Source: Lepidodermella squamata
Taxonomy: Eukaryota; Animalia; Gastrotricha
Assembly (NCBI GenBank): GCA_047495785.1
Contig: JBLDXI010000002.1
Span: 1,178,001 to 1,242,000, forward strand
Length of the DNA: 64,000 bases
Direction of reading: 5' to 3'
Each line of letters starts with the position of its first letter. Within the stretch, counting starts at the first letter, position 1. Shown here in pieces: positions 1 to 64,000 of this stretch. Made by a program: the position numbers and the translations under genes. Under the pieces are notes generated by a model. The model had not been told where the DNA came from. It saw nothing but the letters and a program-made list of their open reading frames with translations, and searched no databases.

Positions 1-3000
1 TGTGGATAGTGGTAATAATGACGATGATACCTAGGTGTACGGGGCGCGAGAGAGGCAACGTACGAATTTAATTGTAATAAAATGTTGACACAAAGCCATC
101 ATTATCATGTTCGGCGAGCGCGCGTCTCGTGCGCGCTATTTGTGTTGTTCCTGTTTGTTGTTGTCCTAAACACAGCATCACACTTCATCATCATCGTCTT
201 GTTCGCCGACGACGTATCTGCAGAGCTCGGCCCTAAACTGTATGTATATTTATAATCAAAAGTTTTGACGGCCTGACTCCTGTCGCGCGCGTGCGCGTGT
301 GCGCTCATCTTTTGCGCGCGCGCTTCGCGCACTTTTTGAATAATAAATACGCGCGCTTAATTATTCGCGTAAAAATTTGTATACTGCAACATATCTTGCG
401 TTCGACGCGTGTTGACACTGGGCGTTTTGACGGACAGCCCCAACGAAAGAAAGTTGATAAATAATAACAATAATTATTAATGTTAGCAAAACAATAAGCT
501 ACTACCGAAAAATTGCGCGCATGTATCTATCTGATAAATTTAACCGCGCAAAACTGCCGTAATAAACAAGGTTGAGGATTGGTCAATTTTTGCCGAAGCT
601 ACAACGCTGCGAACAATAGCTGCCTGGAGCGCTGGCGATGAACAAGAAGAAGGCGCGGATCAATGGCTACATAACAATAAAAACAACACGACAATTTGGA
701 TACAAAAAGAGAAGATGAGGAAGGCACACAACACAATACACGTGGCATTGATTAAGTTGCCGGCAACTATGAAAAAGGTGCAGTAAACAAACAAATAGCA
801 CACACGAGAAACACGATGAAACACACGTCAAGAGTCAGAAAAACGTTAATAAGTAGGTTGTTGTACGATATATACCTACCTATTCGTTTCCTACAACTAA
901 CACGGGTTAGCAATTTATTATATCGCCCAGTTATTATATAATAGCAATTTTTATAGCCCCCGCGCCCGGCATTAATGCGGAAGAATCAGGAAATAAAGAA
1001 CGAGCCCGGCACGCAACTGACATTTTTACAATCAGGCGTTATGTTAATGATATATTAATTTTCCGAGGAAATATCGCGGTAAATAGCAACATATTGCAAC
1101 TTTCGCAGCATATGTTTCGGCGATTTTTATCGCCGATGAAGTTTGAATTTAAATTGACTAGATAACAAGATAATCGAGGGCGGGGGTTATATTGTGTAGA
1201 GAAGGCTTATTGCGCGCGGCATTTCAATAAAGGTATGTTATTTAAATAATGATGACAAGTGGCAATTGAAAACAGAGAGGTTGGGGTGGATTCTTTTGAG
1301 CGGCTTGCGCAACCATCTGCCGCGCCGCGATTGAAGTCGCACCGCCGGCGTGTGAACGCGCGCTCTTCCTGCTTTCGCGATAGACACTCGTGTGGCCGGA
1401 GTAACAAAACAAAGTTTCGGGAGATACCGATTTCGCTGTATCTATCCGTCCAGGGTGCGAGAGCAGCTTTGAACGCGCCGCTAAATCAGGACGCGCCATC
1501 GCTTGTCAATCAACACCGGCGCGCGCTTCATATTTTGAAAGCAGAGGCGCTAAAATAGTTAGTGGCCATCAAAACAAAATGAATAAACAAAAAACAACAA
1601 TAAAACGTGATCGCATGAAATGAAAAATCCTCCTTAATTTTGTAACATGTGTTGGCATAAGTATTATTCAGGCAACTACGTGTAATTCAGGTGGATTACG
1701 CGTTTGGAATAAATAATGAAGGGGCGAGAGGCCTAAAATCATCTTTTCCGCCCGTCTGCGGTTTTGTAATAATGCGAAAATTTTGCAACAAAAATTAATA
1801 TGCGCGCGAGTTACGACGCCGCGTTTAGGGATAGGTAATCCACGCATCATTTCCGGCGTGTATCATTGACAACGAAGTAAATAATTTTCATCTCGATGAA
1901 CACACCCGTCGCATTGTCATAGAGACATTTCGAACTCGATGGATAGATAAATAAATAAAGCAGCGTCTGGGGCGCAAGAATTCTACAGGGAGGCGGATAC
2001 CTTAATTTTAGAGAGCCGCGACATGTATCATCAGAGGCTAATTTTCACCTAACGGCGGCGCGCGCGTTGCAATAAAGTGCGAAAGCGCGCGATTAAAAGT
2101 TGCCGGCGTTCGCCTCGCTGTCTCCAATTTATCGCAATTGGCAATAGGATATCGCGTGAATTATTATTTATAGGGCAAACACGCCCAGCTCTGTACCGGC
2201 TTCTTGTACCTGCGCGTGTTTAGACAACGCCGTGCACACCGGCGGCGTTCGATACAGAAATTGAGCCGAAAGTTCAAGAAGTGCGCAGATGTAAGCGAGC
2301 GGCGGGCTTCGTGATCGCGATATTACCTCGCGCAGGGCTGGTCACGTTTTTCAAGCTCGCTAACTCGCGATTCTAAGCAAAATTTAATTAACGTTAATGC
2401 GCCAAGTGCGCCACAGCGATACAGGATATGTTCGTACAAACAGTGGTCTCGAAGGTCAATGGTCCGAAATATTTATTATATTGTTGCAGCCGGCCATTAG
2501 CTCATCGACCAGCCATTTATAGGCTAGACGGAGACATTTTCAACTATGGGCTATTACGAAAAAGGGGGCAGATGCTTTTGGGCTGGTGAAACTCGAGCTT
2601 GACCCACTTCTCGCTCGGCTGAATGATGACGATATTATTTGTAATAATAATTATTATAACTGCTAATGAGTATTAAATGCTCAAAAGCACGTGGCCTGCT
2701 TCCGGATTTTAGGCATGCAAAACGGAAGGACGATTTGCATACATATATGAAATCGAAAAATATTTCCTACGCCAAAACTGACCGCAGCGGCTAATAATTT
2801 CGGCTATGATATATTTGCGTCTGGTGCCACCTGTCTAAGCAAACACGGTGTCTCTATTTTGCCGGGCGGTGGTGGTATATAAAATTTTGGTGTGTTGATC
2901 GTCTTGTCACGTTGCGTGCGTATCTAAACACGAGCGCGTCGGCGACCTTAAAATTGCACGGGTCATTTTCTCAAAAACCAAACACGCTTTGGTGTAAAAA

Positions 3001-5444
3001 GCTGAAATAACAATTTTCCCATCGTACGTGCGCGCGATTTCTGTCGAAATAACAACAACACGTGCCTAGATTAGGCCTACCTCCCTCGACTCGTTACGAT
3101 AACGAATGAAATCACACGTATCGCCTATATCCATGTCTCATAAACATAAAGCTGTTTGTCTTTCCCGGTGTATAATACCTACAAGAAATTGAGGCGGATG
3201 TGTGGTGTGGCTATAAAATTGAATTAAGGGCGCGTTAATTTAGCGCACGCGCTTTGAACAACACCGCGCGCCTCTGCGTGACTTGCGGCTTGAGTCGTGT
3301 TGTCAAACCGTCACCGGGCGCACCGTTGGTGTCCAAACTTGTTTTGACACACCCTCACGATTATTGCACGTGGGTGTATCGATGGCATGGGCCGCCGATC
3401 GTTACAGCGATGAGCGGCGAGTTATTGGCCCTCAAAGAAGCTGTTATAGCACGGTCGTGAAGTCAAAATGTTCAAGTGTTCGAAATCGATAGCGAAAATA
3501 TGCTAATTTTGAAGCGATGACGCAACAAGTCGGAAAAATATTCGTAAATAGAAAATAAATAGATCCAGAACTTTTCAATATTCAAAATATTTGAAGTAAA
3601 TTTTCATTCAAAAAACAGAAATTTGCTTTTTAATTCCTGCAACTTGAATTTTTTTTTTAAAAAATCCAGAAAATTGCGCGAATAATTCCGAACAGTCCAA
3701 GCTTTAATTCAGTTATTTTGCCTATCAAATTGGAAAAAATTGAAGAATTTGCGAAAAATAGGAATTCGAAATTATTTAGAAGAACAGGGCAAATTGCTGG
3801 AAATTTCAAAATTCAAGGCGAAAATGAGAAAAGATGCACTTGCTTCTATTGACGTGGGATCGAATAATTTCAACTTGATAATCTTGAAATAGGGAAAAGC
3901 GTAAACAGTGATTATAGTTTCGAAAGGAGAAAAAAAACGATAAATATAAGTGTTGATCGGGTGCTGTGGGATATCATTGTTGAGGCGTTATCAAATTACC
4001 GCGTCAAATCATCCTTGCGGTTGGGTTAAATTGATATCCAGCCGCAGCACTTGTAAAAAATAATAACCATCAATATAGCGGCAAATAATCCGCAACTTGA
4101 GAATAAAACTATAAGTAAGTAGTTTTGACAGCTTCTATCGGCCAATATATTTTTCTCGCTCGTCCTACAAGGTGCTGCGGCGACGACGAAAAATTTTTGC
4201 GTTGCCACGGCGAAAATGTCGATAATGGTGTAAGTAGTCTGGTCGCGTTAAGAAATTGAGCTGAAAACCGTATATCACTGGCGGCCATCGTTAAAAGCCT
4301 GAGAGATGATAGCTGACGGTTTTAATGCACTGTCTGGCGGGTGATAATGGAGTATAGGCCGGTAGTCGGAAATAATAATAATAATAAAGTTAAAAATTGT
4401 CCAGTCAACATTTGCGACAATTTGACGCATGGTGTTCTAATAGAGATGCAGATAGTTATATTGAATTAAGAGGATTTTATTGTGTATACTACGTTACCTC
4501 ATTATTCACTCGACGGTAAAAGTCACAGCGTCGGCCGCCAAAACCTATTCCTTGACAACAGGCAAGTAACAACTTGAGGTAATATTCTAACAAGATTACT
4601 TATTTGTTGGTGGTACCTTTCTTAGTGGTGCCGACACAGCGGCAAACGATGACGACGGCTTGTCAGATCGTATAAACAATATTAGCCAATAGGCTACTTC
4701 ATAATATTGTATAGGCACTACCTATACGCATAATAAAACAAATGAAACAAGACAAGCGCTTGGCTCTGGTCAACATTTTGGCGGCGCGCGCAGAGGGGAT
4801 GGAAGAAAATTGCTTCTGTTATTGTTTTTATTATTGCAACCAAGTGCGATGTGCCCAGCTGTGTGTCTTCAAGTGTGCCGACTACTTGATACATAAGGAC
4901 ATTTCGCTACTAGAGACTACCTTGTTGCATGGGGCATCATCATCTGAGCGCCAAACAAAGTTTCGCTTCAGACACTCTGCGATATAGTAGTAAGGTAGTG
5001 GTACACTAAATAACGCGAATATAATGTGACGTTTGTTATTGTTGCTACTTTGTTGGTTCAAGTGCCGATGTCAAACATCAGGCGTGGTATTACATGTGCG
5101 CCAAAACTTCTTTCTTTTTGCGCGCTGCTATATAGGTAAGTATTTTTAAGGCGGATCCTGCGCGGTGATATACACGCGGAAGGCGACGCTCAAGTAATGT
5201 ACAGGTGGATGATGCCACTCGGATCACGATCATAACACCGCCTAACGCTTGCTGGATGGATGTGCTGAAAACAAGCGACCCTCAGACACGTGGGATAAAT
5301 ATTTTCGCCGCTATATATCGCACAACAAAAAACTTCAACGAATTAAACAAAAGATTTAATATTTTAAGAAATTAATTTTAGATTCTGAAAATTGAAAATA
5401 TTTAGCGAAGATTATTGAATAAATTTGGGTTTGTCCTAAATTTT

Positions 5445-5838
5445 GGTTTCCAGCTCTAAAGTTGAGACTCCAGAACTAGATCAATTTTTTGTTATCATGC
5501 CTAACAAATATAATATCTTCATATTACGCGTATTTTGCGCTATGAGCGGTCTGTTTATGAGTTATACTTCAGCCTGAAGAGCCATTATCGATTCCAAGTA
5601 TCGATTTTACAAATCAGTGATTTTTCCGATATCAGCCGCCTTGGAACCCAACATCAATAGTTTTTCTACGTAGCTTAGGGCGCCAGGTAGCTAAAACAAA
5701 AATCCTAGGTTCAGGGGGGCATCAGGATCCATAAATAAATGGAAACGCCGAATTTCAAAGAGTGCGACCAAATTTAGTGCCAGGGTGCTTAAATGTAGAG
5801 CTGGAACCTCATTTTTAGCGGTGCAAATATTTGGAGCC
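5445..5838 (+). mobile_element. Dispersed repeat family A, copy 1 (non-autonomous element with subterminal inverted repeats)
   Basis: Shares the core atcgattccaagtatcgattttacaaatcagtgatttttccgata..ggaacccaacatc..acgtagcttaggg with 11010-11440 and (reverse) 17620-18000. Confidence 0.8.
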
Positions 5839-8536
5839 AATAAACGTTGCGAGTAAATTCCGAAGATAGGTTAATATTTCAAAGGCCGAAAATCCGAAAA
5901 ATTAAGTAAAATAAGCGAATTTAGGAAATCTAGGAAATTGCAACGACGCGAGTGAAAAATTTGAAGAGAAATATTGAGAGAATAATGAAAAATGTCTTGT
6001 TTCTCTATAATCCTCCTTAATTCAATAAGATAAAAGGAGGAAAGGAATAAACTAGAATAATTTTATATTGAGTAAGTATATAAACAATAGGAACTATAAG
6101 GAGGCTTTGGGCGGAATCAAAGATCTAGGCAATTGACGCGGCTGGGCAAGCCTTGAGAAAAACGCGCGGATTAAATTAACAAGCGCAACCCGGTGTTATT
6201 AGCGTGAAAGGTAAACCAGAAGCATGAGTATACATATCGCAGAGATGAGGCATGAGGGACGCTTTCGTTCGATCAGCTGCGGGCTAGGTTATAATTAGAC
6301 GCGAGAAGACGCTGCTGAACGCGAACGAATATAATAATTATATCGGACGGAATATTCGCCAATATCTATAATTATAATCAAATTTTGACTGGTGATGTCG
6401 CCGTCTCAACCGGCAAAAATATCGCTCGCTCGCGCGCGCCCGCATGAAATGTGAGGAATTCGGCTGTGATAGCTGATTGTATATGGCTCGCATGTTCAGG
6501 TACAGATGTTAATTGATGTTTGGGCGTGCGCGGCCTCGCGTCAACCCGAGTGCCGAACGTGACAAATCAGACGCGCCGGGAATAAGGCGTCTGGCCTGGA
6601 ATCTTAGTATTGCTTACTCTTACACAGGTATAAGGAGGTGTTAAGATAACAACGTATCGCCTAACGTCTGAGAGCTTGGATCCATTATGGCGTCGCGTAG
6701 GTATTATTTACTAATTTTATTCGCCTTAAATTAATCTAAAATAATTATTAAAAAATCTGGAAAAAAATAATTGGCTCATAAATCGTCACAACGGCTGGTA
6801 TTTACAACTCGCACAACCGGTGTGTCGCATTAAGGTATGCCAACAGGAAATGTTATATTATAGGGTGGCTAACATAAAAATGCCATAAGGAGATTGACAG
6901 ATGACTATAGGTTGTATACCTATCGCGCAACATTTTTGACACCCCACATGCTCGATTGCGCAATATTGGGAGCCAATTTGCTACTACGGCGATATGTAGC
7001 AAATTACTTTACACTGCTATATGATACCTTTTCACAGTTATTTGTCAAATAAATTTTTTATTACTTCTACGCGAAATATTTTCATATTTTTGCACGAAAT
7101 TTTTCATAAAGTCACGAAATAAAGAGTCACACACTCTTGTTATAATATACGGCAGAAAAAAATAATATAACTTAGGTGCAAAATTAAATTATTTAACTAA
7201 AAATTTTATGACACGTGTAAACAAGATCAGTATTAGGTGATTTGGGAAATCAGCCAAAAAAGCTGGATTTGATTAAGTGAAAATATTATTACATGAGACT
7301 ATGATATCATGCGCACAATTTGATAAACAACTGCTCTGTCAACATATCACTAGAGAGCAAAAAAGATGATGGCATTGTTTTTCGTGGCCATAAATACAAA
7401 ACAAAGCCGTTGTCATATATTTTGGCTGCGGATTTTCGCGCGATATTGGACTGGTTATAGTTTATTAACGGGATAACAATCGATGCTGTTGCGCGAGAAA
7501 CGCAAAAAACCGATCCGGGCCCTAATATATCGGAACAAAAAAAATATATTAGGTTCTTCCCGTCTCAGTGTGATGTGACCCGTGTCAGTATAATTTCTCA
7601 ATATTATTATATCTCACGCCTTTTCGGTCATATATATGTCTATCAAACATCAATATATCCAGAATAAACAATGTTTTAATATATTTTTAGCCCATGGCGG
7701 TCGCTGCTGCAAATAATGCTGATAATAATAAAAAACAACAATTAAAAAAGCTGGAAACCAAATATACAATAATGATTCTTCGGCATCTGTCCGTCGGCTA
7801 TCTCATAAATAAAGCAATATTGCTAGTCCATTTTTTTCCACCACCAGCAGCTCTGGTGCACGGCATCTTGAATTCAAGTTTTGTCACGGTTCGGAAATTT
7901 CAACGACACAACAGGTAAATATTGACGAGAAAAATTGTCCTGGAAAAATTAGTTTTTCTTCTGGATCTCGAGTATGCCAGTTGCAGTCTAGACGAACGAG
8001 GAAATTATGAAAAAAAAATCAGATGTTTTATTTAATGCACGGTCAGGTGGGTGAATAAAAACGTAACGGATGGCGTTATTTTGTTCATTATTAGCGCGTG
8101 GATGGAGTTACTTATCGTTTTATTACCCTGCCGATGGAAATTAAATAAAACCTGGTGATATAAAATGTGGTCGTATTTTTTTTTTGTATTTAAAAGTTGT
8201 CTGCAGCAGTCTCGCTGCGATTATTATTCGAAACGTCGCCATACAGGAAATTGAAAAAGATTCCGAGAGAGCTAACCTTTCAATCGACGCACCTGTCATT
8301 AGTTTTCCCCGCATGCCCGGGCTCCCTAACGGCCACCACCGCGTTCGATATCCGACTATAAAAGTGAAAAATATTTCTCGCCTTCAACACCTAGAAATCG
8401 CTCGGTTTCTTTGTTATTTTCTCTCTTTCCCGCTCCACATCCGGGTCGAAAGTGGCTATAATAAACTGCCGTCTCTATTCAGGCTAGAAATTAGGACTGA
8501 TTTTTCAAGTTTTTTTTGTCGCGAAAAACCATCATC

Positions 8537-10721
<2,185 letters not shown>

Positions 10722-10982
10722 TGAGCGATATTATAATAATTTTTAGCGGAATATTAGTATATATTTTTCCATAATATAGCGCACAATAATTTTTCGTCTA
10801 GTTCCAAAAAATCCGTGATCATTTGCGAACTTTTTGTTGCCGAACTATCTGTTCACTTAGGCTTAAACTTTTAGTCACCTTGTGAACATTTTCTTTAGAG
10901 TACCTATATGGATTCAAGTAAATAGCGGAGTATGGTTGATTTTTGTTTTTTATTACGGTTCGTTCTAACGTTTTATTTGGGT

Positions 10983-11439
10983 GTGCCAAGTGCGCACCCT
11001 ATATTTAAGGTTCCAGAACTAAATTTGAGACTCCAGCACTAGATTTCCACAAATATGTTTTTTCGAATTTCATGTCTTACCTGGAATCTCAAATTTCTTG
11101 GTATCATGCCTACCCGGTAGATCTTCATATTACGCGTATTTTGGGCTATCAGCGGTCAGTTAAACGAGTTAAACTTCAGCCGGAAGAGCCGATATCGATT
11201 CCAAGTATCGATTTTACAAATCAGTGATTTTTCCGATAACAGCCGTCTTGGAACCCAACATCGATAATTTTTCCACGTAGCTTAGGGCATCAGGTAGCTA
11301 AAATAAAAATCCTAGGTTTAGGGAGGGCATCAGTATCGAACGAAAACGCCGAAATCGCAATGAATCCGAAAAATGTACTGTCAGGAAGCTGAAATTTAGT
11401 GCTGGAACCTCATTTTTAGCTTTGCACATATTTGGGCCC
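10983..11439 (+). mobile_element. Repeat family A, copy 2
   Basis: Collinear with copy 1; ggttccagaactaaattt ... aaatttagtgctggaacc inverted subterminal repeats. Confidence 0.8.
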
Positions 11440-11647
11440 GTTTTATTTTGAGCATTTCGAATTTATTATTTCATTTAAAAGAAAGAAATTATTTAATTAC
11501 AAAGTATGAAATTTATCTAGATTTTCTAGACATCAAGAAAATGGATAAAACTAAATAATCTGAGAAAGAGTTTTCAACTTTGTTAAAACTGAGAATAGGC
11601 GAAGAGCACCGGCTTTTATACACGCATATATAATCGAAAAAATCACA

Positions 11648-12411
11648 TCACTGTTGCCGTTCTTTACAGAGATGGGTAACAAGGAAGTATAAAGCAACAC
11701 CTATGACACATACTCCAAATAGGCTGGATACAATGATCAGCGCCACTTCCCACTCGGTGGGCGAATCGAAGCCATAAAACGTTGTATCATCATCGGCAGG
11801 GCCTGAATAATCGTCATTGATGATCGAATCTGAATTCCCGGTGTAACTTGTTGGCCGTATGACAATACTGAAATCGACCCTCATTCTATTGGGATTTCGA
11901 AATTCGAGACGCAGCAAATGTGATGGAATTAAACTGGCATCAATCTTGGGCGGGATTCTCATCTAAAAAATTTTTTTTTTAAATAATCCACCTTAAAATT
12001 TCGAAATTACCTTCATATTTACAACCCAAATTTTTCTCCAATGTTCCCAGCTGTGAAATCTCGTATACATGGTAAAACTGGCCTGAAATACAGCAAAATT
12101 AAAGGATTTTAATTTTTAAAATTTTTTGTTACTGTAGGATCGTCAGCCGACCATCGTTCGAGCCAGTCGATCTCAATAGGTTCAGCAGCCGCAAAGTACA
12201 AATTACACAAATGCATAGCTGTAATACCGTGAGCTGATAGGTGAACTATGTTGTTAAGGTCCAAATGCCGCTCTTGGACGGGATAAAAATTATTCGCCTC
12301 CGTCGACGAGCACCACCAGTTACTCTGCGAAATATCGTTGTCCCAGGCATAGGGGACAGTGCATGAGCAATATTGAGGTAGTAGTACCAATAAAATCACA
12401 CTTAACCGCAT
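11648..12411 (-). CDS. Uncharacterised type I single-pass membrane protein (~221 aa), exons 12411-12133, 12082-12011, 11962-11648
   Basis: Signal peptide MRLSVILLVLLPQYCSC. Three phase-0 exons join by short GT-AG introns without stops. C-terminal TM helix WEVALIIVSSLFGVCVIGVALYFLV with a short tail. No family recognised. Confidence 0.7.
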
Positions 12412-13593
12412 TTTATCTAAATAAAATTTGTTGGCTCGTTTTAAGTGATAGTTATCTCTTTAGATACGACACGTTTGAAACAATGGTAGCACGCGAATAT
12501 ACTATGTTTTTCCCAACCTATTTCAGGTAAAAAAGTGCGCACTGAGAATTACAAGTCGAGTTGTTTAATCGCGACACCAGCAGTTAATGTATATAAGGGC
12601 AGTCCACGCTTGGTTTATAAGCTGAAAACCCGCATTTCTATTGAATGAAATATGTTATGCGGTGCGTTATATTAAAGCTTTTTGACGTCGGGTTTTTGTA
12701 TATTACAGCATGTGCGCGTAAAAAGTGCGCGTAAACACGCGCGCTAAATTAACTCTATATGCGCCGAGTAATAATTCCGCGCGCAACCCCGCCCCGAATA
12801 GAAAGCTTTGAAGTGCACCACCCAAAATACACGGCCATATACATCCATAATAGCCAATGGTCATAGCTAAAGTGGACACGGAAATGGGTTTTACGGCAGC
12901 AGAAAAATCAGAACAAAAATGGAATCCATTAAGTGAATACGCAGATCAGGATGCGGAAGCGGCAGAAAATTGCATATAGAGCTAAATTGTTATATTATTA
13001 AATATTCGAATTTAATTGATTGGTTTTATGCCGAGGCGTCGCAGCACTATGCATTTACCCAAATAATGTGAACCAAAAAGTTGCGTGCGATGGAAATTAT
13101 TCATACCCGCAGCAGTGGTCATCTCACGGAAAAAGTATGCACTCGATGCGTAAAAAAACATGCAGAAATTTTGTCATTTTTACGTACACCTTTTATACAG
13201 GAAAAAAGCTGGAAAATGAATGACATTTTCTATATCATCTCAAAATATTTTTTTATCGATATACACAGGATTTTCAGCTCATCTCTGCAGAATTATGCAA
13301 ATTCCTTATATCGAATCCGCTTTTACAATGAGAATTATTATTATGTGAACTTGTCAAGCGTGACCACGGCTTCACTGAAATAAAATCTCAAAAAATAGTA
13401 ATTATTCTGAAAAGGTTAACACGATTTGAGCCGCAAACACACCTACATAAACGGCAATGCAATCCTCTGATGTCGCGAGATGTAATTTAAAAGCCAAGCC
13501 TGCCGACGCGCTTGGTCGCATCCCACTCAGTTACGACAGTCATTATTTAATTCTTCCCCGAGTAATTTTTCGGAATACTTTCCCGAGTAAAAC

Positions 13594-14954
13594 ATGTCTG
13601 CTGCGGCTAAAGTTGCCTTCGTGACAGGTATCAACGGCCAGGATGGCTCGTATCTAGCCGAATTATTGCTCAGCAAGGGCTATATTGTTCATGGGACCTT
13701 ACGCCGTGCGAGTTACTTCAACACAGCCCGAATTTCTCACCTTGCTCAAAACCCGCACGCTCATACCGGTTCGCAGCTGCATCTGCACTATGCTGATTTG
13801 ACGGACAGCGTTTCACTGATTCGTTTGATTTGCGATATCAAGCCCGATGAGGTCTACAATTTAGCCGCGCAGAGCCATGTTAAAGTTTCGTTCGAAGTCC
13901 CGGAGTATACGGTTGATACAGACGCTGTAGGCACCCTGCGAATGCTCGAAGCTATTCGAATTGCCGGTATTGAGAAAAAATGCCGCTTCTACCAGGCGTC
14001 AACCAGCGAGCTGTACGGTTTGGTTCAGGAGAAACCGCAAAGGGAGACTACCCCGTTCTACCCGCGATCACCCTACGGATGCGCGAAGCTGTACGGCTTC
14101 TGGATTACAAAGCACTATCGAGAGGCTTACAATATGTTTGCTGTTAATGGAATTTTATTCAATCACGAATCGCCTAGACGTGGCGAAAATTTCGTTACGA
14201 GGAAAGTCACCCGATCAGTCGCAAAGATCGCTTTAGGACTTCAGGTGAGAATTTCTTTTAAATTATGTTGGTGAATATTTTAATTTTTTCAAATTTTAAT
14301 TTTGAAACTTTTGAATGACATTTTTTGATTAAATGTTTGAACAAAATATTTTATAAAATTTTTCAATTTTCCAATTTTTTGAAACCTCGCAAAATTATTG
14401 AAAATTCAAGTTTTATTCCTAATTTTTTAAATTTCAATTTTTTAATTAATTGATTTTTAATTTGATTTAATTTTAATTTTTTCAAATTTTTCATGTCTCA
14501 TTTTTCACTTGTTTAATTTTTTCAATTTTTTTTTCAGGATTCTCTGGAACTTGGAAATCTCGACGCTATGCGCGACTGGGGTCATGCCCGCGATTACGTC
14601 GAGGCAATGTGGGCCATGTTGAACAAAACCGACGACCCGGAGGATTTTGTCATCGCAACGGGCGAAACTCATTCTGTGCGCGAATTCACCAGCGCGGCTT
14701 TCGCGCGAGTCGGCATTACAATCGAATGGCGCGGCTCGGGCGTGAACGAAATCGGCGTTGACGCTAAAACAGGCGTGACGCGCGTCAGAGTGAGCCCACG
14801 CTTCTTCCGCCCAGCCGAGGTCGACTTCCTGCTCGGCGATGCGACCAAGGCGAAAAATATCTTAGGATGGACGCCGAAAATTACCTTCAAAGCGCTTGTG
14901 GAGGACATGATCGATGCTGATGTTGCGCTTATGAAATCGAACCCGGATGCGTGA
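13594..14954 (+). CDS. GMDS: GDP-mannose 4,6-dehydratase, exons 13594-14244 and 14538-14954
   Basis: Motifs [76 protein letters not shown] and [12 protein letters not shown]; one phase-0 GT-AG intron. Confidence 0.97.
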
Positions 14955-15076
14955 CGGGATGCTATTATATCATAGCAATATCACGAAAAAACTTCATATA
15001 TAGTTCGAAAGTTTTGATTAACAATACAGGCTGGGGATGTAGTTAATAAAAATCGCTCTGGATAAAAATTTATTGA

Positions 15077-15829
15077 TCAATATAAAGAAATTGACACAAA
15101 AATGATAGACAACACATTCCAGCTGCATAGGCGATTACATTGATTCGGCACCCCCAGATCAAGCGCTTTCGAGCGAGTAAGCTTTGTTGGATTGTCTTTA
15201 AAAACAGGCTTAATCGTCACTCTTTCAATGACGGGCCTCGTTGTCTTGACTGTTTTCATCACTTTCGTGCTCGATTTCGGCCTTTTCGTTGTTGTAAACG
15301 GTGTTCCGCGGCTTGGCGTGGCAGATACCGTCCGGTGAATCGATTGGTCATGCATCATTTCTTCAGCCAAAGCGTTAAGATCTCGCATGATTTCCTTCTC
15401 CTGCGCCTGGGCTTTGTACTTGTCGACCCATAGGTAAAAGCTGGTAGGTTTCGCGCATAATAATTGAGAATTTACGCCCTCGGGGCACCAGCGTTTGCCA
15501 GCCTTGACTTTTTCGGTGATTTTAGACGATAAATTCAAAATTTTCTGATGGATTGAAGTAGACTGGGCAGCTTCATCGCTATGGTCGTGGTGGTCAGGAG
15601 ACGCAGCTGGGGTTTCGTAGCTGTTTAGTTCCGCTGAACTAGCCGAAATAAATTCAGGATCCGGCGATTTAGCTCCAGAATCTGAAATCGATTTGAAGTA
15701 TTCGACTTTGCTGAACCTTTTGACCGAAGATTCAGCCAATACAATGCCACCTTTCGCAATAATCACCGTCAGTAGGCCAAATACTATAAGAAAGGTTCGA
15801 TGTCGATGAACATTTAGAAAAGGTATCAT
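15077..15829 (-). CDS. Uncharacterised secreted/possibly GPI-anchored protein (250 aa)
   Basis: N-terminal hydrophobic segment, Thr/Lys-rich stalk and C-terminal hydrophobic tail (WNVLSIIFVSISLY); single ORF, convergent with GMDS. Confidence 0.6.
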   Translation of the reverse strand: MIPFLNVHRHRTFLIVFGLLTVIIAKGGIVLAESSVKRFSKVEYFKSISDSGAKSPDPEFISASSAELNSYETPAASPDHHDHSDEAAQSTSIHQKILNLSSKITEKVKAGKRWCPEGVNSQLLCAKPTSFYLWVDKYKAQAQEKEIMRDLNALAEEMMHDQSIHRTVSATPSRGTPFTTTKRPKSSTKVMKTVKTTRPVIERVTIKPVFKDNPTKLTRSKALDLGVPNQCNRLCSWNVLSIIFVSISLY

Positions 15830-16281
15830 CCTTCAACTAAAAAGCCTTTGCGAATTTTTGTACATTGAAGAAGCGCGTTATTAGCTGTGAGTTCGAAATG
15901 CGGAAGAGTTTAAATTAATCGCCGCTTGTCACATTATTGATTCTTATTCATGTTGACAGGTTATCTCAAAATTGCCGGAATCTCTTAGTCATTTTTACGC
16001 AGCCCTCCATATCCTTCCCTAAACTCACGCACAGAATTAAACGCTGTTCTTGATTAGCGATAAAATTAACCTGAAAACAAACATGGGCCCAAAAAGAGCC
16101 GGTAAATTCAATTAGTTCAGGCATGATTTTTGAATATTTAGGAAGTGCGATGTTATTTTCCACTCAATTTCAACAGCAGATGACAAAGGCTTGTTCAGGA
16201 TGAGAGTAAGACAGGATTGGTCTTTAGCCAGTCTCAAGGGCCACTGCAAAATAAAGACAAAGTAAATTACGGTTCATTATA

Positions 16282-17370
16282 ATGACCGCTAGCAATTATC
16301 GATTAATTCCGTTTTCTGACCAGGCTAAATTGGAAAATGCTGTCTCCGGCTATGCCAAAGCAGGTGGCATCCGTCAAGCCTGCCCACTGTCCTGCCAACG
16401 CACGACAATTGTCATAATTTTCGCATGCCTTGTCGTAGCATCTTTCTCATTTTTCTACTGGTTCACCTTTTATGGACACACGCGCAATCCGAAAGTGCGA
16501 TTTTTCGTCGATGATCCACCGGCGAAAAGCGAGCAAATTAAAACTGAAGCGATGAATCCTCCGATTGCGAATAATCCGGATGTTGAAAAACCTTCACCAT
16601 CAATTATTCAACGTGATAGTAGTGAAGAGGATTCTAAAGAAGATGAGACAACAACTCATCCTACAACAACAACTACAGCTGCTTCCACAACTCAATTTAT
16701 TCAGACCTCTCCTGTACCAATGGCCCGAAATTTCACGTCATCGAATTGTTTTAATTCATCATTCGATTCAAGCAATATTTTGAGCAATACTACAACGTTC
16801 ATATTCGGTCTACCCACGGTTACCTCTGCCGAAGATGCAATGGCGCTGATTCAACGGCTTGATTACATCTACCAAAATTTCTATCATTGCCGGTATTTCT
16901 GCGTGAAAACTGACTTAATATCAAAACTTGCCACACGCCATTTATCGATGCCAATTTTTATCGAAATACCGGATGAAGACGAGAGAATTTTCGCTCAGCG
17001 TTGCGTTGAAAAAGTTGGAAAGGTGATGGAAAATCGCACCTCTTTGCTATACATACCGAGTGGGATGGATAACAGCATGGTTGTCACTTCAAAAGGCCTG
17101 GAAAAACTCGCGGCGGATGAGTTGAGTTGCTCTAAAAATGATTCAACTTGCAAAAATCGAATTTTAACTGCGACTGATGATTGTTTCCGAGGGCAAAAAA
17201 ATATTACCGGAGAACCACATTTCTGTTTGACCAATCAGCTTTTCAACGATGAAATGATTTGTAAGTTATTTCCTGTGGCATCATCGCTGGAAAAATCTAC
17301 CTCATCGGAGAAAAACGGGAGTAAGCCATTGCCGGAAAAAATAACACTATTGAAGGACGATGAAAAGTGA
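16282..17370 (+). CDS. Uncharacterised type II membrane protein (362 aa) with mucin-like Thr stalk and Cys-containing lumenal domain
   Basis: Short cytosolic N-terminus, TM helix TTIVIIFACLVVASFSFFYWF and poly-Thr stem, a Golgi-enzyme-like topology. AATAAA follows near 17426. No catalytic motif recognised. Confidence 0.65.
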   Translation: MTASNYRLIPFSDQAKLENAVSGYAKAGGIRQACPLSCQRTTIVIIFACLVVASFSFFYWFTFYGHTRNPKVRFFVDDPPAKSEQIKTEAMNPPIANNPDVEKPSPSIIQRDSSEEDSKEDETTTHPTTTTTAASTTQFIQTSPVPMARNFTSSNCFNSSFDSSNILSNTTTFIFGLPTVTSAEDAMALIQRLDYIYQNFYHCRYFCVKTDLISKLATRHLSMPIFIEIPDEDERIFAQRCVEKVGKVMENRTSLLYIPSGMDNSMVVTSKGLEKLAADELSCSKNDSTCKNRILTATDDCFRGQKNITGEPHFCLTNQLFNDEMICKLFPVASSLEKSTSSEKNGSKPLPEKITLLKDDEK

Positions 17371-17620
17371 AACTTCAATGTTCGATGTGCTTAGAAAAAA
17401 TAGAGCTGCCAGGCATGGAAAACTGAATAAAAATATAATTTTTATCCATGGAAGGTTGAAAAATGTGACCACTTAAAGACAATTGTCCGCGCATTTTCTT
17501 GGAGTAGCTACTCTAAATCAGGCCTTCTCAACACCCAAACCTTGGCGACGCGAAAATCATACTGCGAATCCTATCGAATTTTGCCATTTTTATCGTTTTT
17601 CAGTACACAAATTCAATGAA

Positions 17621-18006
17621 GGGTCCAAATATTTGCACCAATAAAAAGCACAAAATTTGAGCATCCCGGCACAAAGATATTCAGATTCTTTGCGATACTG
17701 ATGCCTTCCCTGAACCTAGGCTTTTTTATTTTAGCTACATCGTGCCCTAAGCTACGTAGAAAAATTATCGATGTTGGGTTCTACGACGGCTGATATCGGG
17801 AAAATCACTGATTTGTAAAATCGATACTCGGAATCGATATCGGCTCTGCAGGCTGACCTCGTAAACTGACCGCTTGTAGCGCAAAATACGGGTAATACGA
17901 AGATCTATTGGTTAGACAGGATTCTAGTGAAGACATGAAACTCGAAAAACCATATTTATAGGAATCTAGTGCTGGAACGCTAAATTTAGGGTGAGCACTT
18001 GCCACG
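17621..18006 (-). mobile_element. Repeat family A, copy 3 (reverse orientation)
   Basis: Reverse complement of the same core (ccctaagctacgtag..aaaatcactgatttgtaaaatcgatactcggaatcgat). Confidence 0.8.
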
Positions 18007-18542
18007 CCCATTCAATAGAATCAGTGGATCTGAATTTCGTTGATTGATTCAACTTTCAGCTGAAGTCGTCTATTGCCACACCCCGAACATTTCACTGAAG
18101 GTTCAGGGTAATATTCCCGAGAAAATTTCATGACTAGGTAGCCTTCATTCCGTTTAAAAAAAGACACTCGCTGCTACTAAAATCGTTTTTTATTCTGTTT
18201 TTCTCAGAAGAAGTAGTCTCCATCAATCATTATTTATTTACGTAATAATAAGTGCGCGGATGAACGGAGAAAAACCAACCGAATAATAACATTACATTAT
18301 TACCACAACAGATAGGCCGCACGGCGCGCGCAGAAAGCAAAATGTATCATCCATCATATAGCAGCTTGAATACGTACGTACGAAGATGGCCAGGGTGACA
18401 CAACGCGCCCCGCGGCAGCTCAAAACAAAACATATACACCTACATTTTATATCGTCTGTTTCATGTATCATCAAGCCGCGCTGTTTTTAGAAAAGTGCGC
18501 CACAACACGAGTTTCATCGCTTCAACAAAAATTTTATATAGG

Positions 18543-21500
18543 TCAAGAAGACACGGCCTCGCCCGAAGTCGCCTCCATCTTAACAGCTACTGGTTCGTAT
18601 TTCACGCTAACATCACCGGCGGCGTGTTCGGGGCACAGCAACGACGACTCGGGCGGCTCCGGCTTCGATTTCGAGTCGCCATTCGTCGCATTGCTGCCGA
18701 TGAACGGCGTCGAGGGTGCGAAAACGGGTGACGAGGGCGTCGAGGCGACACTCGTCGCCCGGGCCGCGTCTTCGAAGCACACCGTGTGGTAGATTTTGCC
18801 GGCGACACACACCGCGTCCTTGAGGTGCCACTCGTCCAGCTCCTCGTTCCAGAATGTCTCGAAGCCCTCGCCGCACACAACGCACGTGTCCTTTTTCGTG
18901 TCAGACGCCGCCGGGCACGACACGATGGCGGCCGAGGCGGACGGCGTGGCGCCCCGGTCGTCCTGCTTCTCGCCGGAATCTAGCGACAACTGACCCGGCC
19001 GGTCGACGCTGGGTTGCGGCTGCTCCGGGGCCGGCGCCTCGCCGCCCGCACCGTCCGTCACGTTGACCAGCATCGACGACTCGTTGACGCCCAGCGACTG
19101 GTCGGGTTCCGCCGACTGCTCGAGGGCGATCCAGTCGAGGACGGGTAGGAACCAGGCTCGGTGCCGTAGCACTCGAACCGCCTCGCGCTCGCGTTTATTC
19201 ACGCGGAAGTGCCAGTCGAGGTGCAGGCGGTAGCGGCTCGACTCGGGCGACGAGAAGCGGCACCCGCATGAGCCGCACTGCACCCCAGCGTACAACCGGG
19301 TGACCTCCGCCGGGTACTTCGTCTTGAACAAATCCGTGTTGAAATCGGACAAATCCGGCGTTTCGGCGAATTCCGGCTTGGGCGGGGGTGGCGGCGGGGC
19401 GGTTTTCGCAGGCGCCGGTGGGGGTAGCATGCCTTTGTTCATCAGCCGCGATATCAGGTCGTTGACGTCGATTGCGGCCGGGGCCTGGGGCATGGGCGGC
19501 GGCGGCGGGTCGACGGGCGCCATCGGCTGGGCGTACGAGCCGCTGTGTTGCGTCGCCGCCATTTGCGACGGCGGGAACATCATGCGGAAGTCGGGGAATC
19601 CGGGCGGCGGCATCGGCGGCATGGGTGGCATGAAGGGCGGCGCGTAGCCCATCGGGCCGAATGGCGGCATAGGCATGGGCATGGGCATGGGGGGCGGTGG
19701 CGGGGGCGGGGGTGCGATGAGCTGCCCGGTCGCCGGGTCGATGAGGCCGAGCAGTTTGACCTCGGGGGTGTGGCCGGGCAACTCGACCTTGACCTTGCGG
19801 TTGTTGAGCATTAGATAGACCGGGCCGGTGCCGAACGCGATGTTGTAGCGGTGGTCGCCGATGATGAGCTCCTGGGCCGGGGCGCCGAGTTGTGCGGCCA
19901 GGGGCGGGTCGAGGCTGGGCAGCGGCACGGCGCGGTCCGTGTGGATCTCGACGGGTTCGTCGTCGACGAGCAGGATGCGGGGCGGGCCGTCGAAGCGGAT
20001 GCCGCGCAGCTCGCCGCTGATGAGCACGGCGGGCACGGGCAGGTCGAGCTTCACCTCGCACAGCTGGTTGTCGATCTGAATCTGCCGCGCTGGTGCGTGG
20101 AACGAAAATCGGTACCTGTTTCGGGAAATTCGAAAAAAACATTAACATTGGATCGCGGCAATTCAACCCAGTAGCAAATAGATAAAAAGCAAGTAACATG
20201 CAGCATCAGAAAAAGTAGAAATCATCGCGAGTGGAATAAAGCAACGTGATATCGACAGCTACTAATTATTTTTGAAAAAACCTCAGAAATCAAAACTCTG
20301 GATTTCTCACTCAGATATGTCACATGTCACAGCCACAAAGCTCGCGACTTTAGAAATTTAAGAGTAAATAATAAAAATTCATAAGTCGATACCACGTTTC
20401 ATGTTTCCACTGACGAAAGCCGAAGGAGCTGGATGCAATACGTAGCCATAAACCTTAGACCATTAGTAGCTCAATATGTAGCAAAAGTTTTTTCGCATAA
20501 CCCTTCAAATAAAAGTATACCTTGTATTTCTGCGCCTAAATCTGGCGAAATTAGGAGATAGGTCAACTATTAACGCCTTATTGATACACCAAAACTAGGA
20601 TTTCCTACTAGGATTGGTATATTTTCTAGGATACAGTCGAAAGGGTGTTTCTAGGTTCCTTTTTTAACAATAATGAAACAGGTAGTCCGCAAAAGTTTTC
20701 GAAAATCAACCTGACGATGTTATATTTCCATAAAGTTTGTGATGATTTTCACCTTGCTAGTCGAAAAACTTATATTTTAGAGCAATGTACGGAACGGAAC
20801 TAAATTTCAAAACCACAATATATTTTAGCGGAACCTAATTTGACCCAAGCCAAGCAGCGGAAGGTTGCTTTTCGAATAAATCTACGAATTCAAGGCATTG
20901 TATGAAATCCTAAGTGAAAATGTGTCTTATTCAGAATTTTATGCTAAATTTAAGATGTTTTATTTTGAATTATGATGGTGAATCCTAACATGTTTGAAAG
21001 TTCAGAAAAGTAGTTTTAAAAATTCCAAAATTTGGTTCCGCTGAAAGTAAGAGCATCCAAGTCAAAATATAAAAATGTCATTTTTCAACTGGTTGCAAAT
21101 CTGTTTTTTTTTATTTCAAAATATTGGTTTCATAGTGCAGGGTGTCCCAGAAGTTGCGCAGTTATTTTTTAATTTTGCAATTTCCTACCAATTTCATCAA
21201 GTTAAACATACCGAGAAAATATTCCTTATTTTATCCTCGATTTAACCGAATAAATACAAAATTTACAGGACAAAACCAGGAAAACCCCGATGGTAACTGG
21301 TTCGGTAACTTTCGCTATTTTACCCGGTTGGACCGAATTTCTCCTGACTTTTTGAATCCCATTAAAAAGTGACATACTTGATATCTATTCTCGTTAATTT
21401 TTGAATTTTTCTAAACATGTGAGATGTGACTTCGTCACTCATTTAAGAGACCCTTTCCGTGAACCCTTTCCGTGCATTTTCATTGCTTGTTTTATTTATG

Positions 21501-24500
21501 GGACACGCCGTAAAAAATCCCGAAAATTTCGACTAAACTGGCCAGACTTTTTGCTTCCAATTTTCAGTTGATTAAAACGATTCTTTCTTACTGAGCTTTC
21601 AAATTTGGGGCATTTACTCACAACATTACAAACAAACTTAGGGATGTCGAAACGAATAAAATGAATGGGAGAAATGTCTCCAATGGTTCTTACCTGTTGC
21701 CATGAGGCGGCAAGGCGACATCACAGGGTAGGTGGGCAATGGCACAAGCCCGCTCGCCGTTGACCAGCAGTTCACCGGCGCCGGTGTCAACAACAAGCTC
21801 AATCGTCTGGCCGTCGACCGTCACCGTCTGCGGCGGCGCATCGACGCGGATGCGATACTCGACCGCGTTGATCCACAGCGACTGCATCTCACCGTGGTAG
21901 AACAGCATCACGCGCGCGCCGTCGACAAACACCTCGCGCAACGGGCTGTTCAACTTGTACACCGGCCGGCCGTCCATCAACACCTGCCGCGATGTCGGGT
22001 TGATGCGCAACGCCCGCCGCTTCCCGGCGATGAACACCGTCCGCGGCGGCCCGCCTATTGTCATATCGATCGGCTCGCCGTTCAGCACAACGTGCGCGGT
22101 CGATGGGAATGAAGCCGGCTGCAGGACGGGCGCTGGTTCGACGGCGACCGGGGTCGGCAGCAGGCCGGGTTTAGCCGCTGGTTTCGCCGATTCGGCGGGT
22201 TCGTCTGCTGGTTTGCCGGCGGGTTTATTCGCCGGGGGTGGGGCGCCCCTCACGTCTTTCAGCCGGCGCTCGATGTCGTAGAGTTGCGTGAGGCGGGTCA
22301 CGAGTTCGCCGTGTTGCTTCGTCGTTAGCTGCCCGGACAGCAGTTGCTGCTCGGCCTGGTCGAGCAGGCGCCGTTGGTCCTTGTCGCTCATGCCCTGGCG
22401 CGGTTCGACGGGTAGAGACGGCATCGGGCCCGGACCGGGTGGTAGTGATGTGGCCGTACTCGGCGGTTTCAACGGCTGCACCGGTTCCAGGGGCTGCGGC
22501 GCACTCATTTGCGGCAAGCCGCTGTTCTTCAGCGCAGATTTCTTGAAAAAACAGAGAAAAAAATTCAAATTAATTCGCCAAAAAATTGTCAACACAATTG
22601 AGGACTCTGACAATTAAGGGAATCATTACTTCAGGTTTTTCCATTTTAAATTGATTTTTTTTCCGATTTTTTCGTATCTCTTTTCTTTCGAGCAATTCGC
22701 CATTGAAATGAAGAAAAAGGCTTCTTCCAGCTATTTAAATTTCAAGTCGAATTTCGCTGGTTGGAAAAATCGATTGCTAAAAATAATTCCTTCATTGACA
22801 AATTTCTGATCTCGATTAATCAATAAAATGAGGATTTTTATATCAGAACCGAGGCCCAATTTTTCGAAATTCGATCTTATTTCGTTTTCGTCATTTGAAA
22901 TAGCTGGAGGAAGCGTGTTTTTTCAGTCCAAATGCCGAACCCTCTGTGTTGCACGAATTTTCGTGTCGAACTTGGAGAATTGCTTATCACACGACTCATT
23001 CGTCCTCCCAAATCAATCGGAATCAAAATGGCCGACGATAAAACTCTCCATTTTTATTAATCTGTTAAATTAAATGACCGGTTACCAGTTTTAACGAGTA
23101 AACGAGTAACGAATTAAACGAGTATAAGGATGTGCTTTTTTCTCAATAACTCGATAGAACATATATGTGTAATACATGCACAAAAAGCGACAACGGCGCG
23201 CAATACCTTAGGCTCGACAGCGGCCGGGTGGCCGGGCAGCAGCAGCGGCGCCGGTTCGGTCGAAATCTGCCGAAACGCGTCGACAGCCGCGTTGAACTCG
23301 GCGTCCGAAATGCTTTCATCGTCGTCCATGCGCGGCACCGGGATCGCGCGGGCCGACGACACGTCCATCGCGTCATTGTGGTGGTGGTGGCCCTTGTCGT
23401 CCGCCGCAATGTCCAACTCGCCCTTGGCGGATTTCACCGCCGGCAGCGAGCTGTCTTTCGGCTCCAGCGGCCTTTTACTCAGCCTCTTCGTACCACCGGG
23501 GCTCATTGTCACCTGCTCGTCGACCGTATGCCTCACTTTGCCGTTATTTGCGACTGTTTCGTCGTGTTCAAACCCGGGCGGTCGCGAAACTTCCTGTAGG
23601 TTCTGCGCGATACTGCCCAGCACGTCGTCCAAGGCTGAAAAATCAAACATCAATAATTTGAGATTCCAAGGTAAAACAAATTATTTAAAGGTCACGGGAA
23701 ATAATTAAGGAGGAGATTTTATTAACAATTAATTTAATTTTGCCGAAGAAAACGTAATTCAAAAACACTGATCCAGTTATCGTAATTTAGGAAAGATTGT
23801 TGAGACCAAAAAATCTAAGAAAAAAATGAAAATATCGCAAATTTATTTTTGGAGAAAAACACTTGATTGAAGCGTATTAGCTATACAGCGTGTCCCATCA
23901 GTAATGCAAAAAAGAAAATGCACAGAAAAGGGCTTAGGAACTCTAAAATGAGAACCGAAGTCACATCTCACGGCCAGAAAATTTTTAGAAAAATTCATAA
24001 AATCACGAGAATAGTAATCAAGCATGTCACTTGTTAATGAGATTACAAAATCAGGAGAAATTTGGTCCAGCCGGGTAAAATACCGAAAATTACTGAACCA
24101 GTTACAATCGGGGTTTTCCGGGTTTTCTCCAGTGAAATCTTGATTTCTTCGGTTAAATCGCAGATAAAAGATGGACTTTTCTCTTGGTAGGTTTAATTTA
24201 TAAAAAAATAATTGAATTTCCTACAAAAAGCTGCCAATTTAAAAAATAGTAGCGCAACTTCTGGGAACGCTGCACGGTAAAAAATTAAAAACCCTGTATT
24301 CCTACAGTTCATCACTTTACGAATTTTTTGAAATTACGAGTTTTCCGAATTGAAAGTAAAATCTTAAGTAGGTAGACTAAAAAACTGAGCAAGAAATTGA
24401 AGTGCTGTAGAGTCAAATTTAGCCGAAAAATTATTAGTAAATTTTGAAATGACCTAAATATAACAAGGAGGTAGCAACAAAATTAGAGCTTTACCTGTTT

Positions 24501-26057
24501 TCGAGGCTGAAGAGGCCGATTCTGGGCCAGCGTGGCGTTTTCGAGGATCACGGGGAACGGGCGCAGTCGCCGAGGATGACGCCCCACCCGACGTCACTGT
24601 GCTCTGCGTGCTGGATATCACCTCTAGAATGAGCTTCTGCGCATCTTCCGGCAGCGGGTTCGACTTCAACTCGTCGACAATACGAGCCAACCGCTGCTGC
24701 AACTCCTTCGCCTGTTCTATCCGCGCGAGTTCTTCCTTCTGCTTCTCAAGCAGCAACTTCTGCTTCTGCAACTGCATTTCGAGGTGCATCTCGCGCAGCC
24801 GCCTCAACTCCTCCTCTTTGGCAAGAATCGACTCGTTGGTGATCGAGGTAGCCGGAGCCGCGACGGCAGCTTCCACCACCGGGGCAACGGTCGCAACCGG
24901 GGTCGGCGCGACTATCACAGGTTGGGCAGGCACAACGGTCACAGGCGGCGCGTGTTGCGTAGTGGCGGTGGTGGTTGTTGTGGTTGCGGCGGCGGTGGTA
25001 GTAGTCGTCGCCGATGTAGTGGCCGCGGCGGGTGCTGGGTGCCGCGACGGCACTGGCCGGCTCATGTCGTCCGGCGGCAGTTGCACAATGGGCCATTTCG
25101 GGTCGATTTTGTTTACTTTCACGTCAAGTACAAACAACTTTTTCGGAGGGAATATCTCCGCCCATGTCTGACGCACTTTGTACATAGCACCACGCGTTTT
25201 ATCATCCACCTTAATTTAAAGAAACGAAAAAATGTACGCTTTAAAAATTAGCTTTAGTTCAAAATATTAAGAAATTCTTGCAAATTTTTCAAATTTTCTA
25301 CGTTTACCCGATATTTGGCCATTTATAAAGTGTTTGACTAACCTTGGACAATTAGCCTGTTAATTTTGGATGCTCATTTGCATTCAAATCTCAAAGTTTT
25401 TTCAAGAAAATGGCCAACTTATATGGTGCAAAAAAGCTATTTTTCATTTTTATTAGATATTTATTCAGTCTAAAACAAATTTTTTCACCTGGTAATTCAG
25501 GTAAATGCCCAGCTAAACCGCACCGCGGAATTTCAATTTCTTCAATTTTATAAAAATCTCCAAAAATATTAAAAATGCTATATGAGCAAGTTTTTATTGA
25601 CCAATTTTGGTACCATAACCAAAATTTTACCATCTTATATTAAACTTATCATTCAATTCGAAAGATAACTCTGTAAAATTATTTCATTTTAGTGTAAAAA
25701 AAAACTTACTTGGGAGAACATCATAACGAAATTATTGACGATGTTTATGGCGAATTGTTCCCTGTAGGTGGTGTCGGGTAAGTTTTTGATGATCGAGTCG
25801 ATCAGGTACAAAACAGGCAGCTTCTCGTGAGACGGCGCCTGTTTGTTAGGAAACACAAAACAGAGTCAAATCTAGCGCGAGGTAATGCGAAAAGTTACCT
25901 CGCGCAGGCGGTTCTCAATGACCTTGGTGATTTCGGGCGCAAAGCGCTTGTCGTCATCCGCTAAAATAGTCAACATGCTGATGTTGGCCTTATTGGTGGT
26001 CTTCAAGTCTGCGAGACTCGAGACGAAGTCGTTGACGGCCTCGTTCATGGTAGCCAT
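18543..26057 (-). CDS. PCF11: Pre-mRNA cleavage complex II protein Pcf11, exons 26057-25899, 25838-25710, 25209-24495, 23634-23207, 22541-21694, 20115-18543
   Basis: CID domain (LADLKTTNKANISMLTILA; KLPVLYLIDSIIKN; KVRQTW; DPKWP), PRDPR motif, RFDGP-like beta repeats, and two C-terminal zinc-binding motifs (QCGSCGCRF..HLDWHFR..R.W; CVVCGEGFETFWNEELDEWHLKDAV..YHTVC). All junctions are GT-AG and in phase. Confidence 0.93.
20757..21095. mobile_element. Probable degenerate TIR element in PCF11 intron 5
   Basis: tttagcggaacctaattt (~20824) versus aaatttggttccgctgaa (~21028) in inverted orientation, with weaker outer inverted matches. Confidence 0.4.
21138..21510 (+). mobile_element. Tc1/mariner-like MITE family B, copy 1 (PCF11 intron)
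   Basis: Termini cagggtgtccca ... tgggacacgccg-ta; internal sequence shared with the copies at 23886 and 34958. Confidence 0.78.
23886..24272 (-). mobile_element. Tc1/mariner-like MITE family B, copy 2 (PCF11 intron)
   Basis: ta-cagcgtgtccca left end; internal ccgggtaaaataccgaaaattac..aaccagttac..ggggttttccgggttttctcc shared with copy 3. Confidence 0.78.
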
Positions 26058-26475
26058 GTCAACAACAACGGCCGACTCCCCAATGGTGCGTTGCAATAAA
26101 ATGTGACCAAAAATGACTACGACTGGCTACATCAAACAACAAAAAGACACAACTGATCAGCGACTTCTTTAATTCATCAATTATTAAATGTGTTAAAAAT
26201 TGCACCGTGCAGTTTCTTCTTCAACATCAAGGTCGTAGCTTCGGACACAAAAAAACAAACTTGGCTATTCCCTTCCCGGCCTGCAGGCGATGCCAATACT
26301 AGTACGTACGTGGAATGAATAATATAGCGTTAGGAGATAACAAGAAAAACATAATCTGCACATTTTACTGATCATAGACGCTTTAGAAACATGAAAATGA
26401 GGTGCAGCAGCGAATAATTAAACTAAAAAAATGTCGAACGATGAAGATTGAGCTCAAAATGTACTAGCAGCTGGA

Positions 26476-28284
26476 CTAGCTCGACAAAAAATCGGGCGGA
26501 TTATTTTCATTTTCAACATGGTATAAAATGTCCACAACAGAGTGCAGCACCGAGGCTGCGAGCGCGGCTTCGGCCATTGGCCGGTACGCCACGTCGGTTT
26601 GCGGCGCGAATCGGAAGTTCGGGCCCGGATTTACGCGAACTGTCACGTTCTTGTATAAAGAAATCCCGACGTAGTAAGTACCACTAGGTATGTTTCGCCA
26701 CGCCACGCCTTGGCTGACTCCATTCCTGAAAAATTCGATGTGAGCACCGGGCAAGGGTTTCAGCAGCTTTTCAGCCTCTGCAGCTTGATCACGTTCTTCG
26801 TAGTACAAATTCCCCTTGAACTTAACCAAAGGCAAGTCCTTGTAACTAGGCGGCAGGTACTCTCCGATCGGTAACTGCTGCGGCTGCTCCGAGATAGGCA
26901 GGCTGATCAAGCAGCCAATAACATCACCAGCGGCATAGCCACCGTCAGAATAATGAGAACCTCGACTGTCTGTGAAGGCTGTGCCATAGCGTGATCGCCA
27001 ACCATACCCGAACTTGTCGTAGCCGACAGGTGCTTGCAGGTTTGCGGCCGACATTACCCAGCCAATACGAGCGGCGCCGGGAGGTTGCATTTCCAAAATG
27101 CTGACCTCGTAATACCAACAGCCGAGTGATATTCCGAGATTGGACCGGATGGTGCTGTAGCCTTTCTCGCCACTCACTGTTAACCGATCTTCCAAAACCC
27201 GAAGTTGAGGGGCCCGGTCGTTGAGAGAAAGTTGCAACTCAGTAGGAAGATGAGGCCGGTACAAGCAACCAGGTATAGGTTTCCCCGCAGTTTCTTCCTT
27301 TTCATCCCACGCTTGTCGATAGGGTGAATGAGGATCAGGTTCTGAAAACAAAACAAAGCTTTGACTCGGCAGATCATTTGATTAATGGAGCATACCAGCT
27401 AAAATATATCGATAACCATCTTTATTCAATGGATATTCAACACACATTGAAGATGTTAATGCATTGGAAGCTAGCGAGAGCCCTGAACCAGAGTTAGCAG
27501 CACTAGCACCAAAAGCTCGAGAGGAAGAATTTCCGTCGCCCTCCGAGACAACGTTAGGGTTGCGACAAGCTCTAGTCACGACCCCGGAAGCCCCGTTTAC
27601 GCCATGTTCCGCACCCGTTGATGACCGAGTGGCGGCGCCGCCAGAACTTTCGCTCTTGCCCCTCTTAGCAGCTGCGCCAAAGCCAGCACTGGCAGCACCA
27701 CGACCAGATCCTCGTAACACTTCACTTGTTGGAAGATCAGCAACTGGCGATAAGGCAGACAAGTCCTCTGCGACAAGTCCAAAGTGGGGATCCCCAGATA
27801 CTTCCTCTTTATAGCTGAAGACCTTGTCCTCGCGGTGTAGCACCTTTTTTACGTTTTCTTGCCATGAAGTTTTGCTTTTCCGGGGAACAGTAGTCAAAAA
27901 TTCCCAATTTTTATCGATGAAGGGTATAATGTCACGATCTTTACTGAAAAGCTTTTGACCGCTGGATGAATGCTGCAGTATGAGATTTGCGATCGCCGTG
28001 ACACACATTTGTGTGAATGAGGACTGCTTTCGCGTTAGAGATTCGATGCCTGAGCCAGAACATCCTCGGCATGTGAAGGAATAATTAGTTATAAAGGGTA
28101 AGCAATTGCCAGTATAAATCGAGACGCAGTCGCTATGAAACCATCGTCGACAGATAGAGCAATGTAACTCCAACGATTGGAGAGTTCTTGGCCTCGCACA
28201 ATAACACTGACCAGAAGTGAGCGGAGGAGAAGGCAACCGTTTCTCCGGTTCCAGGTCTTTGAACACCACGTCGGTGTCAGTCAT
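26476..28284 (-). CDS. ASH2L: Set1/COMPASS subunit ASH2-like, exons 28284-27396 and 27341-26476
   Basis: Atypical PHD (CYC..LHCSICRRWFHSDC..NYSFTCRGC), winged helix (FSKDRDIIPFIDKNWE), NKDGYRYILAEPDPH across a 54-bp intron, SPRY domain (LSLNDRAPQL, GEKGYS, LQAPVGYDKFGYGWRS) and C-terminal DPY30-binding helix. Confidence 0.96.
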
Positions 28285-29319
28285 AAACAGAGCCTAGAAA
28301 ATATAATGGATTGGCTTAAGGTATAATTATGAAGCAAACTGAAGACTCCATCACGTAAAAATAAATAGAGACAATTAAGAGAAAGTACTAACTAATATAG
28401 GTATATTAGCCGGCATAAAGTTAAAATTTTGGTAGACAGCAACTATTATACTGTTGATGAATACACCGATGAATACACCGATGATACACCGACAATCGAT
28501 AACATTCAGGAATCAGAATCAGAGCAAACTTGGTTCAACATCATTGTGGCTCCTTCCGAATTGCGAATCGACAGTGAATCGATTTCGCATGATTCCATCT
28601 GCTCTTCTCCGATGAGGAATTCATGCAAAAAATATCAAGTATCAACGGGAATCGTAGAATCGTAGAAACAACGCCAAGCTCTTCTACAGCGACAAGGCTT
28701 CACACGCAGGAAGTTGAAAACAAACTCATGATCATCTGCACAACACTTTTGCATCGCCCATCGCTCTCCCCTCGCATTTTGCACTTTTCGAGATTTTTCA
28801 AAAGAATCCTCAGGATGATGGAAATTGCATTTTTAATATTACTCCATCTGAAATTGATATTTTAAAATAATTATTATCTGTCGAAATTAGTTTGCTGCAT
28901 GTTTTGCTGATACGTTTTGAATAAAGAAACCTGTTGTTTCTCCTCCGCTCGCGAGATTCTCAGGTGCGATATTTTGTTTCCTTGTTTGTCTAGTGCTTGC
29001 TTGCCACCTTCTCTGTCCGTCGTGGCTTGTTAAGTGATAATAAGTGACAAATAAGGGCTACTCAATTAGGCCAGCTATACCTTTCACAGCCCTTTCGCTC
29101 ATCAAGTTAACCATTGCTTACGCATTCGGTTCTCGGCTCATGCATGCTTTTAGCTCAAGCACCAAGCTAAACATCTCTAAGTCCATCATACTCGACCAAA
29201 ATGCTTACCTGAATAATTGCCTAAAGTTAACTGCATCTGAATTTCAATACTTTCTCGTAATTGTCTTCAAGTCCTGAATCACGAATATTTCTTATATCGA
29301 CTGTTCTAGCTTCTTTAAA

Positions 29320-32300
29320 ATGTCTGCCGACTTGATGCAATCGGCTGAACCAGACTTTGAGCCGAAATACAGAATCGATGAAGAATATGAGTATTATACT
29401 GAATTGGCCACCAATGCTAGCCAACTCTGGATTGAGGTTAGCTTTTGTGTTTTTTTTTATTCCGCTTTGTTCATTGAGCCGGTTGAAATATTGCAGAGTA
29501 TACTTCGGAAACGATTGCCTCATCAAGACGACTTTCGAAAATCCCTCGAAGATGGAATAATTCTATGCGAGTAAGTATATTATGACGTATGTAATTACGG
29601 CTATTTTGACTGATCTGTTCTGTTTCACCGTTTAGGCTGTTAAATACGCTCCGCCCTGGTTGCATAAAAAAAATCAACCGGCTGCCATCTAAAATCGCCG
29701 GCATCGATAATCTGAATATTTTCTTGCAAACGTGCTCAGATGTATTTAGTTTGCACGAAAAGCAGCTTTTTCAAGTCAGTGATTTGGAAGACCTATCTGA
29801 AAGAGCCATTCCAGCAAGTCAGTTGGCTGACGAGCAGGGTAAACGTATTCGAAGGGTGCTCACTACTATTTATCACCTGGGTAAAGCTGCAACTGGCCTC
29901 TACGACGGAGCTCCTATTGAGTTCAGTGCTTTCTCTGGCATTGTTGCCGCATGCCCTTCGTCTTCCAATGCAAACGGCTCTGCACCAATGAATTATAATA
30001 GGGAATCTAGTATTAGCAGTGGTTTGGGAACACAATCCGATGACAAAGTTTCTCGAGCAGATAGTCGAAGTGAATCGCCGCTTTCTTCCGTGACTAAAAC
30101 TAGTTCAGTTGTTCGTCAAAATACACGGGCTTCCGACCAGTCACCAACAAGATTGTCTGACGCGGGTAGTCTAGATTCGAGCTCAAATCTATCGTCATCG
30201 AATACCGGTACTCAATCGAAAGAACCATCAAATGGTCAACAAAGCGGCTCTAATAAGCCAACTCAGCGTGGTCAGTCCCATCATTTTGTCAAGTCCGGCT
30301 TTTCATTACCCACCGGCCCGTCAAGTCTCACTCAAAAAGCCGTCGAACAGATGCGTTTAATTAACGAATCAAGGTCATCCGCTGCCTTCAAAGCACCCGT
30401 TGCCCGACAGCAATCAGCCACGACTACGCCATCTGTCAACGATGACGATGCGTGGCAATCAGTGAGTTACTCGGCTTATCAGCAATTATTGTGTCCTAAA
30501 CTTTTACCACGCTTTCTTTCTTATCGCAGGATTTAGATATGTGGCGGATGAAAAGGAAGCAATCTTTACAGGCGACGGTTGGGCCAGAAGTGTTACAAAC
30601 AGTCGGACTGCTCGACGAAAGCGGGGATGGAATGCGTCTGTCTGACAATTCTCTCAGCGGCAGTTCAAATAAGAAATCAAATAAAAAGCCGGGTTTACTC
30701 AGCAAATTACGTTATTCGGTGGAGCTGGATTCAGATGATCCTATCGTCGTGAATTTAGAGCAATCAGAAGGCACACGCGAGAGAACTGACTCATTTTCAC
30801 TTTCATCAGTCAAGGAGCAGGTGAGCTATTGCTGATTCTTTGAAATTTAGACTAAATCTCAAGTTTATCTCCCAAATAAATTGTTTACGATAAATTTGCA
30901 GTTGCCGCCCATTGCTGATTCGACTGATAACGCCGATAATGCGGACCGCCAGAGTAATCAAACGACGAAAAACGAAGATATCGACGATGACGGACACAAG
31001 GATTTAGTTTTCACCATCAGCCAAGCGCCGGGCAATCTGCGCGGCTTTGGTTTCTCGATCAAAGGCGGGCGAGACGCGAATGCGCCGCTGACGGTCGATC
31101 GCGTCACAGCCGGGTCAGCGGCGGACGAGGCGGACATGCGCGCCGATGACGAAATCGTAAAAATCAACGGCGAGGCGGTGGCGTCCTACTTCCGGCCTAC
31201 CCTCAATCGACTCATCCAACAGTGCGTGAAAACAGGCCAAATCACCCTGGCGATTCGCCGCCACTCGCGATCACAACAGCCGAACAGCGACAAAATCGCT
31301 CCGGTTTCCAACTCGAAACCAGCGCCTTTCCAGCGTTCAGCTAGTCTAAACACACCGCTGGGGGCGAATAACGGCAAATCCGAGTTGGTTATTGAACGGG
31401 CGCCCGTTGGACCGGGTCCGTTGGTTGTTGAGCAAGAGTTGAAGGTGAAATCACCAGAGCCGCGGGTTATTACCCGGACACCGGATGACGGCGATAAGCA
31501 ACAGCCGGTTGTATCGGCATCGCCCGGCCCGGCTATCACAAAACTCCCGCCATCGACTTCACCGGCGCTATCAACAACATCTTCCACTAATTCGGTAGGC
31601 AAAAATAGTATTAAATACGAGAAGAATCAAAGAAGGATTACGCGATTGTCAAATTTGATTTTGAAGTAAAATTGGGGGATTTTTTTTCGATTTGTTTGCT
31701 GTGTAGCCGGTATTGATTTCGATGTCTTCTCATGCGATTATAGCGGGCTAAAGTTGTTTTGATTAACTCTTAGCTGTCAGCGTCTTATCATTGACGGCAT
31801 TAACGCGTCAAGCAGCTTCAACTCAATTTACGAGCATTGAACCGTATTAAACACTCTAGTCGCTTAATATTTCACAAATAGTTGAAATTTGCAAAATTTC
31901 TCGTTTTAGAACTCTGCAGTGACAAACGGCTCTGGCCCGCGGTATATCATGGGCGTTCCTCGTGGCTACCGTGCATCTCCGAACCAGCCCCCCTCCACCA
32001 CCACCACCAACGGCAATGGCAATAAGGACGAATCGATTCAAAGTGCAGACGCGTCCGCGGTCACTTCGCCGCGGAATGGTAACAACAACGCCGGGCGAAG
32101 TGGCGCTGTTTTGGTGCGGGGAGGGGCGAATATTGCGTCGGCTCCTGCCTCGGCGGAACAGTCGCCGGCGAGCGGCAACGGCGTGAGACCGGCCGGCTAT
32201 TCGAGCAGCCAGATTCCGCAGCCGTGGACGTCGCCGCTGAGCAATTCGAACTCGGCGAATAGCAGCAGTAGCAATGTATCGGCTAGTGGTAATGGTAGCA

Positions 32301-33577
32301 GCAACAACGCCGGCCAGCCGCCGACCAGCAACAGCTACACATCGCCGCGCAGCGTCATCGAAAAACAACCGGCTACTCAGCCAGCTCAACCGGTAAACAA
32401 ATTGCTTTTGATTTTATCGATAATCGCAAAGTCGAGTAATTTTTGTTTGGGTCTCAACAAATGGGTAGTGAATTCAAGTGGAAGTAATTTGTTCCAACAG
32501 CTGTGGCATTGAATACGCATATTGTCGAAAATCCAAGTCTGCCTCAGTTCTAAATTGAAGATCCCCTAGAATTTATGAACAGCCCGATAAATTTTGCATA
32601 GCCCTTGTTTCCATGTGGCGGTAGAAATCCGAAGTAAAATTTTAGCGCGAGATTTCCATGTCTTTTTGGGAACTCTTGGGAACTCTTGGGAACAAAAGGA
32701 CCGTAACGTTGGGAAATATCATACGAAACTATATTTTCTCTAGAACTTGAAAGCTGCTTTAATTAAATTTGTAAACAAAATTTGGTTTAATGCAAATTTT
32801 GGCAATTTTGCCTGATTTTTGGCAAACATTTTTCGTAATTTCAGAAGATCTACGGATAATTTTGGATGATCTTTTGAATATAAAACAGACTTGATCCTTG
32901 CGCGAAATGTATAAGTAATTTTTGGGAATTCGAGATTCGAGATTCAGTATTGCACTATTTATTCCAATTTCGAGAAATTAGTTATCGCTCCAACTACCCT
33001 GGCTATATTCTAGTCTAGGTATAATTAGAATATATTTTTGGGCCAGAGATTATTCTGATGCTGGAGAATTGTATGCAACTAACCTTGAGTTATTATCATT
33101 TTGCGTTGCGTATCATCTATTTACTCGAAGTTACCCTGTCTATGATTACCCCGCGTTACGGTAGCTGTCGAGTTGGCCCATAATTTCACACCTTGAAATT
33201 CTGTATATTTTTGGAAATTTATATATTTTTTTTATCATATTTTAATCAATTTTCAATATTTAAAAAATCAGGAAATGTCTTCCCCACCTGCTGCTACCAA
33301 GCCGGAACCAGCGCCGCAAACGCCGCCGCAACTGCCGCGGTCGGTGTCTAGCCGCGAGCTGTGCGCCGCGTGCCAGCAGCCGCTCGGCGCCGGCCCCGCC
33401 ATGGCCATCGAACGCCTCGGCCTGTTCTACCACGTGCGCTGCTTCCGCTGCTCCGTGTGCAAGGTGTCACTGTCGAACGGGGCGACGGGCGTTGATGTCC
33501 GCGTCAAGGGCGCCCGCCTGCACTGCCAGAACTGCAATTCATCGGACGAAAGCGGCCTGCAGTCGAGTCAAGTCTGA
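29320..33577 (+). CDS. LMO7: LMO7/LIMCH1-family protein (CH-PDZ-LIM), exons approx. 29320-29436, 29497-29570, 29636-30461, 30530-30820, 30902-31594, 31910-32391, 33272-33577
   Basis: CH domain (DFRKSLEDGIILCELLN; DNLNIFLQTC; QLFQVSDLEDLS), WQSDLDMWRMKRK motif typical of LMO7/LIMCH1, PDZ domain (GFGFSIKGG) and C-terminal LIM (CAACQQPLGAGPAMAIERLGLFYHVRCFRC..VRV...RLHCQNC). The boundaries of exon 6 are less certain. Confidence 0.88.
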
Positions 33578-34957
33578 ATACGATCCACCTAGTTATATAC
33601 TATAGACTTGCCTGATCTCTTATATACATATATATATTATAATAAAATATTGCGATGAACAGAGTGGATAATTAAAAATATGAAAATTAGAAAAATTAAG
33701 GTGGAATTTTTTGACTGGATGATTAACTCTTATTGATTTGATTTAAAGCTCGGTTGATTTTTATTTCGAGGCCTTTTCATCATACTTATTATTCGTCTTC
33801 CCATCGCCGAAACACCCCTTGAAAACTGCTGTTAACCTCATCTTATGATTGATTACTTTGATTTGCCAAAGAAGCTATTGTATTTTGACTCTTGATTAAA
33901 TCATCTGATGATAAAAATAGAAATATTAGGCTTATATATATATTTTCGCCAGTATTCTCGAACTTGTCTGTTATTAGCTCGTCCATTTTTGGCTAGATTG
34001 AACAAAAAAGTCGCGCTCTTTCACTCCCCAGTGCTCCAGCTGGCGATCGCCACATTCTTGTTCCTTCGTTTTATTGCTCACACGTAGCGTGTTGTCGGAT
34101 TTGCATTTTTGCGACGCCGCGATAACTGAAATTATTATTAAAAAGGAACCAAATACCAGCAGCAGCAGCAACATGACTCGATGTGACATTTTTCGCTTTG
34201 ATTTAATAATCATAACAACGCAACATCGGCGCGTTGTTTGTTTTGTTTGCATCTTCTTCATCTTATTTTTTTTCTGGCAATATTCTAATGAAAAATCGGC
34301 AGCAGTCTGATTGATGGAAATTATTATTATTCATTATGATTATTGTATTATTATTACTACTGTTATTATCGAATAATCAACGCGCGTTTATTCACTTGTT
34401 GATTTGGGGTCTTGCTTGCTCTTTTTTTCCGACTCGTACTCGTAGCAGCAGCTCAGTTTATTTGTCTGTGTGACAATTATGGCTTAGCTCTCTCTCTTTT
34501 TTTTCTGGGAAATTCTTGTCTTCGCTCAGTCTCTCATGATCAACGCTGGTTTTTACATCGCCCTTTTCTATCGTATTATATTATACAAAGTGTAGACGTG
34601 CTCTTGCTCCGCCACTTATATCGGTACGCTGTTATATCGGTATGTAACACTTGATGATGAATATTTCCAGAGTCGTCGACGACTTTTTCGAGTCGTAACA
34701 TTCTTTGCTTCCACTTACTTTCCTACTATTATATTATTGGAATATGAAAATAACGATAATATAGAACGGAGTAGCAATAAATCTGCTATTGTTTCGCGAA
34801 AAATAGTTTTTTTTCCATTTTTAACTTGCAATTTAGATGGCCCCGCTCGAACTTCCGCATAAGACACTGAATTTCAAAATAATTTTAATAATTTCAAGTA
34901 TCAAAATTCACACGGTTAGGGTTAGGGTTCCGATGAGAACTCAAATCCAAATGTGTA

Positions 34958-35294
34958 CAGGGTGTCCCATAGGTAACGTAATCAGAGAAAATACAGGGAA
35001 AGGGTTCAGAAACTCTGGACGAAGGCACACCTCATGGCCAGAAGAATTTTAGAAAAATTCTAGAAATCACGAGAACAGTAATCAAGTTTGTCACTTGTTG
35101 ATGGGATTGAAGAAGTCCGGAGAAATTTGGCCAAACCGGGTAAAATACCGAAAATTACCGAACCAGTTACCACCGGGGTTTTCCGGGTTTTCTCCGGTAA
35201 ATTTTTTATTTCTTCGGTTCAATTGCAGAAAGAGATGAAATATTCTCTCCGTAGGTTGAATTTAAAAATAGGTGCGTAACTTTGGGACACGCAT
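34958..35294 (-). mobile_element. Tc1/mariner-like MITE family B, copy 3
   Basis: ta-cagggtgtccca ... tgggacac termini; collinear with copy 2. Confidence 0.8.
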
Positions 35295-35577
35295 ATATCC
35301 CCATTAATTTGGCAGTTACTTTTCGCTCAAAAGCTGTAACACGTATCAACCACTTAACAATAGGAAAATATTGCTACTCATTTGTTTTCACGGCAGCGTA
35401 AGGGTTTGCTGATAAATTCGAGCCAATCGATTTTCCGCACAGAATCCGGATATTTGCCGGGAATTGATTTATCAGGCTAGGCGGGGTGAAAATATCGAGA
35501 GGGACATTTCCGAATTGTTGCTAAAAGTAGAATTTTCCTAGGAAATTCCGGCCAGTTACAATCTAGAAATAATAATT

Positions 35578-36382
35578 ATGAGCGATTACGACGAAGAAGC
35601 CGTCGGTCTCATCGCGTGTCCAACCGACTGGGGCCGGTGGTGGCAGACCGTAGGCGAGGTGTACCTGGAGATTAGCCACTGGCAGCCGGATTCACGCGCG
35701 AAAATAACACGCCGCGACGTAGGTTTCCGAGCAACGGCTCGAACTATCGAGTTGAAGCTGTTCGACGGCGATATCGTTAAAGGCGATTTGTTCAGCGCAA
35801 TTGTGTCAGACGACTCAGTTTGGACAATCGAGGACGAAGGTCGCATTTTGAAAATCGTAAAAATCACGCCTTAAATTCGATTGACCATTCGCATACATTT
35901 TTTTTGGCAGGTGCTGATAAAGGTGAACAAGTCAGTTGATCACTGTTGGACGGCGCTGCTGAAGGACGGCCAGTTTGCACCCGACGTGTGGACACTGGAT
36001 GAAATGCGCAAGAAATTGATGTTGGAGCGATTTCAAATTGAGGTAGTTGAAAATTGCGTTAATTTTTAAAATTTGGTCAAGTGCGAAGTGCGCACTCTCA
36101 ATTTAGGGTTCCAGCGCTAAACTGGGTTTCGAGCTTATAGTTCCCCTTAAAGAGGATCACATTAAATCCCAGTGTGTATCATTATCATTCAACAAAGGCA
36201 AAAGCCGAAATCGCTAAATATTGGGAAAATATTATGGTAGAAGCCTAAATTTAGCGCTGAAACCTTAACTTCGGAGGTGCAAACCGTTTAACACTTTACT
36301 GATTTCAATCCAGACTGCACTCTCCGACTATTCCGCCGCATCGGTAACGGACAAGTACACAAATGCATCAAACTTGCTTTGA
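35578..36382 (+). CDS. NUDCD2: NudC domain-containing protein 2, exons 35578-35856, 35911-36042, 36314-36382
   Basis: CS/p23 domain (CPTDWGRWWQTVGEV; DDSVWTIED) and NUDCD2-type C-terminal part (CWTALLK..DVWTLDEMRKKLMLERFQ); phase-0 GT-AG introns. Confidence 0.9.
36081..36283 (+). mobile_element. Short family A-related derivative in NUDCD2 intron 2
   Basis: Ends resemble family A (aagtgcgcac..ggttccagcgctaaa; tttagcgctgaaacc..ggtgcaaa) with a different, shorter middle. Confidence 0.55.
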
Positions 36383-36595
36383 TAGAAAACTACTCTAACA
36401 ATAGAAAGAGAACATAACAGTATTGTATTGATTTAGAAGAATAAAACATATGCCGCTTATCATTCGAGGTTTTTTGAATTCTTGTGTAAAGATAAGAATT
36501 TTCTGACTCATCTTCGTGTTATCTCGCTCTCACATTGCACCAACTTGAGGGTAAAAGTCACAGTATGCCAAACAACAACATAGGAAAAAGCGAAA

Positions 36596-38017
36596 ATGTC
36601 AAATGCAGCTTTAACAGATTCGCTGGAGTCTGAATATGACTTCATTCAACTGCAAGATTTTGCGACATTTGAGCAGGACGAAGGTGACGTGGAGCAGTGG
36701 GAAATATTGACGACGGAACTAATTCGCCACGAACTAGTCAGCCTTGACCAGTTCGCAGCTAGACTCGACGAGTTCATCAATGCGAACCTTGAAATCGCGC
36801 GAAATCTACAGCAACTTCTCGACGACTTCAACGCTGCAACCAGTCAGTTCAGTTTGGTCCGAGCTGGAGCGAATGCGTTGAGCTTATCGAGCTCGGCTTG
36901 CCTCTCAGCGGGAGTCGCCACCCCAGCCATTGGACCAGCGTTAATGCTGACAAGTGCTTGTGCTAGTTTCGGGAGCGCTGCCGCTTTACTGGCCAGCGAT
37001 CTCCTAGAGGCTCAGAGATGTCGGGCGAAAATCAAAGCGCTAAGCTCCGCCACAGATCTCTTCAAGAGCTTCCATGAACAGACGGAATGTCTGATGCTTC
37101 TTGACATGAAGACAGTACCTAAAGACGACCCGCAGCTCGTGGCAATCATCCGAATGCTGAGCCGGGATTTCCTTATCTCAAGTCCAGTTGTTCGGCAGCT
37201 GCTTCTTGGCAAAACAGGCAGTGCTTTGTACGCTGAGATGCATCAGGATCTTCTGGCCTATCGAACCGGACTTGTTGGCCAGGTCTGCATGGGGTTTGGT
37301 GTCGTGCCCCGTCTCGACAATGCCTGGAGCGTTGCCATGAAAGCAACCAGCCTGCCGTGGTCACCGATCAGCATTTTCGCCCCTCTTGAGCTGTTTGCCT
37401 TTCTCAGCAGTGTTGGTGATTTCAGGCGGAAGAGGTGCGAATGCACGGTGGCGATCGAGCTATCACATCTGGTGATAAGTCTTCAACAAAGGGCTGATAT
37501 GATGAATTTGATTCGCCGGAAGCTCTCGCTTGTTCAGATTGACGACGAAGTACACTACTTATTCACCTGCATCAATGACGCTCTACTTTTGCCAAGTGAG
37601 GATGGCAAATCAGACCATGTTCATTATCAACTCTTGGTCTATACGAATCAGTTGGATCTGGAGCAAAATTTGACTGGGTCATGGTATCGGTATGAGGACT
37701 TCGCAAATCTCGCCCACTTGCTTAATCAAGAGAAGTCACAACAGCTACTGCGATCATTGCCTTCGTTTCCAGGCTTCACGAAACAACAAGCTGATAAGTT
37801 ACTGCAGGCTCATTTCGAGAGATTCCGCCAAGTTGTGCGACACCGCCTTGAAGGCTGGCTGTCAGCACTCCTGGCTATCCCAGAAGTCCTGCATATAGAT
37901 TACGTCGCTAAATTTCTTCAGCAACCAAATGATTTCCGCCACCATGTTGGCGAGCATCCTTGTCCTGCAACATCTGCAATCCGAAGTTCTGCTGAGCAAT
38001 TTTTCGGGCAGTACTAA
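36596..38017 (+). CDS. Apolipoprotein L-like protein fused to a C-terminal PX (phox homology) domain, 473 aa, single exon
   Basis: ApoL-like amphipathic helix followed by a small-residue hydrophobic hairpin (LQQLLDDF..AGANALSLSSSACLSAGVATPAIGPALMLTSACASFGSAAALLASDLLE) and an ApoL-like C-terminal helix (FAPLELFAFLSS..AIELSHL). PX hallmarks: VHYQLLV, RYEDFANLAHLL, LPSFPG, RHRLEGWLSALL, VAKFL. Domain calls were made by eye. Confidence 0.7.
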   Translation: MSNAALTDSLESEYDFIQLQDFATFEQDEGDVEQWEILTTELIRHELVSLDQFAARLDEFINANLEIARNLQQLLDDFNAATSQFSLVRAGANALSLSSSACLSAGVATPAIGPALMLTSACASFGSAAALLASDLLEAQRCRAKIKALSSATDLFKSFHEQTECLMLLDMKTVPKDDPQLVAIIRMLSRDFLISSPVVRQLLLGKTGSALYAEMHQDLLAYRTGLVGQVCMGFGVVPRLDNAWSVAMKATSLPWSPISIFAPLELFAFLSSVGDFRRKRCECTVAIELSHLVISLQQRADMMNLIRRKLSLVQIDDEVHYLFTCINDALLLPSEDGKSDHVHYQLLVYTNQLDLEQNLTGSWYRYEDFANLAHLLNQEKSQQLLRSLPSFPGFTKQQADKLLQAHFERFRQVVRHRLEGWLSALLAIPEVLHIDYVAKFLQQPNDFRHHVGEHPCPATSAIRSSAEQFFGQY

Positions 38018-38549
38018 CTACTTTGGATAAAAGAGCTGTTTTAATACTTGTATGTTGCTTTCAGTTTAACTTCCGAGTCGGTACCAGTTTAAAATAATAA
38101 GGACAGCTCCGTCCTTTTAATACAGACTTTTATTACACACAGGCAGAACAAAATTGTTAAATAAAGTCGGTAACATTTATTGATATCTGACCGGTTATAT
38201 GTAGAGGTGAACGGGGAGGTAGAGCAAACAAGAAAAGGACGCATTTGAGCGTGAAGACCGAAATTTGTTGTCATCATGTAATCCAGTGGTGTGCAAACTC
38301 GGTTTTTCCGGCCGCCGGCCGCTTGCGGTTGGTCGAGGCATTTTTGGCGGCCGGCGGGCCTTTGAGCTCAGTAGCATTACGCACGGCCAGTCGAGTCTTG
38401 TGTAGTCGGCGATTTGGTTGCAAGCAGAGAGAGAGAAGGCACCCCAGAGTTGTGCACGGGTCGTGCACGGTGCGCACTACGTCGGGCAAGCTGTTCCAGA
38501 AAACTGCTCCGTGGGGATCAAGGCGCGGTTTGCCTCTGGCGAGAAAAAC

Positions 38550-38891
38550 AGCGACTGCAACCGGAGCTTCGCCATTTAAGCACCGCCAGATCCAGGTAGC
38601 CAGGTGGACTTAACGCTTCCCATCCAAATCCTTTGTCGGCTTTTTGTTGTTTTGCGCTCAGTTTTCTGCATTTCTTTTAGTTTGCCTTTTTGAAGTTTTT
38701 GAAATACGCGCTCAGTGTCCTTGTCGCGAGCACAGTCATCAGACGGGCGCATGTCATGTGACCAAGAAGTGACCGGCACGGGACGCGCGAGTTAACGCGC
38801 GAGGATGGGAAGCGACTGCAACCGGAGCTTCGCCATTTAAGCACCGCCAGATCCAGGTAGCCAGATGGACTTAACGCTTCCCATCCAAATC
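38550..38891. repeat. 81-bp direct repeat pair (38550-38630, 38811-38891; one mismatch)
   Basis: agcgactgcaaccggagcttcgccatttaagcaccgccagatccaggtagccag(g/a)tggacttaacgcttcccatccaaatc occurs twice, 261 bp apart. Confidence 0.92.
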
Positions 38892-39208
38892 TAGCAAACG
38901 CAGACTTTGTCGCAGCGGTACCGGGTCGGCGTTCGCCAAAGCGCGGCAAATTATTCGAATTTTACTTCTTTTATAGCGATTTCTCTTTATATAGCCTGCT
39001 GCTTGAATTCTTTCGATCGTGAATTTATCGCGTCCGCCTCCTTGACTGGCGGTTTGAGACCTGCCGCTCAGGCTGTTTCGGCTGCGGCTGTCTCTGCTGC
39101 CACCGCGATATAAGCTTCAAAACGTCTTCAAATACCTCGGCCGAGTCGGAAATCATTAGCGGGATCGACGTAATCAATTTTAGGGTAGTGAAATAGACCT
39201 AGATAGAG

Positions 39209-42200
39209 TTACAGAATTGCACCGGCTACCAGTAGAATGTCTAAGGTTTTCTGTTTGTCTTCATCCGATACATCGTCATCGCAATTCTGGGCTACAAAAA
39301 GGGCTGTCCAGCCAGTTGACGGCACTCTGTAATTGACATCGACCCCGAGCTCGCGCGTGAGCAAGTCAACAACAGCTTGGCGACCTTTAAAGGATGCAAC
39401 CATAAGAACAGAGCACCATTTCTCAGATGGAGGATCAAACAACTTCCCCAGTTTGATAGCAATTTGAGATTCGAAGCACAAGGACTTGACGTCTGCTAGG
39501 AAAGAAATGAGAAGTCTCACAATATCGGCGTGGCCCATGTAAGCTGTGACGTGTAGAGGCGTAATACCATGTTCATCTTCAATATTAACGTCGCACTTAA
39601 ACTCCCCTGCAAGCAATTTAACGACGTCCGCGTGTCCATTCCGAGCAGCAAAGTGCAACGGTGTCAAGCCATTCTTCCCGGAGGCATTAACGTCGCAGTT
39701 GAACTCCCCTGCAAGCATTTTGACGACGTCCGCGTGTCCATTATCAGCAGCAATGTGCAACGGAGTCCAGCCATCCTCCGCGGAAGCATTAACGTCGCAG
39801 TTGAACTCCCCTGCAAGCAATTTAACGACGTCCGCGTGTCCATTATCAGCAGCAATGTGCAACGGAGTCCAGCCATTCTTCCCGGAGGCATTAACGTCGC
39901 AGTTGAACTCCCCTGCAAGCAATTTAACGACGCCCGCGTGTCCATTCTGAGCAGCAAAGTGCAACGGTGTCAAGCCATTCTTCCCGGAGGCATTAACGTC
40001 GCAGTTGAACTCCCCTGCAAGCATTTCGATGACGTCCGCGTGTCCATTCTCAGCAGCAATGTGCAACGGAGTCCAGCCATCCTCCGCGGAAGCATTAACG
40101 TCGCAGTTGAACTCCCCTGCAAGCAATTTAACGACGCCCGCGTGTCCATTCGGAGCAGCAAGGTGCAACGGTGTCAAGCCATTCTTCCCGGAGGCATTAA
40201 CGTCGCAGTTGAACTCCCCTGCAAGCAATTTAACGACGCCCGCGTGTCCATTCTGAGCAGCAAAGTGCAACGGTGTCAAGCCATTCTTCCCGGAGGCATT
40301 AACGTCGCAGTTGAACTCCCCTGCAAGCATTTCGATGACGTCCGCGTGTCCATTCTCAGCAGCAATGTGCAACGGAGTCCAGCCATCCTCCGCGGAAGCA
40401 TTAACGTCGCAGTTGAACTCCCCTGCAAGCAATTTAACGACGCCCGCGTGTCCATTCGGAGCAGCAAGGTGCAACGGTGTCAAGCCATTCTTCCCGGAGG
40501 CATTAACGTCGCAGTTGAACTCCCCTGCAAGCAATTTAACGACGCCCGCGTGTCCATTCTGAGCAGCAAAGTGCAACGGTGTCAAGCCATTCTTCCCGGA
40601 GGCATTAACGTCGCAGTTGAACTCCCCTGCAAGCATTTCGATGACGTCCGCGTGTCCATTCTCAGCAGCAATGTTCAACGCTGTCCAGCCATCCTCGTCG
40701 CAGGCATTAACGTCGCAGTTGAACTCCCCTGCAAGCAATTTAACAACGTCCGCGTGTCCATTCTGAGCAGCAAAGTGCAACGGTGTCAAGCCATTCTTCC
40801 CGGAGGCATTAACGTCGCAGTTGAACCCCCCTGCAAGCAATTTAACGACGTCCGCGTGTCCATTTTGAGCAGCAATGTGCAACGCTGTCCAGCCATCCTC
40901 GTCGCAGGCATTAACGTCGCAGTTGAACTTCCCTGCAAGCATTTTGATGACGTACGCGTTTCCATTCTGAGCAGCCTTGTGCAACGCTGTCCAGCCATCC
41001 TCGTCGCAGGCATTAACGTCGCAGTTGAACTCCCCTGCAAGCATTTTGACGACGTCCGCCTGTCCATTCTGAGCAGCAAAGTGCAACGGTGTCAAGCCAT
41101 TCTTCCCGGAGGCATTAACGTCGCAGTTGAACTCCCCTGCAAGCATTTCGATGACGTCCGCGTGTCCATTCTCAGCAGCAATGTGCAACGCTGTCCAGCC
41201 ATCCTCGTCGCAGGCATTAACGTCGCAGTTGAACTCCCCTGCGAGCAATTTAACAACGCCCGCGTGTCCATTTTGAGCAGCAATGTGCAATGGTGTCCAG
41301 CCTTTCTTCCCGGAGGCATTAACGTCGCAGTTGAACTCCCCTGCAAGCATGATGACGACACCTTTGTGTCCATTAAAGGCAGCCAGGTGCAACGCTGTCC
41401 AGCCATCCTCGTCGCAGGCTTTAACGTCGCAGTTGAACTTCCCTGCAAGCATTTTGATGACGTCCGCGTGTCCATTATCAGCAGCAATGTGCAACGGAGT
41501 CCAGCCATCCTCCGCGGAGGCATTAACGTCGCAGTTGAACTCCCCTGCCAGCAATCTAACGACGTTCGCGTGTCCTTTCAGGGCAGCAAAGTGCAACGGT
41601 GTCCAGCCATTCTTCCCGGAGGCATTAACATCGCAGTTGAACTCCCCTGCAAGCAATTTAACGACGTCCGTGTGTCCATTTTCAGCAGCCTTGTGCAACG
41701 CTGTCCAGGAATTCTTGTTGCAGGCATTAACATCGCAGTTGAACTCCCCTGCAAGCATTTTGACGACGTCCGCGTGTCCATTTTGTGCAGCAATGTGCAA
41801 CGCTGTCCAGCCATCCTCGTCGCCGCCATTATCTTCGCAGTTGAATCCCACCATAAGCATTTTAACAACGTCCGCGTGTCTATCCCGAGCAGCAAAGAGC
41901 AACGGAGTCCTACCTCCCTTTCCGGAGGCATTAACGCTGCAGCTGAACTCCCCTGCTAGCAATCTAACGACGTCCGCGTGTCCATTCTGTGAAGCAATGT
42001 GCAACGGAGTCCAGCCTTCCTTCCCGGAGGCATTAACGTCGCAGTTGAACTCCCCTGCAAGCATTTTGACGACGTCCGCCTGTCCATTCTGAGCAGCAAG
42101 GTGCAACGGTGTCCCGCCATCCTCTTCGGATGCATTAACGTTGCAGTTGAACTCCCCTGCAAGCATTTTGACGACGTCCGCGTGTCCATTCTGAGCAGCC

Positions 42201-45200
42201 TTGTGCAACGCTGTCCAGCCATCCTCGTCGCTGGCATTAACGTCGCAGTTGAACTCCCCTGCAAGCAATTTAACAACGCCCGCGTGTCCATTTTGAGCAG
42301 CAATGTGCAATGGTGTCCAGCCTTTCTTCCCGGAGGCATTAACGTCGCAGTTGAACTCCCCTGCAAGCATGTTGACGACACCTTTGTGTCCATTAAAGGC
42401 AGCCAGGTGCAATGGTGTCCAGCCATTCTTCCCGGAGGCATTAACGTCGCAGTTGAACTTCCCTGCAAGCATGATGACGACGTCCGCGTGTCCATTTTGA
42501 GCAGCAATGTGCAACGGTGTCCTGCCATCCTCTTCGAATGCATTAACGTTGCAGTTGAACTCCCCTGCAAGCATTTTGACGACGTCCGCGTTTCCATTCT
42601 GAGCAGCCTTGTGCAACGCTGTCCAGCCATCCTCGTCGCAGGCATTAACGTCGCAGTTGAACTCCCCTGCAAGCAATTTAACGACGTCCGCGTATCCATT
42701 TTGAGCAGCAATGTGCAATGGTGTCCAGCCTTTCTTCCCGGAGGCATTAACGTCGCAGTTGAACTCCCCTGCAAGCATTTTGATAACGTCCGCGTGTCCA
42801 TTCAGGGCAGCGTTATGCAAGGCGGTTAGTCCCAGCACCATTGTAGTATCCACATTTATGTATTTGTTTGCGAGAAGTTTAACCATTTCGGTCTGTCCCT
42901 CCCCAGCCGCAACATGCAACAGCGTCATCTTGCTTTCATTCTGCTTTTGAACGTCTGCCTTCATTGCACCAGCTAATATTTTAAAAACCTTAGTGTGGCC
43001 GTTCTTAACTGCCGCCCATATAGGGGTCTCATCATTGTTTGTCGCAGTATCTATGCTTTCTTGCGAAACACTTCCGAGGATTTCAACCGTACGCAGATTG
43101 CCGCTATTCGCGGCTATGTAAATGGGTGTTCTCCCCAATAGATCCATTAACAGCGGATTAGCATTGAACCTTGTTACCAATAGTTTTGCAATCTCATCAT
43201 TTCCTTCCTGCGCAGCTAGAAACAATGGTGTCACGCCTTCGCTGTTCTCGCAGTTAACGTTTATTTTCAAAGCAGTGGTCGATAACAGCGATTCGATTTG
43301 CTCGATTTTGTTTAGCCTGATAAGGCGAAAAAGCAACTAGGCAGATAAAATGATAGCAAGCTCATTAATGATCAAGGAAAAATGCGGATTACTTTTTCTC
43401 CTGCACTTAGGTCTGGAATAGCAAGATTTCCAGCGGAAGCTGTTTCCATTAGCTGATGGGCGATTTGATCTTCTGTCAGCGAATTATCCGTTGCGTTAAG
43501 CAAAGCTTGCGGCGGAACGCGCCTCGAGCTGTTTTTTTCACGAATCATAGCCATGATCGCGTTCCGGAAATGAAATGAATAACCGCGCGAATCATCAAAG
43601 TCTCTCGGATGATTGCTGTATATGCATATGTATTTGGGTGAATCAAAGGATGGCTTATTGTTTGAAACTTACAAAAGGATTGCCAAAGTAGAGTCAAACT
43701 TGAAATTATTTCGTATAAAAAACTTTATTTCCATCCAGAGGAATAGCTTACAGGCATGCAGAAATTTGCCAGCTCGAACAAAGTGACACCCAAAGACCAC
43801 CAGTCGCTCGCTTGTGAGTGATCTTTCTTCGCAAAGAGTTCAGGCGCTTTGTAAAGCTGATTGCCACCGTGTCTCAAGTTTTCAACTGGTTGCTTCTTGC
43901 TCCTTTGTGAGCATTGTGACATGGAATATTACATCAAATCCTTGTTCAAAACATCGATCCTACCTTTCGTAAACTTTCGCCAGCCCGAACCCTCCAAGTT
44001 TGACAGTGGTTCTGTTATGGAGAAAAATATTCTTAGGTTCTATTGCGCGATGGAGAATTCCGCTTTCGTGCAGCTTTTCCAGCGCAGAAGCAAGCTGCCG
44101 TGACCATTCCATCAACAGACTTTCGGGAATAGGTCCAGCCGATTTTTTCTTGTAATCATTCAAATTTCCATCCGAACAGTATTCCATTACCAAATGATAA
44201 ATTGCCGCACCTGCAGAGCCATGCTCTTCAAACAATGAAAACAAGAATTATAAAATATAAAGACAAACATGGCTTTTGAGCAATTTTTAGTTGTCTTGAC
44301 TAAGGGGGCAGAAAATGATTTGCAGTGGGATTTCACGCGGAACGGAAAATAGTGACATACTTCACGCACTCAAAGCACAGTAGTACGATAAACAAAAGGT
44401 GCATGCGACTCACCCTCGAATGATCCAAAAACCGAAAGGATGTTAGGGTGCCGCAAATCGGTGAGTTTAAGATTCTATTATGTTAAACATCTTTTTACAT
44501 GCATTTTTGATAATAAAAACGGGGCTTTACCTCGTCTCGGCTTAGTTTGATTATTCTTTCTGCAAAATTAGGATCGCTGTCATAACTACGAGGAATTAGG
44601 CTTAGGTTGAATGCCTTGACAACATAACGGGCCACGTCTTTGTATCCCCTGCATAGCATTGCCGAGCTGAAGGTACCTCTTCCGAGCTCCCTTTCACGCT
44701 TGAACTCGTGGATTGAGGAAAAACTCAATTTCTTTGCTTCCGCTACGGGCGCTTTGGTGTTCACTTGTCTAATGAAATGACTGATGAGTAGAGCACCAGC
44801 ATCAGCTCGCTTTGAAGGGTCTTTAACGAGCATCGACAGAACAAAGCAATGGTACTCATTTGAATAAGGCCGGTCTTTGGCAAATGATTTCGGTTCTTCC
44901 CTGGAAATATAAAGATCAACATATAGTTAGCGACGCCCCAAAACAACCACTTTGATGACTCATTCGATCGCACTTTAGGAGCCTAACGTTATGATGAAAT
45001 ACGTTCTGCTTATAGAGCTTGAGACTAACAGTAGACGTTCCCGACTTTCCTATGCATAATATAACAGCATAATAATAAAGTATGAGCGATACACTTTTCC
45101 TGTGTTCACATAGCCACATCCTTAAAAAATGAACTACATTCTTCGCCCGAATTTTCTGTTATTTTCACCATTACGCGAACTTTCTGACGTCGATATTACG

Positions 45201-47336
45201 GGGCGTATGTTTCCTACAATACAACAGACCTTATTCTTAATTTAATTGAACCATATCGCGGGGTCACATTTTATTCAACATCAAATTTACTTCTTACTTT
45301 ATGTTTACTTTTTCTCAGATTACTTTTTCTATCATCAAACTCTTTTTTCAACAGTAAATTTCGATATGTTAATATTTGCGATACACACTCATTAAAGCCC
45401 TTGATGATGGCCGGGAAAATAACAGAAAATTCGGGCGAAGAATGTAGTTCATTTTTTAAGGATGTGGCTATGTGAACACAGGAAAAGTGTATCGCTCAAT
45501 GGCTAAGCGTACACAATGTGCGTGACACACAGCCAAATTTAACCCTTTCACGGCGGGAAGGACGATTTCGTAATTTCGACTTTGCTAATTCACAGTTCCA
45601 TCAATTTAACGAATTTTCCCATAATAATTGGCAAAATACTACTTTCGGATGTTGCCTACAAGAATCCATCAGTAAAATTTAGTTATCTCTTCCGCTCTTG
45701 GAATACGATCAATTTTAAAATTTCAAACCGATGCACGTTTTCCTTATTTTTTTCAATCGAACTTACTTGATGATATCAGTTAGATTATCGAACTGAAAAA
45801 TAATTTCATTTATATTTATTGAACATGCGGAAATTATTTGCTTACCGGCAAGTAGAAATTAGCCAGTTCGAATAAAGTCACGCCAAGCGACCAGCAGTCG
45901 CTCTCCTTTGAATTCTTGCTACTGAACGTTTCTGGCGCCATGTACAATTTCGTGCCAAAAGCAACTGGCATGCTCGTCGAACTTGGCCGAATTCAAATAA
46001 TTTCTTTTCTCATATGCTTCATGCAATCTAATATGACTCACCCGCCATCAATGTCTGGGGATTTAGCTAAGCCGAAATCGCCAAGTTTCACGATCCTATC
46101 GTCCGAGCACAAAAATATGTTAGCAGGCTTGATGTCCCTATGCATCGCGCCAAGACTGTGAATCTTATTGACAGCGGACACCAACTGGCAAGACCATTCG
46201 TGCAAGAGGCCTTCTGGTATTACCGATTGGGATTCTTTTTTCCGTTTGATGTACTTTTCCAAATCGCCATTTGAACAATGCTCCATCACCAAGTAGTAAA
46301 TTTCATCCTGCAGTGGTAACCAGTGTTCTAGCCCTTCAACCGTTTGCTGCCAATATTCTAGGAAAAATGTATTTAGCACATTGCAAGAGCTTGGGTGTCT
46401 CGCGGATGATACCTCTGAAAGCACCACGGATAGCGACGATGTTATCATGCTTCAAGCTCTCAATTAATTTGTGCTGATGAAACAATAATAGGTAGATGAC
46501 CGAAAATAAGTGAAAAGTGGGGTTTGGCGAAAATTTTGACATTGTGAGATTTTGATGCCGCCTTCAAGATCTCATAACGAGGAGTCGATCGGTATAAAAA
46601 ATAGGTTGATATTCATCAGGGTTGCAGAGAAAATGGGCTTCAAAGTATAGGAATGACAATTTATAATTTCGAAAAATGCGCGTTTTCAAAACCAATATTA
46701 AAAATCCCTCGCACAATAAATTCTGATGTTTTATTTTTTATGCGCTGTCGACATTTCTATGGGTAATCTAAGGTGAGGAATCTCGCTATATGTTCAAAAG
46801 TTTTGTTGGGATCAAGCTAGTGTCTCTAGGACAACTTCAATCAATGACACTTTCCAGTGCATCTCTGGGGTTTCCCGTGTTTTAAGGCGGATGGGAGCAT
46901 GTTAGAGGTCTGACATTTGAATATTCAAAATCCTCAAGAAAAACTGAGTAGAGACATCTAGGAATCCAAGAATCGTCCCTCTTCAAGCCAACACGCGTTT
47001 TGCGATTTGCTGAAAAATACAGAAAATACGCCAAACCCCACTTTTCACTTATTTTCGGTCAGATATAACTATGCAATTAGAAATAATGTGACTTACCTCT
47101 TCGCAGCTCAATTTTATGAGTTTCACTGCGACCCTCGAAACATCGCCATCTTTATTTTGGTAATTCCTCAGAATCGCGTTCAGATTAACAGCCTTGACCA
47201 CGTAGTTGGCTAAATCACCATCATTCCGTCGACATAGCCATGCGCTACCAAAGCTACCTTTCCCTAACATTTCGATCATTTTGAATTCGCACATTGAGTT
47301 GAACGCTGGCGCCATTTCGGGTAAATTCATGTTCAT
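39209..47336 (-). CDS. Tandem kinase-pseudokinase-ankyrin repeat protein (~1994 aa), 12 exons: 47336-47097, 46473-46413, 46357-46042, 45981-45846, 45792-45767, 44900-44531, 44474-44414, 44210-43964, 43902-43752, 43698-43673, 43615-43393, 43336-39209
   Basis: All 11 introns are GT-AG with matching phases; total 5985 nt. Kinase 1 (NEK-like): [32 protein letters not shown]. Kinase 2: [21 protein letters not shown], lacking both the catalytic Asp and the DFG Asp. The last exon encodes ~37-39 ankyrin repeats. Confidence 0.8.
39566..42830 (-). repeat. Coding tandem array of 32 near-identical 102-bp (34-aa) ankyrin units
   Basis: The framework gcattaacgtcgcagttgaactcccctgcaagca recurs every 102 bp. 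Protein unit: G[WL]T[PA][30 protein letters not shown]. Confidence 0.97.
45083..45498. mobile_element. Foldback/MITE with 84-bp perfect inverted repeats in kinase gene intron 5
   Basis: 45083-45166 is the reverse complement of 45415-45498; no clear TSD. Confidence 0.85.
46497..47061. mobile_element. MITE with 33-bp perfect inverted repeats in kinase gene intron 1
   Basis: tgaccgaaaataagtgaaaagtggggtttggcg (46497-46529) is inverted at 47029-47061. The equivalent intron in the pseudogene paralog is ~60 bp. Confidence 0.82.
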
Positions 47337-47538
47337 ATAAATAGTTGTAGCCTGTAGCCTCTAAAAGCAAAAAATGCTATTCAGTCTCAATGTTAAAAGA
47401 TGAAGTGCTCAGGTAGCAATTCTAAGTGGAGAAGTTGCAACCAAATGTGCTGCGCAGTGATTGAATATATTTGATTACCAAATTTGTTATCAACGAAAGA
47501 ATCGGACATATCGTTGGCAGCGCGGCAGAAGGAACCTT

Positions 47539-49746
47539 CCATTCCATCAACAGACTTTCGGGAATAGGTCCAGCAGATTTTTTCTTGTATTTATTCAAAT
47601 TTCAAATTTATTCAAATTTCCAATGTGACGTAGATTATCTACGTCACATGGATTAAGGTGGCAGATAATGGTTTACAGTGTGATTTCACGAGGAACAGAG
47701 TGTATATTAGACATAACTTACGCACTCAAAACACGGTAGTACGATAAACGAAAAGTGCATCCTACTCACCCTCGAATGATCCGAAAACCGAAAGGATGTT
47801 AGGGTGCAATTGGTTCACGAGTTTACGATTCTATATGTTAACATATTTTTTTACATGCATTTCTGATTAAAAAACGGGGCTAACCTCGTCTCGGCTTAGA
47901 TTGATTAATCGTTCTGCAAAATTAGGATCGCTGTCATAACTACGAGGAATTAGGCTTAGGTTGAATGCCTTGACAACATAACGGGCCACGTCTTTGTATC
48001 CCCTGCATAGCATTGTCGAGCTGAAGGTACCTCTTCCGAGCTCCCTTTCACGCTTAAACTCTTGGATTGAGGAAAAAATAAGCTTCTTTGCTTCTGCTAC
48101 GGGCACTTCGGTCATCTTCTCTTGTCTAATGAAATAACTGCCCAGCAGATCAGCAGCAGTAGCTCGTTTAGAAGGGTCTTTAACGAGCATCGAGAGAACA
48201 AAGCAATGGTATTCTTCCGAATAGGATGGCTCTTTTTCGAAGGGTCTTGGTTCACTCCTAAAAAATGATAACGATTGAGCGGTAATCTTTTTATGATATA
48301 AGGGAACCGAAATTTCCGATGCCACACTCCAAACTTACCCTGCGATTTCACCTGCACTATTAAACTGAAACAAGTAAAATTTCTTACGAGAGCGCAATCG
48401 CAGTAGCGCTGACTTACTGGCAAGTAGAAATTCGCTAGTTCGAAGAAAGTAACCCCGAGTGACCACCAGTCGCTAGCCTCTGAATTTGGCTTTTCATGAA
48501 ACGTTTCAGGTGCCCTGTACAAGTTCAAGTGCCAAGTCCAATCATCGAGATACTACTACCTGAACTGCGATATAGAGGTCAAGCTCCTCAGACTCAGATA
48601 TTATTATTGCATGAAAGCTTACTCGCTTGTAGGGGGTCTAGCCAAACCAAAGTCGCCATGTTTGACGGTTCTCTCGTAGTCGCACAAAAATATGTTCTTC
48701 GGCTTCGCTTTCGATATCGCGATGCAGTACGCCGAGGCTGTGAGCCTTTTTGACAGCCGACACCAACTGACAAGCCCAGTTGTGCAAGACACACTCAGGT
48801 ATTATGGCTTGGGCATCTTTTTTCGCTTGATGTAGCCTGACAAATCGCCGTGCGAACAATGCTCCGTAACCATATAATATATTTCATTTCCTTTCTGCCA
48901 ATGGTCGGGCGTTTTAATCGGCTCCTTCAGCAGTTCTGTAATAACAAATTTACTGTAATTTTTCGCAAAAAGAAAGAATACCCTCTACACAGGTTTTGCG
49001 CTTTACGCTATAAGAGAATTTCAGCCAATGACAGAAATGTTTTAAATGGAATTCCGCCATGAACAGCCACCATCGTGGCACCTCGAAACGATTCTGGTCA
49101 CAGATAAGAGACTATCTCATGTCTTAAATCATGACACAGATATAAATCTGTGAAATAGTCTGTGAAGAACTATGATTAGACCCATCCATAGTTGAATTAT
49201 ACCACCATGCCCACTCGTGTATGACATTCACGGCATGGATTGGTAAGCCATGGCGGAATTGACACCAATTAGTCCTTGGAGCATATACCCATGTCCCATG
49301 GGGAAATTCCATTCTAACCTTGCTAAATATGTCATTGGCTGAAATCCCTTTAGGGACTACGAAATATATGGCAAGCTTTTTTAATTGCTGCCATCATTTA
49401 CCTACCTGTAAATGCGCCACGGACAGCGACAATGTTGTCATGCTTCAAGCTCTCAAGTAGTTTGTGCTGATGAAAAATATCAAAATAAGCAAATGCCATC
49501 GAAAAAGCCCAAACTGTTATAAAGCCGTACCTCGTCGCAGTTCAATTTTATGAGTTACATTGCGACAGTCGCATCGCCACTTTCTTGTCCGTAAGTCATC
49601 AGAATCACGTTCAGGTTGACAGCCTTAACCACGTAGTCAGCTAAATCCCCATCTTTCCGCCGACATAGCCATACAAGACCAAAACCTCCTTTTCCCAGTT
49701 GTTGAATTCTTTCAAATTCAGATATAGAGGTAAATTCAGCCGCCAT
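47539..49746 (-). pseudogene. Decayed paralog of the tandem kinase gene (kinase 1 plus truncated kinase 2, no ankyrin exon)
   Basis: Same exon layout and high similarity to the intact copy (e.g. [35 protein letters not shown]). It has an in-frame TAA at 49555-49557, frameshifts around the HRD/DFG exon (48620-48900), and breaks off mid-exon near 47539. Confidence 0.82.
49011..49352. mobile_element. MITE with imperfect ~50-bp TIRs in a pseudogene intron
   Basis: atttcagccaatgaca (49018-49033) is inverted at 49330-49345, with further partial match inward and TA at both ends. Confidence 0.7.
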
Positions 49747-50240
49747 GTTGTGTGTGAATGACGTATAGCTTTCTGAATATAAAAACCTGCAACTAAAAAA
49801 CTGCGCTATTAAAGGATTATTCTATAGCTAGCCATTGAGAAATAAAATTTCCCCCCGATCTGGAACCCTGAGTGAGTTTGCCGCAGCCTTACGAGTCGAG
49901 TCTTCTAACCATAAAGTATTCCCTTAATCTTGGATGGCACGGAATACAGAAACACTTTTACTGTACGAATGACCGTAAGAATCGAGATTGATGGTGAATG
50001 GTGACAATTTAATTTCCGGTTTGTTGGTAAAAGTGCCTAATGCATGCTTAAGGAGCACTGTTCGCATGCTTGGGCATACGGCATACGGAGCTCAATATGC
50101 ATCGTTAGCATGGATTAAGCATTCTATGTTGTTTTATTCACAATTCAATATAACTATTGTATAAGTGAAGAATTTATATTATGACTATTCACAGTGTTTA
50201 GCGCAACCCATTACATCAACAAGACGCATTCGTCACAAAC

Positions 50241-51078
50241 CTTGGGACTAATAGCAGTATGGACTCGACACTTCTTAACAAACACATACAAAATTCATCT
50301 GATCTAGGCAAAAAATACGATTTTTGTGGACGAGGCAAAAAATGTGGTTTTAGCAATAATAACACGGCCTTTTGCTGCATTCTCCCATTACATTCATTTT
50401 TTCAGGTGGGCTCGGCAATTAGCGGCTTAACTGATTCGCAGGGGTGAGTCCTATGACCATGGGACTTGGATTTTTAGATTCCTCAACTAACGACGAATCG
50501 TCTTATATAAAAATTAACTGCTTAACCCCAAGATCTGAGTCGCATAAATTCATGAGCGAAAAATGCCTCATGAGGCTCCAGAGTTTGCCTTTGATATGTA
50601 CGAAAACTAGGATTTAAATTTTCGAAAGATGTTGATTTTTGTGCGATCAGCTTGACTTCTTAAACTTGCTATAACTTTGATTCGGACTGGATCCCTTGAG
50701 CGAAACTTTAGGGGAATAAACTATTTTTCATGGTATCCAACGGTATAAGGTATTTGAGAATCGGAGCCGAAATGACTGCGCTGTAAATAGATAAAGTCGG
50801 CTCAATATTTATGCCCCATACTGTATAAGACAATTCGTCGTTAGTTGAGGAATCTAAAAATCCAAGTCCCATGGTCATAGGACTCACCCCTGCGAATCAG
50901 TTAAGCCGCTAATTGCCGAGCCCACCTGAAAAAATGAATGTAATGGGAGAATGCAGCAAAAGGCCGTGTTATTATTGCTAAAACCACATTTTTTGCCTCG
51001 TCCACAAAAATCGTATTTTTTGCCTCGATCAGATGAATTTTCCGCTAGTTTCGAGTCCATACTGCTATTAGTCCCAAG
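50241..51078. mobile_element. 838-bp non-autonomous DNA transposon with ~260-bp TIRs and 8-bp TSD TCACAAAC
   Basis: 50241-50268 is inverted at 51051-51078, and ~50291-50498 is inverted at ~50832-51040. TCACAAAC flanks both ends (50233-50240, 51079-51086). Confidence 0.92.
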
Positions 51079-51742
51079 TCACAAACACCCACAGGAAAAA
51101 AGCCATGAATTCAGTTTTCGTTTTCTAACCCATGATAGTCAGCACACGACATGAATTAGGAAAGCCGTACGTACGTCTCATGGCTGAAATGCCGCACTTC
51201 TATCATAAATCAATAAATTTGTTGCTCAATAAATTAGCCGAAAATCAAGGTATTTTCTGCTTCTGCCTACGTTGGGCCGGGCCTTGATGCGTACGACTTG
51301 AAAAAGCTCCAATAACGACTTGACGAGTCCAGGATGAAGGCGCTTCCCCCGGGACGCCGTTTTGTCCTTACCCAGCCAGGGACGGGGTCTTGCCGAGACA
51401 GGATGATCCCCGATCCCCTGACTATATGCTCTGTTCGAAATGCGAAACAGGAATAATGGCTTGAGCTCTGCGAGTCATCCAAGGCAAGTAAATTCAAAAT
51501 TAGCTGATGCGTGATTGGGTGTGAAGCTCTAGTTAGCTAACCCCAAGTTGCTTGCTCGGCTGGTCGACTGATTCCACAAGCGGTTCAAGTAATTAGTAAT
51601 CTTTTGGCTAGTCCATTTCACGAAAGCTCAAGTTATTTGGCATTAGAAACATCGTGCCACTCAGTTTTATTACACATAGAGTGAACGTAAAAAAATTAAT
51701 GCGGTACAGTTTTTGTGCAAAATAAAGTTACGGTATCATATA

Positions 51743-52255
51743 TCAAGCTCGCCGCACGAAATGTTCGATGGGCAACTCAATTAACCGTTCAACTCGCTGC
51801 CGTTCCAATTTCCCCAACGGATCGCGAGCTGTCAGCCGTTCCGGCTGTGTTAGCCCACTAGCTGCCGGTAGAATGACCTTCAATCGAACAGCCTCAAGCG
51901 CCGTCGCTTGAGATGCAACCAAGTGATTGATTTCCTGGGTTCGATTCGCCTCATATCGCAATCGAACGACTCGAAGCCGATTTCTAGCCTCGGCGGCTTT
52001 CAGCTCGCCAATGAGGTCCAACTGGCGCTCACGTTCTCGTCGCGTTTCCTCGTCCTCAGCTGATGAAGGCATGTTAGGCTGTGATTCTTCCGCCGCTTGT
52101 TTCGCTTGCATAATTCGCTTCTTCGCATCTCGAGCTGCTTCTAAGGCTTGCTTTGGCGGGTCGGAATATATTTTTTTCCGAAGCAGAAACTGGTTAATTT
52201 CCCCTGGTTGTTTTCTCGAAGTACTTGGTGATGCGTTATCGGATCCGCGACCCAT
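51743..52255 (-). CDS. LKAAEAR1: LKAAEAR motif-containing protein 1
   Basis: Contains IGELKAAEARNRLRVVRLRY..QEINHLVASQATALEAVRL..DPL...ERQRVE. The likely ATG at 52255 lies just after a polypyrimidine-AG. Confidence 0.85.
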   Translation of the reverse strand: MGRGSDNASPSTSRKQPGEINQFLLRKKIYSDPPKQALEAARDAKKRIMQAKQAAEESQPNMPSSAEDEETRRERERQLDLIGELKAAEARNRLRVVRLRYEANRTQEINHLVASQATALEAVRLKVILPAASGLTQPERLTARDPLGKLERQRVERLIELPIEHFVRRA

Positions 52256-52505
52256 TATTAAAAAATTTCTCCCTAATAAAATAAAAACGAAATTTAGATC
52301 AATTAATATTTTAATTTGTTGGCAAATCACAACACAACATGAGCTTTGAGCATAATACTGTCAAAAGATCACAGCCAAAATGATAAAACAACTCAGCAGC
52401 ACTCATTTTTGCTATTTCAACAGCATTAATTTTTTCAATAAAATTTGAGTGTCGATTAAAAAAGTGCTGTGAGCAAAATAAGTGACAAAAGCATATAAAT
52501 ACTAG

Positions 52506-55500
52506 TTATTTTTCGCCATGGCACTTCCAAACGAAAATGCAACAATCATCTCCGCCGGCTGAGAACAAATGACTGTCATCTATTGAAAATTGAACATTAG
52601 TAACATGAGCAGAATGGCCGATGAACGCTTTGCTTCTCGCGCCAGGCGTCGAGCAAGGGAAGGCAGCTAGGCGGACAAAACCGTGGTCATCCCCAGCGGC
52701 AACAACATTGCCATTTTGCGAGACACAACACGAATTAACCTCGGTAGATGCTTGAGCTTGTTCAGCCGCTGTCGCCCAAAATCCAACTGTTTCCTTACCG
52801 GCAACACTTGTCCACGTGTGCCAAGTTTTCATCTCGGCCTCAGCCGTGTTTTTCACTGAATTTCCGTCCGGAATTGAGAAAAACTTGTGCCCGTAATTGC
52901 CATCTGCAACGCGAAGAACCGTTCCATCTTCGGAGAAGTCCATCTTATTAACGCAACCAGTTACCCCCTTGCATGAGCCGATTCGCTTCGGCGATTGCGG
53001 GTCGGTGATGTTGTACAAATCCACGCAGCAATCTTGCCCGCCAACGGCTAGAATCGCGCCATCCGGGCTGAATTTTACGTCATTAATCGGTTTACCGCGA
53101 TCTCGAATTTTATAAGCGACTTTCAGTGGATCATTGAGATTACCCATTGCTACTATCAAAAGTTGGCCATTAGTCAGGCCAACAGCGACAAAGCGACCAT
53201 TCGGCGAGATTGAGCAAGATTGAGCTGGAGCAGGGCATTGTAAACGCCGAGTTTGAGTCTTCTTTGTTATATCCCAAACTCGAAGGGACGCGTCTTGCGA
53301 GGCTGAAACTACGATGTTAGGTTCTTTAGGGTGGACTGATAGACCCCACAACTCGCCACCGCCATGGGCTGTCATCAAAGGTTGGCCCGTTGAAGTTCGC
53401 TCGGTCAACATCCAAATTTCATTTGAGGACAGACCAACAAGGATGGATCCTCGAATTCGGGAGACTGATTTAACGCAAACAGATTTTTCACGATCGGCGC
53501 CGTCAGCAATTGCCGCTAGGGCGTGGGGTTCAATTGAAAATGGCTTGCATCGATTCATATCAGGATCCCAAAGTTTCACAACGGTATTTTCGTTATTAGC
53601 AATCGGCTCTTTCGCCCCTGTTACGATGAAACCATCAACAGGTGTTGTATACATGGCGAAAATCGGGCCGAAATGAGCCTTTGCAATTATTTTAAACAGC
53701 TGGTTTTCACGCCACACGTAAATGTCGCCCATCATTGAACCGGTGTAGGTCAAAACTGGTCCATTTTGCGGCTGTCCAAATGCAAGTGAAAGCATAGTTG
53801 GAATTCGAGTCCGATCTCCTCCTGCAGATGATGGGCGTGCGTCTTTTTGAACTACAACGCCCCGTTTTCCGACAATTTGAGTCCCGGCGACCTGCCAAAA
53901 TCGAAGGTGACGAACTCCGACTGAGACCATTTGAGACTCTGAGTCGGGTTTGAATTGGCATAGGAAAATCCTAGTATCACTGCCTTGACATTTCGCGTGG
54001 ATTGCGGCTTCTTGCCAACGCCAGACCACGATAGTAAACGTTGGATCGTCAACTCCGACCGAAGCTAAAAATCGGCCTGAAGTCGAAAAATCTAACGAGC
54101 AAACACCCTTGCCATGTGGGGTCTTCAAAATCGCCACGGTTTGGGGCCCGTTCGGATTCGCAGCATCCCAAACGTGAATAGTTGGTTCTGTCGAGATTTG
54201 GCCCGTCGCGACTATATGCCACATTTTCGGGTTTTTATTCGTCGCCAAGCTTATGATGTCATCATCGTGCTCTAGATAGAAAGACTGCTTGCCTGTCGAA
54301 AGATCAAGGACGATGCCAGCCCCAGCAGCGTGGTACACAACCTTTTGCTGCCGGTCCCCAGCATCGGTATCAAGCAAGAAAAAAACATTTTGGCGACAAT
54401 CGTAGCCGCGATATCCGAAAATATACTCAAGGGAGAGGTCGAAAATCCGCGAGAAACGACTTTGAGACGACGTTGCTACCAACTTTTGTTGCCTGGGAGT
54501 TCTTGCACTAGTATGAAACTCCTCAGTAATCGTATTCAAATGCTGTTCATGAGGTTTGGCTGCATCAGCAGCAACAGCTCTACGCTTGTTTTCAGCGTAA
54601 ACTTTGGACATATAGTCTAGGTCCTTTTCATATTGGACATCCGAATCGAAGCCTCCGGCGTCATCACTTTCTACATCTGACTCTTCGCTGTCGCCACCAG
54701 AAATTAAGGTTGATCCTCGCCGGAGATCATTCTGACCTCTAAGGGCCCAAATGCAGGCCGAGGTATCAGCACCTCCTACTGATATCAAGAATTTGTCCCC
54801 GACGGTCCACCTAACATTGGTTACGTGGGCTGAATGCGCGCCGTAAGATCGAAACTTCGCGAATTTTCCCCTACAAGGGTAATTGAAGAGCTTAACGAAT
54901 CCGAAATCATCGCCTGTAGCAATCAACTGCCGGTCTGCTGTGACACACGCTGCATTTATGTCAGTAACGTCAGCTCTAGGCGGCCATAATCCCTCGCAAT
55001 TCTGCCCTAAAACCCCTGTTAAGGAGGACCATCCCCTAGCGTCAACATCCGCGTTCTTCAGGGCGATCCGCTTCCCGCTTGGGGCCTCGAAAAATAGCGT
55101 CTCTTTCGCGCCGGAATTGACCATGAGTAATTTACCACTTTCGTCCCAATCAATGTGAGTAATATAACTCGACGCTCCTCGGCAGATGCCGCAGCGTTTT
55201 TGAGATTGAACGTTGTAGATGTCAACAAAATTATCATGTGAAGCTACAGCAACGTACTTATTCAAACCAGGCGCCCATTTAATGTCTGAAATCTCCTCTT
55301 GGCGATGGTGAAGTTCAATCATTGAGTCGAAAGAATTCGCGTCAACAACTGAAACCTTGCCATCGATGTAGCCAACAGCTAACAGAGTTCCATCAGGTGA
55401 GAAAGCAATGCATCTAATAGCTTGTCTCATCTTTTTCGCGCGAACCATTGAACGAGAGGCAATAGACCAAACTCGAATGGTGCGGTCATCGCTAGCGGTT

Positions 55501-58500
55501 GCGAAAATACTCCCGTCGATAGGGTGGCAAGTCAACCCCCAAATTTCCCCTTCGCCGTGGCCTTGTGTAAGAATGACGAAAGTCCCATTCTTATCGAGTT
55601 CGAGAACATCGCCGGTTTTAGTACCAACCAAAATTTTCCCATGTCCTAACATCACTGATCGGACGCTAGGTTTGTCCTCTAAGAGGAAACCTCTTGTGCA
55701 TGATGATGACAGCAAGCCATATGTTCGTAAATTTCGCTCGAAACTGGCGTCCCATAGGCTAACTAAGCCATCTTTGCCGCCAGTTACGAACCCTTTATCC
55801 AACGAATGAATCGCGCTGCAAGGTCCATTGTGAGCTTGAACAACCCGTTCTAATTGATTACCTTTCCAGCAATAAACGTGACCAGATAGAGATCCGCTGA
55901 AGCAAATTTCAGCTGAATGCCCGTAAGCGACGCATATCATCGTGTCTAAACGAGCTACGGTGCCGAACGTTGCTCGATTTGAAGTAAAACCTCCACCAGC
56001 TTGTTTCCAAAACCGAATCAGCTTGTCACCGACTGTTACCAGCCGATCAGGGTCGAATGGATTAAATTTAACGGCGAAGATGTCAGCCTTATGAACTCGC
56101 GTACTTGCCAATTTTTCACCCTTTTTCCAGTCCCAGACTATGAGGGTTCTATCATCGTCCATGCCAATAGTTGCCAGTTTTCGGCCGCCATCCGATGGCC
56201 CGGAGAAATCAGCCGCGCAAATGCCTCGCGAATGATCTCCGCCGAGTATAGCCAGCGCGGTGTTTCCCGGCTGCTGCGCATCCCAAACATGGCAAGTCGG
56301 TTTCCGCCCGATTTGACCGGTCGCGACGATGTCTTTGACGGGATGAACAGCTAGGCACAGAATGTCGTCAGTGTGACCCTTGTAGAATCGCTGCGATAGC
56401 GTCTCGCGATTCATAACTACACCCAGAGCGGCAACAAAGTAGACAGCTTCCCCGGATTGGGTGTAGGCGACATTTTGACGGCAATCGTAGCCCCGGTAGC
56501 CGAAAGAGTGATAAAGTACCAAGCCTTGAGTCGGTAGTTCTTGCCGCTTGTCTCCCGGAGCTAAGTCTGATTTGATTGCTCGTTTGAGCCCCGAACCTAG
56601 ATCGGCTTTTCGGTCAAGTCTGGCTGCTCCAGCAGCAACTACACGTTGTTGCCGTTCAGTTTCTGAGTCTACTTCACGATCAGACCTCTCCGAGTCGGTA
56701 TAATCCGTCATCGAATCCATATAAGCGTTATCTTCCTCCGCCGAAATTACACGCTCGTGAGCCATATCATCCATGCTGGCTGATGCTGCGACGGCTGACC
56801 CTACTCGGGACGATATCAAAGACTCAGTTCCAGCCGGAATGAAGCGCCACTGAAGAATGCCCCGATCAGCACCCCCAGTAGATAAAACATATTTACCATC
56901 TGATGAGAACTTAATATTCGTAACGTGGGAAGAATGGCCGACGTAGCGACGATACTTGGTTCCCTTTCTTGGGCAAGGGAAATTGAACAACTTCACCAAG
57001 CCACTGTCATCCCCAGTGGCGATCGCATTGTTAATGAAGCTTGCATCAGCTGCATTTATATCTGTAATTGAGGATTGCGAATATTTTTCCCAGATTCCTG
57101 CACATTCCGGGCCGAGGATGCAGGTCCAAGATGCCCATCGCACTGTCGCCAGTTCTTCAGCTCGAGGCGTTATCAACTGCCCGTTTCGAGCGTCGTGAAA
57201 TAACCTCTCGCCTGCGCCTGAGTTCAGTTGAATAAACAACGAATCGGAAGACCAGTCTAAATGAGTTATATAGCTCGAAGCACCCTTGCATGTAACGACC
57301 TTTCGATAGCCATTTGCGACGGAGTAAATGTCAACAAAATTGTCATGAGAACCAACAGCGAGTAAAGCATCATTTGGGCTATATTTCATGTCGCTTATCA
57401 CTTCTTTGCGATCATGAATGTTGAAGAGTTCTTTCAAATTTTCTTTCGTCGAGAAAACAAGGAAGGCTCCGTTAATCAAGCCAACTGCAAGATGAGTATT
57501 GTCTCCATTTAAAGCACAGCTACGTCCGCCCGCAGGCAAGCTCACGCGAGCAACGATACGATGTTCATCATAGTCCCATAATCTCAGGGTGCAATCGTCA
57601 CTAGCGGTAGCGAAGACGCTTTTGCTCTTGCTGATACATAATCCCCAAAGTTCTCCGTCACTGTGGCCAACAGCAAAACTCCGAATTTTTGGGCCGCTGG
57701 AAGCACCTGAGTTGAACGTGGCCTCAAACAGTTCCCCGCCTTCGGTTCCAATCATGACTGCTCCCCCGTTGACTGCCATTGTAGCTACACACATGCCTTT
57801 GTATCCACCAGGGGCTTGAGTAGTAAGGTTGATCCTCCCCAGGCTGTCGAACTGAAGATCCCACACAGCAATGCAACCATCTTTACCACCAGTCACGATA
57901 CCACCAAAATCAGTGATCGCAACGGCTCGCGCGCCTCCTGGGTGCGCTTGCTTGATTACACCAACTATTTGCAGGTTATTCCAGATACAAATGTCACCAC
58001 TTTGTGTGGCGGAGAACAACCGGCCATCCTTCGAATAACACATGCTAAAAACTGTTTGGACCTCAGCAGATCTACCAAAAATGCCGCCCTTGCCGACCAA
58101 AGTATTTCCGGTAACATTCCAAAACTTGATATTACGAACACCTCCTGTGGCGCAAGCGGTTGGATCCGTTAAATGGCACCGCAAATCGAAAACATCGTTA
58201 GAGTGAGCAATGGCTGATGCCACCTGTTTTCCTTTAGACCATTGCCAAGCGATAATTGATGCTTTGCCAAGCAAGCCGACAGACATTAGGCGCTCTCCGT
58301 CACAACTGAAATCGAGCGAAGCAATGCCGATTGTTAACCCTTCTTTCAGAATCGACAGGGTAGTCATGTTTACTGAATTCCATACGCATATATAAGGCGC
58401 TTTTCCGATTTGACCACTAGCCACAATCTCACGTTTCGGATGAATAGCTAAACTCGTGATGTCATCATTATGGCCCAGAAAAAAGCGTTGTTTGTTGCTT

Positions 58501-58661
58501 TTAGTGTCTTCAACAATGCAAGTACCAGCGACAAAGTACACCAACTCTCCAAGTGAATTGTATAACAGATTTTTATTAGATTTAGTGCCGGCATATCCGT
58601 AAACGTGCCACAACTCCAACTTGGATTTTGGAGCGTTGCGGTCCAAGGTTGGCTCTGGCAT
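52506..58661 (-). CDS. EML6: Echinoderm microtubule-associated protein-like 5/6 (three TAPE/HELP-WD40 modules), 2051 aa, single exon
   Basis: Three HELP-like motifs (HVYGYAG; HSFGYRGYDCRQN; YIFGYRGYDCRQN). Each module ends with ATGDD.G.VKLF.FPC...GHS.HVTN..F and WD40 repeats. EML5 versus EML6 is not resolvable. Confidence 0.93.
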   Translation of the reverse strand: MPEPTLDRNAPKSKLELWHVYGYAGTKSNKNLLYNSLGELVYFVAGTCIVEDTKSNKQRFFLGHNDDITSLAIHPKREIVASGQIGKAPYICVWNSVNMTTLSILKEGLTIGIASLDFSCDGERLMSVGLLGKASIIAWQWSKGKQVASAIAHSNDVFDLRCHLTDPTACATGGVRNIKFWNVTGNTLVGKGGIFGRSAEVQTVFSMCYSKDGRLFSATQSGDICIWNNLQIVGVIKQAHPGGARAVAITDFGGIVTGGKDGCIAVWDLQFDSLGRINLTTQAPGGYKGMCVATMAVNGGAVMIGTEGGELFEATFNSGASSGPKIRSFAVGHSDGELWGLCISKSKSVFATASDDCTLRLWDYDEHRIVARVSLPAGGRSCALNGDNTHLAVGLINGAFLVFSTKENLKELFNIHDRKEVISDMKYSPNDALLAVGSHDNFVDIYSVANGYRKVVTCKGASSYITHLDWSSDSLFIQLNSGAGERLFHDARNGQLITPRAEELATVRWASWTCILGPECAGIWEKYSQSSITDINAADASFINNAIATGDDSGLVKLFNFPCPRKGTKYRRYVGHSSHVTNIKFSSDGKYVLSTGGADRGILQWRFIPAGTESLISSRVGSAVAASASMDDMAHERVISAEEDNAYMDSMTDYTDSERSDREVDSETERQQRVVAAGAARLDRKADLGSGLKRAIKSDLAPGDKRQELPTQGLVLYHSFGYRGYDCRQNVAYTQSGEAVYFVAALGVVMNRETLSQRFYKGHTDDILCLAVHPVKDIVATGQIGRKPTCHVWDAQQPGNTALAILGGDHSRGICAADFSGPSDGGRKLATIGMDDDRTLIVWDWKKGEKLASTRVHKADIFAVKFNPFDPDRLVTVGDKLIRFWKQAGGGFTSNRATFGTVARLDTMICVAYGHSAEICFSGSLSGHVYCWKGNQLERVVQAHNGPCSAIHSLDKGFVTGGKDGLVSLWDASFERNLRTYGLLSSSCTRGFLLEDKPSVRSVMLGHGKILVGTKTGDVLELDKNGTFVILTQGHGEGEIWGLTCHPIDGSIFATASDDRTIRVWSIASRSMVRAKKMRQAIRCIAFSPDGTLLAVGYIDGKVSVVDANSFDSMIELHHRQEEISDIKWAPGLNKYVAVASHDNFVDIYNVQSQKRCGICRGASSYITHIDWDESGKLLMVNSGAKETLFFEAPSGKRIALKNADVDARGWSSLTGVLGQNCEGLWPPRADVTDINAACVTADRQLIATGDDFGFVKLFNYPCRGKFAKFRSYGAHSAHVTNVRWTVGDKFLISVGGADTSACIWALRGQNDLRRGSTLISGGDSEESDVESDDAGGFDSDVQYEKDLDYMSKVYAENKRRAVAADAAKPHEQHLNTITEEFHTSARTPRQQKLVATSSQSRFSRIFDLSLEYIFGYRGYDCRQNVFFLLDTDAGDRQQKVVYHAAGAGIVLDLSTGKQSFYLEHDDDIISLATNKNPKMWHIVATGQISTEPTIHVWDAANPNGPQTVAILKTPHGKGVCSLDFSTSGRFLASVGVDDPTFTIVVWRWQEAAIHAKCQGSDTRIFLCQFKPDSESQMVSVGVRHLRFWQVAGTQIVGKRGVVVQKDARPSSAGGDRTRIPTMLSLAFGQPQNGPVLTYTGSMMGDIYVWRENQLFKIIAKAHFGPIFAMYTTPVDGFIVTGAKEPIANNENTVVKLWDPDMNRCKPFSIEPHALAAIADGADREKSVCVKSVSRIRGSILVGLSSNEIWMLTERTSTGQPLMTAHGGGELWGLSVHPKEPNIVVSASQDASLRVWDITKKTQTRRLQCPAPAQSCSISPNGRFVAVGLTNGQLLIVAMGNLNDPLKVAYKIRDRGKPINDVKFSPDGAILAVGGQDCCVDLYNITDPQSPKRIGSCKGVTGCVNKMDFSEDGTVLRVADGNYGHKFFSIPDGNSVKNTAEAEMKTWHTWTSVAGKETVGFWATAAEQAQASTEVNSCCVSQNGNVVAAGDDHGFVRLAAFPCSTPGARSKAFIGHSAHVTNVQFSIDDSHLFSAGGDDCCIFVWKCHGEK

Positions 58662-58807
58662 CTCTATGAAATGCGTAAAGCACCTAGAGCGATAGAGAAA
58701 TTAAAATTAGAAACTGGAAGATGCATCAATTTCATTTATGGATGAAGCAAAGAGCCGAGATGGCTAACGCAGCTCAAACAATAACTCAGGTGCTTCAATA
58801 GTCAGAA

Positions 58808-58840
58808 TGGATGGATAGCTGGATGGCTGGATGGATGGAT
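58808..58840 (+). repeat. Imperfect (GGAT)n microsatellite upstream of EML5/6
   Basis: ggatggatagctggatggctggatggatggat. Confidence 0.7.
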
Positions 58841-60378
58841 TTATGAGCCTCATCGCCGATGTTTCCCGACGTTAAACTTGGCCATTAGCTTGAAAACCTC
58901 AACCTCATTCACCAATGGATGCTCGAACATTGACTGGTAGCGAGATTTCGCATGTAGAGGCAGAGTGGGCCTTTACGAGGACTAACTTCGTTGACAATCA
59001 GGAGCCCCGACGCCGAACCACGTTGCTAATAGCAATTCTTTTATAAAAATATACCAACTAATTATATTTAAATATATTTTAGAAATCACACAATATATTA
59101 TAATATAGTGTGAAAAACTTTGGCGCGCAAATTTAGGTTTGTTTATTTCATTGGTGGAAGAATTTTTTCGTCAGCCACGCTGTGGAGTATTTTTTTGAGT
59201 CGAGCTTTTTGAGCCTTTGGCGGGTTAGCCATCAACCTGAGCTCAGCGGTTGCTAAAGGATGCAAGCGTGGCCTACTGAATCCCGTTCGAAGTACCTATC
59301 CGAAACTGCCGGTAGGCAGTGTTCCGGTAGGCAAGTCATAAAGTGGTTTTCTGTCTCGTAACCGGTCAGACGATTTTGGTCTCTTGTCTTCCATTACTAA
59401 AACATGACATAACTGTCATTTTTTCTCGTTAATCACGTAGGTTACGGGCAATTATAACGGGCTTAAAGGATTTTCCTACACAAAATTAGGATCTAAATAG
59501 CCCCAGCCACCCCCAGCAATCGAAATACGTGAGATTAGCGCGACAAGTCGCAGGAAATTCGTTAAATCTTGCTAACCTATCAGTTGAACCTCTGAATCTG
59601 TCTCGTAATTTAATTACTATATTACCGGGTTTTTGGAGCGGTAGGCGGGAGAGAGGTTGCATAGATCGCTCCCTGATCCCTGATCCCAGCCCTGACCTTT
59701 ATCCTTTACCACGCTAATTTTAACACAACAGGACGGTGCCAGCCTGTGTAGATTTAACCAAATCGGTCTGAAAATTGAATGACTTGCTCTCAACTGGCTC
59801 ATATCAATTTCTGCCGATTACTTACTCGGTCGCTTGAGAACGAACTTCCGAGGTGATCTTCCTTTCCTGTCGCTGTTTGAAATTTGCATACTGCCTGCCG
59901 ATATACTTACGTGTTTACCTCATTATATTAATTATTGAATATTCCTTCAGGAAGACAGCTTGCTCCCAAATCTCCTGAACTGAAAAAGTGAAACTCGACG
60001 TACTTATTGATCTAGGGGCTGATAGCCAATGACCGCGTGAAATATGGTTAAGGTATTCGCTGTAACCGATTGGGGTTTTGTTTTCTTCTTAATTAGTGAA
60101 TTAACTTGACCCGCGAATCAAATTTTGCCATCTTGACGCATGCCACCCCGGATACGGAGTAAGGTAAAGGCCTTCTGTTTGGCCGCATTGCAAATGTCTC
60201 CTCACGCATGGGTGAAGTCTGGGGCCTGGGGCTATAATGTGACTGCTTGTGACCCCGCCACTGACCCCGCCACACTAGACTTGATCCTCTATTCTTAATA
60301 TTCGGATCGTGTTGGGCCGTTCAGCGTTTTACGATTACGTTTAATTTTGGTTTCAAGTTTTTTAGATATTAATAATAA

Positions 60379-60897
60379 ATGGTACGCGTGAAGAGAAGAT
60401 ACATATTGCTTTCGATTACTTTCCACGGAGATTTCCGGAAGCGTTCCGCGAAGCCCTACCTCTCTGATCGTATAATAGCTGAATTATTACGTCAGTCTAT
60501 TAGTCATTTGCTCGGCGAAAATGGTGCCGCTGTGATAGCCGGGAAAGAGTTGCGGGTTATATCTACTATACCCATCGAAAACGTTCTGGCTGAGAAAAAG
60601 GAGATCTGCGAAGAAATTTTAGAGTCTGGTCTTGCTTTGAGCTCTTCATTCTTAACAATTGTGCGGTGCGCTCGGGCACATATGCCGCTTTTGCAAACTG
60701 CAGCCACTTTTGTCGATTGCGTACCTGCCAGTGTTTTGCCTGGAAATGAATTGGGACCTATTTCTTTTCGTTCGTTAACAATATCTGGCACCCTCCGAGG
60801 CTGCCGCAAGCGGCTGCTGACAATCCTGCGACGAAGAGCTGCGATATATGGAACTTTTACCGATCCAAACGTTGTGATGCAAGATAAAAATAAATAG
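60379..60897 (+). CDS. POP5: RNase P/MRP subunit POP5
   Basis: N-terminal MVRVKRRYILL and C-terminal ISGTLRGCRK motifs of the Rpp14/Pop5 family; 172 aa. Confidence 0.85.
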   Translation: MVRVKRRYILLSITFHGDFRKRSAKPYLSDRIIAELLRQSISHLLGENGAAVIAGKELRVISTIPIENVLAEKKEICEEILESGLALSSSFLTIVRCARAHMPLLQTAATFVDCVPASVLPGNELGPISFRSLTISGTLRGCRKRLLTILRRRAAIYGTFTDPNVVMQDKNK

Positions 60898-60954
60898 TCA
60901 TAATTGTTTTGTTTAAATTAATGGGCCTTTTTTTGAGACATTAGACAAATTTGA

Positions 60955-61792
60955 ATGACTGAATACTGGGGTGAATTTCCTTCAACTCAGATATCCGAGT
61001 TATCAACTAGCGATATCGACAGAATCATCGAAGCCTCGAAGAAGTCAGACCAGGACGGTGAAAATTACGGAAATGAGGACGAAAAACGATGCAGATATGT
61101 AATTTATCGAACATCTCCGGAACTTGAAAGACAGCAACAAGTCGCCGTGAAAGTGCATCAAGTTCAGCCGTACTGGCATATGATGGAACTTGCCGAATAC
61201 GCTCGCAAGATGGATGGTGTTATCGAAAAATTGCAAAAGAGGAAACAGCAACATGGCGCGGGAGATTCTAGCTCGACTGGTTACCAAATGAACACCTCGT
61301 ATTCATCCTCTCGTTTTCGGCGTGCACGTCCGTCTTATGTTGTAGACGAGCCTCCTGTTTATGAATCGGATGAGAGTAGGATTTCTCAAGATCTGCCAAG
61401 TAATGGGATGAATGAATTATTTTGCTATGAAATATCGAAAAGAGCTGTTGCTACAATTCTCAGTTGTTACGGGTTTTCAGGTATGAGTATAACTTCTTTG
61501 ATTGAACTTTTTGTGAGATTGATATTTAGATTGCAATTCGGATGTTCTGGCGGTAATTGTAGACTTGCTTCATAACTGGCTGCTCAAAGTATCTAGTGAT
61601 ATCACCGAAATATTGTCGGGCCAAGGCAGTTCTGGCAATGTGTTAGCCGTTATGGATGCACTCGGAGGGTTGCCTTCACTAGCTGATTTTTATACTTTGC
61701 ATGTGCCCTCAATTTATAACAACCTCATCGAGACAGCATCTGCCAAGTATCATCAAGCTGTTAAATTAGCTACGGACGATTCGCTTGAATGA
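60955..61792 (+). CDS. SUPT7L: SAGA/STAGA subunit SUPT7L-like (histone-fold), exons 60955-61480 and 61530-61792
   Basis: N-terminal YWGEFP matches SUPT7L YWGEIP. The histone-fold segment KRAVATILSCYGFSDCNSDVLAVIVDLLHNWLLK spans a 49-bp phase-1 intron. Confidence 0.72.
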
Positions 61793-63625
61793 AAGGACAA
61801 AAAACTCGAGTTTTACTGTTTCTTATTTTTTTGGCGTCTGGCTGATAATAATGTTTATGAACCCTTATCGCACCAAACTTGCAATAAATGAATGGGAATG
61901 TTTTTTTGCCCCGAGTTAATTGCCTTATCGCTAATAAATTTGATCTACAAGAATTCGGGGCATATGTGGATTATTTCTGATAAAACCGCAAGGTAGGAAT
62001 ATTTATAGCGGAAAAATTACTTCATTTATGCTCAACCTAATTTTTATAGACTTGTGGTTCTGAGTATACGCTTGAGATGAACTGCATCTATGTTTCGCTG
62101 GAGATTCTACTTATCTCTGCGCGAAGTGTTGTGCCAAGTGGGCGGTTTTTTATTTGCGCGCATGTATGTGATACCTACTGAAAAGCCCCGGAGAAGCGAA
62201 ACGCGCAGATAACATAGTAGTAAAGTAGATGACAACATCATGTTTCTTATAAACGGGGCGTTATCCCGCTTCTGCTGCTTCTAATAATGACGCGGATGAG
62301 TGCGCTTCTATGTGGGTTGTTTATAAAGCGTGATTTTTTATTTTTAAACACATCCCAGCGTTATCCTGTCATTAAAAGATAGTTTTCCCAGTATTTTTTT
62401 TGCTCGGTCATTGTGCGTTATCTGCCTACGTATCAAGGAAATCTGAAGGTGGATGGAAGTCGTAGTTTTTTTCCGGACGGATAAAAAATGAACTCTAGTT
62501 CATTCTTACCTTTATTATATTATTATATTCCCCCTCTTATCGCGTTAATGTAGTAAAAAAAAAACCAGCATGCATGTTACATTCATGGCCCCATTTACGC
62601 GCCGATCGTTTCGACCTACGTCGATGAGCAATATAGATACCAAGCCAAGTTTTTGTGGGCAGGCAAAAACAAATTGAGCGTAAAACAACGTGACGTCATT
62701 CATTCACAACACAGTTTTGGTGATAAACTTTTCAAGGCGGACTTTAATAAATTTTATCGTGAATTTGAATGATTTTTAACAGCACGTTCTCCCCGTTTTT
62801 AGTTGACTGAGGTAAATTGTTTGCACACGCGTATGATAACGCCAGTATATTGTACCTGTTCTTGCCTTATCAGTGGTTTTTCTATACAACTTACTTGTTT
62901 TATACTTCCATTCTTTCTTTCATCCCGTCTAATGTCAAGTATATAACTACCTATATAGCGCTCAGCCTACGCTTATGCCATTATACTTAGTATAGCGAAG
63001 ACTGCTGTTCAGGGCGACACAAAAAATATAGGTATGCAAATATTACACTGATGACAGCTTTTTCTTCTACAAATGAGAGGCATGAGGCGATGTTGAAGCC
63101 CATCGGCACGGCTGGTTGGTTGGTTAGTTGAGTTTTTCACGATTTACGCACACGGCAAAGCACCGCTACAGTATCAGCCTACGTTTCATTCATGAAAACG
63201 CTACTTTTTATATTATTATTATACGTCACACCAAGTTATACTACTACTGCCGCGACATATGTTTTACTGTCGGCCAACATTATTTCTTCTTTTTTGTTGA
63301 GAGGAGAATTATTATTTACACGAGTTGATTATTATTCTCTCACAAGTTTTTTGTATCACCGCACGGGTTTATTTTTTATTCGGCGTAGTACTTAGCCCCC
63401 AACACCCCCAACTTTCATATTTCCCTCTCTTCACTTCCCCGCAGATTTTTCTTGAATAAATATTTGAATTTTTTGTCGCGTGGTGCACGCTGGCGTGATG
63501 AATAACCATCTTATTTTGGCTGAAAAAACTGGAAAAAAATTCGCGCTAAGCCGCCGCTACCTCCCGTATTGGCTAGCTTCAACGCCTACTTCTTCCAACC
63601 TATTGTTCAACTGAAAGCTTCCTCT

Positions 63626-64000
63626 ATGACAACTTTAGTAGGTGATGAAAATGACCGTTGTCAGTTGTCATCTTTCAGTTCAGATTATTTAGATGAATTC
63701 CGAAGTTTTATCTTATCTCAAGATAGAAAGTGCTCTCAGATTAATACCGTAATTTGTCTTGTTTTTCTCCACGACTACGATTGCTCTAATTATTGCCTGA
63801 ATTTAGGTTATTAGTGTCTTATATTATGAAGGAAAATTTGAATGTTTACGTGTGATGCAAAATCAACACCAAGAATCGGAAAACGGCGACAAAAACAATC
63901 ACACCGAGGCTGTTCAGTCGCTGTTAGAAGAGCAATTCTCGCGAATTTTAGGCTCTTTAAACAGCGATATTAGCAGTAATGCGGCATCGATACCAGTTGC
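63626..64000 (+). CDS. 5' end of an unidentified gene (exon 63626-63748; exon from 63807 runs off the window)
   Basis: ATG-initiated frame, a 58-bp GT-AG intron in phase 0, and a second exon open to the window end. Confidence 0.45.

Follow-up and report, generated by a model that had tools for sequence, protein, structure and literature searches.

The closest described parallel to the gene analysed here is the Nek-ankyrin / Protein 21.1 expansion of Giardia (Manning et al. 2011, PMC3218828), which comprises 198 Neks, 67% of them with 1-26 ankyrin repeats after the kinase (median 8) and 71% catalytically dead, and in which deletion of one repeat from a Nek changed its localisation. Our gene lies in a window of 64,000 nucleotides from the gastrotrich Lepidodermella squamata and, like the Giardia proteins, starts with an N-terminal NEK-like kinase that is followed by an ankyrin array; it may also be likened to them as a family, theirs being large and lineage-specific, with many dead members and a history of duplication and loss. 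Differences are nevertheless apparent: a Giardia protein has a single kinase domain with 1-26 repeats of the TALM type, whereas two tandem kinase folds and ~39 TPLH/TALH repeats are found here, and the host is an animal. Nothing suggests a shared ancestry closer than the NEK group. In the oomycete Achlya hypogyna, two predicted proteins (OQR86166.1 and OQR87402.1) combine three or four Pkinase domains with many ankyrins and count among the whole proteins that match the core of kinase 1 best, albeit at an identity of only ~30%. Unlike here, their ankyrin blocks are interleaved with and placed ahead of the kinases, and these gene models are uncurated and may have fused genes that lie in tandem.

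Plant tandem kinase proteins (Rpg1, WTK1/Yr15, Sr62, WTK4) resemble our gene product in uniting a kinase and a pseudokinase in one cytosolic polypeptide. They sometimes bear an added binding domain, their kinases are of RLK/Pelle descent and work together with NLRs, and they have neither a NEK-type kinase nor a long ankyrin array. Hence the plant analogy drawn in an earlier note on this DNA holds for the layout and fails for descent, as the kinases here are NEK-like, not RLK/Pelle-like. In animals, a kinase or pseudokinase fold is joined to ankyrins in RIPK4, ANKK1, ILK, TNNI3K, DAPK1 and RNase L, the last of which senses its ligand jointly through its ankyrin and pseudokinase parts. However, these proteins, members of the TKL or CAMK groups, possess a single kinase fold with 4-11 repeats, as opposed to two folds and ~39 repeats here, and RNase L, which includes a KEN nuclease, has its domains in the opposite order. 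JAK and GCN2 likewise hold a dead and a live kinase fold in one chain, where the dead fold regulates the live one, yet in these conserved single-copy genes the pseudokinase precedes the kinase and there is no ankyrin array. While kinase-ankyrin fusions, kinase-pseudokinase tandems and, in Giardia, a huge Nek-ankyrin expansion are each already known, our literature search found no animal description of the kinase-pseudokinase-ankyrin architecture, as the earlier note had suspected, and no report of a NEK-derived family of this kind in an animal. The Giardia parallel is not drawn in that note.

Gene model and the two kinase cassettes

Our splice model runs on the minus strand from the ATG at 47336 to 39209 and joins 11 exons through 10 GT-AG introns, all matched in phase, into a coding sequence of 6060 nt that encodes 2019 aa without an internal stop. 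The earlier note had likewise proposed one protein spliced through in-phase GT-AG introns; a single open frame is indeed found, with one intron fewer than the 11 counted there and a product longer than the ~1994 aa stated. Pfam detects Pkinase in the ORFs of exon size, and a 1375-aa ORF (39209-43336, minus strand) yields Ank/Ank_2 in 33 stretches (E=0); together with the splice model this supports the claimed order of kinase, predicted pseudokinase and long ankyrin array. The spliced protein has no hydrophobic segment and would thus be cytosolic, and the sequence up to 500 nt from the stop codon contains no polyadenylation signal. Contigs of X1, the single run found, cross the introns unchanged and contiguously, as DNA would, so that this run is uninformative on splicing.

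Kinase 1 begins in exon 1 (47097-47336), which contains the start codon, the glycine loop GKGSFG (aa 25), the VVK lysine and a family-specific insert between β3 and αC and ends at the donor GTAAGT. Exon 2 (46413-46473; 61 nt, phase 0 to 1) encodes αC/β4, exon 3 (46042-46357) the kinase core with HRD (46142-46134, aa 173) and DFG (46079-46071, aa 194), and exon 4 (45846-45981) the activation segment with APE and DCWSLG, so that all five motifs attributed earlier to this domain are present. In exon 6 (44531-44900) the end of kinase 1 (KDPSKR), a short linker and the start of kinase 2 (GRGTFS, VVK) are read in one open frame, which according to the gene model puts two kinase folds in one polypeptide. 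Kinase 2 continues through exon 7 (44414-44474), the core in exon 8 (43964-44225), APE and DWWSLG in exon 9 (43752-43902), and the end of the C-lobe with a linker in exon 10 (43393-43653), whose donor is GTAATC; the junction 43393/43336 to the ankyrin exon was placed at the same position before. The replacement of HRD by HRA (44052-44044, aa 478) and of DFG by GFG (43992-43984, aa 498), noted previously, is borne out, and in the catalytic loop HRAIEPKN the Lys is also replaced by Glu. Kinase 2 fits the sequence definition of a pseudokinase (loss of at least one of the β3 Lys, the HRD Asp and the DFG Asp) and, having lost the catalytic and the metal-binding Asp, is predicted to be one.

Each of the two kinases finds its best match in the other (41.6% over 310 aa), and they have in common an insert of ~16 aa between β3 and αC as well as the positions and phases of their introns; exon 7 equals exon 2 in its 61 nt and its phases. 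The mutual best match and the common intron positions show that both cassettes go back to one multi-exon NEK-like unit that was duplicated within the gene.

Relatives of the kinases

In a search of the PDB, the core of kinase 1 was best matched by NEK7 (E 2.4e-15), NEK1 and NEK2, with PKR/GCN2 within one to two orders of magnitude, while GCN2 and TYK2/JAK2 were among the best solved matches to kinase 2; exon 1 alone gave no PDB match at 1e-4. Named domain-level matches are Nek1, Nek2 and NIMA-related kinases at 31-53% identity. The best 60 solved matches to kinase 1 included no IRAK, Pelle or RLK chains and none of RIPK4, ANKK1, ILK, TNNI3K, DAPK1 or RNase L. The RIPK4/ANKK1 family, with its RIP-type TKL kinase and ~10 ankyrins, is not matched, as no RIPK is found among these 60 and the present gene has two folds and ~39 repeats. 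The searches made returned no relative above 53% identity over the kinase core, and the β3-αC insert is missing from Nek2; on these grounds none of the conserved NEK subfamilies (NEK1-11) would contain an orthologue of kinase 1. P0037/L004, a genomic homologue that comes from a different sample, does share this insert and the donor site of intron 3.

A close homologue was found neither among 1.84 billion representatives nor in a 5.8-billion-protein index, and the first 140 aa of the ankyrin exon retrieved generic ankyrin proteins only, none with a kinase. For exon 6, an ESM Atlas look-up gave weak leads only and a JGI metagenome scan no relative. Two candidates were rejected: the multi-kinase proteins that top an exhaustive search with the kinase 1 core, which rank first partly because scores are summed over domains, are not taken as one family, the matches being mostly protists, and P0106, at 53% over the core, is a stand-alone kinase of a compact, unrelated eukaryote.

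The ankyrin array and the history of the locus

Exon 11 (39209-43336; acceptor TTATCTGCCTAG, stop codon 39211-39209) encodes 1375 aa. The huge array announced in the earlier note is real, its count being ~39 units and not ~38: four degenerate, 33 regular and two degenerate units, of which the 33 are exactly 34 aa long without indels. The homogeneous core (39584-42811, minus strand) has a period of 102 nt, 31.6 copies and 85% matches, again without indels, and includes a perfect tandem duplication of 306 nt in which units 24-26 equal units 27-29. The repeats comprise 22 of the TPLH type and nine of the TALH type, with none of the TALM type. Such extreme homogeneity combined with a perfect duplication indicates very recent remodelling, and from these repeats we conclude that unequal crossing-over is reshaping the array. 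The most variable positions of a unit are 10, 7, 34, 32, 18, 2 and 31, among them five of the six positions that we take, from DARPin design, to be those randomised in DARPins. At the variable sites, which were picked after their variability had been seen, dN/dS is 1.23 as compared with 0.44 at framework codons.

Directly upstream lies a decayed partial duplicate (47539-49746, minus strand) with a kinase 1' and the start of a kinase 2' and no ankyrin part. Its exon 1' is interrupted by a nonsense codon, its core shows one deletion of 1 nt and one insertion of 7 nt, a GT donor is gone, and the copy is truncated in exon 8'. In a related metagenome scaffold the gene is missing beside the conserved EML6-LKAAEAR pair. 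The DNA of this region thereby points to a locus that evolves by birth and death, within a gene family of rapid turnover, and the absence in that scaffold, the decayed neighbour and the lack of a close homologue in the two large protein sets bear out the earlier view of a lineage-specific gene. A MITE-like element with terminal inverted repeats of 42 nt (46497-47061), of very high copy in run X1, occupies most of intron 1.

Integrity of the gene and candidate roles

The weakest part of the model is exon 5 (45110-45183, 74 nt), a weakness that the earlier note does not mention. Both of its splice sites, the acceptor CGTCAG and the donor GTGAAC, are poor, and the intact state claimed for the gene is not confirmed. 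The exon is required for the frame, which is shifted when it is skipped, and a better-looking acceptor just upstream leads into TAA. One arm of a perfect 84-nt inverted repeat (45083-45498; arms 45083-45166 and 45415-45498) overlies the donor of exon 5 along with the 3' portion of that exon, and the 84-bp hairpin would bury this donor. Intron 5 has no counterpart in the upstream copy or at the equivalent place in kinase 2 and carries high-copy sequence; it may therefore be a gene-breaking repeat insertion and resembles a repeat that entered what was once an exon. All this, together with the adjoining copy that is already a pseudogene, would suit a recently dead gene, in which a repeat insertion into an old exon 5/6 and an inverted duplication broke kinase 1 and the ankyrin exon is open merely through youth. 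We regard such a death as doubtful, given that a GT-AG path that keeps the frame exists, that every other exon is devoid of stops and frameshifts, including the 4.1 kb of ankyrin coding sequence, and that dN/dS at framework codons is well below one. Another weak point is the exon 10/11 junction: no ankyrin unit spans it, so that the kinase exons are tied to the ankyrin exon by phase and position alone, and one could envisage a tandem-kinase gene next to a separate ankyrin gene that starts from an internal ATG of the long exon. This is very improbable, since the ankyrin frame extends upstream precisely to a good acceptor, 56 nt past the phase-0 donor and on the same strand, neither a stop nor a terminator-like gap separates the two parts, and the first Met of exon 11 comes only ~63 codons in. 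The gene is probably real, and with moderate confidence we read it from its sequence as a protein-coding gene, or one only very recently disabled, for a NEK-like kinase, a dead paralogous kinase and ~39 ankyrins.

If this single gene is functional, the ankyrin solenoid could bind partners or localise the protein, its variation being concentrated at the face by which ankyrins usually bind; the pseudokinase may regulate kinase 1 or dimerise with it, and the output would come from kinase 1. An immune or non-self role is possible, though it would be a guess. Spelled out, it would be that of a diversifying intracellular receptor for immunity or allorecognition, in which crossing-over creates ankyrin binding variants and a ligand frees kinase 1 from the pseudokinase to send a defence or rejection signal. 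The array, homogenised yet variable at its surface and with a perfect recent duplication, the birth and death at the locus and the lineage-specific nature of the gene are consistent with such a receptor, as is a layout that recalls the repeat domains of fungal NLRs and the tandem kinases of plants. We still hold it to be unlikely: the kinases are NEK-like and resemble neither IRAK/Pelle nor RIPK, no death, TIR, CARD or NACHT domain is present, the dN/dS above one is post hoc, and any young repeat family would show the same features. Alternatively, the protein may be a scaffold kinase of the cytoskeleton, the cilium or the cell cycle, a role proposed for the Nek-ankyrins of Giardia; the array would then localise the kinase, and the expansion would reflect structural specialisation instead of recognition. 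The NEK-like kinase argues for such a scaffold, as do the many dead ankyrin-bearing Neks of Giardia and the altered localisation after repeat deletion (PMC3218828), whereas kinase 1 is not orthologous to any conserved NEK, and the extreme homogeneity and perfect duplication of the repeats are unusual in a structural protein; we rate a scaffold role, too, as unlikely.

The broadest form of the receptor reading is a family of cytosolic variable receptors in an animal that sense non-self or pathogens through a NEK-derived kinase-pseudokinase module and an ankyrin array whose binding face is reshuffled by unequal crossing-over. Though we find such a family decidedly unlikely, it would, if true, be a third independent invention of the logic of "tandem kinase plus variable binding domain", beside plant tandem kinase proteins and fungal repeat-bearing NLRs. 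If the family is expressed and large, it would make up a sizeable, unstudied share of the kinome of the host animal and offer both a natural experiment on the diversification of repeat arrays and a candidate non-canonical recognition system. If unexpressed or broken, the gene would be another young, decaying member of a repeat-rich family.

Two further observations concern the genomic surroundings. Identities of the EML6 neighbour to molluscan and nemertean proteins do not exceed 48%, and protists have similar proteins as well. For GMD, a match at 89% identity is offered by a metagenome scaffold that also bears Cys-loop receptor genes.

Gene model and its weak points

The window consists of eukaryotic DNA in which introns are short (~55–60 nt) and several genes are long and intron-free. 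On its minus strand, Pfam assigns Pkinase to exon-sized ORFs from 47336 to 39209, and Ank or Ank_2 to 33 stretches of a 1375-aa ORF at 43336–39209. By reading the three minus-strand frames base by base, we joined these ORFs into a single gene of 11 exons (47336–47097, 46473–46413, 46357–46042, 45981–45846, 45183–45110, 44900–44531, 44474–44414, 44225–43964, 43902–43752, 43653–43393 and the ankyrin exon, 43336–39209), whose introns are all GT-AG with matching phases. The predicted product comprises 2019 aa without internal stops. The GT-AG, in-phase joining proposed in the earlier note thus stands, with 10 introns instead of 11, and our independent splice model arrives at the same 43393/43336 junction. 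As judged from these reading frames, the kinase, pseudokinase and ankyrin anatomy is real, and the predicted fusion of the kinase exons with the ankyrin exon is likely.

The gene had also been described as intact; the splice sites of exon 5, intron 5 and an 84-nt inverted repeat weaken that description. The frame depends on exon 5, whose acceptor and donor are both poor; a better acceptor upstream runs into a TAA. Intron 5 probably derives from a repeat that entered a former exon, since neither the upstream copy of the gene nor the second kinase domain has an equivalent of it and it falls within a bin of depth ~5000 in X1, the single sequencing run found. X1 covers the introns of the gene as DNA would. 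The inverted repeat is perfect (arms 45083–45166 and 45415–45498, spacer 248 nt), and one arm comprises the end of exon 5 and its donor; it arose either through inverted duplication in the very recent past or as an artefact of assembly, and the pre-mRNA would be expected to form a long hairpin there. High-copy elements have likewise enlarged introns 1 and 4. Within intron 1 sits a MITE-like element (46497–47061) with terminal inverted repeats of 42 nt that are 90% complementary; its X1 depth lies in the thousands, hence it belongs to a high-copy family. Similar high-copy stretches occur at 44873–45069 and 45464–45660.

The sequence TTTTTTGCTTTTAG, 24 nt 5' of the start ATG (window 47337–47380, minus strand), resembles a strong acceptor and could serve a 5'-UTR intron or trans-splicing. 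Opposite the ankyrin array, a 796-aa plus-strand ORF (39569–41959) stays open simply because the repeat contains no stops; the Pfam Ank matches lie on the minus strand.

Origin of the kinase tandem

Kinase 1 (K1) spans residues ~17–320, with motifs including KDPSKR, and kinase 2 (K2) residues ~338–625; K2 carries APE and lacks the catalytic Asp, the catalytic-loop Lys and the metal-binding Asp. The solved structures closest to the K1 core are NEK7, NEK1 and NEK2, with PKR and GCN2 near behind, and no RIPK, IRAK, ILK or DAPK chain is found among its best 60 solved matches; those closest to K2 are GCN2, TYK2/JAK2 and NEK1.

K1 and K2 match one another best, at 41.6% over 310 aa, and whole-domain alignments of either with outside kinases give 27–36% identity. 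Both contain a β3-αC insert of ~16 aa, which canonical Nek2 lacks. Their intron positions and phases coincide, with donors after ...CEE and ...RDE, second exons of 61 nt each, and phases then running from 1 to 2 and from 2 to 0. The mutual best match, common insert and coinciding introns show that the pair arose when a multi-exon NEK-like cassette was duplicated internally. A partial K1 homologue from another sample (P0037/L004; Logan, SRR21279729) matches K1 at 40% over 195 aa; at the genomic level (L004, 602–1171; 40% identity) exons 1–3 are fused. Because it has the same β3-αC insert and a GT donor exactly at the position of intron 3, a wider subfamily exists in at least one other organism, outside the L. 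squamata genome.

Upstream copy, neighbouring genes and ankyrin array

Directly 5' of the ATG lies a partial duplicate (49746–47539, minus strand) that covers kinase 1' and the first part of kinase 2' and lacks the ankyrin part. It keeps its ATG, yet exon 1' contains a nonsense codon, the core two frameshifts (1 nt deleted, 7 nt inserted), one donor is lost and the copy is truncated. How closely it matches the main gene varies along its length, in a mosaic: the K1 core is 69% identical, exon 6 to intron 7 is 87% identical (86.7% over the 573 nt of 47651–48223, intron 6 included), and 65 nt of exon 8 reach 95%. The copy is a pseudogene that remains from a genomic duplication.

Farther upstream (51743–58661, minus strand) are an LKAAEAR-domain gene and an intron-free EML6-like gene (2051 aa), which also adjoin each other on a relative's metagenome scaffold from ENA (L002:1–3035), where no kinase or ankyrin gene follows them. 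Amino-acid identity between window and scaffold is 89% for GMD, 70% for EML6 and 66% for LKAAEAR; GMD (13594–14954) has an intron in the window and none in the relative, and between the two conserved blocks the two genomes have unrelated DNA. On the plus strand, an intron-free ORF of 473 aa (36596–38017) converges on the 3' end of the kinase-ankyrin gene; Pfam places a PX domain at its C terminus (E 2.3e-5).

The ankyrin array consists of four degenerate units, 33 units of exactly 34 aa (residues 813–1934) and two further degenerate units. In its core, Tandem Repeats Finder reports 31.6 copies of a 102-nt period, with 85% matches and without indels. Units 24–26 are identical to units 27–29 over 306 nt, which means either that unequal crossing-over took place very recently or that the assembly produced the identity. 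Amino-acid variability peaks at unit positions 10, 7, 34, 32, 18, 2 and 31, which include five of the six positions that we take to be randomised in DARPins. Among units, dN/dS is 1.23 at variable surface sites and 0.44 elsewhere, a contrast that is suggestive only, since the sites were picked after the variability had been seen.

Proposed reading and related systems

Altogether, the best-supported reading places the gene as a young member of a NEK-like kinase-pseudokinase-ankyrin family that is specific to its lineage and evolves by duplication, decay and repeat shuffling. The predicted protein has no hydrophobic segment and is thus predicted to be cytosolic; it may act as a scaffold kinase that binds partners through its ankyrin array. 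A role in immunity or allorecognition seems unlikely. The likeness to plant tandem kinases is limited to layout.

Our literature search found no description of a kinase-pseudokinase-ankyrin family in animals. The nearest described system is the Nek-ankyrin family of Giardia, which likewise places ankyrin repeats after a kinase domain: 133 of 198 Neks have this form, with 1–26 repeats, 71% of the Neks are predicted to be dead, the family turns over between strains, and the association is stated to be seen in no other species (PMC3218828). Achlya proteins combine three to four kinase domains with many ankyrin repeats in one protein.

Follow-up and report, generated by a model that had tools for sequence, protein, structure and literature searches.

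The last exon of a predicted kinase-pseudokinase gene in the gastrotrich Lepidodermella squamata carries 31 central ankyrin units that have been kept alike by recurrent unequal crossing-over and gene conversion in the germline over evolutionary time. We consider it probable that this homogenised array, whose groove appears to be kept diverse, acts as a modular putative binding surface at the end of a kinase-pseudokinase-ankyrin protein. Homogenised arrays with hypervariable binding faces are a hallmark of fungal non-self receptors, and here the fungal-type signature is attached to what appears to be a NEK-type kinase-pseudokinase pair. Coordinates refer to the window, i.e. the whole 64-kb stretch of DNA that was analysed, and the gene lies on its minus strand.

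The last exon (39209..43336, 1375 codons, about 4.1 kb) holds the whole ankyrin array. Behind the acceptor AG at 43337-43338 it opens with a linker together with four diverged repeats of ankyrin type and a transitional unit (42776..43336), continues with the 31 homogenised units (39614..42775, ordered from 42775 to 39614), and ends with one degenerate unit and a C-terminal tail whose weak repeats resemble ankyrin (39209..39613), closed by a stop codon at 39209-39211. The homogenised units are all in frame, without indels, and each measures 34 residues or 102 bases, against a canonical length of 33 residues; the 3.2 kb that they span contain no frameshift and no stop. Tandem Repeats Finder reports a single array at 39584-42811 (period 102, 31.6 copies, 85% matches, 0% indels), and an 18-base scaffold probe finds 32 matches where 0.11 are expected by chance, spaced by exactly 102 bases. 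The 32 units counted in the first-pass annotation are a fair description, since the 31 homogenised units are flanked on each side by one half-degenerate or transitional unit. The predicted protein contains about 38 ankyrin repeats in total, 31 of them near-copies. Their assignment to the ankyrin domain (PF00023/PF12796) follows from the profile match, with Pfam Ank_2 recognising 33 stretches in the array at E = 0, and from the modelled fold: an AlphaFold model of six units shows paired helices in each unit (pLDDT 92.8) and superimposes on designed ankyrin binders with TM scores of 0.85-0.91, an rmsd of 1.0-1.5 Å and about 50% identity.

The gene is predicted to consist of 12 exons and about 1,999 codons, the ankyrin exon being the last. 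All 11 upstream exons have AG/GT splice sites and consistent phases, from which the splicing was deduced, and domain content was read exon by exon. Exon 1 (47097..47336) provides the start codon, the glycine loop GKGSFG and the VVK lysine of kinase 1, which continues in the 61-base exon 2 (46413..46473, placed by AG/GT and phase), in exon 3 (46042..46357), where the catalytic core has intact HRDIKPAN and DFG motifs, in exon 4 (45846..45981), which encodes the activation segment with APE and for which an alternative acceptor 9 bases downstream is possible, and in the 26-base micro-exon 5 (45767..45792). Because exon 6 (44531..44900) joins the end of kinase 1, through a linker, to the start of the kinase 2 N-lobe, the product would be a true tandem-kinase protein, with two kinase domains in one predicted frame. 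Kinase 2 extends over the 61-base exon 7 (44414..44474), exon 8 with its core (43964..44225), exon 9 (43752..43902), the 26-base micro-exon 10 (43673..43698), counterpart of exon 5, and exon 11 (43393..43615), which also supplies the linker to the ankyrin exon; the 61-base and 26-base exons run parallel in the two kinase halves. Kinase 1 appears NEK-like and, with all catalytic motifs kept, working: among solved structures, exon 3 matches NEK7 best (E 2.4e-15), with PKR, GCN2 and RAD53 following. In exon 8, HRA and GFG replace HRD and DFG, and the loss of both catalytic aspartates makes kinase 2 a pseudokinase. The 12-exon model contains kinase and ankyrin domains only and lacks NACHT, TIR, death and further immune domains; having neither NACHT nor NB-ARC in the same protein it falls outside the NLR/STAND class. 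An upstream paralogue is broken and represents a pseudogene fragment, so that the gene family contains decaying copies.

The units share on average 86.6% of their bases in pairwise comparison. The scaffold had been described as almost invariant down to its third codon positions; it is not, as the exact 11-residue motif occurs in 23 of 31 units, one identical 33-base block is common to 16 of them, and third positions vary (diversity of 0.078 in the 33-base block; synonymous diversity pS of 0.156 over the array). A perfect higher-order repeat lies at 39871..40674, where a block of 306 bases, equal to three units, is present in 2.63 copies without a single difference, giving 804 bases of perfect periodicity and an exact run of 498 bases at an offset of three units: units 22-24 are identical to units 25-27, and unit 28 to unit 22. 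Older duplicates of two to three units differ by 2-9 changes. Units 4 and 14 are mosaics that have a common 3' half and different 5' halves, and the recurrence of sequence blocks in shuffled combinations is borne out by the PHI test (P < 0.0002), with incompatibility growing with distance. The mosaic units and the perfect 306-base block together indicate unequal crossing-over and gene conversion, as had been proposed. High-internal-conservation (HIC) repeats are defined as sharing over 85% identity across 100 residues or more (PMC4986451), and the array qualifies with 93% self-identity over 340 residues at the three-unit offset, the mean protein identity between units over the whole array being only 75%.

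Variation falls mainly on unit positions 12-15 and 17 in the hairpin and 19, 22 and 25 in helix 1, the latter spaced i, i+3, i+6. All the hairpin variants listed in the first-pass annotation (SGKN, SGKK, CDED, SAED, SEED and FEED) are present, as are the listed residues before TPLH (W/L/R/G), after LH (I/K/L/F) and after AA (Q/E/D/F/P/L/R); positions 13, 19, 30, 33 and 34 are to be added to that list. The view that the variation lies on the binding face applies to the hairpin tip and to one face of the inner helix, and mapping on the AlphaFold model places most variable sites in the hairpin and helix 1, but positions 30, 33 and 34 belong to the outer helix, off that face. With these three exceptions, positions 12-15, 17, 19, 22 and 25 give the hypervariable concave face of HIC repeats. 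At groove sites the changes are radical, for example K/E, G/D, W/L/R/G and Q/F/P/R.

DARPin libraries take a consensus ankyrin repeat and randomise its positions 2, 3, 5, 13, 14 and 33. With the DARPin register of the units fixed against solved structures, the match to these positions held up well: of the six, five rank within the top ten of the 34 unit positions by variability (hypergeometric P 0.0047; rank test P 0.004), on a scaffold that is likewise consensus-like. The natural array differs from DARPins in having 34 rather than 33 residues per unit, the additional residue following helix 2, in the conservation of position 14, and in the variability of six other positions (1, 7, 10, 18, 21 and 22 in DARPin numbering), and it is therefore not DARPin-type in the strict sense of 33 residues and variation confined to the six randomised positions. 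Unlike a DARPin library, it contains only some 20 combinations: the four variable elements occur in 20 distinct arrangements that reduce to some five types of unit; the 'library' thus stems in good part from the amplification of a few old variants.

Diversifying selection, also suggested at first pass, is favoured by a codon model but not by counting methods. A two-partition model gives omega of 2.25 (F3x4) or 1.95 (equal frequencies) for the a-priori DARPin codons and 0.85 or 0.80, respectively, for the remaining codons. The likelihood ratio against omega = 1 at the DARPin codons is 9.45 (F3x4) or 6.59 (equal frequencies), i.e. a nominal P of 0.002-0.01, and the higher value was reached in 0 of 63 and 1 of 58 null simulations (1 of 121 in total) run at omega = 1 with block-specific trees mimicking recombination. 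Counting methods give omega of 1.4-1.8 at groove sites (P 0.2-0.35). Overall omega of the array is 0.8-1.08, and for the scaffold the value does not fall significantly below 1 (LRT 0.48), indicating nearly neutral evolution of the array taken together. With moderate confidence, the residues of the usual ankyrin binding groove, i.e. those at the tip of the hairpin and along one side of the inner helix, stay different between units against homogenisation, and, with the same confidence, non-silent differences at these residues exceed silent ones about twofold. The excess seen by the codon model may reflect faster adaptive change or the mere protection of unit-specific residues from homogenisation.

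These values also bear on a simpler account, a neutral young array of a fast-turnover family in which surface residues vary as structurally tolerant, without selection for diversity. The positions variable here are those least conserved in ankyrin repeats generally, which counts for this account, as do the near-neutral overall and scaffold omega, the non-significant counting tests, the variable outer-helix positions, expected if exposed residues drift, and the decayed state of the neighbouring paralogue. On the other hand, the rejection of omega = 1 at a-priori sites in a test that the null simulations almost never matched, the radical nature of the groove changes, and 3.2 kb of open frame argue against this neutral account, and we regard it as rather unlikely. 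Generation of the diversity in somatic tissue, in lamprey VLR style or by hypermutation, had been raised at first pass and is not upheld, being in our view extremely improbable. In the lamprey VLR type, donor cassettes flank a germline gene that is itself incomplete; here the germline exon is complete and open, and no unit-like sequence or spare unit cassette occurs outside the array in the 64-kb window, all 32 matches of the 18-base probe being inside it. Nothing beyond the repeat structure itself speaks for a somatic process, and germline duplicates of graded age explain the observed variation. An error of assembly or whole-genome amplification in the unit number or in the three-unit block is very unlikely. 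It could be suspected from 804 bases of perfect 306-base periodicity and, if the same genome is concerned, from the use of amplified DNA for a published gastrotrich assembly (PMC11660948). However, the array is shorter than typical long reads, its frame is preserved throughout, and the older duplicates show the same process at earlier times.

Two functional readings would go beyond a generic binding surface, and each is a possibility that we hold to be unlikely. The array could be part of an intracellular sensor of non-self or pathogens, with foreign or altered-self proteins recognised in its groove and the signal given by the kinase and pseudokinase. Plant resistance proteins of the tandem-kinase type (RPG1, WTK1/Yr15) likewise have kinase and pseudokinase in one protein, usually without ankyrin arrays, a likeness of architecture, and the family to which the gene belongs is arranged in tandem and changes fast. 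The HIC ankyrin repeats of fungal NLRs have been described with the same signature: variable concave-face sites, signs of positive selection and shuffling by recombination (Dyrka et al. 2014, PMC4986451). The present array shares with them its near-identical tandem units, hairpin and inner-helix variability and unit shuffling, but a predicted NEK-like kinase and a pseudokinase stand in front in place of a NACHT or NB-ARC domain, it comes from an animal, and the unit has 34 residues. HIC repeats made up only about 0.8% of metazoan repeats in the fungal NLR survey (PMC4986451). Two NACHT-ankyrin proteins of the beetle Zophobas morio (LOC135123451 and LOC135123264) also have homogenised units (76-87% mean identity) and vary at the same positions as here (33, 1, 2, 3, 5, 10 and 13), although their units measure 33 residues, NACHT lies in front, and they are at most 40% identical to the array. 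Against a sensor stands that the gene has no immune domain and that the analogy is one of evolutionary pattern alone. The array could instead place NEK-type kinases at particular cytoskeletal or ciliary structures of this heavily ciliated animal, by analogy with Giardia, where Nek kinases number 198, of which 71% are dead, and most of the 198 have ankyrin arrays affecting localisation (Manning et al. 2011, PMC3218828). Those proteins have 1-26 ankyrin repeats, many on pseudokinases, in a family that is turning over (PMC3218828). The resemblance of kinase 1 to NEK7, the order of NEK-type kinase followed by ankyrin repeats, and the TALH of some units, close to the Giardia TALM motif, fit such a role. 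Giardia, a protist with a large, fast-changing Nek family, has no tandem kinase-pseudokinase, however, its repeats are divergent and not homogenised, and a fixed structural target would not favour diversity in the groove. The Nek-ankyrin association was, by the account of that study, seen in no species other than Giardia (PMC3218828), and none outside Giardia is described in the literature searched.

Unequal crossing-over and gene conversion homogenise the units, leaving mosaic units and multi-unit duplicates of different ages, and the groove residues probably stay different despite this homogenisation. Under the preferred reading of a modular binding surface, the array would form a long protein-binding surface with a specificity set by unit order and type, which may bring a partner to the kinase-pseudokinase module or control it, and reshuffling of units across paralogues could create new binding surfaces. 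More speculatively, a large family of variable receptors acting inside the cell might have arisen independently in an animal lineage, with the ankyrin 'library' recognising and a NEK-derived kinase-pseudokinase pair signalling, which we think doubtful; if true, the fungal and plant NLR and tandem-kinase systems would be joined by a third way of achieving germline-encoded, fast-diversifying recognition. If the arrays do set binding specificity, they would offer a natural supply of ankyrin binders and could be a recognition system of an animal phylum that has hardly been studied; if not, the locus nevertheless remains a clear example of how a protein repeat in an animal evolves in concert.

No close relative, and none with a known function, was found among public proteins. 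A word search with the whole last exon returned generic ankyrin proteins only, at up to 42% identity over short parts, and the C-terminal tail gave the same result at up to 56%. An exhaustive search with six units yielded 367,137 ankyrin matches, none of the best 150 exceeding 47% identity, and the back-translated scaffold motif had no true match in metagenomes, where five chance matches fell in bacterial non-ankyrin genes. One kinase-plus-ankyrin match, P0004, was set aside, its ankyrin repeats being N-terminal and its architecture thus different. Exact look-ups of two neighbouring intronless proteins retrieved no record and thereby no second copy of the locus, and scans of the 64-kb window for Rfam families and tRNAs had no matches. 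Long open frames on the plus strand over the array (796 residues) are by-products of the repeat and not genes. Finally, a neighbouring EML6 gene is closest to those of spiralian animals.

The array lies within a single 1375-codon open frame on the minus strand (39209-43336), the last exon of the gene, in which Pfam detects ankyrin repeats (E = 0) in 33 separate stretches. Tandem Repeats Finder delimits one array at 39584-42811 (period 102, 31.6 copies, 85% matches, no indels) and no other tandem array in the 64-kb window. An 18-base scaffold probe matches 32 times at a spacing of exactly 102 bases, against a chance expectation of 0.11 in the window, and never outside the array. The homogenised ankyrin units proposed by the first-pass annotation are therefore confirmed: when the frame is cut in register, its residues 187-1240 form 31 units of exactly 34 residues, with one transitional unit on each side, four diverged repeats ahead and a weakly repeat-like tail behind. 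The GC content of the array is 54%, compared with 44% for the window. The scaffold had also been described as almost invariant, third positions included, which is overstated: the exact [11 protein letters not shown] occurs in 23 of the 31 units and an identical 33-base scaffold block is common to 16 of them, with a third-position diversity of 0.078 in codons 1-11. Over the whole array synonymous diversity is 0.156 per site, and any two units are on average 86.6% identical in DNA and 75% in protein.

With units numbered from the L of this motif as position 1, and their register set by alignment to solved ankyrin structures, the most variable positions are, in decreasing order, 25, 22, 13, 15, 33, 17, 30, 12, 34 and 14. 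In the same alignment the extra 34th residue is G3, directly after helix 2. In designed ankyrin binders (DARPins) the randomised positions are 33, 2, 3, 5, 13 and 14; their counterparts in the unit are 12, 14, 15, 17, 25 and 26, respectively. Five of these six fall in the entropy top ten of the unit (hypergeometric P = 0.0047; rank test P = 0.004), in line with the suggestion that variable sites largely coincide with DARPin-randomised positions. A confident AlphaFold model of six units (pLDDT 92.8, pTM 0.87) resembles designed ankyrin binders (TM 0.85-0.91, rmsd 1.0-1.5 A, about 50% identity), and assigns unit positions 19-26 to helix 1, 29-34 together with 1-4 to helix 2, and 5-18 to the hairpin loop. 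Mapped on this model, variable sites occupy the hairpin and, given the i, i+3, i+6 spacing of positions 19, 22 and 25, one face of the inner helix, but positions 30, 33 and 34 share a face of the outer helix, a surface distinct from the classical binding face. Hairpin tips are basic (GK-N/K) in 17 units and acidic (D/A/E-E-D) in 14, and the two classes are intermixed from one end of the array to the other.

The units sort into about five types and have clearly been shuffled. Units 22-24 are the same as units 25-27 without any difference and unit 28 equals unit 22, resulting in a perfect 306-base periodicity over 804 bases (39871-40674). Older duplicates are seen between units 1-3 and 5-7 (3, 2 and 7 differences), 4-6 and 14-16 (9, 0 and 7), and 16-17 and 21-22 (2 and 4), and some units are mosaics, such as 4 and 14, which have a common 3' half and differing hairpins. 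Incompatibility affects 45% of informative site pairs; it is 25% for sites 1-10 bases apart and climbs to 61% for those 26-50 bases apart, and the PHI statistic is below all of 5000 permutations. On these grounds, unequal crossing-over and gene conversion have acted on the array repeatedly, as had been anticipated; the same criterion has been applied to concerted evolution of metazoan repeats (PMC5100051). Somatic diversification had been raised as well, but nothing in the sequence suggests it, since the germline ankyrin exon is complete and the scaffold probe detects no unit donor cassettes beyond the array in the 64-kb window.

Diversifying selection, also part of the original proposal, has moderate support at the six a-priori DARPin codons. 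Three counting approaches (pairwise Nei-Gojobori, minimum-spanning events and parsimony on a tree) give an omega of 1.4-1.8 at these codons and 0.6-0.7 elsewhere, a significant difference (Fisher P 0.006-0.046), but the excess over 1 is not significant in these tests (binomial P 0.2-0.35), few silent sites being available there. A custom-written two-partition codon model, with tree, scale and kappa shared, gives an omega of 2.25 at DARPin codons and 0.85 elsewhere with F3x4 codon frequencies (LRT against omega = 1: 9.45), and 1.95 and 0.80 with equal frequencies (LRT 6.59); for the scaffold, omega does not fall significantly below 1. Because recombination inflates selection tests based on codon models, null data with omega = 1 at DARPin codons were simulated on block-specific trees, and an LRT of 9.45 was attained in none of 63 three-block runs and in 1 of 58 six-block runs. 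In a pooled silent-rate test, faster adaptive change is not separable from selection that simply keeps unit-specific groove residues from being homogenised; at 0.21 in variable codons versus 0.14 in others, silent diversity fits the latter.

Eleven predicted exons precede the ankyrin exon on the same strand, all bounded by AG/GT and with mutually consistent phases, finishing in phase 0 at the ankyrin-exon acceptor. The kinase encoded by exons 1-6 carries [20 protein letters not shown] as well as APE, and its closest solved relative is NEK7; exon 6 spans the end of this kinase and the start of a second one. The latter has HRA for HRD and GFG for DFG, and is thus a pseudokinase. Both halves harbor 61-base exons and 26-base micro-exons at equivalent places (45767-45792, FDNLTDII, in the first; 43673-43698, FDSTLAIL, in the second; both minus strand), a parallel that argues for an internal duplication and a real gene. 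Each micro-exon is required to retain the frame, and automatic gene prediction is likely to skip both. The upstream eleven, each searched singly, total 1872 bases, which together with the last exon gives about 1,999 codons; the predicted product would couple a modular, putatively binding surface to a kinase module. Further upstream, a truncated paralogue of this module (47422-49746, minus strand), with exons resembling exons 1-6, has a frameshift within the catalytic loop (HRDI / KPKNIF, about 48660-48700) and ends after a second-kinase fragment (47422-47598), without an ankyrin exon. It is probably a pseudogene fragment arising from unequal exchange between tandem copies.

In fungal NLRs, the ankyrin, TPR and WD repeats combine high internal conservation with a concave face that varies, positive selection and shuffling of units; such arrays represent only 0.8% of the metazoan repeats surveyed (PMC4986451). 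The array matches this signature, with moderate support for its positive selection. Giardia has Nek kinases linked to ankyrin arrays, an association stated to be found in no other species; most of these kinases are dead and their repeats are divergent (PMC3218828), whereas the gastrotrich units are homogenised. Word searches of public proteins found no close relatives of the whole ankyrin exon or its tail, nor did metagenome motif scans, and in an exhaustive search with six units none of the 150 best matches exceeded 47% identity. Among the generic ankyrin matches, two NACHT-ankyrin proteins of the beetle Zophobas morio (P0050 and P0017) harbor homogenised 33-residue arrays whose variable positions, on the hairpin and inner helix, are the same; a homogenised array with a variable groove is not unique to the Lepidodermella squamata genome, and DARPin-like variation may be widely shared by ankyrin arrays that are homogenised. 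Several Ras/Roc-ankyrin proteins repeat every 34 residues and carry an EFGCDV loop; in P0043, an ENA protein with a 34-residue ankyrin period, an EFGCDV loop resembles that of the array.

Exact look-ups of two neighbouring proteins matched no record. Convergent with the ankyrin gene is an intronless frame of 473 codons (36596-38017, plus strand), whose sole domain match is a weak PX at the C-terminal end. An intronless EML5/6-type frame of 2051 codons (52506-58661, minus strand) has three HELP motifs with double beta-propellers, and the closest relatives of its product are nemertean, brachiopod and mollusc proteins (47-48% identity) and one ENA protein (72%). This places the host as a spiralian-like animal of a sparsely sampled group, and the GC content of 43% published for Lepidodermella squamata is consistent with it. 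Finally, a GC-rich island at 18000-20200 (60%, versus 44% for the window) contains, on the minus strand, an open frame of 503 codons that gives Pcf11-type matches, both zinc-finger and C-terminal.
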